From assembly GCF_964194025.1 (NCBI RefSeq), contig NC_134468.1, forward strand, positions 4,898,001-4,962,000: DNA of 64,000 nucleotides. Reading direction: 5' to 3'. A model generated the notes under the pieces. It was not told where the DNA came from. It did not search any database and worked only from the letters and a program-made list of their open reading frames with translations. This document shows positions 1-64,000 of the stretch, in pieces. The stretch is from Convolutriloba macropyga (lineage: Eukaryota). The stretch's first letter is position 1. The number at the start of each line of letters is the position of its first letter. The translations under genes and the position numbers were made by a program.

Positions 1-3000
1 GCAAAAGAAAGTCATGTTTTAGGCTAACACAACGTGTTAGAGCACAAATTTGATTGTATTTACTGCTCCGACGTTTCTATTCGAAGGCCGGCCGTTCGAG
101 TCAAGTTTAGATTTTTTAAACTGTTTTTTATTTTGTCTATCTTGGCTTCTTTTTCATTTCTTTTGATGTAATACGCGAGTACCCCACTTTTTTCTACCCA
201 ATTTTTTCCTTGTTTTCAAGTGTTATCATTTTTAAAAAATGTCTTTTAAGTAGGATATATCACTTAACTGATATGCATAATTTAATGCAGAAAAAGTGAT
301 CTGAAATAAACCAATAATAAATCAGTTCGAAGTGCGCGTTGATGCTCGCAAACCCATCTATTTTTACCATTTGATCCGTTTATGGGGTCGTAAAAACCAA
401 TAAGGACATGAAGCCTCAAGAAATATTTTTTGTATTTAATTTGGGTCCGGCAGGACATAGTTACATTGACTAGGATTGATAGAATCAAAACAAAAAAGGA
501 ATTCTCTTCATATCTGAACTCAGCATTAGTAATTTTGACTACACAAAGGGTTATCAAAATTCAACTTTCAGGTTTTTGAAAGAGAAATGCATCCTGAGAA
601 CGTGGTCGACAGGTTTTTTTAAAGAAAATACCATGATTTAGCGCTTCTTTGACTTTCAGAGTAAAGTTCCTTGACAACAACGATGTCTAATTGATCAACT
701 GCTGATTTCCTCCTGCTCAAGCAAAATGATACCTTACAAAAAGGGCTGTCTTAAATTTTAGCAAAACACTGAATTTGATTTTGTTATCAATTTGCCTTTA
801 AAAACTTAATTTGTGGCAGTCAAGCTTACTGTAATATGAATAAAAAAGCTTTCATTTTCGTGGTACAAAATTTTCAGCACTATCTCCCCTATGACTCCCT
901 TTTTAAGGTTTATCAAGTAGTGCTGGACTGTGCGAACCAAAATGTTTAACAGATGTTTGTTTGGGCATCAGAATCAGTTTCCGAGGGAATCATTGCAATG
1001 AAAACCTGACATTTATTTTTTGTTTCCACTATAGAATGTTATGCACTAGCTGCGTAAAGAGCAAAACCCATTCTGTGTAAATTAAAATGACTCTTCTCTG
1101 GAGAAATTGATTATTGGTCACAATTGTTTTTGTCGTTTTATTGAATAGTTTTTGTGCGACAAAAAATTTCCCATTGTTTACATTTGAAATAAAGGCTAAT
1201 CTGTAGAAAAAGTTTGACGCTAATTTTGTGAGGAAGCTTGTAAGAGTACCTCATTTTTTTTTATCATACAGCACTTGTGTTAACACACAGGCGTTGCGCA
1301 GAATTGGGTACTAGCGTAAAGTTTTTTTAAGGCTTGGAATACTTGTCTAGCGACAAGTTTTCAGATCTAGTTAGTCCTCCATAGGGACTCAATTTTAAAG
1401 CAATATCAAGTTCAAGAAAGTTTAAGTGACTAAAATACTCTATTTCAGACCAGAAGCCATTATTCAACGGAATAATTTTTCTGGCAAGTTTCTGATACTG
1501 ATAACTAATTTTGTTGAATGTCTCTTAAACATAGAAACCATTAGTTCATCCAAACTTCTGCCACGTTTTCGTTCAGTTATGTTGCATCCAGGACAAAACA
1601 AATACCAAATTATGTTTCAAAGTTAACTGACACAGCTACCATTATGTTATAATTTGATGTAAAAAAAACCTAGTTGCCCAAGACAGCAAATCTTAATTTG
1701 TCTTATTTGTTAGGCCAATTCATTTAAGTTAATAGCGAATCTGATTTTTAAAGATACAGAATTGTTATGAGATGAATTAAATTTGAAACTCTATAGCTAA
1801 TTGTACCCTGTCCACTCTTTAGCATTTTTGTAGGTATTCATGGAAGGTACGGATGGTTTGAAAATTTGCACACCCTGACTTCTATAGATCGCAAAACTAA
1901 TTCCACATGAATTTCATTTAGAGTTGGACCAGCAGTTTGTTTGATTTTTACTGCGACATTTATATTAATAGTTGTTTTTTAGAAAAATAAGTTTGAATAT
2001 TGGCTCTGATGTTATTTTGGTTCAATCTTTATCGAAGTTGTCTCAAGTGTTTAAAAAAGTCATTATTTTGACAAATTACAATTGGAACTCTCTAAAGTGG
2101 TATTTTTGATTGGAATTAATGTTTCCAAATGATCCTGACTAAAATAATTTTGAGCTGCTAATCAGCGGTAGTTTTACTGAAACCTCAGGAACACTGCATT
2201 TGAAAAATGTTTACTGTTAAAAAACTTGTTTTTTTTTTTAATTTCGAGGAGAATAGAAAAAACCTTTGGATATATTCTTAGTTTTTCATTTTTTAAATTT
2301 GCTTAATTCATTTTTACATTTTAAACACTCTCTTTGTCTCGCTCAAAAATCAAAGAGACGTCGGTTGTGGCCTTTTTGACAAAAAACTAATCCTGTTATT
2401 CTGTTGGATAATTGTTAATCATATGGCGTTGCTAGTTGTAGACTTTGATTAAAACCTGTCAATTAGATTTGACACAGCGCTGATTAAAGTGAGTCACTGC
2501 ACAATCGAACATGATCGGGGACTTTTTCTGAATCTGATACTTTGTCGAGATACAGTCTAGATCCGCAGTCTAAATACACATGAAAAGTGAGCATTCGCAA
2601 TTGAAGAACTAAGAGCAGCCTGAGAACATACGAAACTCTTAATTCTTTGTATGTTATTAAAAAAGTTCATTGAGTTATTGCTCATATCGGTATCCAGTGC
2701 TCAATTTGATGCGATTTCAATGAATCGCAAAAAATGCGTCTCCTCTGGCTCAAGTTTTTTTGCAAAACAATAAGTTATTGAGAATTTTTAATTATCAGGA
2801 GTAAAATTTAAATTGGAGGACGTATTTTGATCTAAATAAAACTCCAAGTGACCAGACCAAATTTTTGTCTACTGTTTCGCATACATGGGTCCCACGACCT
2901 TCCGACAATGTACCCGGATTTGAGTCTCAGAGCTTTTCAGCGCTGAATCAGCTCATTTCAAGAGTAACATTTTCCAGGCGCAAACGTTTGTTTTTGGTAC

Positions 3001-6000
3001 TACAATCACCCCTCTCGTTAAATAAGAAGGCGTACCCAAGCATTAGCTTGTTCGCTTGTTTCAGAACGTTTTCAAAACATAAGCAAAGCGTTTTTCAAAA
3101 CACAAGATTTTTTAATGAGATTTCCAAAATTAAAACAAGCAAAGAAGGCGAATAGTCCTGTTGAGTAAATTTAATTAATTGTGATTTGGCTGACGTTTTG
3201 TAGATACCATTAAATTTGTCGCAGTAAAACAAAGGAAGCCATTTTCAAAACTTCTAACAGCAAAAAAAAAAACAAAATGCTCACAATATTTCGTTCAGTT
3301 AACAAGATTGATGACAATCAAGTCAAGTTAAAACCAAAACAAAAGACGAGCAATAAACATTGTGTCCTGAACTGAACCAAAACCAAAACTGTGGTAGGAT
3401 TTTCTACTCTCCCCCACAAAAAACGCAAAAAAATTGACAAATTTTGGCACCAACTCATGTTGATAAAATGTTCTTCCCTGTTGATTTAGAACACCTCCTG
3501 ATCAGAGAGCAGTTTTTTACGCATGAACAAAATTGAAAAAAGAATTTAAAAGCGTTAGTCCCCAAGAAAAACCGAGAAATATTTACAAGAATTTTTCCCT
3601 AACAAAATTGAGCGGTCAATTGATACCGCAAAGGTCTACAACAAAGGTTGCCACTTGTGGGGACGAGCCCGTCGTATACAAAACGTGAATTTCATCTTCC
3701 AACTAATGTCTACCCTATGATTACAAAACATTTTGAAATAAACCATTTTTATGAAAATTTGTCAAATAATGATACACTTTTTCACATTTTTTTAAACCTA
3801 ATTACGGACCATTGCATTGAACGTACTCCAGAAGTCAATGTCTGATTTCAGCTTCTTAGATCTCGGTTTCTGTCCACTTAGTTCAGTTTCGAAATGTTTT
3901 TAACTTCATTATTGTTGCCGAAACCTGCTGTGGTGCAGAAGGTATTATTCTAATTTTTCAACAGCTAAGGATTGCGGAAATTTTTTGTGGGACATTTGCT
4001 AAAACAAAACAGAACGCTTTAAAGATTTTTTAGCCATTAAATGCAACAGTTTTAAGATCAGAGATTAGTCTGGTAAATAACAAATGTTTTTAATCTAAAT
4101 GTGACCGAAACTCTTCACATATGTTAACATAGTCAATAATTTATAAATTGAAAAATGTCTTCGAAATTCAATTTATGGACATGTTGCGGCCTTCAAACTG
4201 GAGTCTTTTGATCAACACGGGGCAAAATAAACTAGGCGGGATTTGAGTGATTTTTTAAAGAAGTTTGTAACTTAGCAGTGTTTGACATATAGTCTTTAAA
4301 CAAGAGACCATTATCAAAAAATGGACAACAATTTTTCCTTTCTTCCAAAAGCTCTAGTAAAAATAATGGTAGGCCAACCGGGGTTTTCAAACAGTGTTTC
4401 AGTCTTCCAAATTGAGTACATTGATTACAATCGGACAGACAATTGTAATAATGTACACCTTTGATGAAAGGAAATTCTACTTAATGAACGAAACGTTTCG
4501 TTTTGAAAGCAAGCTTTGACCTTATTTGTTTCAGAGCCCAATCTTTTGTTTACTTGTGTTTTGCTTCGTTTTTTACCCGTAGTTGTCGTATTTCCAACTC
4601 GAAATAAACGGATGCACGAATTTTGCCTCTACTAAGAAACCGGATTACTCTTATTTTATTTTCCGTTTATGCCTTAAAGTCGGACCGCGTAGGCCGCTTC
4701 CTCAAATCTCCAAAACTGCTCACATTAAATCTTAGATTTCGTCTTTAATAGTTGTAATACAATTGGAGAAACTTCACGTAAGCGCAAGGAAAATCCTTTT
4801 TGAAACGCAGTAGACCATTTTAGAGATAAAAAATGAATTCCGTTACAAATCAGAATCAATTCAGGCCCACCCAATATAAACGTGGCGTCGGATAGCAATG
4901 ATAATAGTTACTACTACTCTAATCCTCATCAAATTTTGACACCTTATTATTCTGATAAAAAAATTCATTAGAACCTTAGAGCTAATTTTAGCATTCAGCA
5001 TTTATACAATTTTGCATCTTTTTCTTTAAAAAACATGTAAATATAATCACTGTCAGGACTTCTATGGAATGATGTCGTTTGATTCAGAAAATTTTGTTCT
5101 GCGAGCAGTTCAAACGTACGTTTTTGGTGATACTTCACCAGTTTATTAGATAGATTGACTAAAAAACTGTTCTTCAGTTAGGAAAAAAATAACAAAGTTT
5201 CATCTTCTAGAAAGTTTAGAGTTCTAAAATTTAGACTTCGCGCTTTAAAATTTGTGCGTTACACTGTAAACTCATGGTTTTCATTTTCTTGTATTATGAA
5301 TGAAATGTTGTCAAAAATTTAAGTTTTGATAAATGTTGGTGACAACCATTTTAATGGTTTTATGCAAATGGAAAATGACATTCTCTTCTGAAAGATAAAT
5401 TTAGAATCGTTTACTCTTTTTTCCCGATTATTTACAAGGCGCTCGCACAATAACACAATTTTGGTAAGTTCAAAAGCAAGCTGACGTTGGTCTTTCTCCA
5501 ATGCTACTATTTTTAAAAGCTAAATAGCTCTTACATCAATGTACGTGAGCTAATCTTGACAAAGTAAAAACTTAAAAATGAAAATTTGCGGCAAAATTTT
5601 TTTGTTTGTTGAAAATTTATAAACTTTATGTATTTCAGTAGACTGTTTCCTTATCTACTGGTATCTTATATCTATAATAGCGTATAAACAGTATAGTCTT
5701 TTATGGTCTTCAATGGTCTTCTGTGTGATCCACGAAGATTTGGCTCCTAAATTTAGCTCCTAGTGTACCCCTAAACGTTGGCCTGAGAACGGCCAAGTGT
5801 GTGCCTAAAGTTAGCTTAATTCATATCGGTCACCTAGTGACACAAACATTGATTTTTTTTCCACCAACACATTCGTTATCTTAAACTTCTGGACGTAACT
5901 TGTGATGTTTGTCGGCTAGATCTTGTTGAGATCACTTTTGAAGACAGTCCTGATGCAACGAAAACATATTTCCAGCTTTGAAAAGTAAAATATCAAAATT

Positions 6001-6299
6001 TTGGTTTTCATGTTTTTGTTACTATAAGCTAGGATCGTGGGACGTAAAGACCAGTTCTTTGCGGTAGATCAGTTTAACTTCTTCATTTTGCAATTTCGCA
6101 ATCTTGAGGTTGCATCGACAACATCCTCCACAGCGGGCAGAAAGAACAAGCGGGCTAAAATAAGAATAAATCCACCGAATTAATAGTGTTTCCAATTCCA
6201 GATAGAATTCATAAACCCTACTTAATTTGAGTTAAAATGTACGAACCCCTTTTTTGCCTAAACCTGTGCGAGAAAAGATCTAAACAAAAATTAGCTTAT

Positions 6300-7222
6300 C
6301 AGCGAAAACACAAGCAAGTCTGGAAATAAGACGGACGAAGGCGCTGTAAGCTGTTTTCTTTTTGATTACTCTTTTTTTCATCCAGGGATCACTTGTTCCA
6401 CTCTTCCCGGAGACCAAAAACCACGCGGGGTGAAATCTTTGAGAACCCATACCACATCATTGACCATGTGTGAACTCCTTTTGCTTTCGCCCCAATTTGG
6501 TCTTTTCGTCAAGGTCGACAAGTAATCCCGGACCAGTCCCCCTACAAATGGGGTTGAGGAATTGTTCAACCTTCTTCCAAGACTTCATGTTGACTGGCTT
6601 GGTTGACGGGAAGACAACAGGTGGAAGGTAGTGTTAAAGAATCTAGAGTAGAAAATTGTTTGGCATCAACGATGGCTTGTTTTCGAGGGCGTCTGAGACA
6701 TCTTTAGGCGGCTTGGTGTTCATCATAACTTCTGCTTCGATCATGGTCGTATGGCGCACCTCGAAAGTGAATCAATTTGACCATAGAATTAACAGCAATG
6801 TCCGCCTGACTCTGTGTATCAATCGCTCCCGAGCACCGCCATATTGAGGGCTATAAGATGGGTTGAAGTGCCGTTTTGCGCTCTGTGCTACAAGTTCCTT
6901 GTAATTTGTGTCTTTGTCAAAACTTTTCAGAAGTTTTTTGAGTTCTTTATTGACACCAACAAACGTCTTGCCGTTGTGACTATACGAATCGACGGGTTGG
7001 CATCTGCGCGAGGTGAAGCGGCGGTAGGCGTTCAAAAATGTGTCTGTTTTCAGATCCGGGCACGTTTCAAAATGAACAGCTTGTGTTACCAGACAGGTGA
7101 AGATGCGACCCTAGTTTTCCTTGAGCTTATCTTTACCTTATTCAATAAAAAAGCGGACAAAAATTCTACTTAGGCAAATTGTTTGTTTTCAGCAGAAAAC
7201 GTAATCAGGAAGTGGTGCCAAG
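6300..7222 (-). mobile_element. BEL/Pao LTR-retrotransposon remnant (integrase core and C-terminal DUF5641-like region), degraded, cut by an assembly gap
   Basis: ORF fragments 6772-7035 (NAYRRFTSRR..SHNGKTFVG..HFNPSYSPQYGGARERLI) and 6378-6569 (VNDVVWVLKDFTPRGFWSPGRVEQVIPG) match Pao integrase motifs (RRF.SRRG, SDNG.NF.G, FNPP.AP..GG.WER, PR..W..GR.....PG). Stops and frameshifts are present. Confidence 0.85.
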
Positions 7223-7422
7223 NNNNNNNNNNNNNNNNNNNNNNNNNNNNNNNNNNNNNNNNNNNNNNNNNNNNNNNNNNNNNNNNNNNNNNNNNNNNNN
7301 NNNNNNNNNNNNNNNNNNNNNNNNNNNNNNNNNNNNNNNNNNNNNNNNNNNNNNNNNNNNNNNNNNNNNNNNNNNNNNNNNNNNNNNNNNNNNNNNNNNN
7401 NNNNNNNNNNNNNNNNNNNNNN

Positions 7423-7730
7423 TGCCAAGACTTGGGTAGCTGAGCCACGACTTGAGACATTTCTGGGCAGAGAGAGGCCAAGACTTGGGTTTTTCTGGGC
7501 AGCGCAGAACCCAAGTCTTGGGTTTCTCTGAGCAGAGTTAAGGTTGACATCATGAAGATCCTTTGTTTTAATTTAATGAGGGCAATTTTTTTAATAAATT
7601 TGGCGCCCAATTACACGTTTTCTGTCAAAAAAATCATTTGCAGTTGAAATTCGTGAACTTCGCCCCAAGACTTGGGGCCTCTCTGGGCGAGAAAATCCAA
7701 GTCTTGGGTTTCTCTGCCAAGTCCTAGAAT
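7423..7730. repeat. Array of palindromic CCCAAG(A/T)CTTGGG motifs; a related array lies at about 9120-9280
   Basis: Repeated ccaagacttggg / cccaagtcttggg with tctgggcag spacers, seen directly in both regions. Confidence 0.6.
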
Positions 7731-8198
7731 TGGTTTCTTCTCTTGACGTTCACTGATATACAAACATCCCCATTATAGAAGTAAAAACTGAGTGTTTTAT
7801 TTCCAAATAGGACCCATGCTTATGTATTAGGTCTCAAAAAAGATTAGCTGTAAATTGAAGTTCAAAAAAAAAACGAAGCATTTGCAGGTTAGGTGGATCA
7901 AATAAAATTTTGACTGTTTCACACATGAAACTGTCAGTGCCACCTGCAGAACTGGTGGTTAGATCCCAAAATAAAAGCCTAAACCAATAAAAAGTGAGGA
8001 AAAAATTAATGTAATGATTTTGCGGTCGGTTCAACTAATTCTTTTCCAGTTTCCGAAAAGGTAATTTCTAAAATTTTGTCACCTTCGAGAATTCAACAAG
8101 AAATTTTGTCCCATATCTTTCTCTGCGAGTCTTCGTTTTTTGTGTATCAACGATTGAGGAGTTATAAGCTGAGTTTCATTTGGTTCCTAATATAGAGA

Positions 8199-8825
8199 CT
8201 TTTTCGTTGTTTTGCAAAATGTATTTTTAAAATATTTTTTTTTCAAGCTAGTCAAGGAGTTGTTCAAATCTACTGGGACTACAAATGAAACTCCCCCTAT
8301 ATCACTGGGATCCAAGTCAAAAAGAACTTTTCATCTAGCTTGCTTAGGAAAAAAGTTAGATTTTCAAACGGTTTTTTCGTTGTTTTGAAAAATGTATTTC
8401 TAAAATAATTTTTTTTCAAGCTAGTCAAGGAGTTGTTCAAATCTACTGTTACTACAAATGAAAGTTCCCCTGTATCACTGGGATCCAAGTCGAAAAGAGT
8501 TTTTGACCTAGATTGCTTAGGAAAAGAGTTAGATTTTCAAACGGTTTTTTCGTTTGTTTTGCAAAATGTATTTCTAAAATATTTTTTTTTCCAGCTAGTC
8601 AAGGTGTTGTTCAAATCTACTGTTACTACAAATGAAAGTTCCCCTATATCACTGGGACCAAGTCAAAAAGAGTTTTTGACCTAGATTGCTTATGAAAAAA
8701 ATTAGATTTTCAAATGGTTTTTTCGTTGTTTTTTAAAATGTATTTTTAAAATATATTTTTTTCAAGCTAGTCAAGGAGTTGTTCATATCGAGCGTTACTA
8801 CAAATCGAAGTTCCCCTATATCCTT
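8199..8825. repeat. Tandem repeat, unit about 173 bp, about 3.6 copies
   Basis: The motif (c)aagctagtcaagg recurs at about 8244, 8417, 8592 and 8763, with the surrounding sequence conserved. Confidence 0.9.
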
Positions 8826-9299
8826 AAAATCCAATTCATTTTTTTTGCTTTGGGATGTTGTTTTATGTATATTTGTAATGTTTGCTATTGTAATGGTCTT
8901 TTTTAGCTATAGCTCTTCATTTCTCTTCAACAGTGAGTATTGAATTTGTATTTTTAAGGACCTCTTTGGCCTTGAAAATGTGACCATACCTTACCAAGAG
9001 CCACGAACATAGTTTAAATAGCATTCATAATCATAATTGGAGCTTTATTTGTACTTTAGGGTACTCAAACTTATGTTAAAAGTGCACCATGAACCTAGAA
9101 AATGCACCATTCTAACCCTCTGTCCAGAAAAAATCAAGTCTTGGATCCTTTCAGCCAAGAGAAATCCCAAGTCTTGTGTCTTGCCTGCCAAGAGGTCACC
9201 AAGTCTTAGTTGTACTCTGCACAGAGTGATCAAAGACTTGGACCTTCTCTGGGCAGAGACCCCCAAGTCTTGATTTTTCTCTGTCAATAGAAACCACAG

Positions 9300-9860
9300 A
9301 GATCGACCCTGGAGTGTTCTCTTAGCAGCCTTGTATTTGACATGATCAGACTCTGAATCAGGCCTGATGGTCTCTGGAGGCTCAGTACGGGTACGCATAG
9401 ATTGGCGACTACGAATCAATGTATTTAATGCAAAACTAAGACAATTCTGATATGTAGCTATTCAAATACCAAAAAAGGAAAGTTTGAAAAAGTTTCATTT
9501 TTGTGTGTAAATGTCTACAACGTCTTTTTGATGGCCTACCTTGACACTAATCTTCTCGCAGATGCAGCATCCTGCTCTTTCAGTTCCTTCAGAATAGCTG
9601 TCGACATTTTCTTGTCCGCTCTCTTCTGTTCCACACCTTTGTCGCCCTGGCCCACATTCACCCTCCATCTAATGGGCGTGTCACCGTCTCTGGCAGGATC
9701 TGTTTCAGTATTGTTGTTCTCTGACCATGCGTTAAATTTTGGATTCTCAGCTGTCATCTCGGGACTGGTTTGTTCCTCCGCTCTGGCAAAAGAGGGTGCC
9801 ATGGCTGCGAATGTTTGCACAGCTGCCGGAATCATTGTGTTCTTGTAAGGTTTTTCCAAT
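9300..9860 (-). CDS. Possible two exons of an unidentified host gene (about 9860-9540 and 9408 to about 9300)
   Basis: GC-richer coding-like blocks. Donor AG|GTAGG at 9540/9539 and acceptor TAG| at 9411-9409 join the 9536-9859 and 9045-9419 ORFs in frame (phase 2; ...RRLVS-S-RQSMRTRTEPP...). No recognised domain. Confidence 0.35.
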
Positions 9861-12026
9861 CTGTTCCCCCTCTTCCAGGAAAAAAATTAACAATAGTTTC
9901 GACAGAGTTTTGGTCATATTTCAAAAAAAAACGTATTCATTGGGCCATTTATTTACACTTCATTCATTTAAAAAATTTGCCTTAAATACTTAATTAGGGG
10001 CTTAATTATTCCGAAGAAATAATAAAATCCAGCACATTTTTTTTGAATGAAACAGAAAAAAATAACCAAGCAAAGCCACTGAATTTTTTTTGCAGATCAT
10101 TCTTGACGTTTTTGACATGTTAGAACTATGGAAAAAATTAATATTTTGCCTTTTTGATTTCTGATTCTACAGGATACGTTTCTCGTTAGAGGTCATGTTC
10201 GATATCTAACATTGTCAAGGCCTGATTTGTCAATGTCTTAAAAGCCGTGCATCAAAAAACTATTTCTAGATAACGCACAAGTTATATTAAAATGAAATGC
10301 CTAAAAATCTAAATAATTATAAAATACAAATATATAGTTACAATATCACTGCTGAATGGTAAAGGGAATAGATTAACAACTCATCGAATTAAAAAATCTA
10401 GAAACGAATGATAAAAATTTAAAAACAACTAAAGATTTGAAGGTTTAATTCCTTGAGGTAAATTTACAATTGTTCAATTATGTTCAATTGTAAAGACGCT
10501 GAATTCCACTCCATAATTTAAGACAGTTTAACTAACCACTAAAGTTTGACAAAATTTTGACAAGTTCTTTGTTCTTTTTCTTATCGTGTACAAGAGATAG
10601 ATAGCCTGTGCTATTATAACAAAAAGATTTATTCTACAGACGGCGTAAAATTAGTTATAAAATTCACATTCATTCGTATGAACAGACGAGCATGCGTATG
10701 AATTTTTTTTTACTATTACACAAATAAGCTGAAGACTTTATTTTTTCATGCGTTTGTGGCGCTGAATCTGTTTTTTAAAGAAAAATTCACAGCAAAATAA
10801 CAGTGACAATTCGAAGCGTCTCAGAATGAGGATTTTATCTGAAACTGAGCATCAAAAGATGGCAAATAACCAAAAAAATGTAGATTTTAAGATGTATAGG
10901 TTATTGGTTTTCTTCTAAAGGAAACATAGATAGTTAAGCTGTGATAAAAGCGGTGGATCAATCCTATGGAAAAATCGGTTATATTTCAGGAGAAATTGGC
11001 CGGCTACGAGTTAAGCAGACAATGAAAAATTAGACGATAGATAGATATTGATTGGTTAACAAAATAATCATAAGTTTGTCTGTCCACTAGTTTTGGTGTG
11101 CGATCAGGTTGCTCTCCACTTATTCCTTTTTATAGCCTCCACACACAGCCCCCTCCCCCCACGTTGGGGGGGGGGGGGTTGGAACCACAGATACGCCAAT
11201 GTAACGCTAGTCGACTTTCATATATTTCGCTTTTTATGGAGCTTTTGGAACCGGTCAATCATAACTTGAGAAACACAATTTTATATATCAGCTAATGGTC
11301 AACTTTTTCAACTACGTCGGCAAAACCTATCGGTTTATTCGTAGATTACTCAAAACATCGCAAATCGCCATTAACAGCACGTTGATTTGGCTTAATGAAT
11401 CTCACAGAAAACTGTAGAAATGTTCCGTTAGAGAGCCTTGAGCAAAGAATGAAGCAAACGGAGTTTCAAAGAATACAATGACGCGGGAGGTATAAAAAAT
11501 CATCAATTTAACTTTGAAGAGATGTTAGAATGCTACTAAAAAATGATTTCCGGAGACCCGAACTATAGGGAAATTTTGAAAATAAGCGATCAAAAACGAA
11601 GGAAGTTAATTCACCTCAGAAACCAATAAATTTATTCCAATTCAGATGAACTCAAAAAGAAATTAAAACCTAACCAAAATGTTTTTTTTTCGCCAGAAGT
11701 TAATGAAAATTGATTACGTTTTTCCGATGCTCAAAAAATTTTTTAAGCAGAATTTTAAAGAAAATCGGGGTTTTTTTCTCACATAAACTGACGTTTCATG
11801 AGTTCAAGAATTTGAGATTATAATGGTCACATTCATGAAATTGCTCAAATATATTTTTGACAGTTAGTTCTATACACTTTTTGATCAGTTAATGTCAATA
11901 CGATGATATAAAATAAAAAATCCGAAGACTTTTTCAATCAAATTTGAGCTTTGACCTCTTAGAGTTAATGCACATTTTATAAAAATGTTTCCTTATTCCT
12001 TTACAAAAGATAACCAATATGTTTTC

Positions 12027-12180
12027 CCCAGTCGAGACCAGATGGTTATCGTGCAAGATTCTGCCAGAATCTTGCAAAAACTGCCTATCTTGCAAGATCT
12101 GACAGAAAAATGGTTGTCTTGCAAGATCTGGCAGAAAAATGGTTATCTTGCAAGATTCTTGCAAGTTCGTTCCGGTTGAG
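12027..12180. repeat. Non-autonomous repeat built from TCTTGCAAGAT(T)C palindromic motifs
   Basis: Repeated ttgcaagatt/aatcttgcaa units; a second copy of the family lies at 12688-12910. Confidence 0.7.
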
Positions 12181-12687
12181 CTGTCCTTTTATTGCCTCTC
12201 ATTCATGCAACACATTTCATTTCGACCAGAAATTTACTTAAGAATCAGTTGCGTGTTTTTTAAGAAAAAAAATAATTTGAATAGATTTTAAATCTGGAAA
12301 TATGAATTATCTGAAGAAAACAAATTAAAATCAACCTTTGAGAGCTGTTAACACAAAATAAATTACTATCAAAAATTATTTTCCTTCAACTTTATCAAGA
12401 TTTACGAAACTACACGTCTATATTACCTTTTCTGATGACAAAATTATGTATTATTATTCTGTGCATCTTAAACAGCTTTATTTCGTTTAATTTAGCTCCT
12501 TACGCTTAATTTTTCTTGCCAATGCCCAAAAAATTTGATGCTTAGATTAATACTTTTCTGATGTTTTTTTAATAATTGTCTTTCGCTTTTTTTGTTGATG
12601 CGCAAAATATGTGTACATTTGAATATTGCAACCGTTTTAACGTTTTCTTTCCAAGTGTAAGGTCTTTTCAAGTGTAAGAAAGTTTTT

Positions 12688-12910
12688 TTTGCAAACGGCT
12701 ATCTTGCAAGATTCTTGCAAAACGAACGGTTATCTTGTAAGATTCTGGCAGAACGAATGGCTATCTTGCAAGATTCTTGCAAAAAATGGTTATCTTGCAA
12801 GATCTTGCAAGATTCTGGCAGAAATTCTTGCAAGACGATGTATCGTCTTGCAAGATTCTGCCAGATTCTGGCAAAATCTTGAAAGATAACCATTCGGATC
12901 CGGCTTGGGT
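12688..12910. repeat. TCTTGCAAGA minisatellite-like element (same family as 12027-12180)
   Basis: Many tandem atcttgcaagattc units ending in gataaccattcggatccggcttggg. The overlapping ORFs here are repeat artefacts. Confidence 0.75.
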
Positions 12911-14016
12911 TATCACGATGGAGAAATGCTGCACTAAATTTTATTGCATTGTTGATTTCAGAATCCAAGTATTTCAAAATTTTCTCTTCCACAAAAATTA
13001 AGGCGAGATATTGCCAGAATTATAAATTTCTGACAAAAATAATTCCAGAATGGGATAGTTCCGAAACGATCTGTTTTCAGTGTAACTACATAGAACCCGC
13101 AAAAAATGCACAAAGCAATTCGAGGAAGAGAACTTCATTGTGAAGAGTTTATTAAAATCAATGTTATTTCTAAGCAACCAGAAAAATCAAAGACATTTTC
13201 ATTATAAGATAAAAAGTTTTAAGAGATTGACAAGGTTCTTCCTACAATTATAAAGAAGTTTGAGAATGAGCTAATATATCAATCATGATCACTCAAGTAT
13301 TCCAGAACGGCTAAATTAGGCCTTTTGGAATACTGTTTTGGAATGCATTCTTTTTGTGAAGCACACTTAATATTGTCTGCATTTGAATCTTTTCCGTTTG
13401 ATAGACTAAAAATTGTAACAAAAATTTCAAATGTTTGCTAAAACTCAATACATTGACTTTTTGATATATTCAAAAGGTTGCCAACACAACAGTAAAATAA
13501 CAAATTGGTTCAATTAGCCTTCATCTTTCGCATTTGTCAACCAAAGATCAAAAACTACCAATTAACCTCTGGAGGTCGTATTTTCACAAAAAAAGTTTGA
13601 CAAGCAAAATTTATTGAATATTTTTTTCAGGATGAACTGAAGAATACTCTCCGATTTACTATGAAAAACAATTTCCCGTTGTTTCTAAATGCTGGCCTAA
13701 CATACTCAATCTTTTTCCAAACTTTTCTATTGTCTTAGAAGTCATCATGAAAACAGATAGGTTTCATTTTGTCGAACTTAGGTAGCTCAGATCTGCCGTT
13801 CTGAAAATTCAAAATTGAGTAGGGGTGAGTTTGCCAAGCGGATGACTGCTCCTAGTCCTTGTTACAAAGAAATGTAGTAGAGGCAAAGTTGCGCAATTTG
13901 ATTGAGCTAAGAACAATATAGTGTAGAATTGTGCGTTGATTAATTAGTTTTCGTGATACTATTCGAACCTACCAATGTTTTGGCGGATAACTTTTACAAT
14001 AACTTTTATAACATGG

Positions 14017-14115
14017 ACCAAAATTTCTGTGAACTACTACTTTTCACGCGCAGTCAAACTTCAATTTTTCACCAAAATTTCTGTGAACTACTACTTTTCA
14101 CGCGCAGTCAAACTT
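14017..14115. repeat. Local tandem duplication, period about 54 bp, two copies
   Basis: accaaaatttctgtgaactactactttt..cacgcgcagtcaaactt occurs twice in tandem. Confidence 0.85.
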
Positions 14116-14770
14116 TTCACGTACATCAATAAATCTGATGCTCAAAACATATCACAATATATAGCGCTCCAAAAACGGCTCTAATTTAATGTAATTTAAA
14201 CATAAAACGTGATTTTTTTAGATCTTACCGACTAACAGTTTAACCAACGTTCTATCAGCGAACACAAATTCACACTCTCTGTCCAGTATCTTATAATGGA
14301 GAGAAATTTTTTGACCGGTTATCGGTGTACTGAATTTTCTATGCACAGAAGGATTTGATTGAAGTACAAGAAGGTCCACGCGCTTTCAAAGCAAACACTA
14401 TATTAGGAGATCTACGCAACGAGGACGCTTTATCAGTCTATTTTTGCTTTAAAAAATAAGTAACATAAAACAAATATCACTTGGTTAGCTTTTGAAAGAC
14501 GTAGCACCCGATTATTAATTTTCGGCTGCTATGCTATAAAACTAGCAGCCAATTTGAAAAAAAAACAAACTAGCGTTACAGTGCTATTATTGTAAGTATC
14601 ATGCAAATTAACAATAAAACTTGAACGCGCAAAACAGTTTGAATATAATTGGAGATAAAGCCTTCTGATAAATATTGCTTAACTAAGTTAAACCAGAATT
14701 GTTTGCACTCAATCAGATTTATTTTAAAAATTCGGATTCACACTTTGGTTCTGCACATAAAAATCGACAT

Positions 14771-15135
14771 AAACAGACTAACGTCGGAAGATTATTCTCG
14801 AACGACTGGCGAAGTAATCAATTGAGAAGGGGGAATAGGCTAGAAAATAGAATTTTAAGGTGCAAAAACTTCTGATTAAGGAGGGGTTCTAACCCACGAC
14901 CTTTCGCATTAGAGGCGGGGACATTCATCTCTACGCAACACGTCTATGCAAGGTCACCAGTCACAATGGTTTAGCAACAGACTATTTCTGAATGCGTGAA
15001 ATTCAAATCGATCAAAATGACCAAAAAGGTGAAGCGTGAAAGTCACGCAAGATGTGAAATCGAAAGAATGTTCTAAAAAAATTGAAGAGACAATTTTTCA
15101 GTTGAACGAAACTTCGTTCGAGAGCAATTAACGAT
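14771..15135 (-). mobile_element. Helentron-associated non-autonomous element (HINE/DINE-1-like) containing a tRNA-like segment (about 14877-14945)
   Basis: Ends match the family at 26133 and 30628 (gactaacgtcggaaga.tt.tctcg ... cgagagcaatt). The internal minus-strand sequence ggtcgtgggttagaacccc resembles a Pol III B-box/T-arm. Confidence 0.5.
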
Positions 15136-15579
15136 AACAAAATCAACATTTTTCGAACGGAATCGTTTGACAAGTTCGGATCAAATTAATGGAACTGAAC
15201 GGCAGATAAAATTATCACAAAATTGAAACATATCTGGCAGATTGTCAGAAGATAGCCGGCAATAGCTTTGTGGATCTGCAGTCGCAAAAAGATAGTGAAA
15301 AGGACTAAAAAATTCTTTATACTAAATGATGAGATGCTAGATTTTGATTAAAAATCACTGTATAATTTACTGCTGCTTCCATTAGCTGCTCGCAAATAAA
15401 CTTCAATTAGAGTGTCATTGTTGAGAGTGAGTTAAGTTACGTATGACCAAAAACTCATTCACGCGAATGCAAAAAATTCGCAACACAGATTGAAAACTGA
15501 CGTCTTGCAAGCAATTCAATTGAAATTGCATGAACGAATGAACAAAATTCCTGGTATAAATCCCGAAATAAAAAACAAA

Positions 15580-15900
15580 GCAGGACAAGTCCTGATCTAC
15601 AATTCAAAGAATTTTCATTGACTGAACAAAAAACTAGACCTAGATTGGACAATGAATAGATTTGGAATACCATTCAGAAAAATCCGAAAATTGAAAAAAC
15701 AGAAAATCAAAGTCAAAATGCCGCATGTGAAGAAAAAGCCACTAGCGAGAAAACGAATTTTTGCTCAAATATCCTTTTCTCACTCTACTTCAAATTTAAA
15801 ATTTCACGCCGCAAAACCACTCGATTTTTCGCCCCACTTCCTGTTTTGGCGTGAAAAAAAAATCATGAAAATGTGTGAGCAGACCTTAAAAAGACAGTTG
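15580..15900. repeat. Interspersed repeat; second copy at about 29150-29660
   Basis: Shared blocks gcaggacaagtcctga, agaattttcattgact, ccactagcgagaaa, atcatgaaaatgtg. Confidence 0.75.
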
Positions 15901-16600
15901 TGTTGTTTTCACAAGTAATGTATACTGCCTGGGAAAAAAGTGATAATATTCAAACATTGAACTTTGACCGAAACTTTTTGTTCGGAAACGAGGGGCACTC
16001 GAGCGCATGGCATGCCTGGAAATATTTGTCAAATCGCTGTGACACTTTTGCTCCCTTTTGGATTGAGTGAAAGCTTTTTTTCATTTGTTTGACTCAACAA
16101 CTTTTGGTGAATAACAAATTTTAGTTTTTAATTTTGAGCAACCACTGTGTAATCAGTGAATATTGAGAAACCACTCCAAAAGCAACCCAGCATTTTTTTT
16201 CATCTTTTCACCCAAAACTGAAGGCTTGTAATTGTACTTACAATTGATCTCCACAAGTATCTATCTTGATACAAGAATGCACTTACATTAATGAGCCTTC
16301 CTTCTAACTATGCAAAAAGCTGGGTGCCAAAATTGACCTTGAACACTAAACTCACATATTTGATTTACACAAAACACATTTTCGAACATCATTTACAGTG
16401 ACAACTGGGGGGCAAATTTATCTGTTCACACTCAGTATCTAAGCAGACTGCGGTTTGAGTCCTTTCGGATTTCAGTCTGAAAATAGAGTCGTTAATATAA
16501 CGCAGAACCGATAGCAAACTTCCAAAATGTCCTCAATGTCTGTAAATGAGCGTGCATCGTCTAATGTTCTACATGTGTACTATCATCGAACACGAGGAGT

Positions 16601-16756
16601 TTAAATCTTGATCTTGGTTCGTCTCCAGTGTCTCCTCTTTGCATTGTACCTGATGGTGTTGTTGGTCTTCATTCGCACCCACTGAGGCAAAGGACGATTC
16701 TGCTTCATCTTCTTAGCCAGGCGAACCTTCTTGTAAAGGTTCTTTATGCTGCCCAT
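16601..16756 (-). CDS. RPL39: 60S ribosomal protein L39 (eL39), 51 aa, no intron in the CDS
   Basis: [51 protein letters not shown] carries the eL39 signature (KQNRP.PQW.RMKT...[13 protein letters not shown]) and has the canonical length. ATG at 16756 is preceded by a TTTTCAG acceptor 7 nt upstream. Confidence 0.97.
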
Positions 16757-17560
16757 GCTAGCTCTGAAAAACATATGATTCAATTATTTCCGTGAGAAGC
16801 GTTCGATTTTTCTAGTTAATGCCCTCCAGTACGTCATGTGAACCCAATAACTTATGCCTGCTTACACCGCAAATCGTTGACTTATTTATTATAGCACCTA
16901 CGTTTCGGCGTTGCAAATAATATGCACCCAAAGAGGGGGGGGGGAGCTAAAACGGAATAGATCTCGGTCATTCGGCCGATTTTTAGACTGACTAGTAAAG
17001 CTAGTCATTTTGGATTTCTGACCACCAACATACACAAATGTAAGGAACAGAAAACTTACATCTAATACTTATACACTATTCCAAACACTGTGTTTATATA
17101 ACAATGTAGCAGGTCATAAGTGTCCAATTGACAAAAGGTGGTGGCCTAATCCTGTAAGATGGCAAATCAATCAACGTTAAATTTCTAAAAACAACAGTTA
17201 AAAATTCAATCTATATATGGTAAAATTTTCCAGACACCGTTTGATTTTTACCTCCAACAGTAATGACACTTATCAGCTATATTAGAGTTCAATGAAAATC
17301 ACATTATTTCAAACTATCGCAGATTTTTAAAATAAATCGCTTAAATTTCTCGATGTGGAATATAAGGTTTTGCTTCAGCGCAATGAATACCAAAAACTCT
17401 CACCAACTCTTCTAACTCTCTCAAATTAATGAGCTGCAATTTCAACTTTCTCCTTCGAAACATTAAACACCGGGAAGATTGGAACTTAAGAAATATCATT
17501 CTATGCAGAGCTCTTACGATGAGCCCAGCCGGTCAGATTAACTGCACCAATTTCTAATTT

Positions 17561-18691
17561 TTAAAGATTGTCAATAAACTCATAAACATCATCACCCTCT
17601 TTAAAACAATGCAGCACTTTAGTCTCCCAAGAAACAAAGTCTTCGCTTTCGAAAGGATTGTAGTCTAAACTAGGCAAAGCCTCCATCACAGCGGAGCTTA
17701 CTGCAAATTTTTGACAGCTAGCATTGCTCAATTTATTGCTCTCCTTTTCTTCACATATTGATTTATCTAAACCTTGTGTTACAATTTCACACCCTTTTTC
17801 TTCGAAACCGTTCACGAATTCACGCAGGCTATCTCGTATACACAAAATTTCATCAGTTAAATCATCGTTTTCAAGTTTTCTAGATTCCTCCAGGGTAGAA
17901 AAGTCGATTGAAAAAGAACAATCTGAAAACTGGCGTTCACATTTCTTGGACAGGTAGTTTGATTTTGATTTGCAACAAACATCAGCTTTGCCCCCATTCG
18001 CACAGCTTGAAGTTGAAACAGCACTCGTTTCTAAATCTAACACCTTCTCTAACGTACTGAACGACTCTATACTATTAGTATCGATCATCGATTCTCTAAA
18101 TCCACTCCACTGAGAGACTTGAGATTCAGTTTCGCTACTCACATCAGTCTCGGATGCCTTCCGACATCTGCCTAACTTGTTAAACTTAGACTTGAAACAT
18201 TTGCTCGGTTCCACTACGAACCCGACCTCACTTTGGTTTGCAGAATGTGGCCTGCTGTTTGGTCTGTAACAATTTAGAAAGGGAAGTTTTGAGGTCAATC
18301 GTTCCTCTTGATACGTCAACTGGTCGGCTCTGTTAACCATGTCTAAACATGACTCATACCACTTGAAGGGAACTTTGACGACCCCAAAACATTTGATTTT
18401 CTTTTGAATATTTTGTTCTGCACTGGCACTGTGATCAGTACACGTGCGCTTTCGACACAAAATACGCCTGTTTGATGCGATATTTGAGACTGTGTACGAG
18501 TTTATATTTAAACAGCCTTGACCAATCAACTCCCAGGTGTCTTTGGTTACGACAAACACGGGCAAATGTCCGTCTTTTCTGAACACAATTGCCTTCTCTT
18601 TAATTGACAAATAATTGATGGACACCTGTCGTCTAGACGAAGTACACATTTCCAGAGTTCGATTTATGCAACTGCGACCATTTATGCGCAT
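17561..18691 (-). CDS. Uncharacterised 376-aa protein (Cys-containing N-terminal region, Ser/acidic-rich C-terminal half)
   Basis: 1.13-kb stop-free ORF in AT-rich DNA with no transposon motifs. A TTTTCCAG acceptor lies immediately before the ATG, so this may be a terminal exon. Confidence 0.6.
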   Translation of the reverse strand: MRINGRSCINRTLEMCTSSRRQVSINYLSIKEKAIVFRKDGHLPVFVVTKDTWELIGQGCLNINSYTVSNIASNRRILCRKRTCTDHSASAEQNIQKKIKCFGVVKVPFKWYESCLDMVNRADQLTYQEERLTSKLPFLNCYRPNSRPHSANQSEVGFVVEPSKCFKSKFNKLGRCRKASETDVSSETESQVSQWSGFRESMIDTNSIESFSTLEKVLDLETSAVSTSSCANGGKADVCCKSKSNYLSKKCERQFSDCSFSIDFSTLEESRKLENDDLTDEILCIRDSLREFVNGFEEKGCEIVTQGLDKSICEEKESNKLSNASCQKFAVSSAVMEALPSLDYNPFESEDFVSWETKVLHCFKEGDDVYEFIDNL

Positions 18692-19344
18692 CTGGAAAAC
18701 TCTTTCAATGCCTTAACATTGAATAATCGGTTCTTTAGAATAGGTTTAACTATGTACAACTTCGTCAACATTCGCAGATTGCCTGATTAGCTACAAAAGA
18801 CGTACGCGCTGTAGAATATATTAAATAACAGTTATCTAATTGAGCTGATGCAACAAACACCCATTTAAAAACCTTAAAAAAGATTTAAAAAGTCAAACTG
18901 CCCCACGTGAACAACAACGCACCCAAAAAACTGCTCAATGTCGTTTCCTCACTCTAAATTAAAATCAGTGTGGAAAAACAGGGAACTAAGACTTTGGAAA
19001 TTCTCACAAGTAGCGACCCCAAAACAGTTATTTATATCTTACTGTGGAAAACCGATTGTGTTCAATCACTGGCTTATATTATGCTAAAAACGAGACAATC
19101 TACGTTGACGAAAGACGATACATACGCGAAAATCGAGGAAAAAGGAAAAAAAATTCACAAAAATCTGTTCACCAATTTCTGTAAAACTCTGCAGAAATTG
19201 GGAGGCCCTAAAAATTGTTCCCCAGAGGGCTTTGGGGTATTTGTTCAGCGAATACCGACAAGAGAGAACACAATAGATAACACAGTAAAATAAGAATGCC
19301 AGAACATAGCTTCACTCGGCTTTCAGATGCGCAACTATAAATAT

Positions 19345-19575
19345 AAGCCGACTAAAGTTGGACAAATTACTCTCAAATAACAGGTGGGGCAGTTTAATTC
19401 GGAGGGGGCTAAAGCTTAGATGAGTTCAAAAAGATACCGACAAGGGAAGGGCTCGAACCTGCGACCTCCAGCGTGCTAGACTAAAGCATTAAGCATAGTC
19501 ATAAGTTTTGAAATTTCTTACAACCGCTTTCGTACTAGCAACAGAATTGATTTCTGAATAAGAGCAATTTAGATA
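19345..19575 (-). mobile_element. Degenerate HINE-like repeat with tRNA-derived segment (about 19437-19495)
   Basis: The minus strand reads ggaggtcgcaggttcgagcccttccc (B-box GGTTCGA). Ends gccgactaaagttgg and agagcaattt match the HINE-like family. Confidence 0.45.
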
Positions 19576-20652
19576 ACCTAAAAATCAAGAAATCAAGCGT
19601 GAAAAAGTCGAACGAGAAGTGCTATCGAAAGGATACTCTAGAAATCTCAAAAAAGGTCAAAGGAAAGTTTTTCTCAAGATTTTCAACAGCCGCGAAACAG
19701 ACCAGTGAGACCAGGTGGTTAACAAAATCACAAAGACCAAAGAAAAAAATTTCGTTGAAAATATAGTTCTGATTTACCCTAGTTTCAAATCAAATTTAAA
19801 GCCTTTATGTATTTTAAGTAATATAGCCTTATATTTATCAAGCTTGGCGACATCTACTCAATTTACAGTGTATATTTTGCATTTAGATTTGATAAGTGAG
19901 TGATATGATAAGTCATTTGATTCAGTGAGGTAAGTCGGGTATGATTATAAATTTATTACACCTCTCACTTAGGAACCTAGAAAAGCAAAAAACTTCATGC
20001 ATACAGATTTTTGTGTGTGAGGAGTGGCAGAAGTCATAAAAAAATCGCATTATGCCAAAACCCGTGATCAAATGGTCGTAAGAAATATAGAAGACGGAAG
20101 AATAAAGCAAGAAAGTAAAGTTTTTTCCTCTTTTTCGGACTTTGCGGATTCTCCACTCAAGTAGCTACTCCGAAACAGTTCTTCACAACTTATTGTTGGA
20201 CACAGTTTGTCTTCAAAAGTTGCTTACATTATGATAAAAAAGACGAGTGATCTTAACGAACGATGAAACAAACATACGTCGTGAGAAATGAGGGAACGAT
20301 AAAATTAAAGAAAAAATTCACACATTTCTAAAAATTTCGCCAAAAAATGTGACTTCCCAACATTTATTCCCAGGGTACCCTAGGGTATATGATCAGCTAC
20401 TACTGACAGGAGAGAACACACATTAGCCAACTACATTAAAACCACGTAAGGCGTCATGCACAAAATTTCAGTTGCAGAGTGATAGATGTCACCTAGAAAA
20501 TTTATATTTTTACTTCTTTCGTGTGATCAAACGGCTGCACGGCCAACCAGTGGTTTGCTCATGTAGTAGAGATCTTGTACTTAGAGAGTCTAGCATAACG
20601 GGAGAGTATTAGAGCTTTAAGATAGTTACTTAGCGGCTATATATCTTCTTAC

Positions 20653-20827
20653 GAATCTATTCTGTCCCCCCCCCAGCTTAGTGGGCTGATATTTTTACGC
20701 CCCCCCCCCAGGCGCACGTGCTATTTTGTTACATAGTAACGTGCTATATAAAGGCAAAAAATTTGTAACTGGGGGGTGGGAGCGTAAAAAACACTGGGGG
20801 GGGGGGGGGGGCGAAACCGAAAAGACC
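20653..20827. mobile_element. Poly-C/poly-G MITE (Merlin-like family), degenerate
   Basis: Same internal sequence as the intact copies (cagcttagtg..gcgcacgtgctatttt..tagtaacgtgctatata..ttgtaactgggg..aaacactggggg). Confidence 0.75.
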
Positions 20828-21232
20828 CCTTACAAAATTTGTTTGAGAGCACAGCAAATAAATAAATCTAGGTTTTGCTATTATATTAAAAAAATGAGAA
20901 GATTAAATTCAAGTAGCAACAAGAGTTATAATTTATAAATGATACAAAGTCATCAAATGCCCGCGAACAAACAATTATTGGCGATTTATCCTTCCTTCTA
21001 CTGATTGACGCAAAAGGTGGTTGATTGATATGGAGGTGATTGAGGAAGGCTACTGTCCTGCTGACGAATAGACTAGAATCCATTGCAGCGTCTTTTCCAT
21101 TCCTTTGATCAAGACTGCCACTATAATACACAATATAAATGATTGGACATTAGGTACACGATACGTAACCAATCAACCAAACTAATCTAAAAAAATATAG
21201 CCGCCATCGCCGTTTGCGAGCTGTGATATCTT

Positions 21233-21402
21233 GAATTTATTCTGCCCCCCCCCCCCCCCCAGCTTAGTGAGCATAATTTTTTATGACCCCCAGGCGCACG
21301 TGCTATTTTCTTACATAGTAACTTTCTATATAACTACATATAATTTGTAACTGGGGGGTCATAAAAACCACTGGGGGGGGGGGGGGGGAACAGAATCGAT
21401 CC
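21233..21402. mobile_element. Poly-C/poly-G MITE (Merlin-like)
   Basis: Flanked by 8-bp TSD GATATCTT (21225-21232 and 21403-21410); family-typical internal sequence. Confidence 0.85.
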
Positions 21403-21435
21403 GATATCTTCATAGACCTGCAGTATTAAAAAGCC

Positions 21436-21616
21436 GGATCTATTCCGTTTCAGCCCCCCCCCCCCCCCCAGTGTTTTTTTATGACCCCCAATTACAAATT
21501 ATGTGTTGTTATATAGCACGTTACCATTTAAGAAAATAGAACGTGCAACTGGGGGTCATTCAAAATTTATGCTCACTAAGCTGGGGGGGGGGGGGGGGGC
21601 AAAACAGAATAGATCC
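21436..21616. mobile_element. Poly-C/poly-G MITE (Merlin-like), opposite orientation to the preceding copy
   Basis: TIRs GGATCTATTC(C/T)GTTT..CCCC and GGGG..AAACAGAATAGATCC; perfect 8-bp TSD AAAAAGCC. Confidence 0.9.
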
Positions 21617-21964
21617 AAAAAGCCAATCATTATGAAAAATTGAAGAGCTCAAGCTGTGTGAAGTCAATAATTTTGTTTATACTTATAACTGGGTTTCTCG
21701 ACGTCGGAAAAGTTTGTCTGAGGCATCAATTGACGACTATAAGTCTGAGTATTTATCTTAAACTATATTCGAGAAATTAATTTTGCCTGTTTTTTGGAGT
21801 GGGAACTTGATCTAACTTGAAAAATTGAAAAAGGAGGCCAAAAAACTTGCTCTCTGTCTGCATATCCAGAAACCGCATAATATGCCAACAATAGAAATAA
21901 TACGAACTTTTTGAGTGTCTAAACCAGAGACTGCGTATATGCGTTTGTGTATATTGGCTATAAT

Positions 21965-22162
21965 TTAATCGGTACTAACGTCCTTAACGATATTGTCGTC
22001 TTTCTGTCCGTCCGCTTGTCTCTCCCTTTCCTCAGCCGCTCTCTCTATCTCCTCTTTCCTCTGTTGATCTCTCTTCACCTTCTCAGGATCTTTCAAGCCC
22101 CTCGCCTCTTCCAAATTGCGACGACTCTCAGCTGCCTCCGCTGCACGTCTCCTCCGATCGTT
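21965..22162 (-). CDS. SVIP: Small VCP/p97-interacting protein (SVIP)-like, exon 2
   Basis: NDRRRRAAEAAESRRNLEEARGLKDPEKVKRDQQRKEEIER carries a VIM (R-x5-AA-x2-R) and the SVIP-type RG(L/I).D motif. Acceptor TATGCAG at 22169-22163, phase 0. The 3' end may splice further. Confidence 0.8.
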   Translation of the reverse strand, partial: NDRRRRAAEAAESRRNLEEARGLKDPEKVKRDQQRKEEIERAAEERERQADGQKDDNIVKDVSTD

Positions 22163-23159
22163 CTGCATAACACGAAGACAGTCAAACAATGACCAGTGCC
22201 AGCGAAAAAGATCTAATTGGCTGGATTAACGAGCACCTAATTAAACTCTAGATCATGAAATACCGTTAAAAAAAGAATATTTTTCTCAAAGCTCAGTGCT
22301 TAGTTTTCTCAGTGCTTAGTTTTAATCTCAGTGCTTAGATCATGAAATACCGTTGAAAACATAATATTTTTCTCAGTGCTTAGTTTTAAAAACAGAGTAT
22401 TTTTCTGTGATAACAAAAAAAACCAGAAAAAATTGACTTCTTATCTGGTAAGGCTGGGATCATTTATAAAAGAGGCGGTTCCTATTGAAAAAAACCATGA
22501 TTGTCATTACACGTTACAAGCAGAACGTTAAAAAACTAGCAAAACACTTTCGGAAATACTTCATTAATCCGAGCGCTCTCGGTTCCGAGCTCTAATTACA
22601 TTCGGCTTCCCGGATCATTGGCAACTTAATTATCTTGAGATTTTATTGTTCTCATCTGGTCCGTACCTTCACCCAGCTCAGTGGGTTCATATTACGTGCA
22701 ACCCCCGAACGCCCGTGTCATCTTTTCACTAAAAATTAATAATATGCAACTTAAAAAGACAAGCGTACAGTCGCTTCAAAAGTCATATCGGATCTTTTCA
22801 GTTTAATACCCCAGCTTAATGGGTCGATGAAAGAAGTTTTGTTAGGAAACACTTCAAATCATTAAGCCCCAACCGAATTCCATAACGGATCAATTCTGCC
22901 CCGCCCTTAGTTATAGGGCACAAACTTTACGATGTGCCCGTGCTAATTGTCTATATCAACTCAATTGTTAAGTGTGAGGTGAAACCGAATAGAGAATGAA
23001 CTAAAAACGCAATTACACAGGGGAGCCGGAACAGGATAGATCCGCATTATGTAACATAATCAGAACTGATTGGAACGGATCAGGATATATCTCAAGAACT
23101 AAGATTATAATTCCAGCTACAAACGTTTGGCTACTAAATTATGTTATTTGAAACGCCAT

Positions 23160-23560
23160 CGCTTCAAGTAATGGTTAAGTGACTCTGCTTGAAGTCGCTG
23201 AGAACTTCTGGCGTTTATCGAGAAACGCGAAGCTGGTTTGAGATATTAAGTCAGAATTTCGAAGTGACTTCTGCAGAGTCACTTAACAATGCTTAAAACA
23301 CGAAACGTGCACTTTTTAAAATGACGAAAGTCAAGAGAAGTCAACTTCTGGCTAAGTACCAACTTCTGGCATTTTAACTTCTGGCACTGCAGACTTTCGA
23401 AACTTCAAAATGTGCACGTGAGTGTTTTAAGCATAGGTTACGTGATTCTGATAAGTCACTGAGAAAAGTAGAGAAAAACGTAGCAGTTAAATATAAGCCC
23501 GAATTTCAAACAAAATTTAGCAGAGTGACTTATCCTAGCTACGAAGACGCACTTGGCAAG
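23160..23560. repeat. Interspersed foldback-like repeat family (other copies about 24380-24660 and 25720-25960)
   Basis: Shared gtgactctgcttgaagtc(a/g)ctgagaacttctggcg and aacttctggc motifs with internal inverted arrangement. Confidence 0.7.
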
Positions 23561-23585
23561 TTGTAACATGCCAGCTAAGTAACAT

Positions 23586-23997
23586 AACCGGCTAACGTCG
23601 GACGAATTGTTCTCAAACGACCGGCGAGCGGTTGGCTTCGTCAGTAGCTAGGTACGGTTTAGTGAGGCTAGCATTAGCTTAAATTGAAGGGGCGTAAGTG
23701 AGCGTAGCGGGGGGTGCACCGGGGGACTGATGGGGTGGCAACAGTGGGGGGGGGGGGGTCAATCTCTACAAACCGCCTTTCGCAACATGAGTATAAGTCT
23801 CCAAATCAGTTTCTGTGAATCACATACTTGGAGACCAGTGAGCTGAAAGGCTCTCAGAAAATTTGATGCCCCCTGGGCGCTACCTGGTTATCCCGTTTTT
23901 GAGAACGAAAAGTCAAATGCGTTAGACAAAAAATTGGTCAAGCAAAAAATCGCATAAGACCGACAGGACTAATATAATTGCTACAAACTTCGTTTAA
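23586..23997 (-). mobile_element. HINE/DINE-1-like element, degenerate
   Basis: Ends ccggctaacgtcggacgaattgttctc and taattgctacaaacttcg match the family. Confidence 0.55.
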
Positions 23998-24922
23998 TAA
24001 AAGCTGCGAAAGAGTAGACTTGCATGCCGTATAATACAGATAGAAACAGATACAGATCTATATTGAAAAATCGACGCCGCTCAAAAAGCTATGTAAAAAA
24101 CATTCAGCTATAAATCAATAAAGCTTGTTGAAATTCTTTCCACAGAAGCCTCAAAACAGAGTAGATCCGTTAATTTAATAACTGGATATGTTCAAAAAAT
24201 TCAACAAATAAATTGGCTATTTTCCATTATTGCCCCTTCACAATGTAAAAAAAATTAAAATTTAAGATCTCTGCAATGCCAGTTTGATGCCAGATCTCTG
24301 GAATGCCAGTTTTAAAACTGTCGGCATTTTGAAGATTTCAAATTGTATAATTCAGCCAAGGTCAGTTTGAAATTCTCATACCAATACGCGGTTCTCGATT
24401 AACACCAGCTTTTCTCAGTGATTTCATCAGAGTCACTCAACACATACTTAAAGTTAACTTCTGGCAATGGATTTAGAGCCTTCTGGCGGACTTTCTGCAT
24501 TTGAAAACTTGCACGTGCATGTTTTAAGTATTTGTTACCGGACCTGACTCTGACGAAGTCACTGCAAAAATTTGACATAACTGAGAACCCCGTAGCGTGT
24601 ACAAGTCAGAATTTGAAAATGGTTTCAGCAGTAACGTAACCTTGATTGAAACAGTAATTGGTGCTATATATAGGATCTGGCTCTGGAGTAAATTCTAGTC
24701 TATGAAACATATGGTCCACTAGGAAACGATGTTCTGTTACAGCAACCCCGCCGCCCAGCACTCTAACGCTTTGCCTCTTCAAGAAAACTGTATACTGATA
24801 CGCAATACCTCCTCACGTACCATAGTTGACTAAAATGGGCACAATTTGAGCAGTAGGGAATCTATGGGCAAAGACCACGCAAGATTAACACCGTACTTAG
24901 TTTATGAATAGTAAGTTCTCAC

Positions 24923-24970
24923 CGCTTCTTCCCTTGTTTCCCGGACTTCCGGATCGCAGCAGTTTCCCAT
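24923..24970 (-). CDS. SVIP: SVIP-like, exon 1 (MGNCCDPEVRETREEA)
   Basis: ATG at 24970-24968. The N-terminal MGxCC myristoylation/palmitoylation-type motif is like that of SVIP. A GTGAG donor at 24922 in phase 0 joins exon 2 in frame across a 2.76-kb intron. Confidence 0.75.
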
Positions 24971-26132
24971 GACAGACCAGATGCCTGCAGCCTGATGGCA
25001 ACGATGACTAAGATATGATTAAATGAAGAAAATGGGCCTTGTAAACAATTATCTGATGATGAAGGCTCACAAAATTGAAATTTTTACATTCTGTACAAAT
25101 TTACAGTCGTTTTCCATAAACTACATCTGAAATCACATAACCCACAATTAATAGGTTTTTTCAGATTCATTGAGCAGTGCTGATAATTCATCATGTACGT
25201 AATCATATGGCTAATTAGGTACCAATGGAGGTACCAATGGAGAAAGTCAAACAGTAGCCAAAAATTATCCGCCCAAACCAATGCCCAAGTTGTACCAAAA
25301 ATATTACTTAGATGCGATTCTCTAGACATGTAACGCCTTTGGAACTGTCCCCTTTTCCCCGCGTCGAATATGACCATCTGTAATTGATTGTATCTTTTCC
25401 GCTCAGCAGCCCCCCCCGTTACTGATCACGGGCCATTCAAGTAAATCATTTTTATAAAAAATATTAGCAGAGTAGGTTAAAGGACAAGGACTGTTCACCG
25501 GCGTTTTGACAGAACTCGGATTTTTTCCTTTTGTGCGCCCCAGTACGTTATGCACCTCCGCCCGTTGCAGAGAACGTGCCATTACATAGTAAATCATTAT
25601 GTAAAAATATGGTACGACCATCTGAGGGAGGGGGGCGACTAATAATATACCCGCATAAAATTAATGATTTTACGTTCAGCCTAAACTAACGCTCACATGA
25701 GTATCCCTGTTTTAAGTTAAAAGAAATGGTTACGTGACTCTGCTTGAAGTCACTGAGAACTTCTGGCGATTACCGAGAACCAGAATATCGAAGTGCCTTC
25801 TGCAGTGTCATGTAACCATGCTTAAAGCACGAAACGCGCACGTTTAAGAATGACGGAAGTCAACTTCTGGTAAGGTAGCGACTTCTGGCATTTTAACTTC
25901 TGGCACTGCAGACCTTCGGCATTTTAAAATGTGCACGTGTGTTTTAACGAGTATTACGATACTATTATCAACTGAGCATTCTGATTACCAATCACAACAG
26001 ATATGCTCATCATTTCTTATCTCTGCTGCTACGTTCTTTAACTTTGGATCTTCCCAGTTTGAATCCCCCACGATCAACTATCGTTTATACACCCTATTAC
26101 ACGGCCCGTAGTATTACGTAGTAAATGAAAAT

Positions 26133-26517
26133 AACTGACTAAACGTCGGAAGAATTGCTCTGGAACGACTAGTGGGAGCTCTAATCAATTGCAGCCTGCG
26201 CTTCAGTCGGGGGAGCCTAAATGAGACTAAGAAGTTCAATAGTGGGCTGCAAATAGCCACATTAGAGGTTAACAAATACCACTAAGATTTAAAGTGAAAA
26301 ATGGCACCAGTTTCGGAGCACTTTTCATTTGACTTTGAGTACTAAATTGTCGTTAATTGAATTCAGCTGCTTGAAATTGTGATTGAGAGAGAATTTTAGT
26401 TCACGCGAAACACAAAAAGCCACGGGCGTAAAAGTCAAAACGGTCAAGCAAAAATTTTGCATTAAAAAAGACACACACGTTTACAATAATTCCTTCTCTA
26501 CGAGAGCAATTAATTAT
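26133..26517 (-). mobile_element. Helentron-associated non-autonomous element (HINE/DINE-1-like)
   Basis: Closely similar to 30628-31036; subTIR AATTGCTC at both ends and a terminal short palindrome. Confidence 0.7.
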
Positions 26518-28177
26518 GTTAAAATATGACTGTGGCTGGTGTGGAGGAGCAGTCAGAAATGTAAGAGAGACAAAATCTATGAATGATTGCTTGGGAGAAT
26601 AATAATCGAGCTGAATCACTTTTGACGTTCAGTGTACAACTTAAGAAATGACCCTGCTTTTCCTGGAGATGTTCTGTCATCTCATGAGTGTACAAACATT
26701 GTGACATCTAATGGTAAAACCGACCGGGGATGAATATAAATTAAAATGATGCACTTTTTGTGGTTAACATGTGATCCCTCATCGTTTGAACATAAAGCGG
26801 CAAATATAATCTTAAGACTGCTTAAAACGGTGATTCCAATGTGTTACAATATTAGGGCTGGCAAATTTTAGAGCCGAGGACAGCCGCGACTATGGCTGGG
26901 CTGGAACTGCTGAAAGGTTCCTCGAATTATATTCTATCTTATTCAGACCCCGAATTTGCTACTTCGTGAGGCACACAATCTTGTGAAGAAAAAATCTTGA
27001 AACAGTAAGCAAACCATGGTAATATGAAACAAGAAAATTTTACGTCGACTTGCTGAGCGTGATAAAACTTCCATACTTGAAAATATTCATGCCATTCTCT
27101 TGACTTTTCTAAGAGGTTTACCAATTATTTTACTCAATTTTTAACACAATAGATTAGTTTTCTTTAAAAGGTGAAAACATCGCGCTCAGCTAAATGGTTG
27201 CTTTTTATTAGCAAAAATGGGCTTCAACCTCGCAATGAGACTCAAACGACATATCCCAACTGGTGATTGAAGTCCACTGAAGAGATTTGTCTTTTGATAA
27301 AAATCTTGCTGGACTGGACTACTGAACGAGCAAGAGAGAGAAGCAAAAACACGATAGCCAATGAGAAAAAACCGGAGCCAAAAAAAGTCGAGAAAAAATC
27401 AAAATTTTCTGTTACAATTATTGCTACAAGGAGCATGCATTCAATAAAAACATAAAAGAAGTACAAAGCGGCAAAAACAAGAAACCGATTTTAGAATTGA
27501 ACATTCGATAAACATATCCGACTAAGGTCTGAAGAATTCCTGTCAAACAATTTAAAGTTGAAAAGGTGACGCCAATTGCCATTCTCTTTTCAGTTGGCTT
27601 CTAGTAGTGCAGTCAGTTGAGTTTAGCTGCTTAGAATTGTGAATGAGACAAATTTAGATCACGCAAAACGTCAAGGGCGTAAAAGTTTCCCGAAAAGTTT
27701 TTGGGACCGCAATTTGTTACCTTTCCAACAACTTCGGTGAATCATGCCATTTTGAAGGTCTAAAACTATCTCCCACACAACGCTGTAAGCAGGCATCCTG
27801 GACAATTGTGACGGATATTTCCACACTTTGAGGAAATTTGAACTAAATTTGCTTAATGTCACAAATGTCCACCCACACGCTTACATCCCCAATCTTAAAC
27901 CATGGTTGTGCCTAACAGCGACACTTTTGAGTATATTTACTAGAAGCAAATGTAAGTTTTTGCAACGTAATGTTAAACAAACTGGAACTTCAAGGAAAAG
28001 ATTTAAAGCTAAAATAATAAAATCGCCAATCTATTTAGTTTAAAGAAAGACCCAAGTCTCAATTTCTTCCAGCGATCGTCTCGAACACATCATTTTCCAA
28101 AAGAGGTTCATAACTTCATAATTCTCTACAGGAGACATTCTGCCGAGTTTAAAAAATTAGTTCGTCTTGCAACGTCC

Positions 28178-28726
28178 TCAGTCCATTAAATCGAAGTCAT
28201 CAACTTGCTCATTGTATGTTGCAATGTGACGCTTGTACTTGGAATTCTCAGTCCACGTGACCAAATCCTCACTCCTTCGGGTCACCAAAAATGCAGGATC
28301 AGTTACCAGTTCAGTTCCGACTTTGACATGACCATGTTCTATCATTTGAGTAGCGACTTGAACATCTTGGGCCATTTTCAGTTTTGTCATCACTACTGGC
28401 AGTCTTCGGCGGCAAAAGGAGGACACAGTTAACTTATCAACAGCAGCAAAACTCCTGTCAGAAGGAATAGCTCCCATCAAGTACAATTTCTGAACTAATC
28501 GGATGACGTTCACATTTCTGAATTTGTCATTCGTGTCAAGCTCTTTTAACTTTTCGGCTAATTTTCTAACTTCAGCTACCAGTTGCTTGTAGGCTATGTA
28601 CTCTTCGCGTTTTCTAAGGTTGTACCTACGCATTATTTTGAGAATGTGTTCATTATTGTCAATCTCCCAGTTGATAAAATCAACTTTCTTCAACAATTTC
28701 TGCTCGTGATGCTTCAGCTGTCTCAT
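28178..28726 (-). CDS. IMP3: U3 snoRNP protein IMP3 (S4 RNA-binding domain), 182 aa, intronless CDS
   Basis: MRQLKHHEQKLLKKVDFINW...SSFCRRRLPVVM..LKMA...A..MIEHGHVKVGTELVTDPAFLVTR..ED.VTW...IATYNEQVDDFDL matches the conserved IMP3 sequence end to end. Confidence 0.97.
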   Translation of the reverse strand: MRQLKHHEQKLLKKVDFINWEIDNNEHILKIMRRYNLRKREEYIAYKQLVAEVRKLAEKLKELDTNDKFRNVNVIRLVQKLYLMGAIPSDRSFAAVDKLTVSSFCRRRLPVVMTKLKMAQDVQVATQMIEHGHVKVGTELVTDPAFLVTRRSEDLVTWTENSKYKRHIATYNEQVDDFDLMD

Positions 28727-30627
28727 GTCCGATATCTGAAAAAAACTTGATAAAGAAAATTTGAATTCACATGAGGTTCCTCTTTTCTAGAGATACCCTT
28801 AAACTAGTGAGAAGTGATATATTGTCGCACACTTTGATTCGACCATTGTGTCATCATAGTATCAATACCAATAAGCATTAGAGATGGTAACTAAGAACAA
28901 AAATGCGAGTAACCTGCATCTAAAATTGGGCTTTATGGGTTTATCTCGTTTCTATTTCGGATTTCGTTTTTTGACACTTACTCTGTTCATTTTGAATTGC
29001 TTTGCTGACCAACTGCTTTCTAAAAACACTTTCAGCAGAATGAGAGAAGAGTGAAACTAGCCTAGAGAAGTAAAAAAGATTTCACGGAAAATGTTGAACA
29101 AGCTGTGAACTAAGGTAGAGCAAAAAAATTTTGTTCGACGAAGTAAAAAAACATAGCAGGACAAGTCCTGACGAACAATTCTAAGAATTTTCATTGACTA
29201 ACCAAAGAAACAACTAGACCAAGAACGGACTATGAGTGAATTGGGAAAACCATTTCTAAAAAAATCAGATAAAAAAACAGAAAATCAATGTCAAAATGCC
29301 ACATGTGAACAAAAAAATCACTAGCGAGAAATGAAATTTGGTTCAAACAAAAAAACTAGGCCTAGAACGAACTATGAATGGATTGGAAAACCCATTTGGA
29401 AAACAATCCGCTCCAAAAAACAAAAAAAATGAAAATCAAAGTGAAATTGTTGCATGTGAAAAAAAACCACTAGCGAGAAAGCGAATTTTTGTCCCAACAC
29501 CGTTTTCTAACTCTACTTTAAAATTAGAGCGAAAAAATTTCACGCCACAAAACCACTCGCTTTTTCACTCGACTTCCTGTTTCGGCGTGACCAAAATCAC
29601 TACTCCAATTTGACTTCAAAAATCATGAAAATGTGCGAAAAGATTTTTTTAAAAAAGACAGCATCCAAATACAATTCAAATTCTTCGAATTGTAAAAAGG
29701 AGCGCTATAATAGCCGGCTGAAAAGCTGAGGCAGCTATTAATCATATCAATAACTTGAAATTAGTTACAGAAATCAGAAAAAAAAACAGTTGGCGAGCGT
29801 CATAAACTCCACAGCAAAGCTGCTTTAGAGCCCAATTATGTCAAGAGCTGCACTTTCATTTCTAGTTAAGTCATACCAAATTTCGACATACTTTGAATTA
29901 GGCTAACATTCGGAAATTAGCATGAGAGCGCTAAAGAGAATGACTGATAAAAACAAATGAATAAAAATGTTTAAACCATCATTCCAGAGGTTAGAAGACA
30001 CACATAAAAAGTTAACTGCCACAAAATAGTTAACTTTTTATGTGTGCCTTCTGCAGTTGTCCAGTATAAAAACTAATGAAAAACTAATGAAGAGTGAGCT
30101 TCGTCTTGGAACAAGAGACTGGTGACAAAATTAAGCAGCAAGGACCGAGATGAGTGACTTTCGACAAATTGCAATATCTCCATCCTTTTATTACCTCGCA
30201 AGCGGTGAAACCTAATTTTTTATGCTCCTCAGCTAAGAGCATAATTTCCATAGTTTAGTAGATGACTCCGCAGAAATTTCATCAGCATGAAGTTATGTTT
30301 GCTGTCATTTCGAGTATTGTTTTTAAAAAATAAGAGTTTTTTTAGTGTGCTCAGTTGACTCCATTCAAATAACAGATCTGAATATTTTTCGAGGGGATAA
30401 ACTTAAAGAACATGCCTGTTATTTGTACTTGTCTCCTAGACGAGTAGGGAAGCCCTCCAATTCCTTTGCAAAATATTTTATTTTCACGGGAAAATTTTTT
30501 CTTCTATCGCTAAGTTTTCAGATACTTGTGCAAAAAACCCTTATCACGGAAATCGCAAATGAGCGGGAAAAGTTGAATATCACGTTAATTCATTTCTTGT
30601 GCACAACCGTAAGACATAGGAAAACAT

Positions 30628-31036
30628 AACCGACTAAACGTCGGAGGAATTGCTCTCGCTCTCGAACGACTAGTGGGAGCTCTAATCAATTGTAGCCTGC
30701 TTCAGTCGGGCGGGGGGAGGGAGGAGCCTAAATGGGACTAAGAAGTTCAATAGTGGGCTGCAAATAAACACATTAGAGGTCAACATACCACTAAGATTTA
30801 AAGTGAAAAATTGCACCAGTTTTGGCGCACTTTCATTTGACTTTTAGTATTAAATCGCCGCCAATTGAGTTCAGCTGCTTGAAATTGTGATTGAGAGAGA
30901 ATTTTAGATCACGCAAAACGCAAAAAAGTTAAGGGCATAAAAGTCACTCGAAAACTCAAAACGGTCAAGCGAAAATTTTGCATTAAAAAATACACACACG
31001 TTTACAATAATTGCTTCTCTACGAGAGCAATTAATA
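30628..31036 (-). mobile_element. Helentron-associated non-autonomous element (HINE/DINE-1-like)
   Basis: Minus strand: 5' subTIR AATTGCTCTCG with nearby inverted partner GAAGCAATT; 3' subTIR CGAGAGCAATT followed by hairpin CCGAC-GTTTA-GTCGG and TT. No TSD. Confidence 0.75.
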
Positions 31037-32400
31037 AATTGTTCCAACTAGCTTTGAATATGAGCAAAATCCGATTTAAAAAATCAAATTTGATTGAAAC
31101 CAAATCGTCAAAAAGTGTTGCTATTGGTTCCTGGGCTCAATATTAAAAGACAGACAGGACCAAAATCTCAACGAGGAGCAATTAATTTTTTGATGGGGTA
31201 AAATTTTTGTTCGGGTTGCACTCGGGTGCAAGCTCCTTTAAGCCAAGCGCGACATGGAAGTACTATACAGAGACAAAAGCCCCAGTTGTTGGCAGTTAGA
31301 TAATTAGATATTCTGAGTGTTGTACCCTGAACCAGCCACTTCGGACTCAAGAGAAATCTTCAAATCTTTGCGCCTGAGTTACAGAACAGGTCTCAATACA
31401 TAAAGCAATATATAAAATAACACGTGTTGGGGGCGGTTCAAATAATATGCGCAAACTAAGCTGGGGTTACGAACGGAAAGGATCTCAATTTTCGTTCAGA
31501 ACTCTTTGCAGGTCTGAAACCTACAACAGCAAAGGCAAGAGCTTGAGATGTACGAGGGGTTTAAGCAGAGCATTGAAAAGCGCCCGAAAGCAGGCAGCAG
31601 CGTCACTGTTGATAGGACCGAGTTAGGTCTCTTGAAATTATGTCCCATTGACTTGTCAGAGTTGAAATGTTTCCAATGAGCAAAAGATAAAACTGATTGA
31701 TTTCAACGTCAACAACAAGTAACGATAGTGAAAACGAGACTAGAAGATAAAGTTCCAACTACTCTCTCGTGAACTCAAACATCGCAGCAAATTGACCCCT
31801 CCCCCCTCAGGCTAATGGCAACTAAAGCGTTGTCATCAAAGTTGTTGCCCAAGAGTGCTCGAGATTGCTACTATGTATTACTGAAAGTTAGTTGGTAGAG
31901 GAAGAGAAAACTGTGTTATCCCTTCGCACAATAAGTTATCTGAAGATCATCTAATAGGAACTACAGTCTAAAGGTCCAGACAAATAGATGTCGTGGTAAT
32001 CGCGAAACATACAACAGAGTAGAAGTGTTGAAACGGTGATAGCCGAGCTTAAGATAAAGAGTGCCTATACTGAATACTTAGTCTAGACAACAATTGCTGA
32101 GCTTTAGACTCTCGGAACTCAACTCCTCAGAAAGTGAAGCTCACAGATAAGCAATGCACCTAAGCTCTGTTTTCATGGCTGAGAATTAATTCCTCTAACA
32201 GTCAATGACTAAATAACAGGCTCCTGCAACTAAATTGTCCCGCCACATAGCTGACTTCAGGAAAAATTAAACCACGTCTTAACTCACTTTCACAAAGTTA
32301 GGGTAGGCAAGAAGAATAGATACGCGACAAACGGTTGCATCTTTTCCAGGGTGCTATAATCAGATCAGGGCAAATAAAACTAAATTTGATTGTTACTTGG

Positions 32401-33250
32401 TTACCCTACAATTCCATCTTCACACAAGAATTTATCATAGAGTTCAATCAATTTAACATGCTCGGAGAGTGTTGCATACTTTTCATCTATCTCCCTGAGC
32501 CTGTCGAGAGGCCATTCCGTCATCCCCATCTCCAGCTGTGACCTCATCGCCCGACATGCTTGCATAAGCAATTGTAGCCAACTGTCTCGCATGCACCTCC
32601 AAAATCAACCTGCCCATGTCTAAGTTAGCCTGTCTCATCTCCAAAAGCACAACTGTCAACCATCACCAGTTTTATCCTTCCTACCCCAGGAAAATGATCT
32701 TCCATTAAACGGGTTCTAATAACTTAATGCTTGAAGATATAAAAATGTATGGTCGTAGCTATTATTGAACAGAGCAAAAAAGGCATACACTAGATTATGC
32801 CCCTCACTTATTAGAAATTCAGTGTACTAAAACACTCCACCCAATTAAGATGCATAAATTTTGAAAATAAAACCCTCTATCACTGCTGTACATTTACACC
32901 ACAATTGCGCAAGACACTTTCTTGGAGTATGGGTCTATTTAATGAAAGACCCCGATTGTGATAAAACTACAGCAAAAGAAATTCGTTTTTGATTTTGAGG
33001 TAGTAAGGAAGTAATGGCCTGTTATATCGGACATAATCTTTGTGACTCCGGCGCAAATTTCAGTCATTTGGTGGACCAAGTAAAAGGTCCGTCTTTGGAA
33101 CTGCAAGAGGACGAAGGCTGCAACTAGGAATGCCACAATAGACGTACAAAGTAATGACATGAAAAACATAGACCAGTTAAACTTGACGCCAAGAATTTCC
33201 ATAATAGATTCGGTTGAAACTGGGTTCGTCATCGTTTGCATAGTTACCAA
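32401..33250 (-). other. Possible exons of an unidentified membrane-protein gene (32939-33250 and about 32401-32600)
   Basis: Coding-like composition and a hydrophobic helix (MFFMSLLCTSIVAFLVAAFVLL). Splice structure not resolved. Confidence 0.25.
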
Positions 33251-34171
33251 TAGTTACTTAAGCCGAAAAGAATATATAAATTCTTATAGATAAGAAGTCA
33301 AACTGACTACCGCAAACAAAGTAATTCATGAAATGTACTCAGAGCAATTTTTTACATGAAACCAGCATTTCCCACTTTACTTAATGACCGGCAGAACAAA
33401 AGTTCATTACCAATGAACAACAACGCCGTTAACAATCGTGCGTGGTCTGAGAATGCTTAAGAGAATATTATGACTGTAGTTCTTCTGGATAGTAATGGTT
33501 ATTGGACATTAAAGGATATTTTTTGGCTATATTAATGAGTCCAAAACTTACGTCCACTCACTTATTAGCTGTGCAGACAGTTCGAAAACAAAGTCAGTGA
33601 GAAAAACGATGATAGCTAATACTTCTCCAAATCTAGAATCTTCTTACTTTGGCAAATACCAAATGAACAATTCACACTGAACTATATAAATACATACTAA
33701 ACAATTTGCAGTGGTGAACCGGAATTATTTTCTAAGTGTGACGTGCACCATAATAAGCCTCCTCTTTTTTGCTACATACAAGAAACCAACATATATGTCA
33801 GAACAATGCAACTATTGCAACAAAAATCAGAAAAAGTTTTTTAGTCTTTAAAGAGCCAAAAAAGTTTATAGCTCTCCTTTTTGTGACTTGACCTAAATTT
33901 TGCAATAATCAGAATTATTTTAAGCATTATTTGAAGAAAACGAAAAAAGTTTACGCATCACAAAATTGTATGGATTGGTTTATCACGGCAACTGACCGAG
34001 ATGATGAAAAAGCTATCTCTGATTAGATCAGTTTACCACACTGAGTGACAAAATAATGTACTTTTGAGAATCAAGTTGAAGCTAAAATACAAGAAAAAGC
34101 TCAGTAAGAAGCATTTGCACATGATGTTCTCCACCTATCTCATTCGCATTTTCTTAAAATTTTCAAATAAC

Positions 34172-34520
34172 AACCGGCTAACGTCAGAAGAATTGCTCTT
34201 GACCAACTATAGGGAGCTCGACTAATGGGGTGAGTAGACTTCAGGAGGGGGACTAAAAAGTTCAATAGGGTGCTTCAAATGATGTCATTGGGTTATTTGG
34301 GGTTATTATATACCACTATTAAGATAGTGAAAAGATGACACCAATTTCGGCGCAAATTTCCTTTGGGAAGCAAAATGCTACTAATTGAGCTCAGCCGGTT
34401 AAAATTGTCAATCAAATAAATTTAGATTACGCAAAACTAGGGCATAAAAGTCAAAATGTTCAAGCATAAAGAAAAACTTTTACAGTAATTGCTTCAAACT
34501 TCGCTCGAGAGCGATTTAAA
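34172..34520 (-). mobile_element. HINE/DINE-1-like element
   Basis: Ends accggctaacgtcagaagaattgctc and taattgcttcaaacttcgctcgagagcgatt; the interior resembles the 26133 and 30628 copies. Confidence 0.6.
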
Positions 34521-34570
34521 AAATCGGAAAGGTTAAAGTTGCGCAACACTCTAAAGCTGCGTCAAGAGTA

Positions 34571-34742
34571 CAATGGTGTGAACATGAACTCTCGGGAATC
34601 TTGTTTGTTTGTTCAAAATTTGTTTTGAAATGATCAGATTTTACTCCTTTTAATTGCTTCAAATTTTAGTAAAATCTGATCATTTCAAAACAAATTTTGA
34701 ACAAACAAACAAGATTCCCAAGAATTGATGTTCACACCATTG
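34571..34742. mobile_element. Foldback MITE (near-perfect 172-bp hairpin), possibly Tc1/mariner-derived
   Basis: caatggtgtgaacat..gggaatcttgtttgtttgttcaaaatttgttttgaaatgatcagattttact is mirrored by agtaaaatctgatcatttcaaaacaaattttgaacaaacaaacaagattccc..atgttcacaccattg. TA lies on the left flank. Confidence 0.8.
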
Positions 34743-35356
34743 ATTTCTCTCCTCACTTGTTTCAGTGAATAACATAGGTTAGAGACTAATATGCCGCAAA
34801 CAGAACTGCTCAGAGACTTACAACCCTCAAGATTTACCATTGGATCCTGTTTATCAACTCTAATTCACCGGTAGGACAAAAAATCGTCATACAAAATTTC
34901 GCAAAAAGAACCCAGAACTACTAATTACTGAGAAGAGAAATCGAGAATATTAAAATTGATCGCACAGGTGTCAAAATCTCAACAGAATAAGATAAAACTG
35001 GCAGATTGCTAGTCAATAGCTGCAAAATAGACTGCTAAGGCTAAATAAAAGACATCAACAGAACTTGAAAATCTAATTACCAATCATTGGGCTCTTTGAT
35101 GACCTCTATTGACCTTTAAATAGAGCTTATATCTAAATTATATGAACGCTTGGTGGTTTAAAACACTTGAATGAGGTCAATCATTAAAGATTTAAAAACC
35201 GTATGACATGTCTGACAAAGCGAACGTCAAAGAGTTCCAAACGGCGTTGAGCATACAATTTAGTTGGATGAAAGGCAGCAAGTCACCAAAAATCACCACT
35301 TTTTGAGGAACACTATATAACAAAACTCAGAAAACAGAACTTTTGATAACATGGTT

Positions 35357-35528
35357 GGATCTATTCTGTTTTGCCCCCCCCCCCCTCACTCAGTGTTTTT
35401 TTATGAGACCCAATTACAAATTAAATGTTGTTATATAGCACGTTACTATGTAAGAAAATAGCAAGTGCGCCAGGGGGTCATAAAAATTTATGCTCACTAA
35501 GCTGGGGGGAGAAAAACAGAATAAATCC
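35357..35528. mobile_element. Poly-C/poly-G MITE (Merlin-like)
   Basis: GGATCTATTCTGTTT TIR; 8-bp TSD ACATGGTT/AAATGGTT. Confidence 0.85.
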
Positions 35529-36173
35529 AAATGGTTTATTGTTTCCATTGCTTAGATAGCACGTGTAGAAATTTTGCTTTTCCTCATTTGAAACCACTTA
35601 CTTCAAAGCTAAAAATCAACCCCAAAATTTCCAACAAAAGGAACAATCCATATAAACGGGGGGGGGGGGGGGGGGGGTTGGCTGCACTGGGCCACGTCCT
35701 TACGGCCTAAACGATGTGCGGGGGTGTGGATAGGGGCGGGGCTGACGTGGGAGAGGGGTGAATGAGGGGTCGCAAACTGTGTGTGTGTGTGTGTGTTTAA
35801 ACTCTTAAGAACCGCCCTTCACACAGAGTATACGTCTCCAAAACNNNNNNNNNNNNNNNNNNNNNNNCATCAGATTCTTATATTTTACATCTACTGATGT
35901 ATCCAGAACGAAAATCAGCTTCGCACTTCTGAGGACCTGTGTTCTTTGCTTGAGGGGATGTCGTGCCCTCAAGCCTCGTGTTCTCAGTGAGACTTCGATT
36001 AGCGCCGTCGTGGACTGATGTATCCAGAGAGTCAATTATATAAAGTAGGAGGCAGGATAAACGAAACGAGATAGATTTCTGCAGTTTTTATATTTTGACA
36101 ATAGAAAGGGGGTTTGCTCTTAAGCCGCCCAGGACAATCCAATCGATGAGTAGTGATGCCCTACTAAGAGACA

Positions 36174-36235
36174 TCACTGCATCGTATATAATTTTAAAGA
36201 CAAGGCACTATAGCTCTTTTAAAGCTGCGTCATGA
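36174..36235 (+). repeat. Left copy of a 61-62-bp direct repeat flanking CRE-type element 1 (putative long TSD or target site)
   Basis: tcactgcatcgtatataattttaaagacaaggcactatagctcttttaaagctgcgtcatga aligns with 48435-48495 with 6 substitutions and 1 indel. Confidence 0.85.
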
Positions 36236-37127
36236 AAATGAAAAAAGATAAAATAAGAAATGCCCCACCCCAACATGGGGTGAATATTGGCTGGTCCGTG
36301 GCCCTCCCAGCACTACGTCCTCAGAAAGCATTTTGTATTGTTCAAATCTATCAATAAAATGATAATATATACAAACATCAGCTGAGAAAGACAAGACAGC
36401 ATTAGGAAACAAACAACTAATGGCGAAAGTAGAAGAGTCAAACTAACAACCTCCCGTTTTCAACTACAGCTCCCATTGAAGCATCGACAATTTCGCCCCG
36501 CCTAAGCGTCCTTGACCCACGAATGCAGAGGATGGAATTTCTTAGGACAGCAAAGCTGATTTTGTCCTCAGATATATAATATCAGCGAAACGGTACTCTT
36601 TTCGCGCAGAGAGCTTTGATGCGTTGTTTCACCGTTTTTGAGGCTGATTCGCAAGCTCCATTAGTGCATGCAAAGACAATCCGCGAAAGTGTTGTTTTCA
36701 CAACCTGTAATTCTTTGTTCATATTTGATCTTTTTAAAAGATTCATGGTACCTGTAAACTTCGCTAATGCTTTCAGGGCGACATTTTGTCAGCTGGTCGC
36801 CCTGAAAATTTTCGCATCAAAGTAGGTTTTGTTTAACCTCGATTCCCAAATTCCGTTGGCTTTGATATCTAATTTTGCATCATCATCATCATGTTGTCGT
36901 TGATTTAAGAGCAAAGGTTTCCCCTTGCAACGGCTGAAGATGAGGTTCGATCTCGACATCAAGACAGACATCACTTAGCAAGTTCGCAAAGGAATCGAGA
37001 AGTTCATTACGTCTAATGCTGGTGTACCCTAATTTCGGACAGTGGAGGACATGTGTCACAGTGAAGTTTTCATTGCATGCGCATAGTGATGGCATCTTCA
37101 CTGGGGCTCAGCGATAGTGAAGGGCAA
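36236..37127 (-). mobile_element. CRE-clade-like non-LTR retrotransposon 1, 3' part (Zn-knuckle and restriction-like endonuclease), decayed
   Basis: CACNENFTVTHVLHCPKLGYTSIRRNELLDSFANLL..EIEPHLQPLQGE..AKLDIKANGIW..TYFDAKIF corresponds to the CCHC knuckle, RHN motif and PD-(D/E)xK-type RLE region. Confidence 0.85.
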
Positions 37128-37556
37128 TGTGAGTGTCATACGTATATAAAAAAAGTTGTACTAAAAACCTTGGGTTTAAAGGTCAAAGCTTTAGTTTAAA
37201 TTTTAATCTATTACCTGATTAATGACTGACACAATCTTGATAGGTGTCGACAAATTGAAAAAGACAAGGCTCGGGCTCCGAGCAATATTAACAATTGTGA
37301 CATATCAGTATTTACTTGGTTAATTTACCACCGTGATAGAACCAATATTGGGTACGGACAAAACTGAGGATAAAACTCTTTCATTGAACACCAAACCTAC
37401 CTTCAGAGTTAATCACTCTATTAGATCTTCATTTATTTGAAACCATTCTCTTCTGCTCTTATCTACTTATTAATTAAACTTCAATCCTTGTATTTTGAAC
37501 AAGTACCACGCTCAATTACTAATGATAATAGATATTGCGCACGGGCTGCTGCTATA
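37128..37556 (+). repeat. 5' LTR
   Basis: tgtgag...gctgctata; about 95% identical to 46449-46876 (about 22-23 differences by manual count). Confidence 0.95.
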
Positions 37557-37557
37557 G

Positions 37558-37572
37558 TGGCGACAGAGATTA
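37558..37572 (+). promoter_or_regulatory. Primer-binding site (TGGCGACAGAGAT; primer tRNA uncertain, Ser/Arg-like)
   Basis: TGG, complementary to tRNA CCA, begins 1 nt after the 5' LTR end. Confidence 0.7.
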
Positions 37573-38030
37573 AAAGTAAATAGAAAACCACCATCCAATA
37601 ATATTGAGCGTTGTATTATTTTCCAAGAGAAATCTATGTTTTGTTTGAAAACTAACTTTTAAACTCGAGTTCGACGTCTTAACATCACGACCCGGAAGAG
37701 GAAATGTGGACTGCTGTCGGGATTCGACAAGAAAAATTGCCATCTTCGAACTTTCAAGTGAGTACTCCCTAAAAAATCGAATAGTATAAATCAGGGCGTA
37801 CATGTTTTTTTGATGATAAAATAGCGGTCAGAAACATCAGTATTTTAGTTTGACTTAATTTGAATTAAAATATACCATTAAACCTCGAGTTTTTTTGCAT
37901 TTATTGAAGAGGGAATTAGAGTGTCAATTATAATTAAAAGCTGTTAACTAGAGTGTTGGAAAAATAGTTCGAGTTTCGAACAGAATTAGTCAAAGATTTT
38001 GAATAACAACAGCTTTTAAATAAAATAGGG

Positions 38031-39061
38031 ATGGCGCGGCACTCCTCAAAAACGCTGTTACCGGAACCGTTTACTGGATCAAATGATTTTGAAAGTTGTG
38101 TTACACACTTTGAGCTCTTGTCACAATTACATAAGTGGCAAAGAAAAGAAACAGTAAGCGGCGCCGAGACCAAAATTGATGAACGGCCGCATTATTTCAC
38201 GTTGAGGTTACAAACGTCGGCTATTGATTTCTATCGTACACTTTCGGAGGACTCTAGAAAGAGTTATGACGAGACCGTAAAGGCTTTCAGACAACATTAT
38301 AATGAGAAACCAGTAGTGTTCCGGGGTAGGCTAGCAAAGAGAGTCCAGCAACCCGGTGAAAAATTAACAGATTTTCTCGGTGATTTGCAAACATTAGCTC
38401 TGAAAGCGTACCCCCAAGAGTCCACAGAGATAAGAGAACATCTCATTTTGAGGGGTTTCCTTGAAGGCATTGAAAATAGTCAGGTGCGGCTCTACTTGAG
38501 AAAGAACTTAGGTGACGCGGATATGACTTTAGACAGAGCTTTAGAGAGAGCTCTACATATAGAGGCAGTCACGAGAATTGAGGAGGAGGACAAGGAGCCG
38601 CGGGTTTCTGCCACCCAGTTAAAGAAAAATTCACAGTTACTTGATTCGATTAATGAATTTGTTAGAACATTGCAAACTAATCAACCTAATAGGCAAGAGA
38701 ATCAAAAGTTTTCATCTCAAGGAGCGCGGCCAAAAGAGTTTCTGCGCGGTAGTGAGCGAAGTTCAAGAGAAAACGGAGATAGAAATAGAAGTACTAATAG
38801 CTATACCAGAAGCAGCGCTGAGCATAGACGAACCAATTACGAAATTAGAGCTCGTTCGCCAACACCGGGAGGTGAGAACAGAAGCCGAGATCCATCGCAC
38901 GAGAGTCGTGCCGAGCAGTCGAAGGCAGCGGTGAGTTTCGAGAGAAAAAATGTTGCCGTTGCGGTCAGCGAAACCATGCATCTAGGGAATGCAAAAATTG
39001 TTTCAAATGTGGGAGCCCAAATCACTTCAAACGAAATTGTCCGTTTTTAAACGAGAACTAG
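38031..39061 (+). pseudogene. gag: Gypsy gag (capsid plus two CCHC zinc knuckles; one frameshift near 38945)
   Basis: PEPFTGSNDFE..HFEL..RVQQPGEKLTDF..LQTLALKAYP..FLEG capsid motifs. An alternate frame at the end gives CCRCGQRNHASREC and CFKCGSPNHFKRNC, then TAG at 39059-39061. Confidence 0.9.
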
Positions 39062-42000
39062 CTCGAAATGGCAGGGCTTCATTTTCAGCTGACTAAGTAA
39101 AAACCTTGCGTGGCGGAAACAGCCCAGTGGAGGCGTTGTTTGCAAAAATAATTATAAAAGACAAATTGGTAATGGCCTTAATTGATAGTGGAAGTAGTGT
39201 TAATATTATAAGCGACACACTCTACAAGCTATTGAGGGGCCCGAGCCAGATCAGAATGTGCAATAAAAATATAATAGCTGCCAACAACGGGGAAATTGCC
39301 TGTAATGGAGTCAGCAGATATTCAAATTCAACTTCAAAAATTTACATGTGAAATAACAGTTGAATTTCTAGTGACCAGAATTGAGAAAAGGCCCTGTTTA
39401 TTAGGCATGGAATTCTTATACAGGTTTGACTGTATATTAAACCCCAGAAAAAACGAACTGTTCTGCGGAAAATTTGGGAAAACTTCACAGTTGTCCCATC
39501 ACAACGAAGTAACAGAAACTTGTTTTTAATTGCGGAAGAGGATCACAATTTAACTTGTCGCTGCGAACTTCTCATTAAATGTAGTATTGTTGACGAAGAA
39601 GGTAACAAAGCACAACAAAATGAAATTATAGTCGGACACCTAAAGGAGTTTGAAGACAAATAACGTTTATTAATAGCGAGATCGCTAAAGGATATGGTTG
39701 ATGATGTAGTATGGGTTCGAGTTCTGAACCCTACAGTAGAACAAAAGAAAATTTACAAAAATGCGAGAATCGCATTTGCGGAAAACACTGAAAAGATTTC
39801 AAGAATACAGCAAAACAATCTTGACAATAATGCAAAATCAAGAGATGAATTTGACTTCAAGAAGCATGTAAACACAAGTTCAATGAATTTAACCTGTGAT
39901 GAAATGGCAAAAGTGAGGTCACTTTGCACAAAATTTGAAACAATTTTTTCGCGAAACTCAAACGATATGGGATTTTGCGATCGAATTCATCACAAAATTA
40001 AATTGAAAATGCCATTTCAGACGTACATACGGCAACTTGAGCTTTGAGAAACGAAAAGCCATGAAAAAAATTGTTGAAAACTTGGAACGAAATGACTTAG
40101 TTGAACCAACACACTCTGATTGGGCAGCACCATCATTACTGGTACCAAAAAAAGACGGAACCTACCGCTTAGTTGTAGACTACAGTGGTCTAAACAAACA
40201 AATAGAGAAAACCTGCTGGCCATTACCACGAATTAATGAGGTTTTTGATTCATTGGAGGGAAACATGTACTTCTCAAACATTGATCTTCTGTCGGGATAG
40301 TTTCAAATGGCGCTGGAAGAAGAGAGTCAAAAAGTAACAGTTTTTATAACACCTTTGGGCCTATATAAGTGGAAAAGGCTCCCTATTCGACTAGCTTCTG
40401 CACCAGGAGCTATTCAAAACCTAATGGAATTAATTTTTGCTGGTCTCTCTTACGAAGTAGCTTTAGTTAATCTAGACGACGTTATCGCTTTCAGAAGAAA
40501 TTTCGAAGAACATCTTAAACGGTTAGAGCTGGTTTTCCAACGTTTATCGGAGAATGGATTAAAGATTAAAGGATCAAAATGCAATTTCTTCCGAAAGCGC
40601 GTCAGCTTTTCAGGACATATTATATCTGAGAGTGGTGTCGAGGTCGACCAAGAGAAAGTAAGAGCGGTAGAAAGAATGAACGAATCATCATCCTTAAAAG
40701 ACGTCAGGGCTTTTCTGGGCTTTGTGGGCTTTTATCGACAACTTATTCCGGGTTTCGGAAAAACAGCAGAACATCTTTACAGGTTACTAAATAAATCAAA
40801 TAAATTTGAATGGAGTACAGAGTGCACAAGTGCGGTAGCACAGTTGAAGAAAAAGCTTTTGGAAGCCCCAGTTTTAGGATATCCAAACGATACGGATCCA
40901 TATACATTAACTACCGATGCATCATTGACACGCATCGGAGCAATTCTTACACAAAAACAAGGAACTGAGGATAGAGTTATTGCATATGATAGCAAAATTT
41001 GAGTAAAAGTCAACGAAACTACTCAGCAACTAAGCGGGAATTATTCGCAATTGTTCATTTCACCCATTATTTTGACAACTATATACTTGGTCAGCAATTT
41101 TTAATTATGACGGAACACAGGGCTCTCGTGTGGATCTATTGTTTTAAAGAACCAGACGGTATGGTCGCAAGATGGATAGAGAAACTTGAGCAATTTAATT
41201 TTGACGTCAAGTATAGAGCAGGTAAGAAATCCCACACATTGACTGTCTTTCGCGCATAAGCACAGAAGATGAGGAACAAACAGCTTTCGTTAGCGCTATT
41301 GCACTAGACGTAGAGCAAGACGATACCGACTATAGTAGTCGAGGTTGGCAGTTACACAAACTACAGAAAATAAAACTGCGAGATTCGCAGCAAAGTGACA
41401 ATATACTCAAAGAAGTATATTCATAGGTCAAAAACAAAAAAAGACCCGAATCACTGCAAATGAGAAACGGAGCTTCGAAGGAGTTATGGAAATACTGGGT
41501 TCAGTATAAAAAATATTTGTCTCATAGAAGGGATTTTGTATCGAAAACACCAAACAGAACCTAACTTAGAAACTGTTTACCAAATGCTGGTACCCTGGGG
41601 TAGAGTGTCCAATGTTCTTTAGCTGTTGCATGATTTGCCTAGCGCAGGACTTTTTGGTATAGAGAAAACGTACAAAAGGGCTTGCGAAAGGTTTCATTGG
41701 CCGTGCATGAGAAGGGACGTAAGAAATTGGATGAAAAGCTGTGACGGGTGCCTAAAAAGGAAAGGCACTAAACAGAAACATCGACATTCACTCACAAAAT
41801 AGAAACCTTGTCATCCATTTTGGCAAGTTTCTCTCGATATCATGGGTCCACTTCCGGAATACCAAGGAAAAAAAATACATTTTGCTTCTCTGTGATCAAT
41901 TCAGTAAGAGGTACGAAGCCGTAGCGTTAGCCAATAAGAGACAGAAACTGTGGCAAAAACGTTTGTTGAACACTGGATAGTGAGATTTGGCCAGTCAACC

Positions 42001-43102
42001 TACACAGTGAGGAAGGGTCAAATTTATGTTTAAATTGTTTTGTAGTCTTTGCAGTGAACTAGGAATTCAGAGGACATCAACAACATCCTACCACCCACAA
42101 GGGAACGCGATGATTGAACGAACAAATGGAACAATAGAAGAAAGCCTCTCCAATTATATAGGACAATACCAACACGAAAAGGACAAATTTTCTACCTTTA
42201 GCGATGATGGCTTATCGATCATCAATCCATTGTTTAGCAAAATATAGCCCAGCATATGTGGTATTGGGTTTTCCACTATCACTGCCTATAGACTGCATCT
42301 ATAGCACACCACAAACTGCAATATATGCCACACCAAGTGACTAAGTTTACTCAACGAAACAAAAACTACAGGAAACGCATCAGCTGATGCGAGAAAGTAT
42401 GGATGTTGAACAAGAACGCCAGAAGACCTATTACGATCGCAGTAAATATGGACCGAACTATAAGGTAGGAGAAGATGTGTTAGTTTTCAACCCAACGGTA
42501 GAAAAGGGAGAAACACAGAAAATTACTTCTGTTTATAGAGGACCATACAAATTGTTAAAATCATAAACGATTTGAACTTCAGGGTGGAAGATAAAAAGAC
42601 GAAGAAAGCTATTAAGGTCCATTATGACCGACTAAAAAAATATAAAACGCGAGAAAAACCATTTACGCTTGAGCCTCAGGCAAAACAAAAAACAACAGTT
42701 AAGTAGGAGAAAAACATTTCTTTGGAGAGCTCAGAGGACGATGATATAATTGAAATAGAATCATCCACAGACAGTGAAAGAAATCTGAACTCAGAAAATC
42801 AATCTGAAGCTGAGAATGTAAACAATTCACTAAATCCTACAAATGACAAGGTTGAAAATGAAACTAAAGAGTCAGAGCTAGAAACCCTTAAAGGGCAAGA
42901 GAAGGCAAACAAAATTGCCGAAGGAAGAGGTGGATCTTCTTCAAAACCTAAAGAGAAAGCTGGAAGGAAATCAGCACAAACAAAAATTCCAAAAGCGGAA
43001 AAAAGCCACCGGAAGGTAGTAGTAAAACAAAAAGCACTGAGGAAAAGGTTAATAGTGAAACAAAGGTGCCAAAAATGGCAACAAGATCCAGCAGCCGATT
43101 AA
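39046..43102 (+). pseudogene. pol: Gypsy pol (aspartic protease, RT, RNase H, integrase with GPY motif, charged tail); multiple stops and frameshifts
   Basis: ALIDSGSSVNII (protease); SDWAAPSLLVPKKDGTYRLVVDYSGLN..LPRI..NLDD (RT); LTTDAS..RNYSATKRELFAIV (RNase H); TTSYHPQGNAMIERTN (integrase); RGPY at about 42540. Confidence 0.93.
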
Positions 43103-43211
43103 AATCGGTACCTGAGAAACTAAAGAATTACTTTACTGAGCAAGATGATGAGTATTTTAGCAGTGAGGAAGCTGATGATGTTTTTGTTTCAGGAAAATTC
43201 GGAAAGAAATA

Positions 43212-45283
43212 ATGGAATCTAAAAGAAATGCGAGTTCATCCGGAGCATCGTGTGATGGAGTATCACTATGTTTGTATCTGGCAATGATAGCCATTTTCGC
43301 TTCTCCTTCACTTTGTATTAAATTATACGGCTATGATTTTGACAATATGGTATCAACTAAGATATTTTCTCTGGATCACAGTACAAACTGTGGTAACAAA
43401 ATTCGAGTATCGAAAACAACAGAAGAAGGTAGTTTGATGTATTTGATATATGCTGAGGTTCAAATTAAGACTTTGCATGTATGAAGCGGCATATACTGTG
43501 TCTGCACTTCAAAAGAGCAATGTATAAGACAATGTTGTCTTTATTACCAAAAATTCAAGACTCCTAAAATCCATATATCCATTAAACGAGGGAACTGTAG
43601 AAGCAATTGGCAAAACAAAAACTTCGCTTTACCGGGTTTTGGAGATAAAACCTTTAAAGTCAACAATTCAGTAACGGAATATATATTACAACGAGCAAGT
43701 GGAACCACTTATGTTGAGGAGCATAGCCAGAGCTTCATGAAGAAAATAATTGTAGAGGTGCTATGTAAGCTGAGCCTATAGAGTGGGTTTCACTTACAGG
43801 ATTAAAACTTGAAATGTGAAGATCAATGCAAAAATTTCCATCGGAACAATTTGGGGAAAGCTGCTACAAAGAAAACTCTTAAGCTTTAAGGATCCCCTAG
43901 GTTTTCCAAAAACTGTTTTCATCAAAACCGCACATTTTGAAGATGACTTAGTAAATGATTTTTTCAAAAATCAAGGCAAGCAAACTTGTCAATTTATTAA
44001 ACACTTTAACAAGGAGGACCATGCAAAAATTTTTGGTAACAACAAGACCACATCTATCAGCGGAAACATTTTACACAAAAAACAAATATGAAGATTTCGC
44101 TTTGGAAACTTTAGAGGAAAAAGCAATTTTGTGTGGACAACAGTTAAAAGTAACCAGAGTCCCAGGTGTTTTTTACTCCGAGAAAAATTCAGAACTGACA
44201 ACTGTTAATCTAAAAATAACCTTGGAAATGTTTCTGTCAAGTATTATCGACAGCTTTTAGTTCGATTTATTCGAAGAGAGGGAATTTTTTTCATGAACAT
44301 AAGAACGCTGCAATGTGAAATTCAACGACTGAGAATTCAAACAGTGATCGAAACATCAATAAACTTTGTGAGCCCTTCAGTAACACTCTTCGAGCCAGGA
44401 ACTCACGTTGAAAGAGCAGGATCTGTTTTGTATGTCCATAAATGTACAAAGATGGTAGCAACAAAAACTAAGCTTACTTTTTGTACAGAGGGAGTTCCGG
44501 TGTTAGTAGAAGGTCAAAATTTTTCTTTTATTAGGTATTTGGAACCCCTCACCAAAATTTTGTATCATATTTATACAATCGCTGCATGTAACCCGCTGTA
44601 CACAAATGTCGTCAAATTAGAAGACGGCAGTTTTCAATAATATGGAGAAACACTGAAGAAATTCGATCATGAAATATATCAATGCCGATGAATAATGACT
44701 TGAATTCTAGTGATCAAAATCTACATCGTAGACTTTTTTTCCCCATCAGATTTAAAAAAGAGTCAAATCGCTCGAACAATTCGCCACAATAGTAAAGGAA
44801 TTATCAGTCGAGAAGCGTTCCAAGACTCGGATTGAAAATACAATCTTGATAATTTTGTACATTGAAGCAACCAGTTTCAACAAGAAATTGTTTTTAGCAA
44901 AAGAAATAACGATTTTTTGTAACTTAAAAACTGAAAGCTTATACGTTTGGTTAAAAGCTAAGGACATTACTGTGTCAGTCTTAACAGTCTACCTCATATT
45001 CCAGTTTGTGAAAAATTTTCCTAAATTGTTCTTCTATTTAGGATTAGTCATTAATGGAGCATCCTGGCAACAATTGTTGCGGAATCTCGACCCTGTAACG
45101 GTAACACGTATGTATAATCAACTACTCAAATTAATTAATGAGCGCCGAGAACAAAAGAAAATGATTGAAGAGAGAGTCCTTGAAATAGTCGGTTGTTTAA
45201 ATAAAATAAAATTAGCAGTCTCTAGTTCAAGACCAAAAAAAATGAAAATGAGTTGTCTTGAGTTCAAGACAGAAAAAAAATGA
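43212..45283 (+). pseudogene. env: Envelope-like glycoprotein ORF (chuvirus-type fusogen-like), fragmented
   Basis: Signal peptide (VSLCLYLAMIAIFASPSLC) followed by LYGYDF..SL....C; LCGQQLKVTRVPGVF; LQCEIQR..PGTHVERAGSVLYVHKC..C.E.VPV..YLEPLTKIL..CNP; C-terminal hydrophobic segment (ITVSVLTVYLIFQF..LFFYLGLVI). Splice-acceptor-like TTTTTGTTTCAG at 43181-43192. Confidence 0.75.
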
Positions 45284-45385
45284 AAATGAGCTGTCTTGAG
45301 TTCAAGACCAAAAAAAATGAAATAGAGTTGTCTTGAGGTCAAGAACAATAAAAATAAAGGAAAAATCTTGAGATCAAGACTGAAA
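45215..45385 (+). repeat. Tandem repeat of about 38-40 bp (4-5 copies), each with hairpin GTCTTGA-GT-TCAAGAC
   Basis: aaaatgaaaatgagttgtcttgagttcaagac is repeated between env and the J-domain ORF. Confidence 0.8.
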
Positions 45386-45462
45386 ACATTGAGAAACTTT
45401 GGAAGCACAAAAGGTTCCCATTAAACATAGCAGGCAGCGCGACCCCACAAATTGGTGAATAT

Positions 45463-46319
45463 GTGTACTATATGGCGGAGTTGTGGAAAGTTATTTCGGA
45501 GATTTCCCCGAGAGTGTACCGAGTGGAATCTTGTCTGTCACGGACTTGGAAGGTGTCTACACTAGAACTTCTGGCTCACGCCAATATTCGGTCCCGAGCT
45601 CTGCAGACTGAAGTGGAACTGCAAAACCAGTGCGCGCAGTTATAGAAGTTGAAGAGTACAAACTCCAAAAAGATCTTGTGGAGCTTCGACAAAAACTAGA
45701 CAAACATTGCGACAAAGCCAAAGAGGCAACAAGAGAAGCATTGGGAAAACTGAGCGCCGAGTGTGAGGCGCTAAGAGATAACCTAAAGGCGGCGGCAGCT
45801 AGAAATGCCGAACAAGAGCAGTCAATCGTCTTACTTAAGCAGGAGTTGGCCGATCTAAAAGTCAATGTTGATAAAAAGAGCGAAGCCATGGAGAAAATGG
45901 AGAAAGAGAATGACCAATAGAGGTCAGAGCTTCGGCAGTTGGAAAACTATAACCACTACTTGGCGAGTGAGTGCCGAAAGAAAGACAATATAATCGATAG
46001 ACAAAAGCATTCTTTGAAGAACGAGAAAGCCAAAACGAAGGCCACAGAAAAATGTTCATTCGAGATTTGGAATAAAAATGTATTTAATCGGCCTGCGACA
46101 TTGTACGAGATTTTGTTGGTAAAAAATTCTGCTTCAAAAGATCAGATCAAAAAACACTACCACAAAATGAGCTTGTTGACGCACCCTGATGCTGGTGGAG
46201 ATGAGTTTTTCAAGACCATTAATCGAGCATACCAAATACTGATGAACGATGGGGCGCGAGGAGCGTACAACAATTTTGGGCTGGACGAGGCAGAGAAAGT
46301 CATGAATTACAAAAACTGA
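45463..46319 (+). pseudogene. Proviral ORF4: coiled coil plus C-terminal DnaJ/J-domain
   Basis: The 45630-45920 coiled-coil ORF and 45939-46319 are in the same frame, separated by one TAG. The J-domain reads TLYEILLVKNSASKDQIKKHYHKMSLLTHPDAGGDEFFKTINRAYQILMNDGARGAYNNFG, with HPD at 46182-46190. Confidence 0.88.
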
Positions 46320-46436
46320 TACCTAACCTTTTTATACGACAAGTACAAACTTTTCGTATTTTAGAACGTTCATGCATCAAGAATTGTAAAATTTGTTTGA
46401 TTTTTATGTGAGTGAGTGGCACACTCTGTCCTTATT

Positions 46437-46448
46437 GAGAGGGGGAAG
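46437..46448 (+). promoter_or_regulatory. Polypurine tract
   Basis: GAGAGGGGGAAG directly abuts the 3' LTR. Confidence 0.9.
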
Positions 46449-46876
46449 TGTGAGTTTCACACGTATATAAAAAAGGTGTACTAAAAACCTTGGATTTCAA
46501 GGTCAAAGATTTAGTTTAAATTTTAATTTATTACCTGATTAATGACTGACACAATCTTGATAGGTGTCGACAAATTGAAAAATACAAAGCTCGGGCTTCG
46601 ACCAATATTAACAATTGTGGCACATCAGTATCTACTTGGTTAATTTACCACGGTGATAGAACCGATATTGGGTACGGACAAAACTGAGGATAAAACTCTT
46701 TCATTGAACACCAAACCTACCTTCAGAGTTAATCACTCTATTAGATCTTCATTTATTTGAAACCATTCTCTTCTGCTCTTATCTACTTATTAATTAAACT
46801 TCAATCCTTGTATTTTGAACAAGTACCACGCTCAATTACTAAAGATAACAAATATTGCGCACGGGTGGCTGCTATT
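46449..46876 (+). repeat. 3' LTR
   Basis: Direct repeat of 37128-37556, followed by TSD GCAA. Confidence 0.95.
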
Positions 46877-48434
46877 GCAATGCTATCACGAAACTCGTTT
46901 TTTCGTTAGGTCAAAGTGATATCGTTTCAATGGCCTAGCTTTCAACCAATTTGATGCTCCTTTTTCACTAGATAAGTCAAGTGAGAGAATCCTGTTCTTA
47001 TTCAATTCGGTCTTATATTAGTCTTTTTTGATTTGATACCGAGCTCTTTCCCCTTTTTATTTCCTGTATGATCTGTTGTTGCTTTAGTTCGGCTTCGGGC
47101 GAGATAGGGATAAGGGACTTCTAGGTGAACTGATCGCTCATAACCCCTAAAACTGTCTTCAGGTTTGAGGATGTTCGGGCCAACCTCCCTTATCGCCAAC
47201 GAAAAGAAGGTCCGGTGTTTTTGATTATAGGCGGGATTCTTTATTAGATTAGGCGAAAACTCATCGTTGATTGATCTAACATTCGTCTAACTGGCCTTCA
47301 GTATTGGGTGTTGTACGAGCTAAGAAGGTCAATTCATGCTGAACCAATGAAGTGAACGATTTATGAAGATTTTGAGGTGAAATATTATGAACGGCCAGCT
47401 TTTTCAACAACAATTTCTGCTGTTAAAGTGATCTTTCTACAAAATTTGCTGCGTTAAAAGAACCTATTATACTAAGTACTCTACAACTGTTAACTATTTG
47501 CTCTTGGTCGTGAACAAAATTCTGCTGTGCTTTTCCAAAAAGATGTTCTTGGGTAATGATGTGGCATTTGGTAAGATGGTAACCGAACCGACTGTGTTTT
47601 TTCGGTGAGCCAAAATGCTTTTTCAAGTTATCAGGAGAGCCGACAGCGTTGCCATCGTCTGTATACCACTTTTGAACGTTGAAGCAATCGTCGGAAAATT
47701 CAATTAAGAGGATATTGACAATTCCATACATCGACATCTCAAGGAGATTGCCCTGGGTTGTACCTTCCTGAGAGAACATTGTTTGTTTTTTAACAAATTG
47801 ATGTTTCACGATAAAAATTGCTTACGGAAACATAGAGTGAAGTGCATAATTGCCCAATGTTTTGTTAAGGCAAGATCACGGTTGAGATTATTTTTGCGTC
47901 GATAAGCAAAATCGCCTCCGAACCAGTGTTTTTAATGAATGAATTGCATGTTCAATTCTTTCCCTTCACCTTTCAATTCATCCTCAATTTTGACCCATAC
48001 ATGGTTGCTGATCACTACCTTGAATTTTAAGGTCAGTTTTAATACATTTGAAAACAGTTTTTTAATCGTTCGTACCACGGATTAATTACCCCAGAGCTAT
48101 CAACCGACATGAATTATACGAAGAAGGAAAATCAAATGAGACGTAGCTAAACGTAATGCTAGTTTAGCAGTCGTTTGCATAGATCAGTTGAGGGCAACCC
48201 AAAGGATGTCAGAAGATTTCGCACTTTGTTGGCATCCAGGCAGGAAAGTCACTGCCTTCCATGGCAGACTTTCTAAACATTGAGGCATTGAGTTTGTCAA
48301 ATATGGATTGATGGTATGGTTAATTTTTTTGGATGTTCATTATTTACCAGGTAATTCAAATTTGCACTGCTTGGTTCCCGATGTTTTTCGCGTAACATCA
48401 AGAACTGTTTTCTTATCAACGTTGTCATTTCTAG
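46877..48434 (-). mobile_element. CRE-type non-LTR retrotransposon 1, 5' part (RT), 5'-truncated and decayed
   Basis: SQEGTTQGNLLEMSMYGI..VQKWYTDDGNAVG..RFGYHL matches CRE-type RT motifs; it continues 36236-37127 across the LTR element. Confidence 0.85.
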
Positions 48435-48495
48435 TCACTGCATCGTAGATAAATTTAAAGACAAGGCAGTATAACTCTTTGGAGCTGCGTCATGA
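48435..48495 (+). repeat. Right copy of the 61-62-bp direct repeat (putative TSD or target)
   Basis: tcactgcatcgtagataaatttaaagacaaggcagtataactctttggagctgcgtcatga. Confidence 0.85.
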
Positions 48496-49440
48496 GAATT
48501 GAATTTTTATATAATTTGTTATGAATCTAGTCTCCCTTCCTGCACTATGGCACTGCGTGAACTATCAATGTCGGTTGGCCACTTAGAACAACGGCATCCT
48601 CGGACGCATATGATAGCGCTGCACAAGAGAGCAAAACGTATTCTCAAGAGTATGTATATCATAGCGTCCGAGTATGATTCGTCTCTTTTCAGCAATTTTG
48701 CTAGCTTGTTGTTTCAGTGTCTTATAGTGCGCTTTGCGGACATTCCTGTGCCCTCTTGCAGGAAAACATTAGCGGAACGAAGTTACTCCTCTCGATGTCA
48801 AGTATTCGTTGCTCATACTTAAGGAACTTCAATGACTCATGATATTTGTACGCTTCAACGGAGTGTTTCGGGTATAACTTGAAGAGTGTGTTAAAGATCT
48901 TTACGTCAAAGAAAGAACGGCTGAATCTGGACTCGACTTGAAGCAATTGTCGGCTTAACCTCGAAATCATAGCAAGCCTCAAGCATGATCTTAGCAAAGG
49001 TATCGCGCATCTCGTTGTGTCTCATGTGTGTATAATCACCCTTCGTATAGTGGAGAGCATGTGATAGGGTGAACTTTTCACCACATGGACAACTAATTGG
49101 CGTATTTTTGGCCTCTTTTTTATCTCTAATGCAAAGCCTGTCTCTAAAATCGGATTTTGGTGAACCAAAAACCTTAAGGTTTAAAGGGTAGAGCTGTGAG
49201 CCTGTTCGAGGCTCCTTTTTCTGAAGAGATTTCCATTTCTTTTTCCGTTGTTCGGTCGGTAGGCTTTCCATACGATCCTTCTTACGCGATCGAGTTTTAT
49301 TCAGGCGTGCGGTTGGTTGGTCGTGCGTTATGCGTTCTTGAGTGAGATGAGCATTGCTCAATCCTCATCTTCATGAGTTGCGCATGCGGTCGGCGATGCG
49401 GCGTGCTCTATTCAGCGAAGGCTGCTCAAAACTTTTGGAA
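48496..49440 (-). mobile_element. CRE-type non-LTR retrotransposon 2 (3' fragment, RLE region), divergent from copy 1
   Basis: KSDFRDRLCIR..CPCGEKFTLSHALHYTKGDYTHMRHNEMRDTFAKIM..SFFDVKIFN..HESLKFLKYEQRILDIERSNFVPLMFS. Confidence 0.85.
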
Positions 49441-50197
49441 GATTTGGAAATGCGTTAATACCGAGTTTTCAGAAGTCAACCTTTGCACATGGCAGTTTTA
49501 CTGTCACTGCAACCCGTGCAGTAACAAGTAGACACTTTTAGATTGAAGGAAGAGGACCCTGCAGCTGTGTGTTGCGAAACCACATCATCAACAACAAACG
49601 CCTAGCTCTTAGCAGTGTTAATATCTCTCCCATCAGTGTGAAAATTTTGCATGAAAAACTCCGGATCTTTTCTGTTTCGGCCACTCCAGCTTAGTGAGCA
49701 TAATTTTTTTATGACCCCCAGGCGCTCCTGCTAGTTTCTTACAAAGTAACATAAAGTCTTACAAATTCCAATAAAATCTCTCTCAATGTAGCTGGCTTTG
49801 CATCTACCGTCAATAGTGAGGCCAGTAATACATCAAAATGAACAAGATTCTCGACTTTGAATCTAACTTGTATTTTGTGTTAGTAGTAACTTTTCTCTGC
49901 CTCTTATTTGATGTACGTTTGTGGGTGAAAAAAGAAAAAAACCTCGGGTCTCAATAGCAGAGATGTACTCCAGTTTTTAATTTAATACTTGATTTTTGGC
50001 CGTCAAAATGTTGACAGGTGTCAAAGAAATTTAATTGAGAATTGATGGAAAACAGAACTCAGGCTTTGCGCCATATCAACAAATCTGACGTATTAGTGCC
50101 CAGGTTGAGGTGACATCCCGAACAGACATCTGCTCAGCAGACCAAGTTGAAAGCACACGTTGAGTTCCCAGACCAAATTTACAGGGTCTGGGATTTG

Positions 50198-50372
50198 GGA
50201 TCTATTCTGTTTTGCCTCCCCCCCCAGGGTTAGTGAGCATAAATTTTTTATGACCCCCAGGAGCACGTGCTATTTTCTTACATAGTAACGTGCTATATAA
50301 CATAATTAAATTTGTAACTGGGGGTCATAAAAAACACTGGGGGGGGGGGGGGGGGCGAAACAGAATAGATCC
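50198..50372. mobile_element. Poly-C/poly-G MITE (Merlin-like)
   Basis: Intact TIRs GGATCTATTCTGTTT and AAACAGAATAGATCC; perfect 8-bp TSD GGGATTTG. Confidence 0.9.
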
Positions 50373-50586
50373 GGGATTTGGTTCGAGCGCACAATAGTAT
50401 GATCAGAGGTCATTCGGTCTGGGGATGGTAAGATCAGAGAAGATTTTGAGCGCAATAAACTCCTAATGATTGCGATAAATTTAATATATAGATGACCAAA
50501 TGTGAGAATGCGGTCAACTAAATTTACTAGAGAACTCAATCGATTTCAAACAATTACCCGAACTTGATGAGCTATTACGTTCCCTA

Positions 50587-51095
50587 TAATAGTAGTAGTA
50601 GTAGCAGTAGTAGTAGTAGAAGTAGAGAATTCGAGTATGTTTCCCGGGGCTAAAATTTGTGCCCGTGTCAGTCCAGTTTCAGTTGTCAAGTTTTTTCCAA
50701 TTGTTACAATTGTCACATCTGCAAATTATAATCCAAGAGCATTTGTTTGTAAGGCTGAATTGAGTTGTGAAAAAAAGCCAGTATGATTTTGTGATAGTGT
50801 GTTTGTTTAATTTGCCTCCAAATTTTTGAATATTTCTTATTTACAACGTTGTACAGTTGTTTCGTTCGGTGGAAGAAGTTTTCATCGGATTTGACTAGCC
50901 GGTTATAGTCAATTTTCAGTTCACCTCTACAGTGTTGCCTTGTCCTCTCGTCTTCCAGGGTTTTAAAATTTGTCGGAATGTCAAATTCATTACGTATAAT
51001 AGCTAGCAAGAGAAGATCTTGCTTTTCAACGTGGTGACACAGTGGGAGGAGTTTTAGGCCAATGAGACGTTCTTTGTAACTTTGAAGTGAGTTTC
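50587..51095 (-). mobile_element. CR1/L2-type LINE 3' end with (CTA)n tail
   Basis: YKERLIGLKLLPL..DLLLL..RTRQ..KSDENFFHRTKQLYN resembles the C-terminus of CR1/L2 ORF2. The (TAG)n run at 50590-50625 lies at its 3' end. Confidence 0.6.
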
Positions 51096-51119
51096 CTAGA
51101 CGTTAAATTTTTGGCTAGG

Positions 51120-52860
51120 AAGTTCTCTTGACGAAAAATGGCTGTACATCAACGTTCCAGTTGGAGAGGCTATAGATATTGCTCTAAGAGAACTCTATTT
51201 AAGCAACCTAGCTCCAGATATCCCAAAATCCGCCATGAAAAAGTTGCTAAAGCTTGCGGTGACAAATGTTCATTTCAAATGTAATGGGATTTGGTATGTA
51301 CAATCAGATGGTCTAGCAATGGGTGCATCACTCGCTGTATTACTAGCAAACGTATGGAGGACATCGTTTGATGCATCACTGCAAAAACCAGAGCACAGTG
51401 AAAATTTTTCCAGATCCGACCAAAACGGGAAGTGCAGTGACTGTAACCGGAGAGTGACTTTCCGAGGAAGAGGAGTAGAATGTGAGTCATGCAAAAACTG
51501 GTTTCATGCAAGATGCCAGAAGATATCGATTGAGGAAAACGCCAACATGCAGGATGAAATTGTTTAAAAGGAAGGTGGAGGATTTTATCTGCACGGTTCG
51601 TGGTGACCCGGACGTGTTTTTAAAATTTGCTAATCCACTACACAACAACCTGCAATTTACATTAGAAAAAGTTAACATGGAAGGGGATTTGGCTTTTCTT
51701 GACATTAACGTAAATGTGAACAGCAAAAGTAATATCACCTGCTATTGGTATCAAAAAACAACTGACACTGGAAAAATACTGAATTTTTGCAGCTGTGCAC
51801 CGCTTCAGCATAAGAAAAATGTGATTCAAGGGATGTTTCATAGGGTTTTTAATGCAACCTCTAATTGGTAGGCCTTCGATCAGGCTCTTGAAAAAAATGA
51901 AACTTGCTGGACCAAAAATCAATATCCAGAGGAATGGTCTTCAAAAATAGTGAAGCAGACTCTAGAAAAGATAATAAGTGGCGGTAAAGAACATTTGGGA
52001 ACAACACCAAAGGAGCATCAAAAATGCAGGAATAGATCTTATGATCAGCCAATTTTTTTTCTAAAATACAGAGGCAACCTTACAAACTTTGCCAGCAAAT
52101 TGAAAAAACTATGCTAATTGCAAGTGGCTTTTACAACGCAGAAGTTAAGATTATTCCTCCCCACACTGAAATCATCTTTCGATAGAGACCTGAAATCCCA
52201 CGTGGTATATGAGATTAAATGTAATGAATGTGGATCCATCAATGTTGGGCAAACAAGCCGGCATGTTACCACAAAGATATCAGAACATCAAAAGAAGGAT
52301 TCACAGTGGGTCAACATCTGGTTGAATTTCGTGTCGCAACGAAAGACATTGAATAGAAAATTTTGGACGCCTGTCGGACAGTAGAAAAACTAATGATTAT
52401 CGAAGCTATATACATCAGCAAGCTGAAGCCTGCTTTAAGCACACGCGATGAATATAGGGATTGGGAACTCACCTTAAAATATTAGTTCAAATTATAATTT
52501 TGACTAGATGAGGATACATAGGGCAAAGAATTTTGTGCATGACAAACCGAAATTGGCAAAACCTCCACAAGAGGGCTACTTAACTTTAGGGCAAACTCAG
52601 AATGACCCTTAAAATACAAGAACATGGCCAAAATCGAAAAATCCGGAATAGAAATGTTTCTAAATAAATTGATAACAGATGTAAATATGAGTTGTAAAAA
52701 GGCTAATTAGTGTATATAAGGAAGAATTTTTGATTGAATTTTTTAGAATAATTCCTAGAATTGTTTTAAGTGTGGTCTCAAACAAATCTAAATACATATT
52801 CATTTTACCTACAGTTTTAACCTGACGATGAACGTAAAGTTCGAAAACGTTTGTTTCAAA
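51120..52860 (+). mobile_element. Penelope-like element (RT plus GIY-YIG endonuclease), 5'-truncated, with a PHD-finger-like insert in the RT
   Basis: LYINVPV.EAI; FKCNGIWYVQSDGLAMGASLAVLLAN; FKRKVEDF (RYVDD equivalent); LQFTLEK..LAFLD..WYQKTTDTG; SHVVYEIKCNECGSINVGQTSRHVTTKISEH (GIY-YIG). Confidence 0.9.
52818..52856 (+). ncRNA. Probable minimal hammerhead ribozyme in the Penelope 3' UTR (degenerate)
   Basis: CUGAcGA (52822-52828), stem II GAAC-gtaaa-GTTC, GAAA (52843-52846), then palindromic ACGT. Position fits PLE hammerheads; the cleavage triplet looks mutated. Confidence 0.5.
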
Positions 52861-53521
52861 TATCGGAAGTAATTTTAAATTGACAAATCGATTTCTTTCA
52901 CATGAGTTTCCTAGAATCCATTTAGTGGCCATGATCTGCAATCCAACGACGCTGAATCTGTCCAACGACGCTGAATCTATCCAACGACTCTGAAAAAAAG
53001 CTCATACGGTGAAAAATACCAAGGCTTGGGCTCACCGTCTGAGCTCTAATCCATCTCCTGAAGCCAACCTATTTCCCAAATTGACATATGATGTTGATGA
53101 CAAATTGAAACTTCTAAGAATTTCATCCAAGAAAAGAAAAATGCTAGAAAATTTTTGAAGAAAAACTAAAATCTGTTAGCTAACCGAATGCATAATTTTG
53201 ATTCACTGATCAAAAGTAAGCCAAATAGTGCTACTTAGAGATCAAATTAAGATGATCAACAGACGGATATTGATTTGAAGCGACTCATGATTATATGAAA
53301 AATTTTGTATAACAATATCCTATATGTAAAAATTTCGGATACTTAACCAACTTTAACCTCCTTAAGACAGGAAGAATACACGAATCCCAATTCATATCAT
53401 TTCCCAAACTCACTCAAATATACTTATATAGGTTAAAAAAATTAAGAGGTGGCGTGAAAACCCCGCGCTTGTTTTCAGGTATGATCAGGTCCTGTACTAA
53501 GAAGGATTTTTATCTCGACTC

Positions 53522-53633
53522 GGGCTTTCCCATTATAGCCCCTCCCCCAGCTTAGTGGGTCAGATAACCTATAGCCCCCAAACATGGTAATTATAACAAA
53601 AGGGGGGGCTGAAATTTCATGGGGGAAAGACCC
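53522..53633. mobile_element. MITE of the second Merlin-like subfamily (CTTTCCCATTATAGCCCC ends)
   Basis: Similar to 58957-59084 in the opposite orientation. Confidence 0.6.
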
Positions 53634-53699
53634 TTTGACATTTGGGACTCAAAAGCAGAGTATAGAGAGAAAAGTGACACAAATTAAAAACTGGTTTAC

Positions 53700-53895
53700 T
53701 GGTTTTGTCATCAAAAAGATATTCGCAATAAGCGAAACATGGCCTACTGAAAGCGATAATTCTTCGGCATGCAACACCTTAAAAGGACAAAATTTTTTCT
53801 TTAGAAAAGAACGACAACCGAAGCAAACAAAGAAAGGAGGCGGTGGTGCAATTTTTGTACCTATAAGCATTGATACTAGCGAGAGAAGCGAGAGA

Positions 53896-53942
<47 letters not shown>

Positions 53943-56300
53943 TAGGGAGAGATTGAGAGAGAGATAGAGAGAGAGAGAGCAATAGTCAACATAGATACCT
54001 TTAAGTCAATTAGCTTGGAGTCAGTTTGGGTAGAGTTTAGCAAAGAATTTGTACCAAAACACGCAAAGAAAAAATATTAACAAACCCTGAATATTAAACT
54101 GAAAAGCATTTAAGTAACAATTTACTTGAAACTAACCTCTGGCCTGCAACGTAGACAACGCTATTGTTAACTGCCCTTTATTATTGTTTATGGGAGACTA
54201 TAAAAGAAACTAGCTAAACAATCATGAGAAAAACTGCCTGGACAAAATTATTGTTCCATATGGTTTGAATGTAGCTTCACCGCCCGATGAAACAAAACTC
54301 AATTCTCTGTCAAACACGCATATAGATTATAGCATAACTGATGATGAACCATCAGAAGAATCTTTCATTTTCGATTTTTAATTTTTATCATCTGTCAAAA
54401 ATCACAAAAAAAGACACAAAAAGATTTTGACTTTTATAAAAAAAACTGTCGTGCAAACGAATTCAAGCGATATTATGCTTCGTATATTTTGTATTCTGCT
54501 GGTCTCAGTGTTGTAGATAAACTTCAAATATTTATCAACATAAGTCTTTGACACTAGCTACACCAGCATGCACCAGTTTAAAATTTATTAACAACAAGAA
54601 TACATTGAGCAGTTTGGAAGGCAAACAGATATTCAGTGTTTGTTGGCCTTCGAAAAGCGTCAGAAAAACTTTTATGTATTCAAAAGATATAGTATTATAA
54701 CTAACTGGTCTAATTCGACAAGCAAAACAGTCAAGCTACAAACGCTATCCAATAACCGCAAAACTTAGAGGCTCCTTACAGGTCTTTAAAAAATAACAGC
54801 TTTATAGAACTCTTTCGGCGAAATGATTACAAACTATTTTAAGTTAGAAGAATTTCTGAATTTCTCCTTTTTCAAATTGGGCAAACATCTTTTCTTGGAT
54901 TGATTACACGTGAACACACCAATTGCCTTTCTACATAGAGAAGTGCGGTGCTTACTCTCTGCATTACGGGAATTCAATCAAAAAAAGCCATTAGGACAAT
55001 ACACAGTCCCTCCATGGGCAATTAAAGATGCAATGTGCGTAGTTGCTTCAGATTTGGCTTACAATTTCATCGAAAGTTTACGACCCCAAATTTATCCCAA
55101 TAAGTCTAATGATGCTAATGTTACCCATCGGTGAAAAAAATTTGGTCCGCTAATTGTTATTGACCAGATGTTTTAAAGAGTCATATCTGTAAAGAAAGTA
55201 ATGCATAGAAAATTATCAGATAATCTTTTGAAAAAAACATAATGATCAATTAGCCGCTCGGCTTTAGAAAAAAATATTAACTAGTGATGCCTTACTCTTT
55301 CCGACTGAGTCAATTAGAACAAAAATAATAAAAAGACAAAACATCTTAAGCAAGTGGTTCTGTTTCCCAATAAAAACTCTAAAAAATTGACGGAATTGGG
55401 ATCTCACTTTTCGGCTAAAATTGTAACTGAAAATTATCTACCCACAGGTAGCAACAGATAGGCGTCAATAATGTTTTCTTTAGTTGGTACCAAGTGGAAC
55501 AAGGGATGTCACGGGGAACTGTGCGTGGTCCATTGCTTTTCAATTTACACCGTAACAGCCTGAAAAATTCCATGAAACATAATAAAAAATTCATACAGTA
55601 CGAAGATGATAGCTTTTTATTTTCTTCAGATAAAGTTAACCACTTAGCTAAACAAGATTTATTGGAAAGTCTTAACAAAATTAACTCAAGTTTTTAAAAT
55701 TGTGAACTAAACCTGAACGCACAGATAACAGAATATATCGAGTTTAAGCCAAGGTGTAGATTTAAAACCACAGTTGTGGAAACCTTATTTGTTCAACATA
55801 AAACTGTTATTGAGAAAAGCGAATACAAGTAGCTTGTCTTAATAATTGATAACAAAGTTCAGTTTGAATCACAAATAAAAATAATTTTTCCAAAGTGGTT
55901 GTAGGAAATAAATCCAGAAAATCAATAAAGATTCAACTCGCAAATTGAACAGCAATTAAACTGGGGATTAAGGACAAATCTTTTCAGATAAAAGACAGAA
56001 TTTCAAGGGAATCAGTAAAAATGGTTCAAGTATCCGACACCGAATTGGCATACGATCTCTTCGACACGCGCTAATTTTCCGACTAAATCACCAATCAGCA
56101 TCTGCCAATCAATAAAACATTGAGGCTTCCAAGTGCAAATTGTCACGTACGTAGAGAAGCTAAGATAATCTTTTTCCAAGATCACAAGCTTTATCTAAAG
56201 AATTTTTTTCTACACAATATTTTAAAAATGGAACTATAAATTAACAAAGGTAGAAAACAGTTTAAAAAGATACTCTAATGACTTTATTGTTCAAGCTTCA
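53700..56300 (+). mobile_element. CR1/L2-type LINE ORF2 remnant (APE endonuclease plus RT), heavily decayed
   Basis: FAISETW..KGGGGAIFV, ESVWV, MGDY and HIDY (APE); QGMSRGTVRGPLLFNLH..IQYEDDS (RT, equivalent to GVPQG..LGP and YADD). Confidence 0.8.
53881..53979. repeat. (GA)n microsatellite inside the LINE remnant
   Basis: Visible GA dinucleotide run. Confidence 0.95.
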
Positions 56301-57705
56301 CAAGAATCTAGCCATTCAGTTTTGAAACACGTTGATTTAGTGGTAACGGAGAGAGACCAGAAATCTTCTATTTTCTTTGTTAATGTTTAATTTGTAAATT
56401 TAATTGCTTGTATGCCGTTTGACTAAATATACAGCTGCTTGTATATAGGATACAGTTAGTCAAACTAATTTGTTTTTNNNNNNNNNNNNNNNNNNNNNNN
56501 NNNNNNNNNNNNNNNNNNNNNNNNNNNNNNNNNNNNNNNNNNNNNNNNNNNNNNNNNNNNNNNNNNNNNNNNNNNNNNNNNNNNNNNNNNNNNNNNNNNN
56601 NNNNNNNNNNNNNNNNNNNNNNNNNNNNNNNNNNNNNNNNNNNNNNNNNNNNNNNNNNNNNNNNNNNNNNNNNNNTTTTATTTTTTATGGAGTTTTTTCA
56701 AGCAATCCAAAAATCAGTTTTCAAACCATGTGTCTGTCCTAAATTTCAATTTACAGACCTGTTTTTTTAAATTAAAGTCTGTCAGCGTCATCGCTTTTTG
56801 CAGACCATTTAGAAACAAAGACAATTTGTAGAAACCTAAACTTCCGAGATGACAACCTGAAAAATCATATATTTCTGAATTCCAGTGGCGGTTGTAGTCA
56901 AATTTTTCCGAGTCTTGTCTCACTTGTTACGTTTTTCGGACAGAGCATTTTTTAATCAAATTTTAATATAGCTGTATTAAGCAAACACTCAGATGTTTTT
57001 CAATATTACTTTTTGCTTGTTCTATTTTGTCATTGAAATCTGAGCTTTGATAGGAAAAACGGCTCAATGGCATTTAAAATGAAATTGATAAAATTAGGTG
57101 CCTTAATTAACATAGATAAGTTGTCCGTTTATTTTGCTAGATCCCTTAATTACTAGCGAACATTAAGATAAATTTTTTGAATAATCAGATTTGAATTGAT
57201 ATCATAGTGTATCGCGATTCAAAAGTGCACACAACTTTTAAAATATAATGGATTTTGCGTTTGTGTCCCCTCCCTCCACTCCAGCTTACTGGGTGCATAT
57301 TATTTGCAAACCCCAGTCGCACGTGCCATATTTTTACATCATGATTTACTATGTAATGGCACGTGCTCTGTAACTTGGGCTGCATAATGCACTGGGGTGG
57401 TGGGGGGGGGGGAGAGCAAACGGAAAAGATCCGTTTTAGCATATAAAATCTCATTAGAATAATAAGACATTTTTCAGAAGACCGTTTTATGTCTGTATTA
57501 TTTGATAGGTAATCTTCAAACCCTTTATCTTTCAAATATAATTATTTAAGTCACGTGCTTTGGGTGCAATGAAGTTGATAAGTGCGAATAGGAAGTTTTG
57601 TTTTTTTCTCATCGTGCTCTGTGATTAGTTTTGAGTTGCTGCTTTTGTTTTGGTTACGTCTTCTGAATGGCGCAGGATTTCATTCCACCAAAATGTCCAC
57701 CAAAT

Positions 57706-57834
57706 CTACCACCTGCCCGAGAGTGTGTATGTGACAAAGAAGTATGCAAGATTCCACCCAATGAAGGTGGAAGGGAAAAACCACTTGCATATCTCATCCG
57801 CATTCCCGGCACTCCAGTAGTCGAATTTGGTCAC
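57706..57834 (-). CDS. Terminal exon of a probable Cys-loop ligand-gated ion channel subunit (M4 helix)
   Basis: After acceptor TTTTTTTTTGCATGCAG: VTKFDYWSAGNADEICKWFFPSTFIGWNLAYFFVTYTLSGRW*, which fits the M4 consensus D..(C/S)R..FP..F...N..Y. Confidence 0.7.
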   Translation of the reverse strand: MTKFDYWSAGNADEICKWFFPSTFIGWNLAYFFVTYTLSGRW

Positions 57835-58659
57835 CTGCATGCAAAAAAAAACATGAATGTACATCAACACTCTCCAAGTTTAATAACCCAGATTGTGGTA
57901 ATGGCTTCAGCAATCAGATCATTATATTTGGTTCGTTATCAGGTACCGTTAAAAACTAGAATAATTTTTTTTAATCACAAGTTTTGTCTCATTTAGAATT
58001 TACTGTGATTTTTTATTCAAAATTTACCATCTTACTCTATTGACAGAATTAACAAACAGATAAACTGGGGCATAAAAGTTTGCTTTATGAAAACCAAATA
58101 CAATACTGCCATAGATCTATTTCTGGAGACTAAAATTCTTCCAGCAGAGCTCTAAATAACACGGGTGTCATTAAATAGGTTTTTCAATATTCTCCAACAA
58201 ACAAGAAATCGATCTAATAAACATTTCAGATTTTTAGAAAAACTGCCAATTATTGAAAACAAAGGAACCCATAACCTTTTCTTAGAACAAAAATGTAAGT
58301 CAAAATGGAGTAATGGTTCAATTGTTCGTAACTTTATTCGAAAATGGAACACACTTCCAATTACAATTAGAAAAAAACCGTCGAAAACCAAATTTAAACA
58401 AAAAATTACAGCGAAAATGCTTAAACGACACGAAAGAGTTCCATTAGACAGAAGGGTTGCAGGATTCAATGCAAAAGGGTTACATATTTTTTATCAAACT
58501 ATTTTAAGGAAACCGAACCTTAGTTTGTTATGAATTAGAAAATGATTATGTATGATTAATAAATTTATAACATGTAACATTAACCAAGTGGTTAGTTTAA
58601 TTTACAGGTTTCAGATTTTAACAAAATATCAAGCTAACAAAGGTGATACTTCAGCAGAG

Positions 58660-58727
58660 CTTTGGTGCAACGGTAGAATGCCTGAGCGCGGTGCTGGAGA
58701 TAGTAGGTGCGAGTCCTCTATTCGAAA
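58660..58727 (+). other. tRNA-derived SINE-like head or tRNA pseudogene
   Basis: A-box-like tggtgcaacggtaga and B-box-like ggtgcgagtcc at tRNA spacing; no intact cloverleaf. Confidence 0.4.
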
Positions 58728-58956
58728 CCCTAATTTTTTTTTTGCAGCATATGGAGTTAGCTAATACCACAGTTGGGTTGTTACACAAACATGCAACTTT
58801 TTCTTTCAAATGTTCCACAAGAGCGTATACGACGCTTGGATATGGCGCAGTCTATGACCTTCAATGGAGCTAGCTTTGAAGGTCATAAACTACGCCATAA
58901 CTTGGTTCGTTAAATGACTAATGGTGGACCCATGAAAAGACCTTAGCTGGACTTTG

Positions 58957-59084
58957 GGGTCTTTCCCATTATAGCCCCCCCCCATGAAATTGTAGCCCCC
59001 CATTATGGTATAATTACCACGATTGGGGAGCTATAGGATATCTGACCACTAAGCTGGGGGGGGGGGCTATAATGGGAGAGATCC
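58957..59084. mobile_element. Merlin-like MITE, second subfamily
   Basis: TIRs GGGTCTTTCCCATTATAGCCCCC and GGGGGCTATAATGGGAGAGATCC; 8-bp TSD GGACTTTG/GGACTTTC. Confidence 0.8.
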
Positions 59085-59983
59085 GGACTTTCTTCGTTAT
59101 GGAAAATGTTTAGCTCGACCCATGATAAGCTATTAGCTCGACTTTAACTAGGAAGCTCGACCGTGTAATTATAGTCAATATTGCCCCCCCAACAAGTCTT
59201 TCAAAGTCTTTTCATAAGTCGAGGCCTAGGCCTGAGCTATTTGAGCAAAATTTGCAAAACATGACTACTGATTTGCCCTCTTTTCATTTTCTACTCAATT
59301 TCCGACTTACAATTTGAAGAGATTTAATTTTTCGCTCACTGTATCATTGCAAAGGAACTCTGTTCCCAGTGTGACTTATCCCCGGCTGAAGTTCTTTCGC
59401 CAAAGCAACACTTATCAGACCGCCATATTGAGCTAATAGATGAGGGTTGTAATTAAAATTGGAAGAAAAATCAGAAAACTTACAGAGATTTTGTATCTAT
59501 CCAATTTTTCAAGCATCACTATTTGTTCAATGGCTCAGAAGGCTTTTTCAAAAAAGAACCGATAGTCAGAACATAAAGCACTCTTCATAAAATTTTTAAA
59601 TGTAAATACTGTTTAACAATAATTAAACATAAATAACATAAATAAAAAACATAAACAAAAAACATAAATAAAAATTTGTAAATTCATTATTTCGTCAGCA
59701 TTGGAAAATAGAATAAATAATAATGAAAAATAAATTCTAGCCTGGCAAAATGGCAAAAGCGGGCTCCAAGTAGAGGAGAAACAAATTTTGCACAAATTTG
59801 ATTGAATTTGAAACTCATACCCTGTTTTTTGACTTGTAAGGACCGAACTTTTGCTAAACTGAAGTCAGTTACCACAAATTTTTGTTACTGGGTGATCACA
59901 ATAGCAATTAAATTGTTTATTATTGTATGCAATTTTATTTAACCTGTTGTAATTAACCGGTTATACTTTTTTTTAAATCAATT

Positions 59984-60540
59984 CTCGGGTCGAGGTTTTC
60001 GGGTAAATTTTTGTAAGAAATGCGGTGAATTTTGCGGTGAATTTTTGTAAGAAATGCGGTGATTGCGGTGAATGCGGTGAAAATAAATATTTCATCACAT
60101 TTAACCGCTTTTCTTACAAAAATTAACCGCAAAATTCACCGCATTTCTTACAAAAATTCATCGCATCAATTTTTGTGGCAAATTAATGTAAGAAATGCAA
60201 TGAAAGCGTTGAATGAGGTGAAAAAAAAATAATTCACCACATTTCACCGCATTTCTTACAAAAAAGTCTGATTTAAATTAACAAAGAATTTGAAAGCTGT
60301 AAGTGAGAGTTGGCGAAGTGGACTAAGCAGTTGAAGGCACGCAGGAGGTCAAGGGCCAAACCCCTGTGGGGACGATTCCTTTTTGTAAGAATACTGAGAA
60401 CGCGGTGAAAATAAATAATTCACCGCGATTCACCGCATTCACCGCAAACAGATGTAAGAAATACGCGGTGAAAATTATTTTTTTTTCACCGCATTTCACC
60501 GCATTTCTTACGAAAATTCACAACCGAACCTCGACCCGGG
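59984..60540. mobile_element. TIR element with internal AAGAAATGCGGTGAA repeats in inverted arrays
   Basis: Ends CTCGGGTCGAGGTT and AACCTCGACCCGGG; many gcggtgaa / ttcaccgc motifs. Confidence 0.75.
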
Positions 60541-60627
60541 TTTCGATTAAAGAATTGAGTAAATTGAAAAATATTTTGGTTGGCCATTGAAACCTAGTAG
60601 TTCGTTAATCAGCTCTGCTCTTTTTAC

Positions 60628-60763
60628 CTTGTGCAGTTCATCCTCTTTGATTTCTCCATTGAACTCCACCTCCTTGGGACCCTGTTCGAAGTCAAGGAAT
60701 CCGGTAACGTCTCCAGCCTGGGAATCTCTTTTCGCTGCCAGGATGCTTCTCACGGCTGCAGCT
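60628..60763 (-). CDS. Penultimate exon (intracellular M3-M4 loop) of the probable Cys-loop channel
   Basis: Acceptor TTTTTTTCCAG (AG at 60765-60764); AAAVRSILAAKRDSQAGDVTGFLDFEQGPKEVEFNGEIKEDELHK; donor AAG|GTAAAA in phase 0, matching the phase-0 M4 exon. Confidence 0.55.
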
Positions 60764-60788
60764 CTGGAAAAAAAGCAGTTGATAAATC

Positions 60789-60958
60789 GGATCTATTCTG
60801 TTTCGGCCCCCCAGTGTTTTTATGACCCCCCGTTGCAAATTATATGTTGTTATATAACGCGTTACTATGGAAGAAAATAGCACGTGCGCGTGGGGGTCAT
60901 AAAAGATTTATGCTCACTAAGCGGGGGGGGGGGGGGGGGGGCAAAACAGAATAGATCC
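60789..60958. mobile_element. Poly-C/poly-G MITE (Merlin-like)
   Basis: Intact TIRs; TSD GATAAATC/GAAAAATC. Confidence 0.88.
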
Positions 60959-61820
60959 GAAAAATCGAATCTATTGTTTCGTCCCGCGTTTTTGTTACCA
61001 CTCTTATAATCTATGTTCTTACTAGCAAAAAGCAAAAAGAACAAATTATCGGTACGTCGAAGGGGGGGGGGGGCGTAAATGTTATATGTCAACTAAGATG
61101 GAAGAGAAAAAGAATAGATCCGAGAATTCTACTAAACAATGTCTGTTCTAAAGAACAGAAAGATAGTTATCGAACGGTCGCAGCTGAAAGAAAAATTGTT
61201 TTGCGACGAATTAGTCAATTTGCAGGCCAAGGCAGCTAGAATCTTGAGTTCACTGCCCCTTGTAATCTGACAATTAGAATATATTGTTAAAATTGTCATG
61301 TATTCTCTAATCTGATAGTTAGTAAATATAGGAAATTTTTTCTGCTAGCGTCCCACCAGCCCTATATAGCCGTTACTTAACACCCCCTGCCCCCCCCCCC
61401 CAAAAAAATTCTAAGTTTTCGTGAGTTGTAAGAGCGATATTTGCATTTCATTGAAAAAAGTGTGTCTAGGTAGACTGAAGGCACTTTTAGAGTAGTTTCG
61501 CTAAGAAAATTTTAAAATCGAGCTCTTATTGTAGCCGATAACAAGAAAAATGATATAATACAGAACTTTTTATTAACGCAACAATTTATGCAACAAATTT
61601 TCGTCGAGATATGTAATACTTTCAAACTATAGCTAGGCTAGCTTTTAATAAATGCATATTATTCATATATGTTCATGTATAAATTTACTTACCTTTAACA
61701 GTATGTTTATACATGTACAAATGGGGGTTACAACACTAAGCGGGAGGGGGGCTAGCAGAAAGGATTCATTATTGGAAACCGTATAATTTTAGACACGACA
61801 TCCAGGAATTCATGCAATGC

Positions 61821-62012
61821 ATACTTTTTCCTTCTATCATAGGGTTTTTTGCATGGTTACAAAAGAATTTGTTTGATGACCGACTCCCTAGTTGAAGAAC
61901 AACATTAATGAATTAACGACATACTTTTTCCTTCTATCAGAGGGTTCTTTGCATGGTTACAAAAGAATATGTTTGATGACCGACTCCCTAGTTGAAGAAC
62001 GACATTAATGAA
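61821..62012. repeat. Tandem duplication, period 100 bp, two copies
   Basis: atactttttccttctatc...gactccctagttgaagaac..cattaatgaat starts at both 61821 and 61921. Confidence 0.9.
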
Positions 62013-62610
62013 TGGAGGCTGCAAAGCGGTCTAGATTTCACTGCTAAATGTTCTTACTTTTGTTGATTCAGATGCCTCGAAAAGAATTGTTGCGGCTCCT
62101 AGATTTTTCGAGTATTTGAACCAAAACTTCAAGAGCCTAAACAGCAACATTAGTGAACTAATTTTTCGTTATCAAACAGAAAAATCAGTCTTTTGTTTTA
62201 TCGAAAGCAAAGAAAGGACCCATGTTCTTGTGGATATTGTCCTTTTTTGGGTAGCTCATCATAAGAAGGTTCGTCATCCTAATTTTTAACGTAAAGAGGA
62301 CTCTCTCGTTTTCTAAATGCAAACGTTTTCTAATCGTTTTTATCGTGCCCTACTTTTAGGTAAAAAGTTGTTGGTGTAGTCACTCAGAGGAAAAAAGATA
62401 ATTTTGATTAGATTAACGGTTTGCACCATATGTCCACTTCAATTAACAAAGCGGATGTACAAAGAAAGATAGCAGTAATCAATAAGGCGCATATAAAAAT
62501 TCAAGCTCATATTGAACAACTTAGGCTAGTGTACTGAAGTAATGTTTGTGTTGAATACTTAGCTTAACTAAGCTAAGTATTCAAATTACATCATTCTAAA
62601 AATAGAATGA

Positions 62611-64000
62611 TGTAATTAGCTGAACCATTCATATTGCACAAAATGTCTGTCAAGCCAAACGGACTTTTTGCCATCCAGCAGGACGGGAACTATCCCGTTC
62701 TGAGAACTATATATAGAAAAGAAAGCATCACAACTTTGAGGAATTAAGAACTAACAACTCAGAGAAACTGAGAATCTAATATCTCCAAATTGAGAAAAGT
62801 AATCTCAAAACAAAAGTAATTCGAATCGGAATTGCCAAACTCCTTCTCAACTATATCGAATAACGAATAGTTAGAGATATCTTCAAGTCAGGACTTTATT
62901 CAAAAGAGAATAATAAGTTACTGATAAGTTAATAACGTTTTTACAAATATTCCGACCCTTTCCCTTTTTACAAGTTAGATTTAATAACTCTAAGTGCAAC
63001 TCTTATAATTATACCATTAGTGCTGTAAATTATCTATGTTAAACTTTTACAAATCATATACAAATCTTATAACTAGAATAATTAGTCAAATTTACATATT
63101 TAAATCCTTAAGTAATTTCATGAGACTTATCAGGCTTAGAAAGATAGCGTATACTAGGAGTAAGACCATCGAGTCAGAAGTTTAAGTTTGAACCTTCGCA
63201 CCCCCCTACCCTCTAGTATAAACTGGTGCGACCAGTGAGGCACGCATAAATATTCTATCTTCTAAGTACTGTATTCAGTTTTAAAATATAAACCAAGTTA
63301 ATGGCCTCAGGCGGAGGAACTGGAAGTTGCACCGGTACTGGTGGCACTGGTACTGGAACAACCGGTACCGCTACATTAGTAAGAACACTTACTGATACAC
63401 CTCTCTCCCATCCGAATATGTCACTTGTTACATTCTCGGGAAATGACCCCAGACAAAACGCGAATGAATTTTGGAGTTCTGTAGAACAAAAAATAAACTT
63501 CTCTTTGGGCACAACGTTACCTACAGATGCTGCCGCTTTAACAAATCACCACAATAGACGCAAAGCGCTATTTGGATCTTTACTAACAGAAACCGCATTA
63601 GAGTGGTTCAATACTATTGACCCCACAAGAACCCTGGATCAAATAAAAGGAGATTTCATAACCCGGTTCACAGATAGTCGTGACCAATTCAAATATCGAC
63701 TTGAAGTTGAAGGTGCCACCAGGCACGAAGGGGAACTAATTAAAAATTATTTCCACCGAATTAAGCATGCTGTTGATAGAGGATGGCCTGAAGAAATACC
63801 CGCACGATTAGCTGATCCTGGCCAAATTGCCACTGAACGAACAATACAGCAGAGACAAAGAGAGCAAAAATACATTGACTTTGCTATCAGAGGTCTACAG
63901 CCCCCATCTCTAAAGCGCAAGGCGTATGAATATAGGATAGAAAATCCGGATAAAACTTGGGACGAAATACAAAATCATTTAATAACAAAGGACTTAACAT
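62611..64000 (+). mobile_element. 5' end of a second Ty3/Gypsy-like element (putative LTR to about 63220, PBS-like TGGTGCGACCAG at 63224, gag)
   Basis: PBS-like motif 77 nt upstream of an ATG-initiated ORF. The LTR start is uncertain because no partner LTR is in the window. Confidence 0.65.
63301..64000 (+). CDS. gag: Gypsy-type Gag, open to the window end
   Basis: MASGGGTG..TFSGNDPRQNANEFWSSVEQKI..RRKALFGSLLTETALEWF..IKGDFITRF..GELIKNYFHRIK..RG: retrotransposon capsid pattern, no stop in 233 codons. Confidence 0.8.
   Translation, partial: MASGGGTGSCTGTGGTGTGTTGTATLVRTLTDTPLSHPNMSLVTFSGNDPRQNANEFWSSVEQKINFSLGTTLPTDAAALTNHHNRRKALFGSLLTETALEWFNTIDPTRTLDQIKGDFITRFTDSRDQFKYRLEVEGATRHEGELIKNYFHRIKHAVDRGWPEEIPARLADPGQIATERTIQQRQREQKYIDFAIRGLQPPSLKRKAYEYRIENPDKTWDEIQNHLITKDLT

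Follow-up and report, generated by a model that had tools for sequence, protein, structure and literature searches.

An env-like open reading frame directly downstream of a retrotransposon pol gene raises the question of where its product came from. The locus lies in a 64,000-nucleotide stretch of the Convolutriloba macropyga genome, hereafter the window. The original prediction held that the frame encodes a chuvirus-type glycoprotein rather than an errantivirus F protein, that a Gypsy element had captured it independently, and that it is indirect evidence of past chu-like virus infection of the host lineage. We consider it highly probable that this broken env, carried by a multi-copy Ty3/Gypsy element, is a predicted fusogen of class III (gB/chuvirus type) that belongs to a long-standing env-bearing lineage and is not a recent capture from a chuvirus.

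The element and its copies in the genome

The order of the pol domains and the LTRs confirm that the glycoprotein gene sits in a Gypsy element. This Ty3/Gypsy LTR element occupies positions 37128-46876 of the window, and its genes and LTRs are read on the forward (+) strand. It is flanked by a GCAA target-site duplication (37124-37127 on the left, 46877-46880 on the right); a 4-bp duplication was present in four of the five elements for which both ends were located, out of seven examined. The 5' LTR (37128-37556) and the 3' LTR (46449-46876) are 94.9% identical over 428 nt and have TG...TA ends in place of the usual TG...CA. A PBS-like sequence starting with TGG (37558-37568, +) lies just 3' of the 5' LTR and follows it in the same or nearly the same form in all seven elements, and a polypurine tract (46437-46448, +) precedes the 3' LTR. 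The internal region begins with gag (38007-39058), which carries one frameshift here and ends in a CCHC zinc knuckle in unbroken copies, and a broken pol (38986-43209) with protease, RT, RNase H, then integrase, in Ty3/Gypsy order. Profile matches to Ty3-type domains in this order (PR-RT-RH-IN) were obtained with the natural copy L081 and also with fragments from the window. A BEL/Pao identity of the element was rejected, since its pol domains are Gypsy-type and no Pao peptidase A17 accompanies them.

Pol is followed by env (43212-45200, +), the putative gB/chuvirus-type class III fusion glycoprotein gene, which is broken here and encodes 666 aa in unbroken natural copies. Tandem repeats of 37-38 nt (45199-45348, +), present in L081 too, separate it from a fourth open reading frame, ORF4 (45415-46319, +), which is broken in the window by one frameshift and two stops. 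The motifs on which the original prediction was built are all present, scattered across three frames: GYDF at 43329, followed by SL and a cysteine, CGQQLKVTRVPGVF at 44132, CEIQRL at 44314, PGTHVERAGSVLYVHKC at 44395, CTEGVPV at 44482, LEPLTKIL at 44539 and ACNPLY at 44584. Of the span first proposed for env (43212-45283), the start stands and the end does not. The natural end maps at about 45200, and the frame ending at 45283 is too long because it reads on into the tandem repeat. The proposed signal peptide corresponds to a hydrophobic leader at residues 18-36 (mean hydropathy 2.0). A hydrophobic stretch is also found where a C-terminal transmembrane segment had been placed, but it is modest in the window (1.3-1.4), the peak reaching 1.56 in an unbroken copy of the window family (family A) and 2.2-2.3 in two sister families; both leader and membrane anchor were judged by hydropathy only.

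The window env family has at least 41 matches over 1.2 kb in the 1.18-Gb genome, a lower bound, as 40 of 646 candidates were scored. The window copy shares approximately 92% identity with one group of copies and 88% with another, younger one, within which copies agree at 96-99%. LTR pairs of the younger family-A copies are 97.9-99.8% identical. An uninterrupted env frame of 677 codons was found in 5 of the 30 copies fetched, and none of the five family-A elements read end to end has an unbroken pol. Compared with an unbroken natural copy, the window env has accumulated 10 indels that shift the frame and 7 stops in register, and this copy is dead.

Env was under purifying selection during the spread of the family. 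Variants common to at least three copies have a pN/pS of 0.20 and singletons one of 0.92 (Fisher p 6e-18; 29 of 30 loci, L010 being dropped as a near-duplicate of L009), and shifted-frame controls gave 1.1 and 1.9. The same test on shared variants of the integrase region gave a pN/pS of 0.19.

Family and predicted fold of the glycoprotein

An unmodified fragment of the window (44209-44637) matches the Pfam family PF24664 (Monjiviricetes_fusion) with an E value of 6.2e-8 and 31.5 bits, above the cut-off of 27, so the env observation is not a product of chance. PF24664 was found in 18 of the 19 members of the env alignment, and other viral Pfam families were found in none. In the window-family env the match spans only positions 256-565 of the 653-position profile and scores 29-40 bits, compared with 132-162 bits for three other env families of the same genome (F-H, described below). 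Eight cysteines of env are invariant wherever they are covered among 12 relatives at 24-33% identity.

The further env protein analyses were queried with unbroken natural copies, including the fold comparison by which the original prediction was to be checked. The ectodomain model was built from a 65-sequence alignment and reached a pLDDT of 66.7, good over the N-terminal two thirds and poor over the C-terminal third; a single-sequence fold (pLDDT 31.9) was set aside. Against a library of viral structures, the ten best matches had E values of 5e-20 to 7e-16 at 11-14% identity. Nine of these ten carry names, all of them glycoproteins of negative-strand RNA viruses: four from chu or chu-like viruses, two from xinmoviruses, one from a qin-related virus and two from unclassified ones. 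The highest-placed herpes gB in this library stands at rank 20 (E 1.4e-10), and herpes gB accounts for all 37 PDB matches listed by Foldseek (best E 7e-10). In a VIA ranking, made with an independent aligner, gB was again first with a Z of 7.3, followed by rhabdovirus G (6.1 and 5.7) and thogotovirus GP, values that lie under 8 and are not conclusive by themselves. Low TM-scores (0.14-0.37) were obtained against both viral and PDB targets. Atlas matches of the ectodomain (0.83-0.88), which serve as leads only, are headed by class III glycoprotein clusters and include a flavivirus cluster at 0.86. Sequence searches with the unbroken env gave no match in the word index or in the PDB, and no relatives were found in metagenome contigs or viral contigs.

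Taken with the PF24664 match, the fold matches, to chu-, xinmo- and related glycoproteins and then to gB, bear out the assignment of env to the chuvirus/gB type of class III rather than to the F proteins. As modelled, env is thus a predicted gB/chuvirus-type fusogen of class III, with chuviruses not singled out. An F-type identity was also considered and found no backing, as the envs lack a furin site (the motif R-x-K/R-R is present in none of eight) and PF24664 is the sole viral Pfam match. F-type env and phlebovirus Gc are likewise absent among the fold matches listed (50 viral rows and 37 PDB rows), although absence from those rows does not by itself exclude a fold family. Elsewhere in the genome, weak Baculo_F matches of 27-28 bits, barely above the cut-off, were noted at G000:C4:61113555-61113893 (L178) and two other places; on the strength of these, an F-type env may be present in the same genome too.

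The glycoproteins of Chuviridae, Xinmoviridae and related Monjiviricetes share with the window env an above-cut-off PF24664 match, the best structural matches and a common Cys/Gly/Pro pattern in the C-terminal half. The window env differs from them in that its profile match is confined to that half and in being encoded by a retroelement, in which no nucleoprotein or L gene was seen. By comparison with other class III fusogens, Env would be a trimer led by a signal peptide, anchored at its C-terminus and able to fuse membranes. By fusing the envelope of a particle to a target cell it would likely allow particles to move from cell to cell, plausibly, as with Drosophila gypsy, from somatic cells into the germ line.

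Capture or inheritance

The window family is one of at least eight gB-type env families in the genome (A-H), the others being at least seven further PF24664-positive families. The seven studied (L077, L079, L080, L093, L095, L097 and L099) each lie 3' of a Gypsy-type pol, five by Pfam domain order and two by RT similarity, and several are very young, with LTR pairs 99.3-100% identical. One of them has dozens of near-identical copies. At the end of the window (63292-63999, +) a gag start is 60% identical to the gag of a family with an 898-codon env and may mark the beginning of a second env-type Gypsy element.

Across the eight families, RT and env identities are correlated (rho 0.73, a value reached by 120 of 10080 sampled permutations), a correlation that leans on one deep split, with the RT tree unresolved within A-C. 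Both trees separate F-H from A-E, and both pair D with E, for which RT is 74% and env 61% identical. Families A, B and C are 76-79% identical in RT and only 26-37% in env, and the env of A is not nearer to B or C than to D or E. Exchange of env between families, or differences in rate, are possible readings of this pattern. At least eight recently active gB-env families in one genome constitute a natural test set for co-divergence of env and pol versus exchange.

Envs of this type are not peculiar to this host. Chary and Hayashi (eLife 2026, PMC13524379), working with a set of 1,512 elements, report gB-type env in Gypsy elements of many phyla, describe the glycoprotein as Chuviridae-like and argue for an ancient origin; the same paper notes that gypsy pol, too, has as its neighbour the Chuviridae-like glycoprotein known from BEL/Pao elements of mosquitoes. 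As set out in that source, the HSV/gB-type errantiviruses resemble the window family in their gag-pol-env order, Gypsy pol, LTRs and multiple copies, and in a class III env that has a leader, conserved cysteines and a C-terminal anchor and requires no furin site (PMC13524379). A chuvirus-like, gB-type env beside a Gypsy pol is therefore a described and widespread class that is probably ancient, and the window env is a further member of it.

Dezordi and colleagues reportedly described in 2020 a BEL/Pao element, Anakin, with a chuvirus-derived glycoprotein. Anakin and other BEL/Pao elements share with the window element the combination of an LTR retrotransposon and a chuvirus-type glycoprotein, and differ from it in being BEL/Pao elements of mosquitoes whose glycoproteins fall within those of Jingchuvirales in trees (as given in PMC10084718), whereas the window element is Gypsy. 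The window env is set apart from Anakin by description, its own identity to viral glycoproteins being 11-14% in structural alignments.

These results bear directly on the proposed capture. Chuviruses as the specific source are not supported, as the top viral structures are mixed and distant. Nor does a new, independent capture find support, given that the class has already been described and at least eight families coexist in the genome. A recent event in particular is not supported, given the known, probably ancient class, the 11-14% viral identity, the broad tracking of RT by env across at least eight families and the purifying selection on env. An older event would take a different form: a negative-strand RNA virus infecting the host lineage, either chu-like (Jingchuvirales) or a relative of such viruses, may have supplied the glycoprotein to the ancestor of A-E, separately from F-H and from the gB-type elements of other animals. 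The nearest viral structures are indeed glycoproteins of negative-strand RNA viruses (E 1e-16 to 1e-20), well before herpes gB, and the envs of A-E are only 14-18% identical to those of F-H, so that two acquisitions are possible. Dezordi et al. (2023, PMC10084718) count six endogenisations of Jingchuvirales glycoproteins, with Gypsy fragments on the flanks of some. The sequence relatives of env are all unnamed, one full-length match being 99.9% identical to a family in the host genome, and the genome also holds an array of viral polymerase fragments (see below). We nevertheless regard such a capture as unlikely. Chuviruses do not top the structure list, the window-family env scores lower on PF24664 than F-H do, and its relatives were not found in viral contigs. 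The envs within A-E have diverged to 26-29% identity, so any capture would have to be very old. The viral structure library holds no retrotransposon envs, and its ranking therefore cannot prove viruses to be the nearest kin.

A genome-wide search for mononegavirus-type L (RdRp) gave 29 matches, the best at 305 bits, all in one array of approximately 58 kb on a single strand (G000:C6:9645606-9703203, L167-L177). The best solved relatives of the fragments are rhabdovirus L proteins, with weak scores. Judged from these fragments, the array is evidence of past infection by a Monjiviricetes-type RNA virus, and it is not tied to env: none of the 354 ORFs in the surrounding 80 kb encodes a gB-type glycoprotein, which counts against capture from that source. 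A non-LTR endonuclease ORF lies before the array, and an uninterrupted BEL/Pao polyprotein of 2038 codons lies right after it. The suggestion that env records a past chu-like infection thus survives only in part; env remains weak evidence of it, since neither a chuvirus source nor independent capture is supported and at least eight env families are present. The long-standing env-bearing lineage is the reading we retain, and the window env adds one host to a known class without demonstrating chuvirus capture.

The J-domain gene ORF4 and other features of the window

ORF4 consists of a short conserved N-terminal segment, a coiled coil and a C-terminal J (DnaJ) domain with an intact HPD motif (46101-46271, +). 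The window frame at 45921-46316 matches PF00226 with an E value of 1.9e-15, and the PDB matches are to Hsp40 J domains (best E 1.4e-11); the best Atlas match, 0.78, is a lead only. Families A, B and C all have an HPD-bearing ORF4 3' of env, at 27-31% identity; in family C, for which a single copy was read, a stop precedes the J domain. In family B, shared variants of ORF4 have a pN/pS of 0.26 compared with 1.22 for singletons (p 7e-15), and the J part gives 0.25 (p 9e-5), with shifted-frame controls at 1.3 and 1.8. This test drew on 60 of 150 matches, namely the top 20 and another 40 spread over lower identities, and left out one identical copy. Judged by this conservation, these elements carry ORF4 as a genuine, conserved gene.

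ORF4 might instead be a passenger that derives from a fragment of a host DnaJ gene, acquired by accident and of no use to the element. Its J domain is like those of ordinary Hsp40 proteins, the other five of the eight families have an unrelated downstream ORF without a J-domain match, and the selection test in the window family is not significant (shared pN/pS 0.44, p 0.14). Against this, the HPD and the whole layout are retained in three families despite their divergence, the J domain is C-terminal to the coiled coil in one intron-free frame, and in family B each of the three parts of ORF4 is under strong purifying selection, shifted frames serving as controls. The family B test largely refutes the passenger reading, to which we give very little credence. 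The balance tips slightly towards the view that this enveloped Gypsy lineage encodes its own coiled-coil/J-domain Hsp70 co-chaperone, maintained by selection in three deeply diverged families, which would turn host Hsp70 to particle assembly or uncoating.

The HPD of a J domain stimulates the ATPase of Hsp70, so ORF4 would bring host Hsp70 to the partner of its coiled coil. ORF4 has no obvious leader and likely acts in the cytosol as a J-domain co-chaperone. Through its coiled coil it would be attached to the particle or to proteins of the element itself, where the HPD would trigger host Hsp70, by analogy with other J domains most likely aiding assembly or uncoating of the particle. Retroelements are thought to rely on borrowed host chaperones, and a conserved J domain of their own would give a direct, testable handle on an Hsp70-dependent step of the retroelement cycle. 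The baculovirus protein Ac51/BJDP is a candidate analogue of ORF4.

Virus-encoded J domains are known from polyomavirus T antigens and from 11 RNA virus families (10.1101/2022.02.15.480533). Like ORF4 they are self-encoded, and roles in Hsp70-mediated folding or particle assembly have been proposed for them in that work; they differ in lying within a T antigen or polyprotein, whereas ORF4 is a separate ORF after env in an LTR retrotransposon, with the J domain C-terminal to a coiled coil. Bdelloid LTR elements resemble the window element as Gypsy elements with extra captured ORFs 3' of pol (Rodriguez et al. 2017, PMC5408684). Their cargo is different, a GDSL esterase, a DEDDy exonuclease or an F-type env, and the terms 'DnaJ' and 'J domain' do not occur in the available text of that paper. 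'DnaJ' is likewise absent from the main text and seven supplementary files on the HSV/gB-type errantiviruses (PMC13524379). No description of a retrotransposon-encoded J domain was found in the literature searched, Repbase and subscription journals lying outside the search. The element with its J-domain ORF4 is the novel part of this locus, though it may be annotated in Repbase. If the co-chaperone reading is true, no J-domain accessory gene would have been described in an LTR retroelement before ORF4, which would parallel the polyomavirus T antigen. Most of the further gB-env families possess a downstream ORF; several of these seem coiled-coil-rich and one is Cys-rich.

As for the host, its COX1 is read with invertebrate mitochondrial code 5, ATA and AGA falling at conserved Met and Ser positions, and a search run with no positive control gave no R&R cuticle-protein match, which only hints that the host is not an arthropod. 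Beyond the element, the window holds a host-like, intron-free gene with ribosomal S4-type domains (28181-28786, -), which we take to resemble IMP3, and an open frame of 383 codons without a Pfam match (17564-18712, -). Decayed RT-like frames were recognized by eye at 51100-51868 (+), possibly from a Penelope-like element; the first contains a PHD/C1-like finger, the sole profile match there and one below or near the cut-off. A MITE-like family of dispersed inverted repeats with G/C-run ends occurs at 20665-21604, 35371-35528, 49663-50379, 57274-57411 and 60767-60980.
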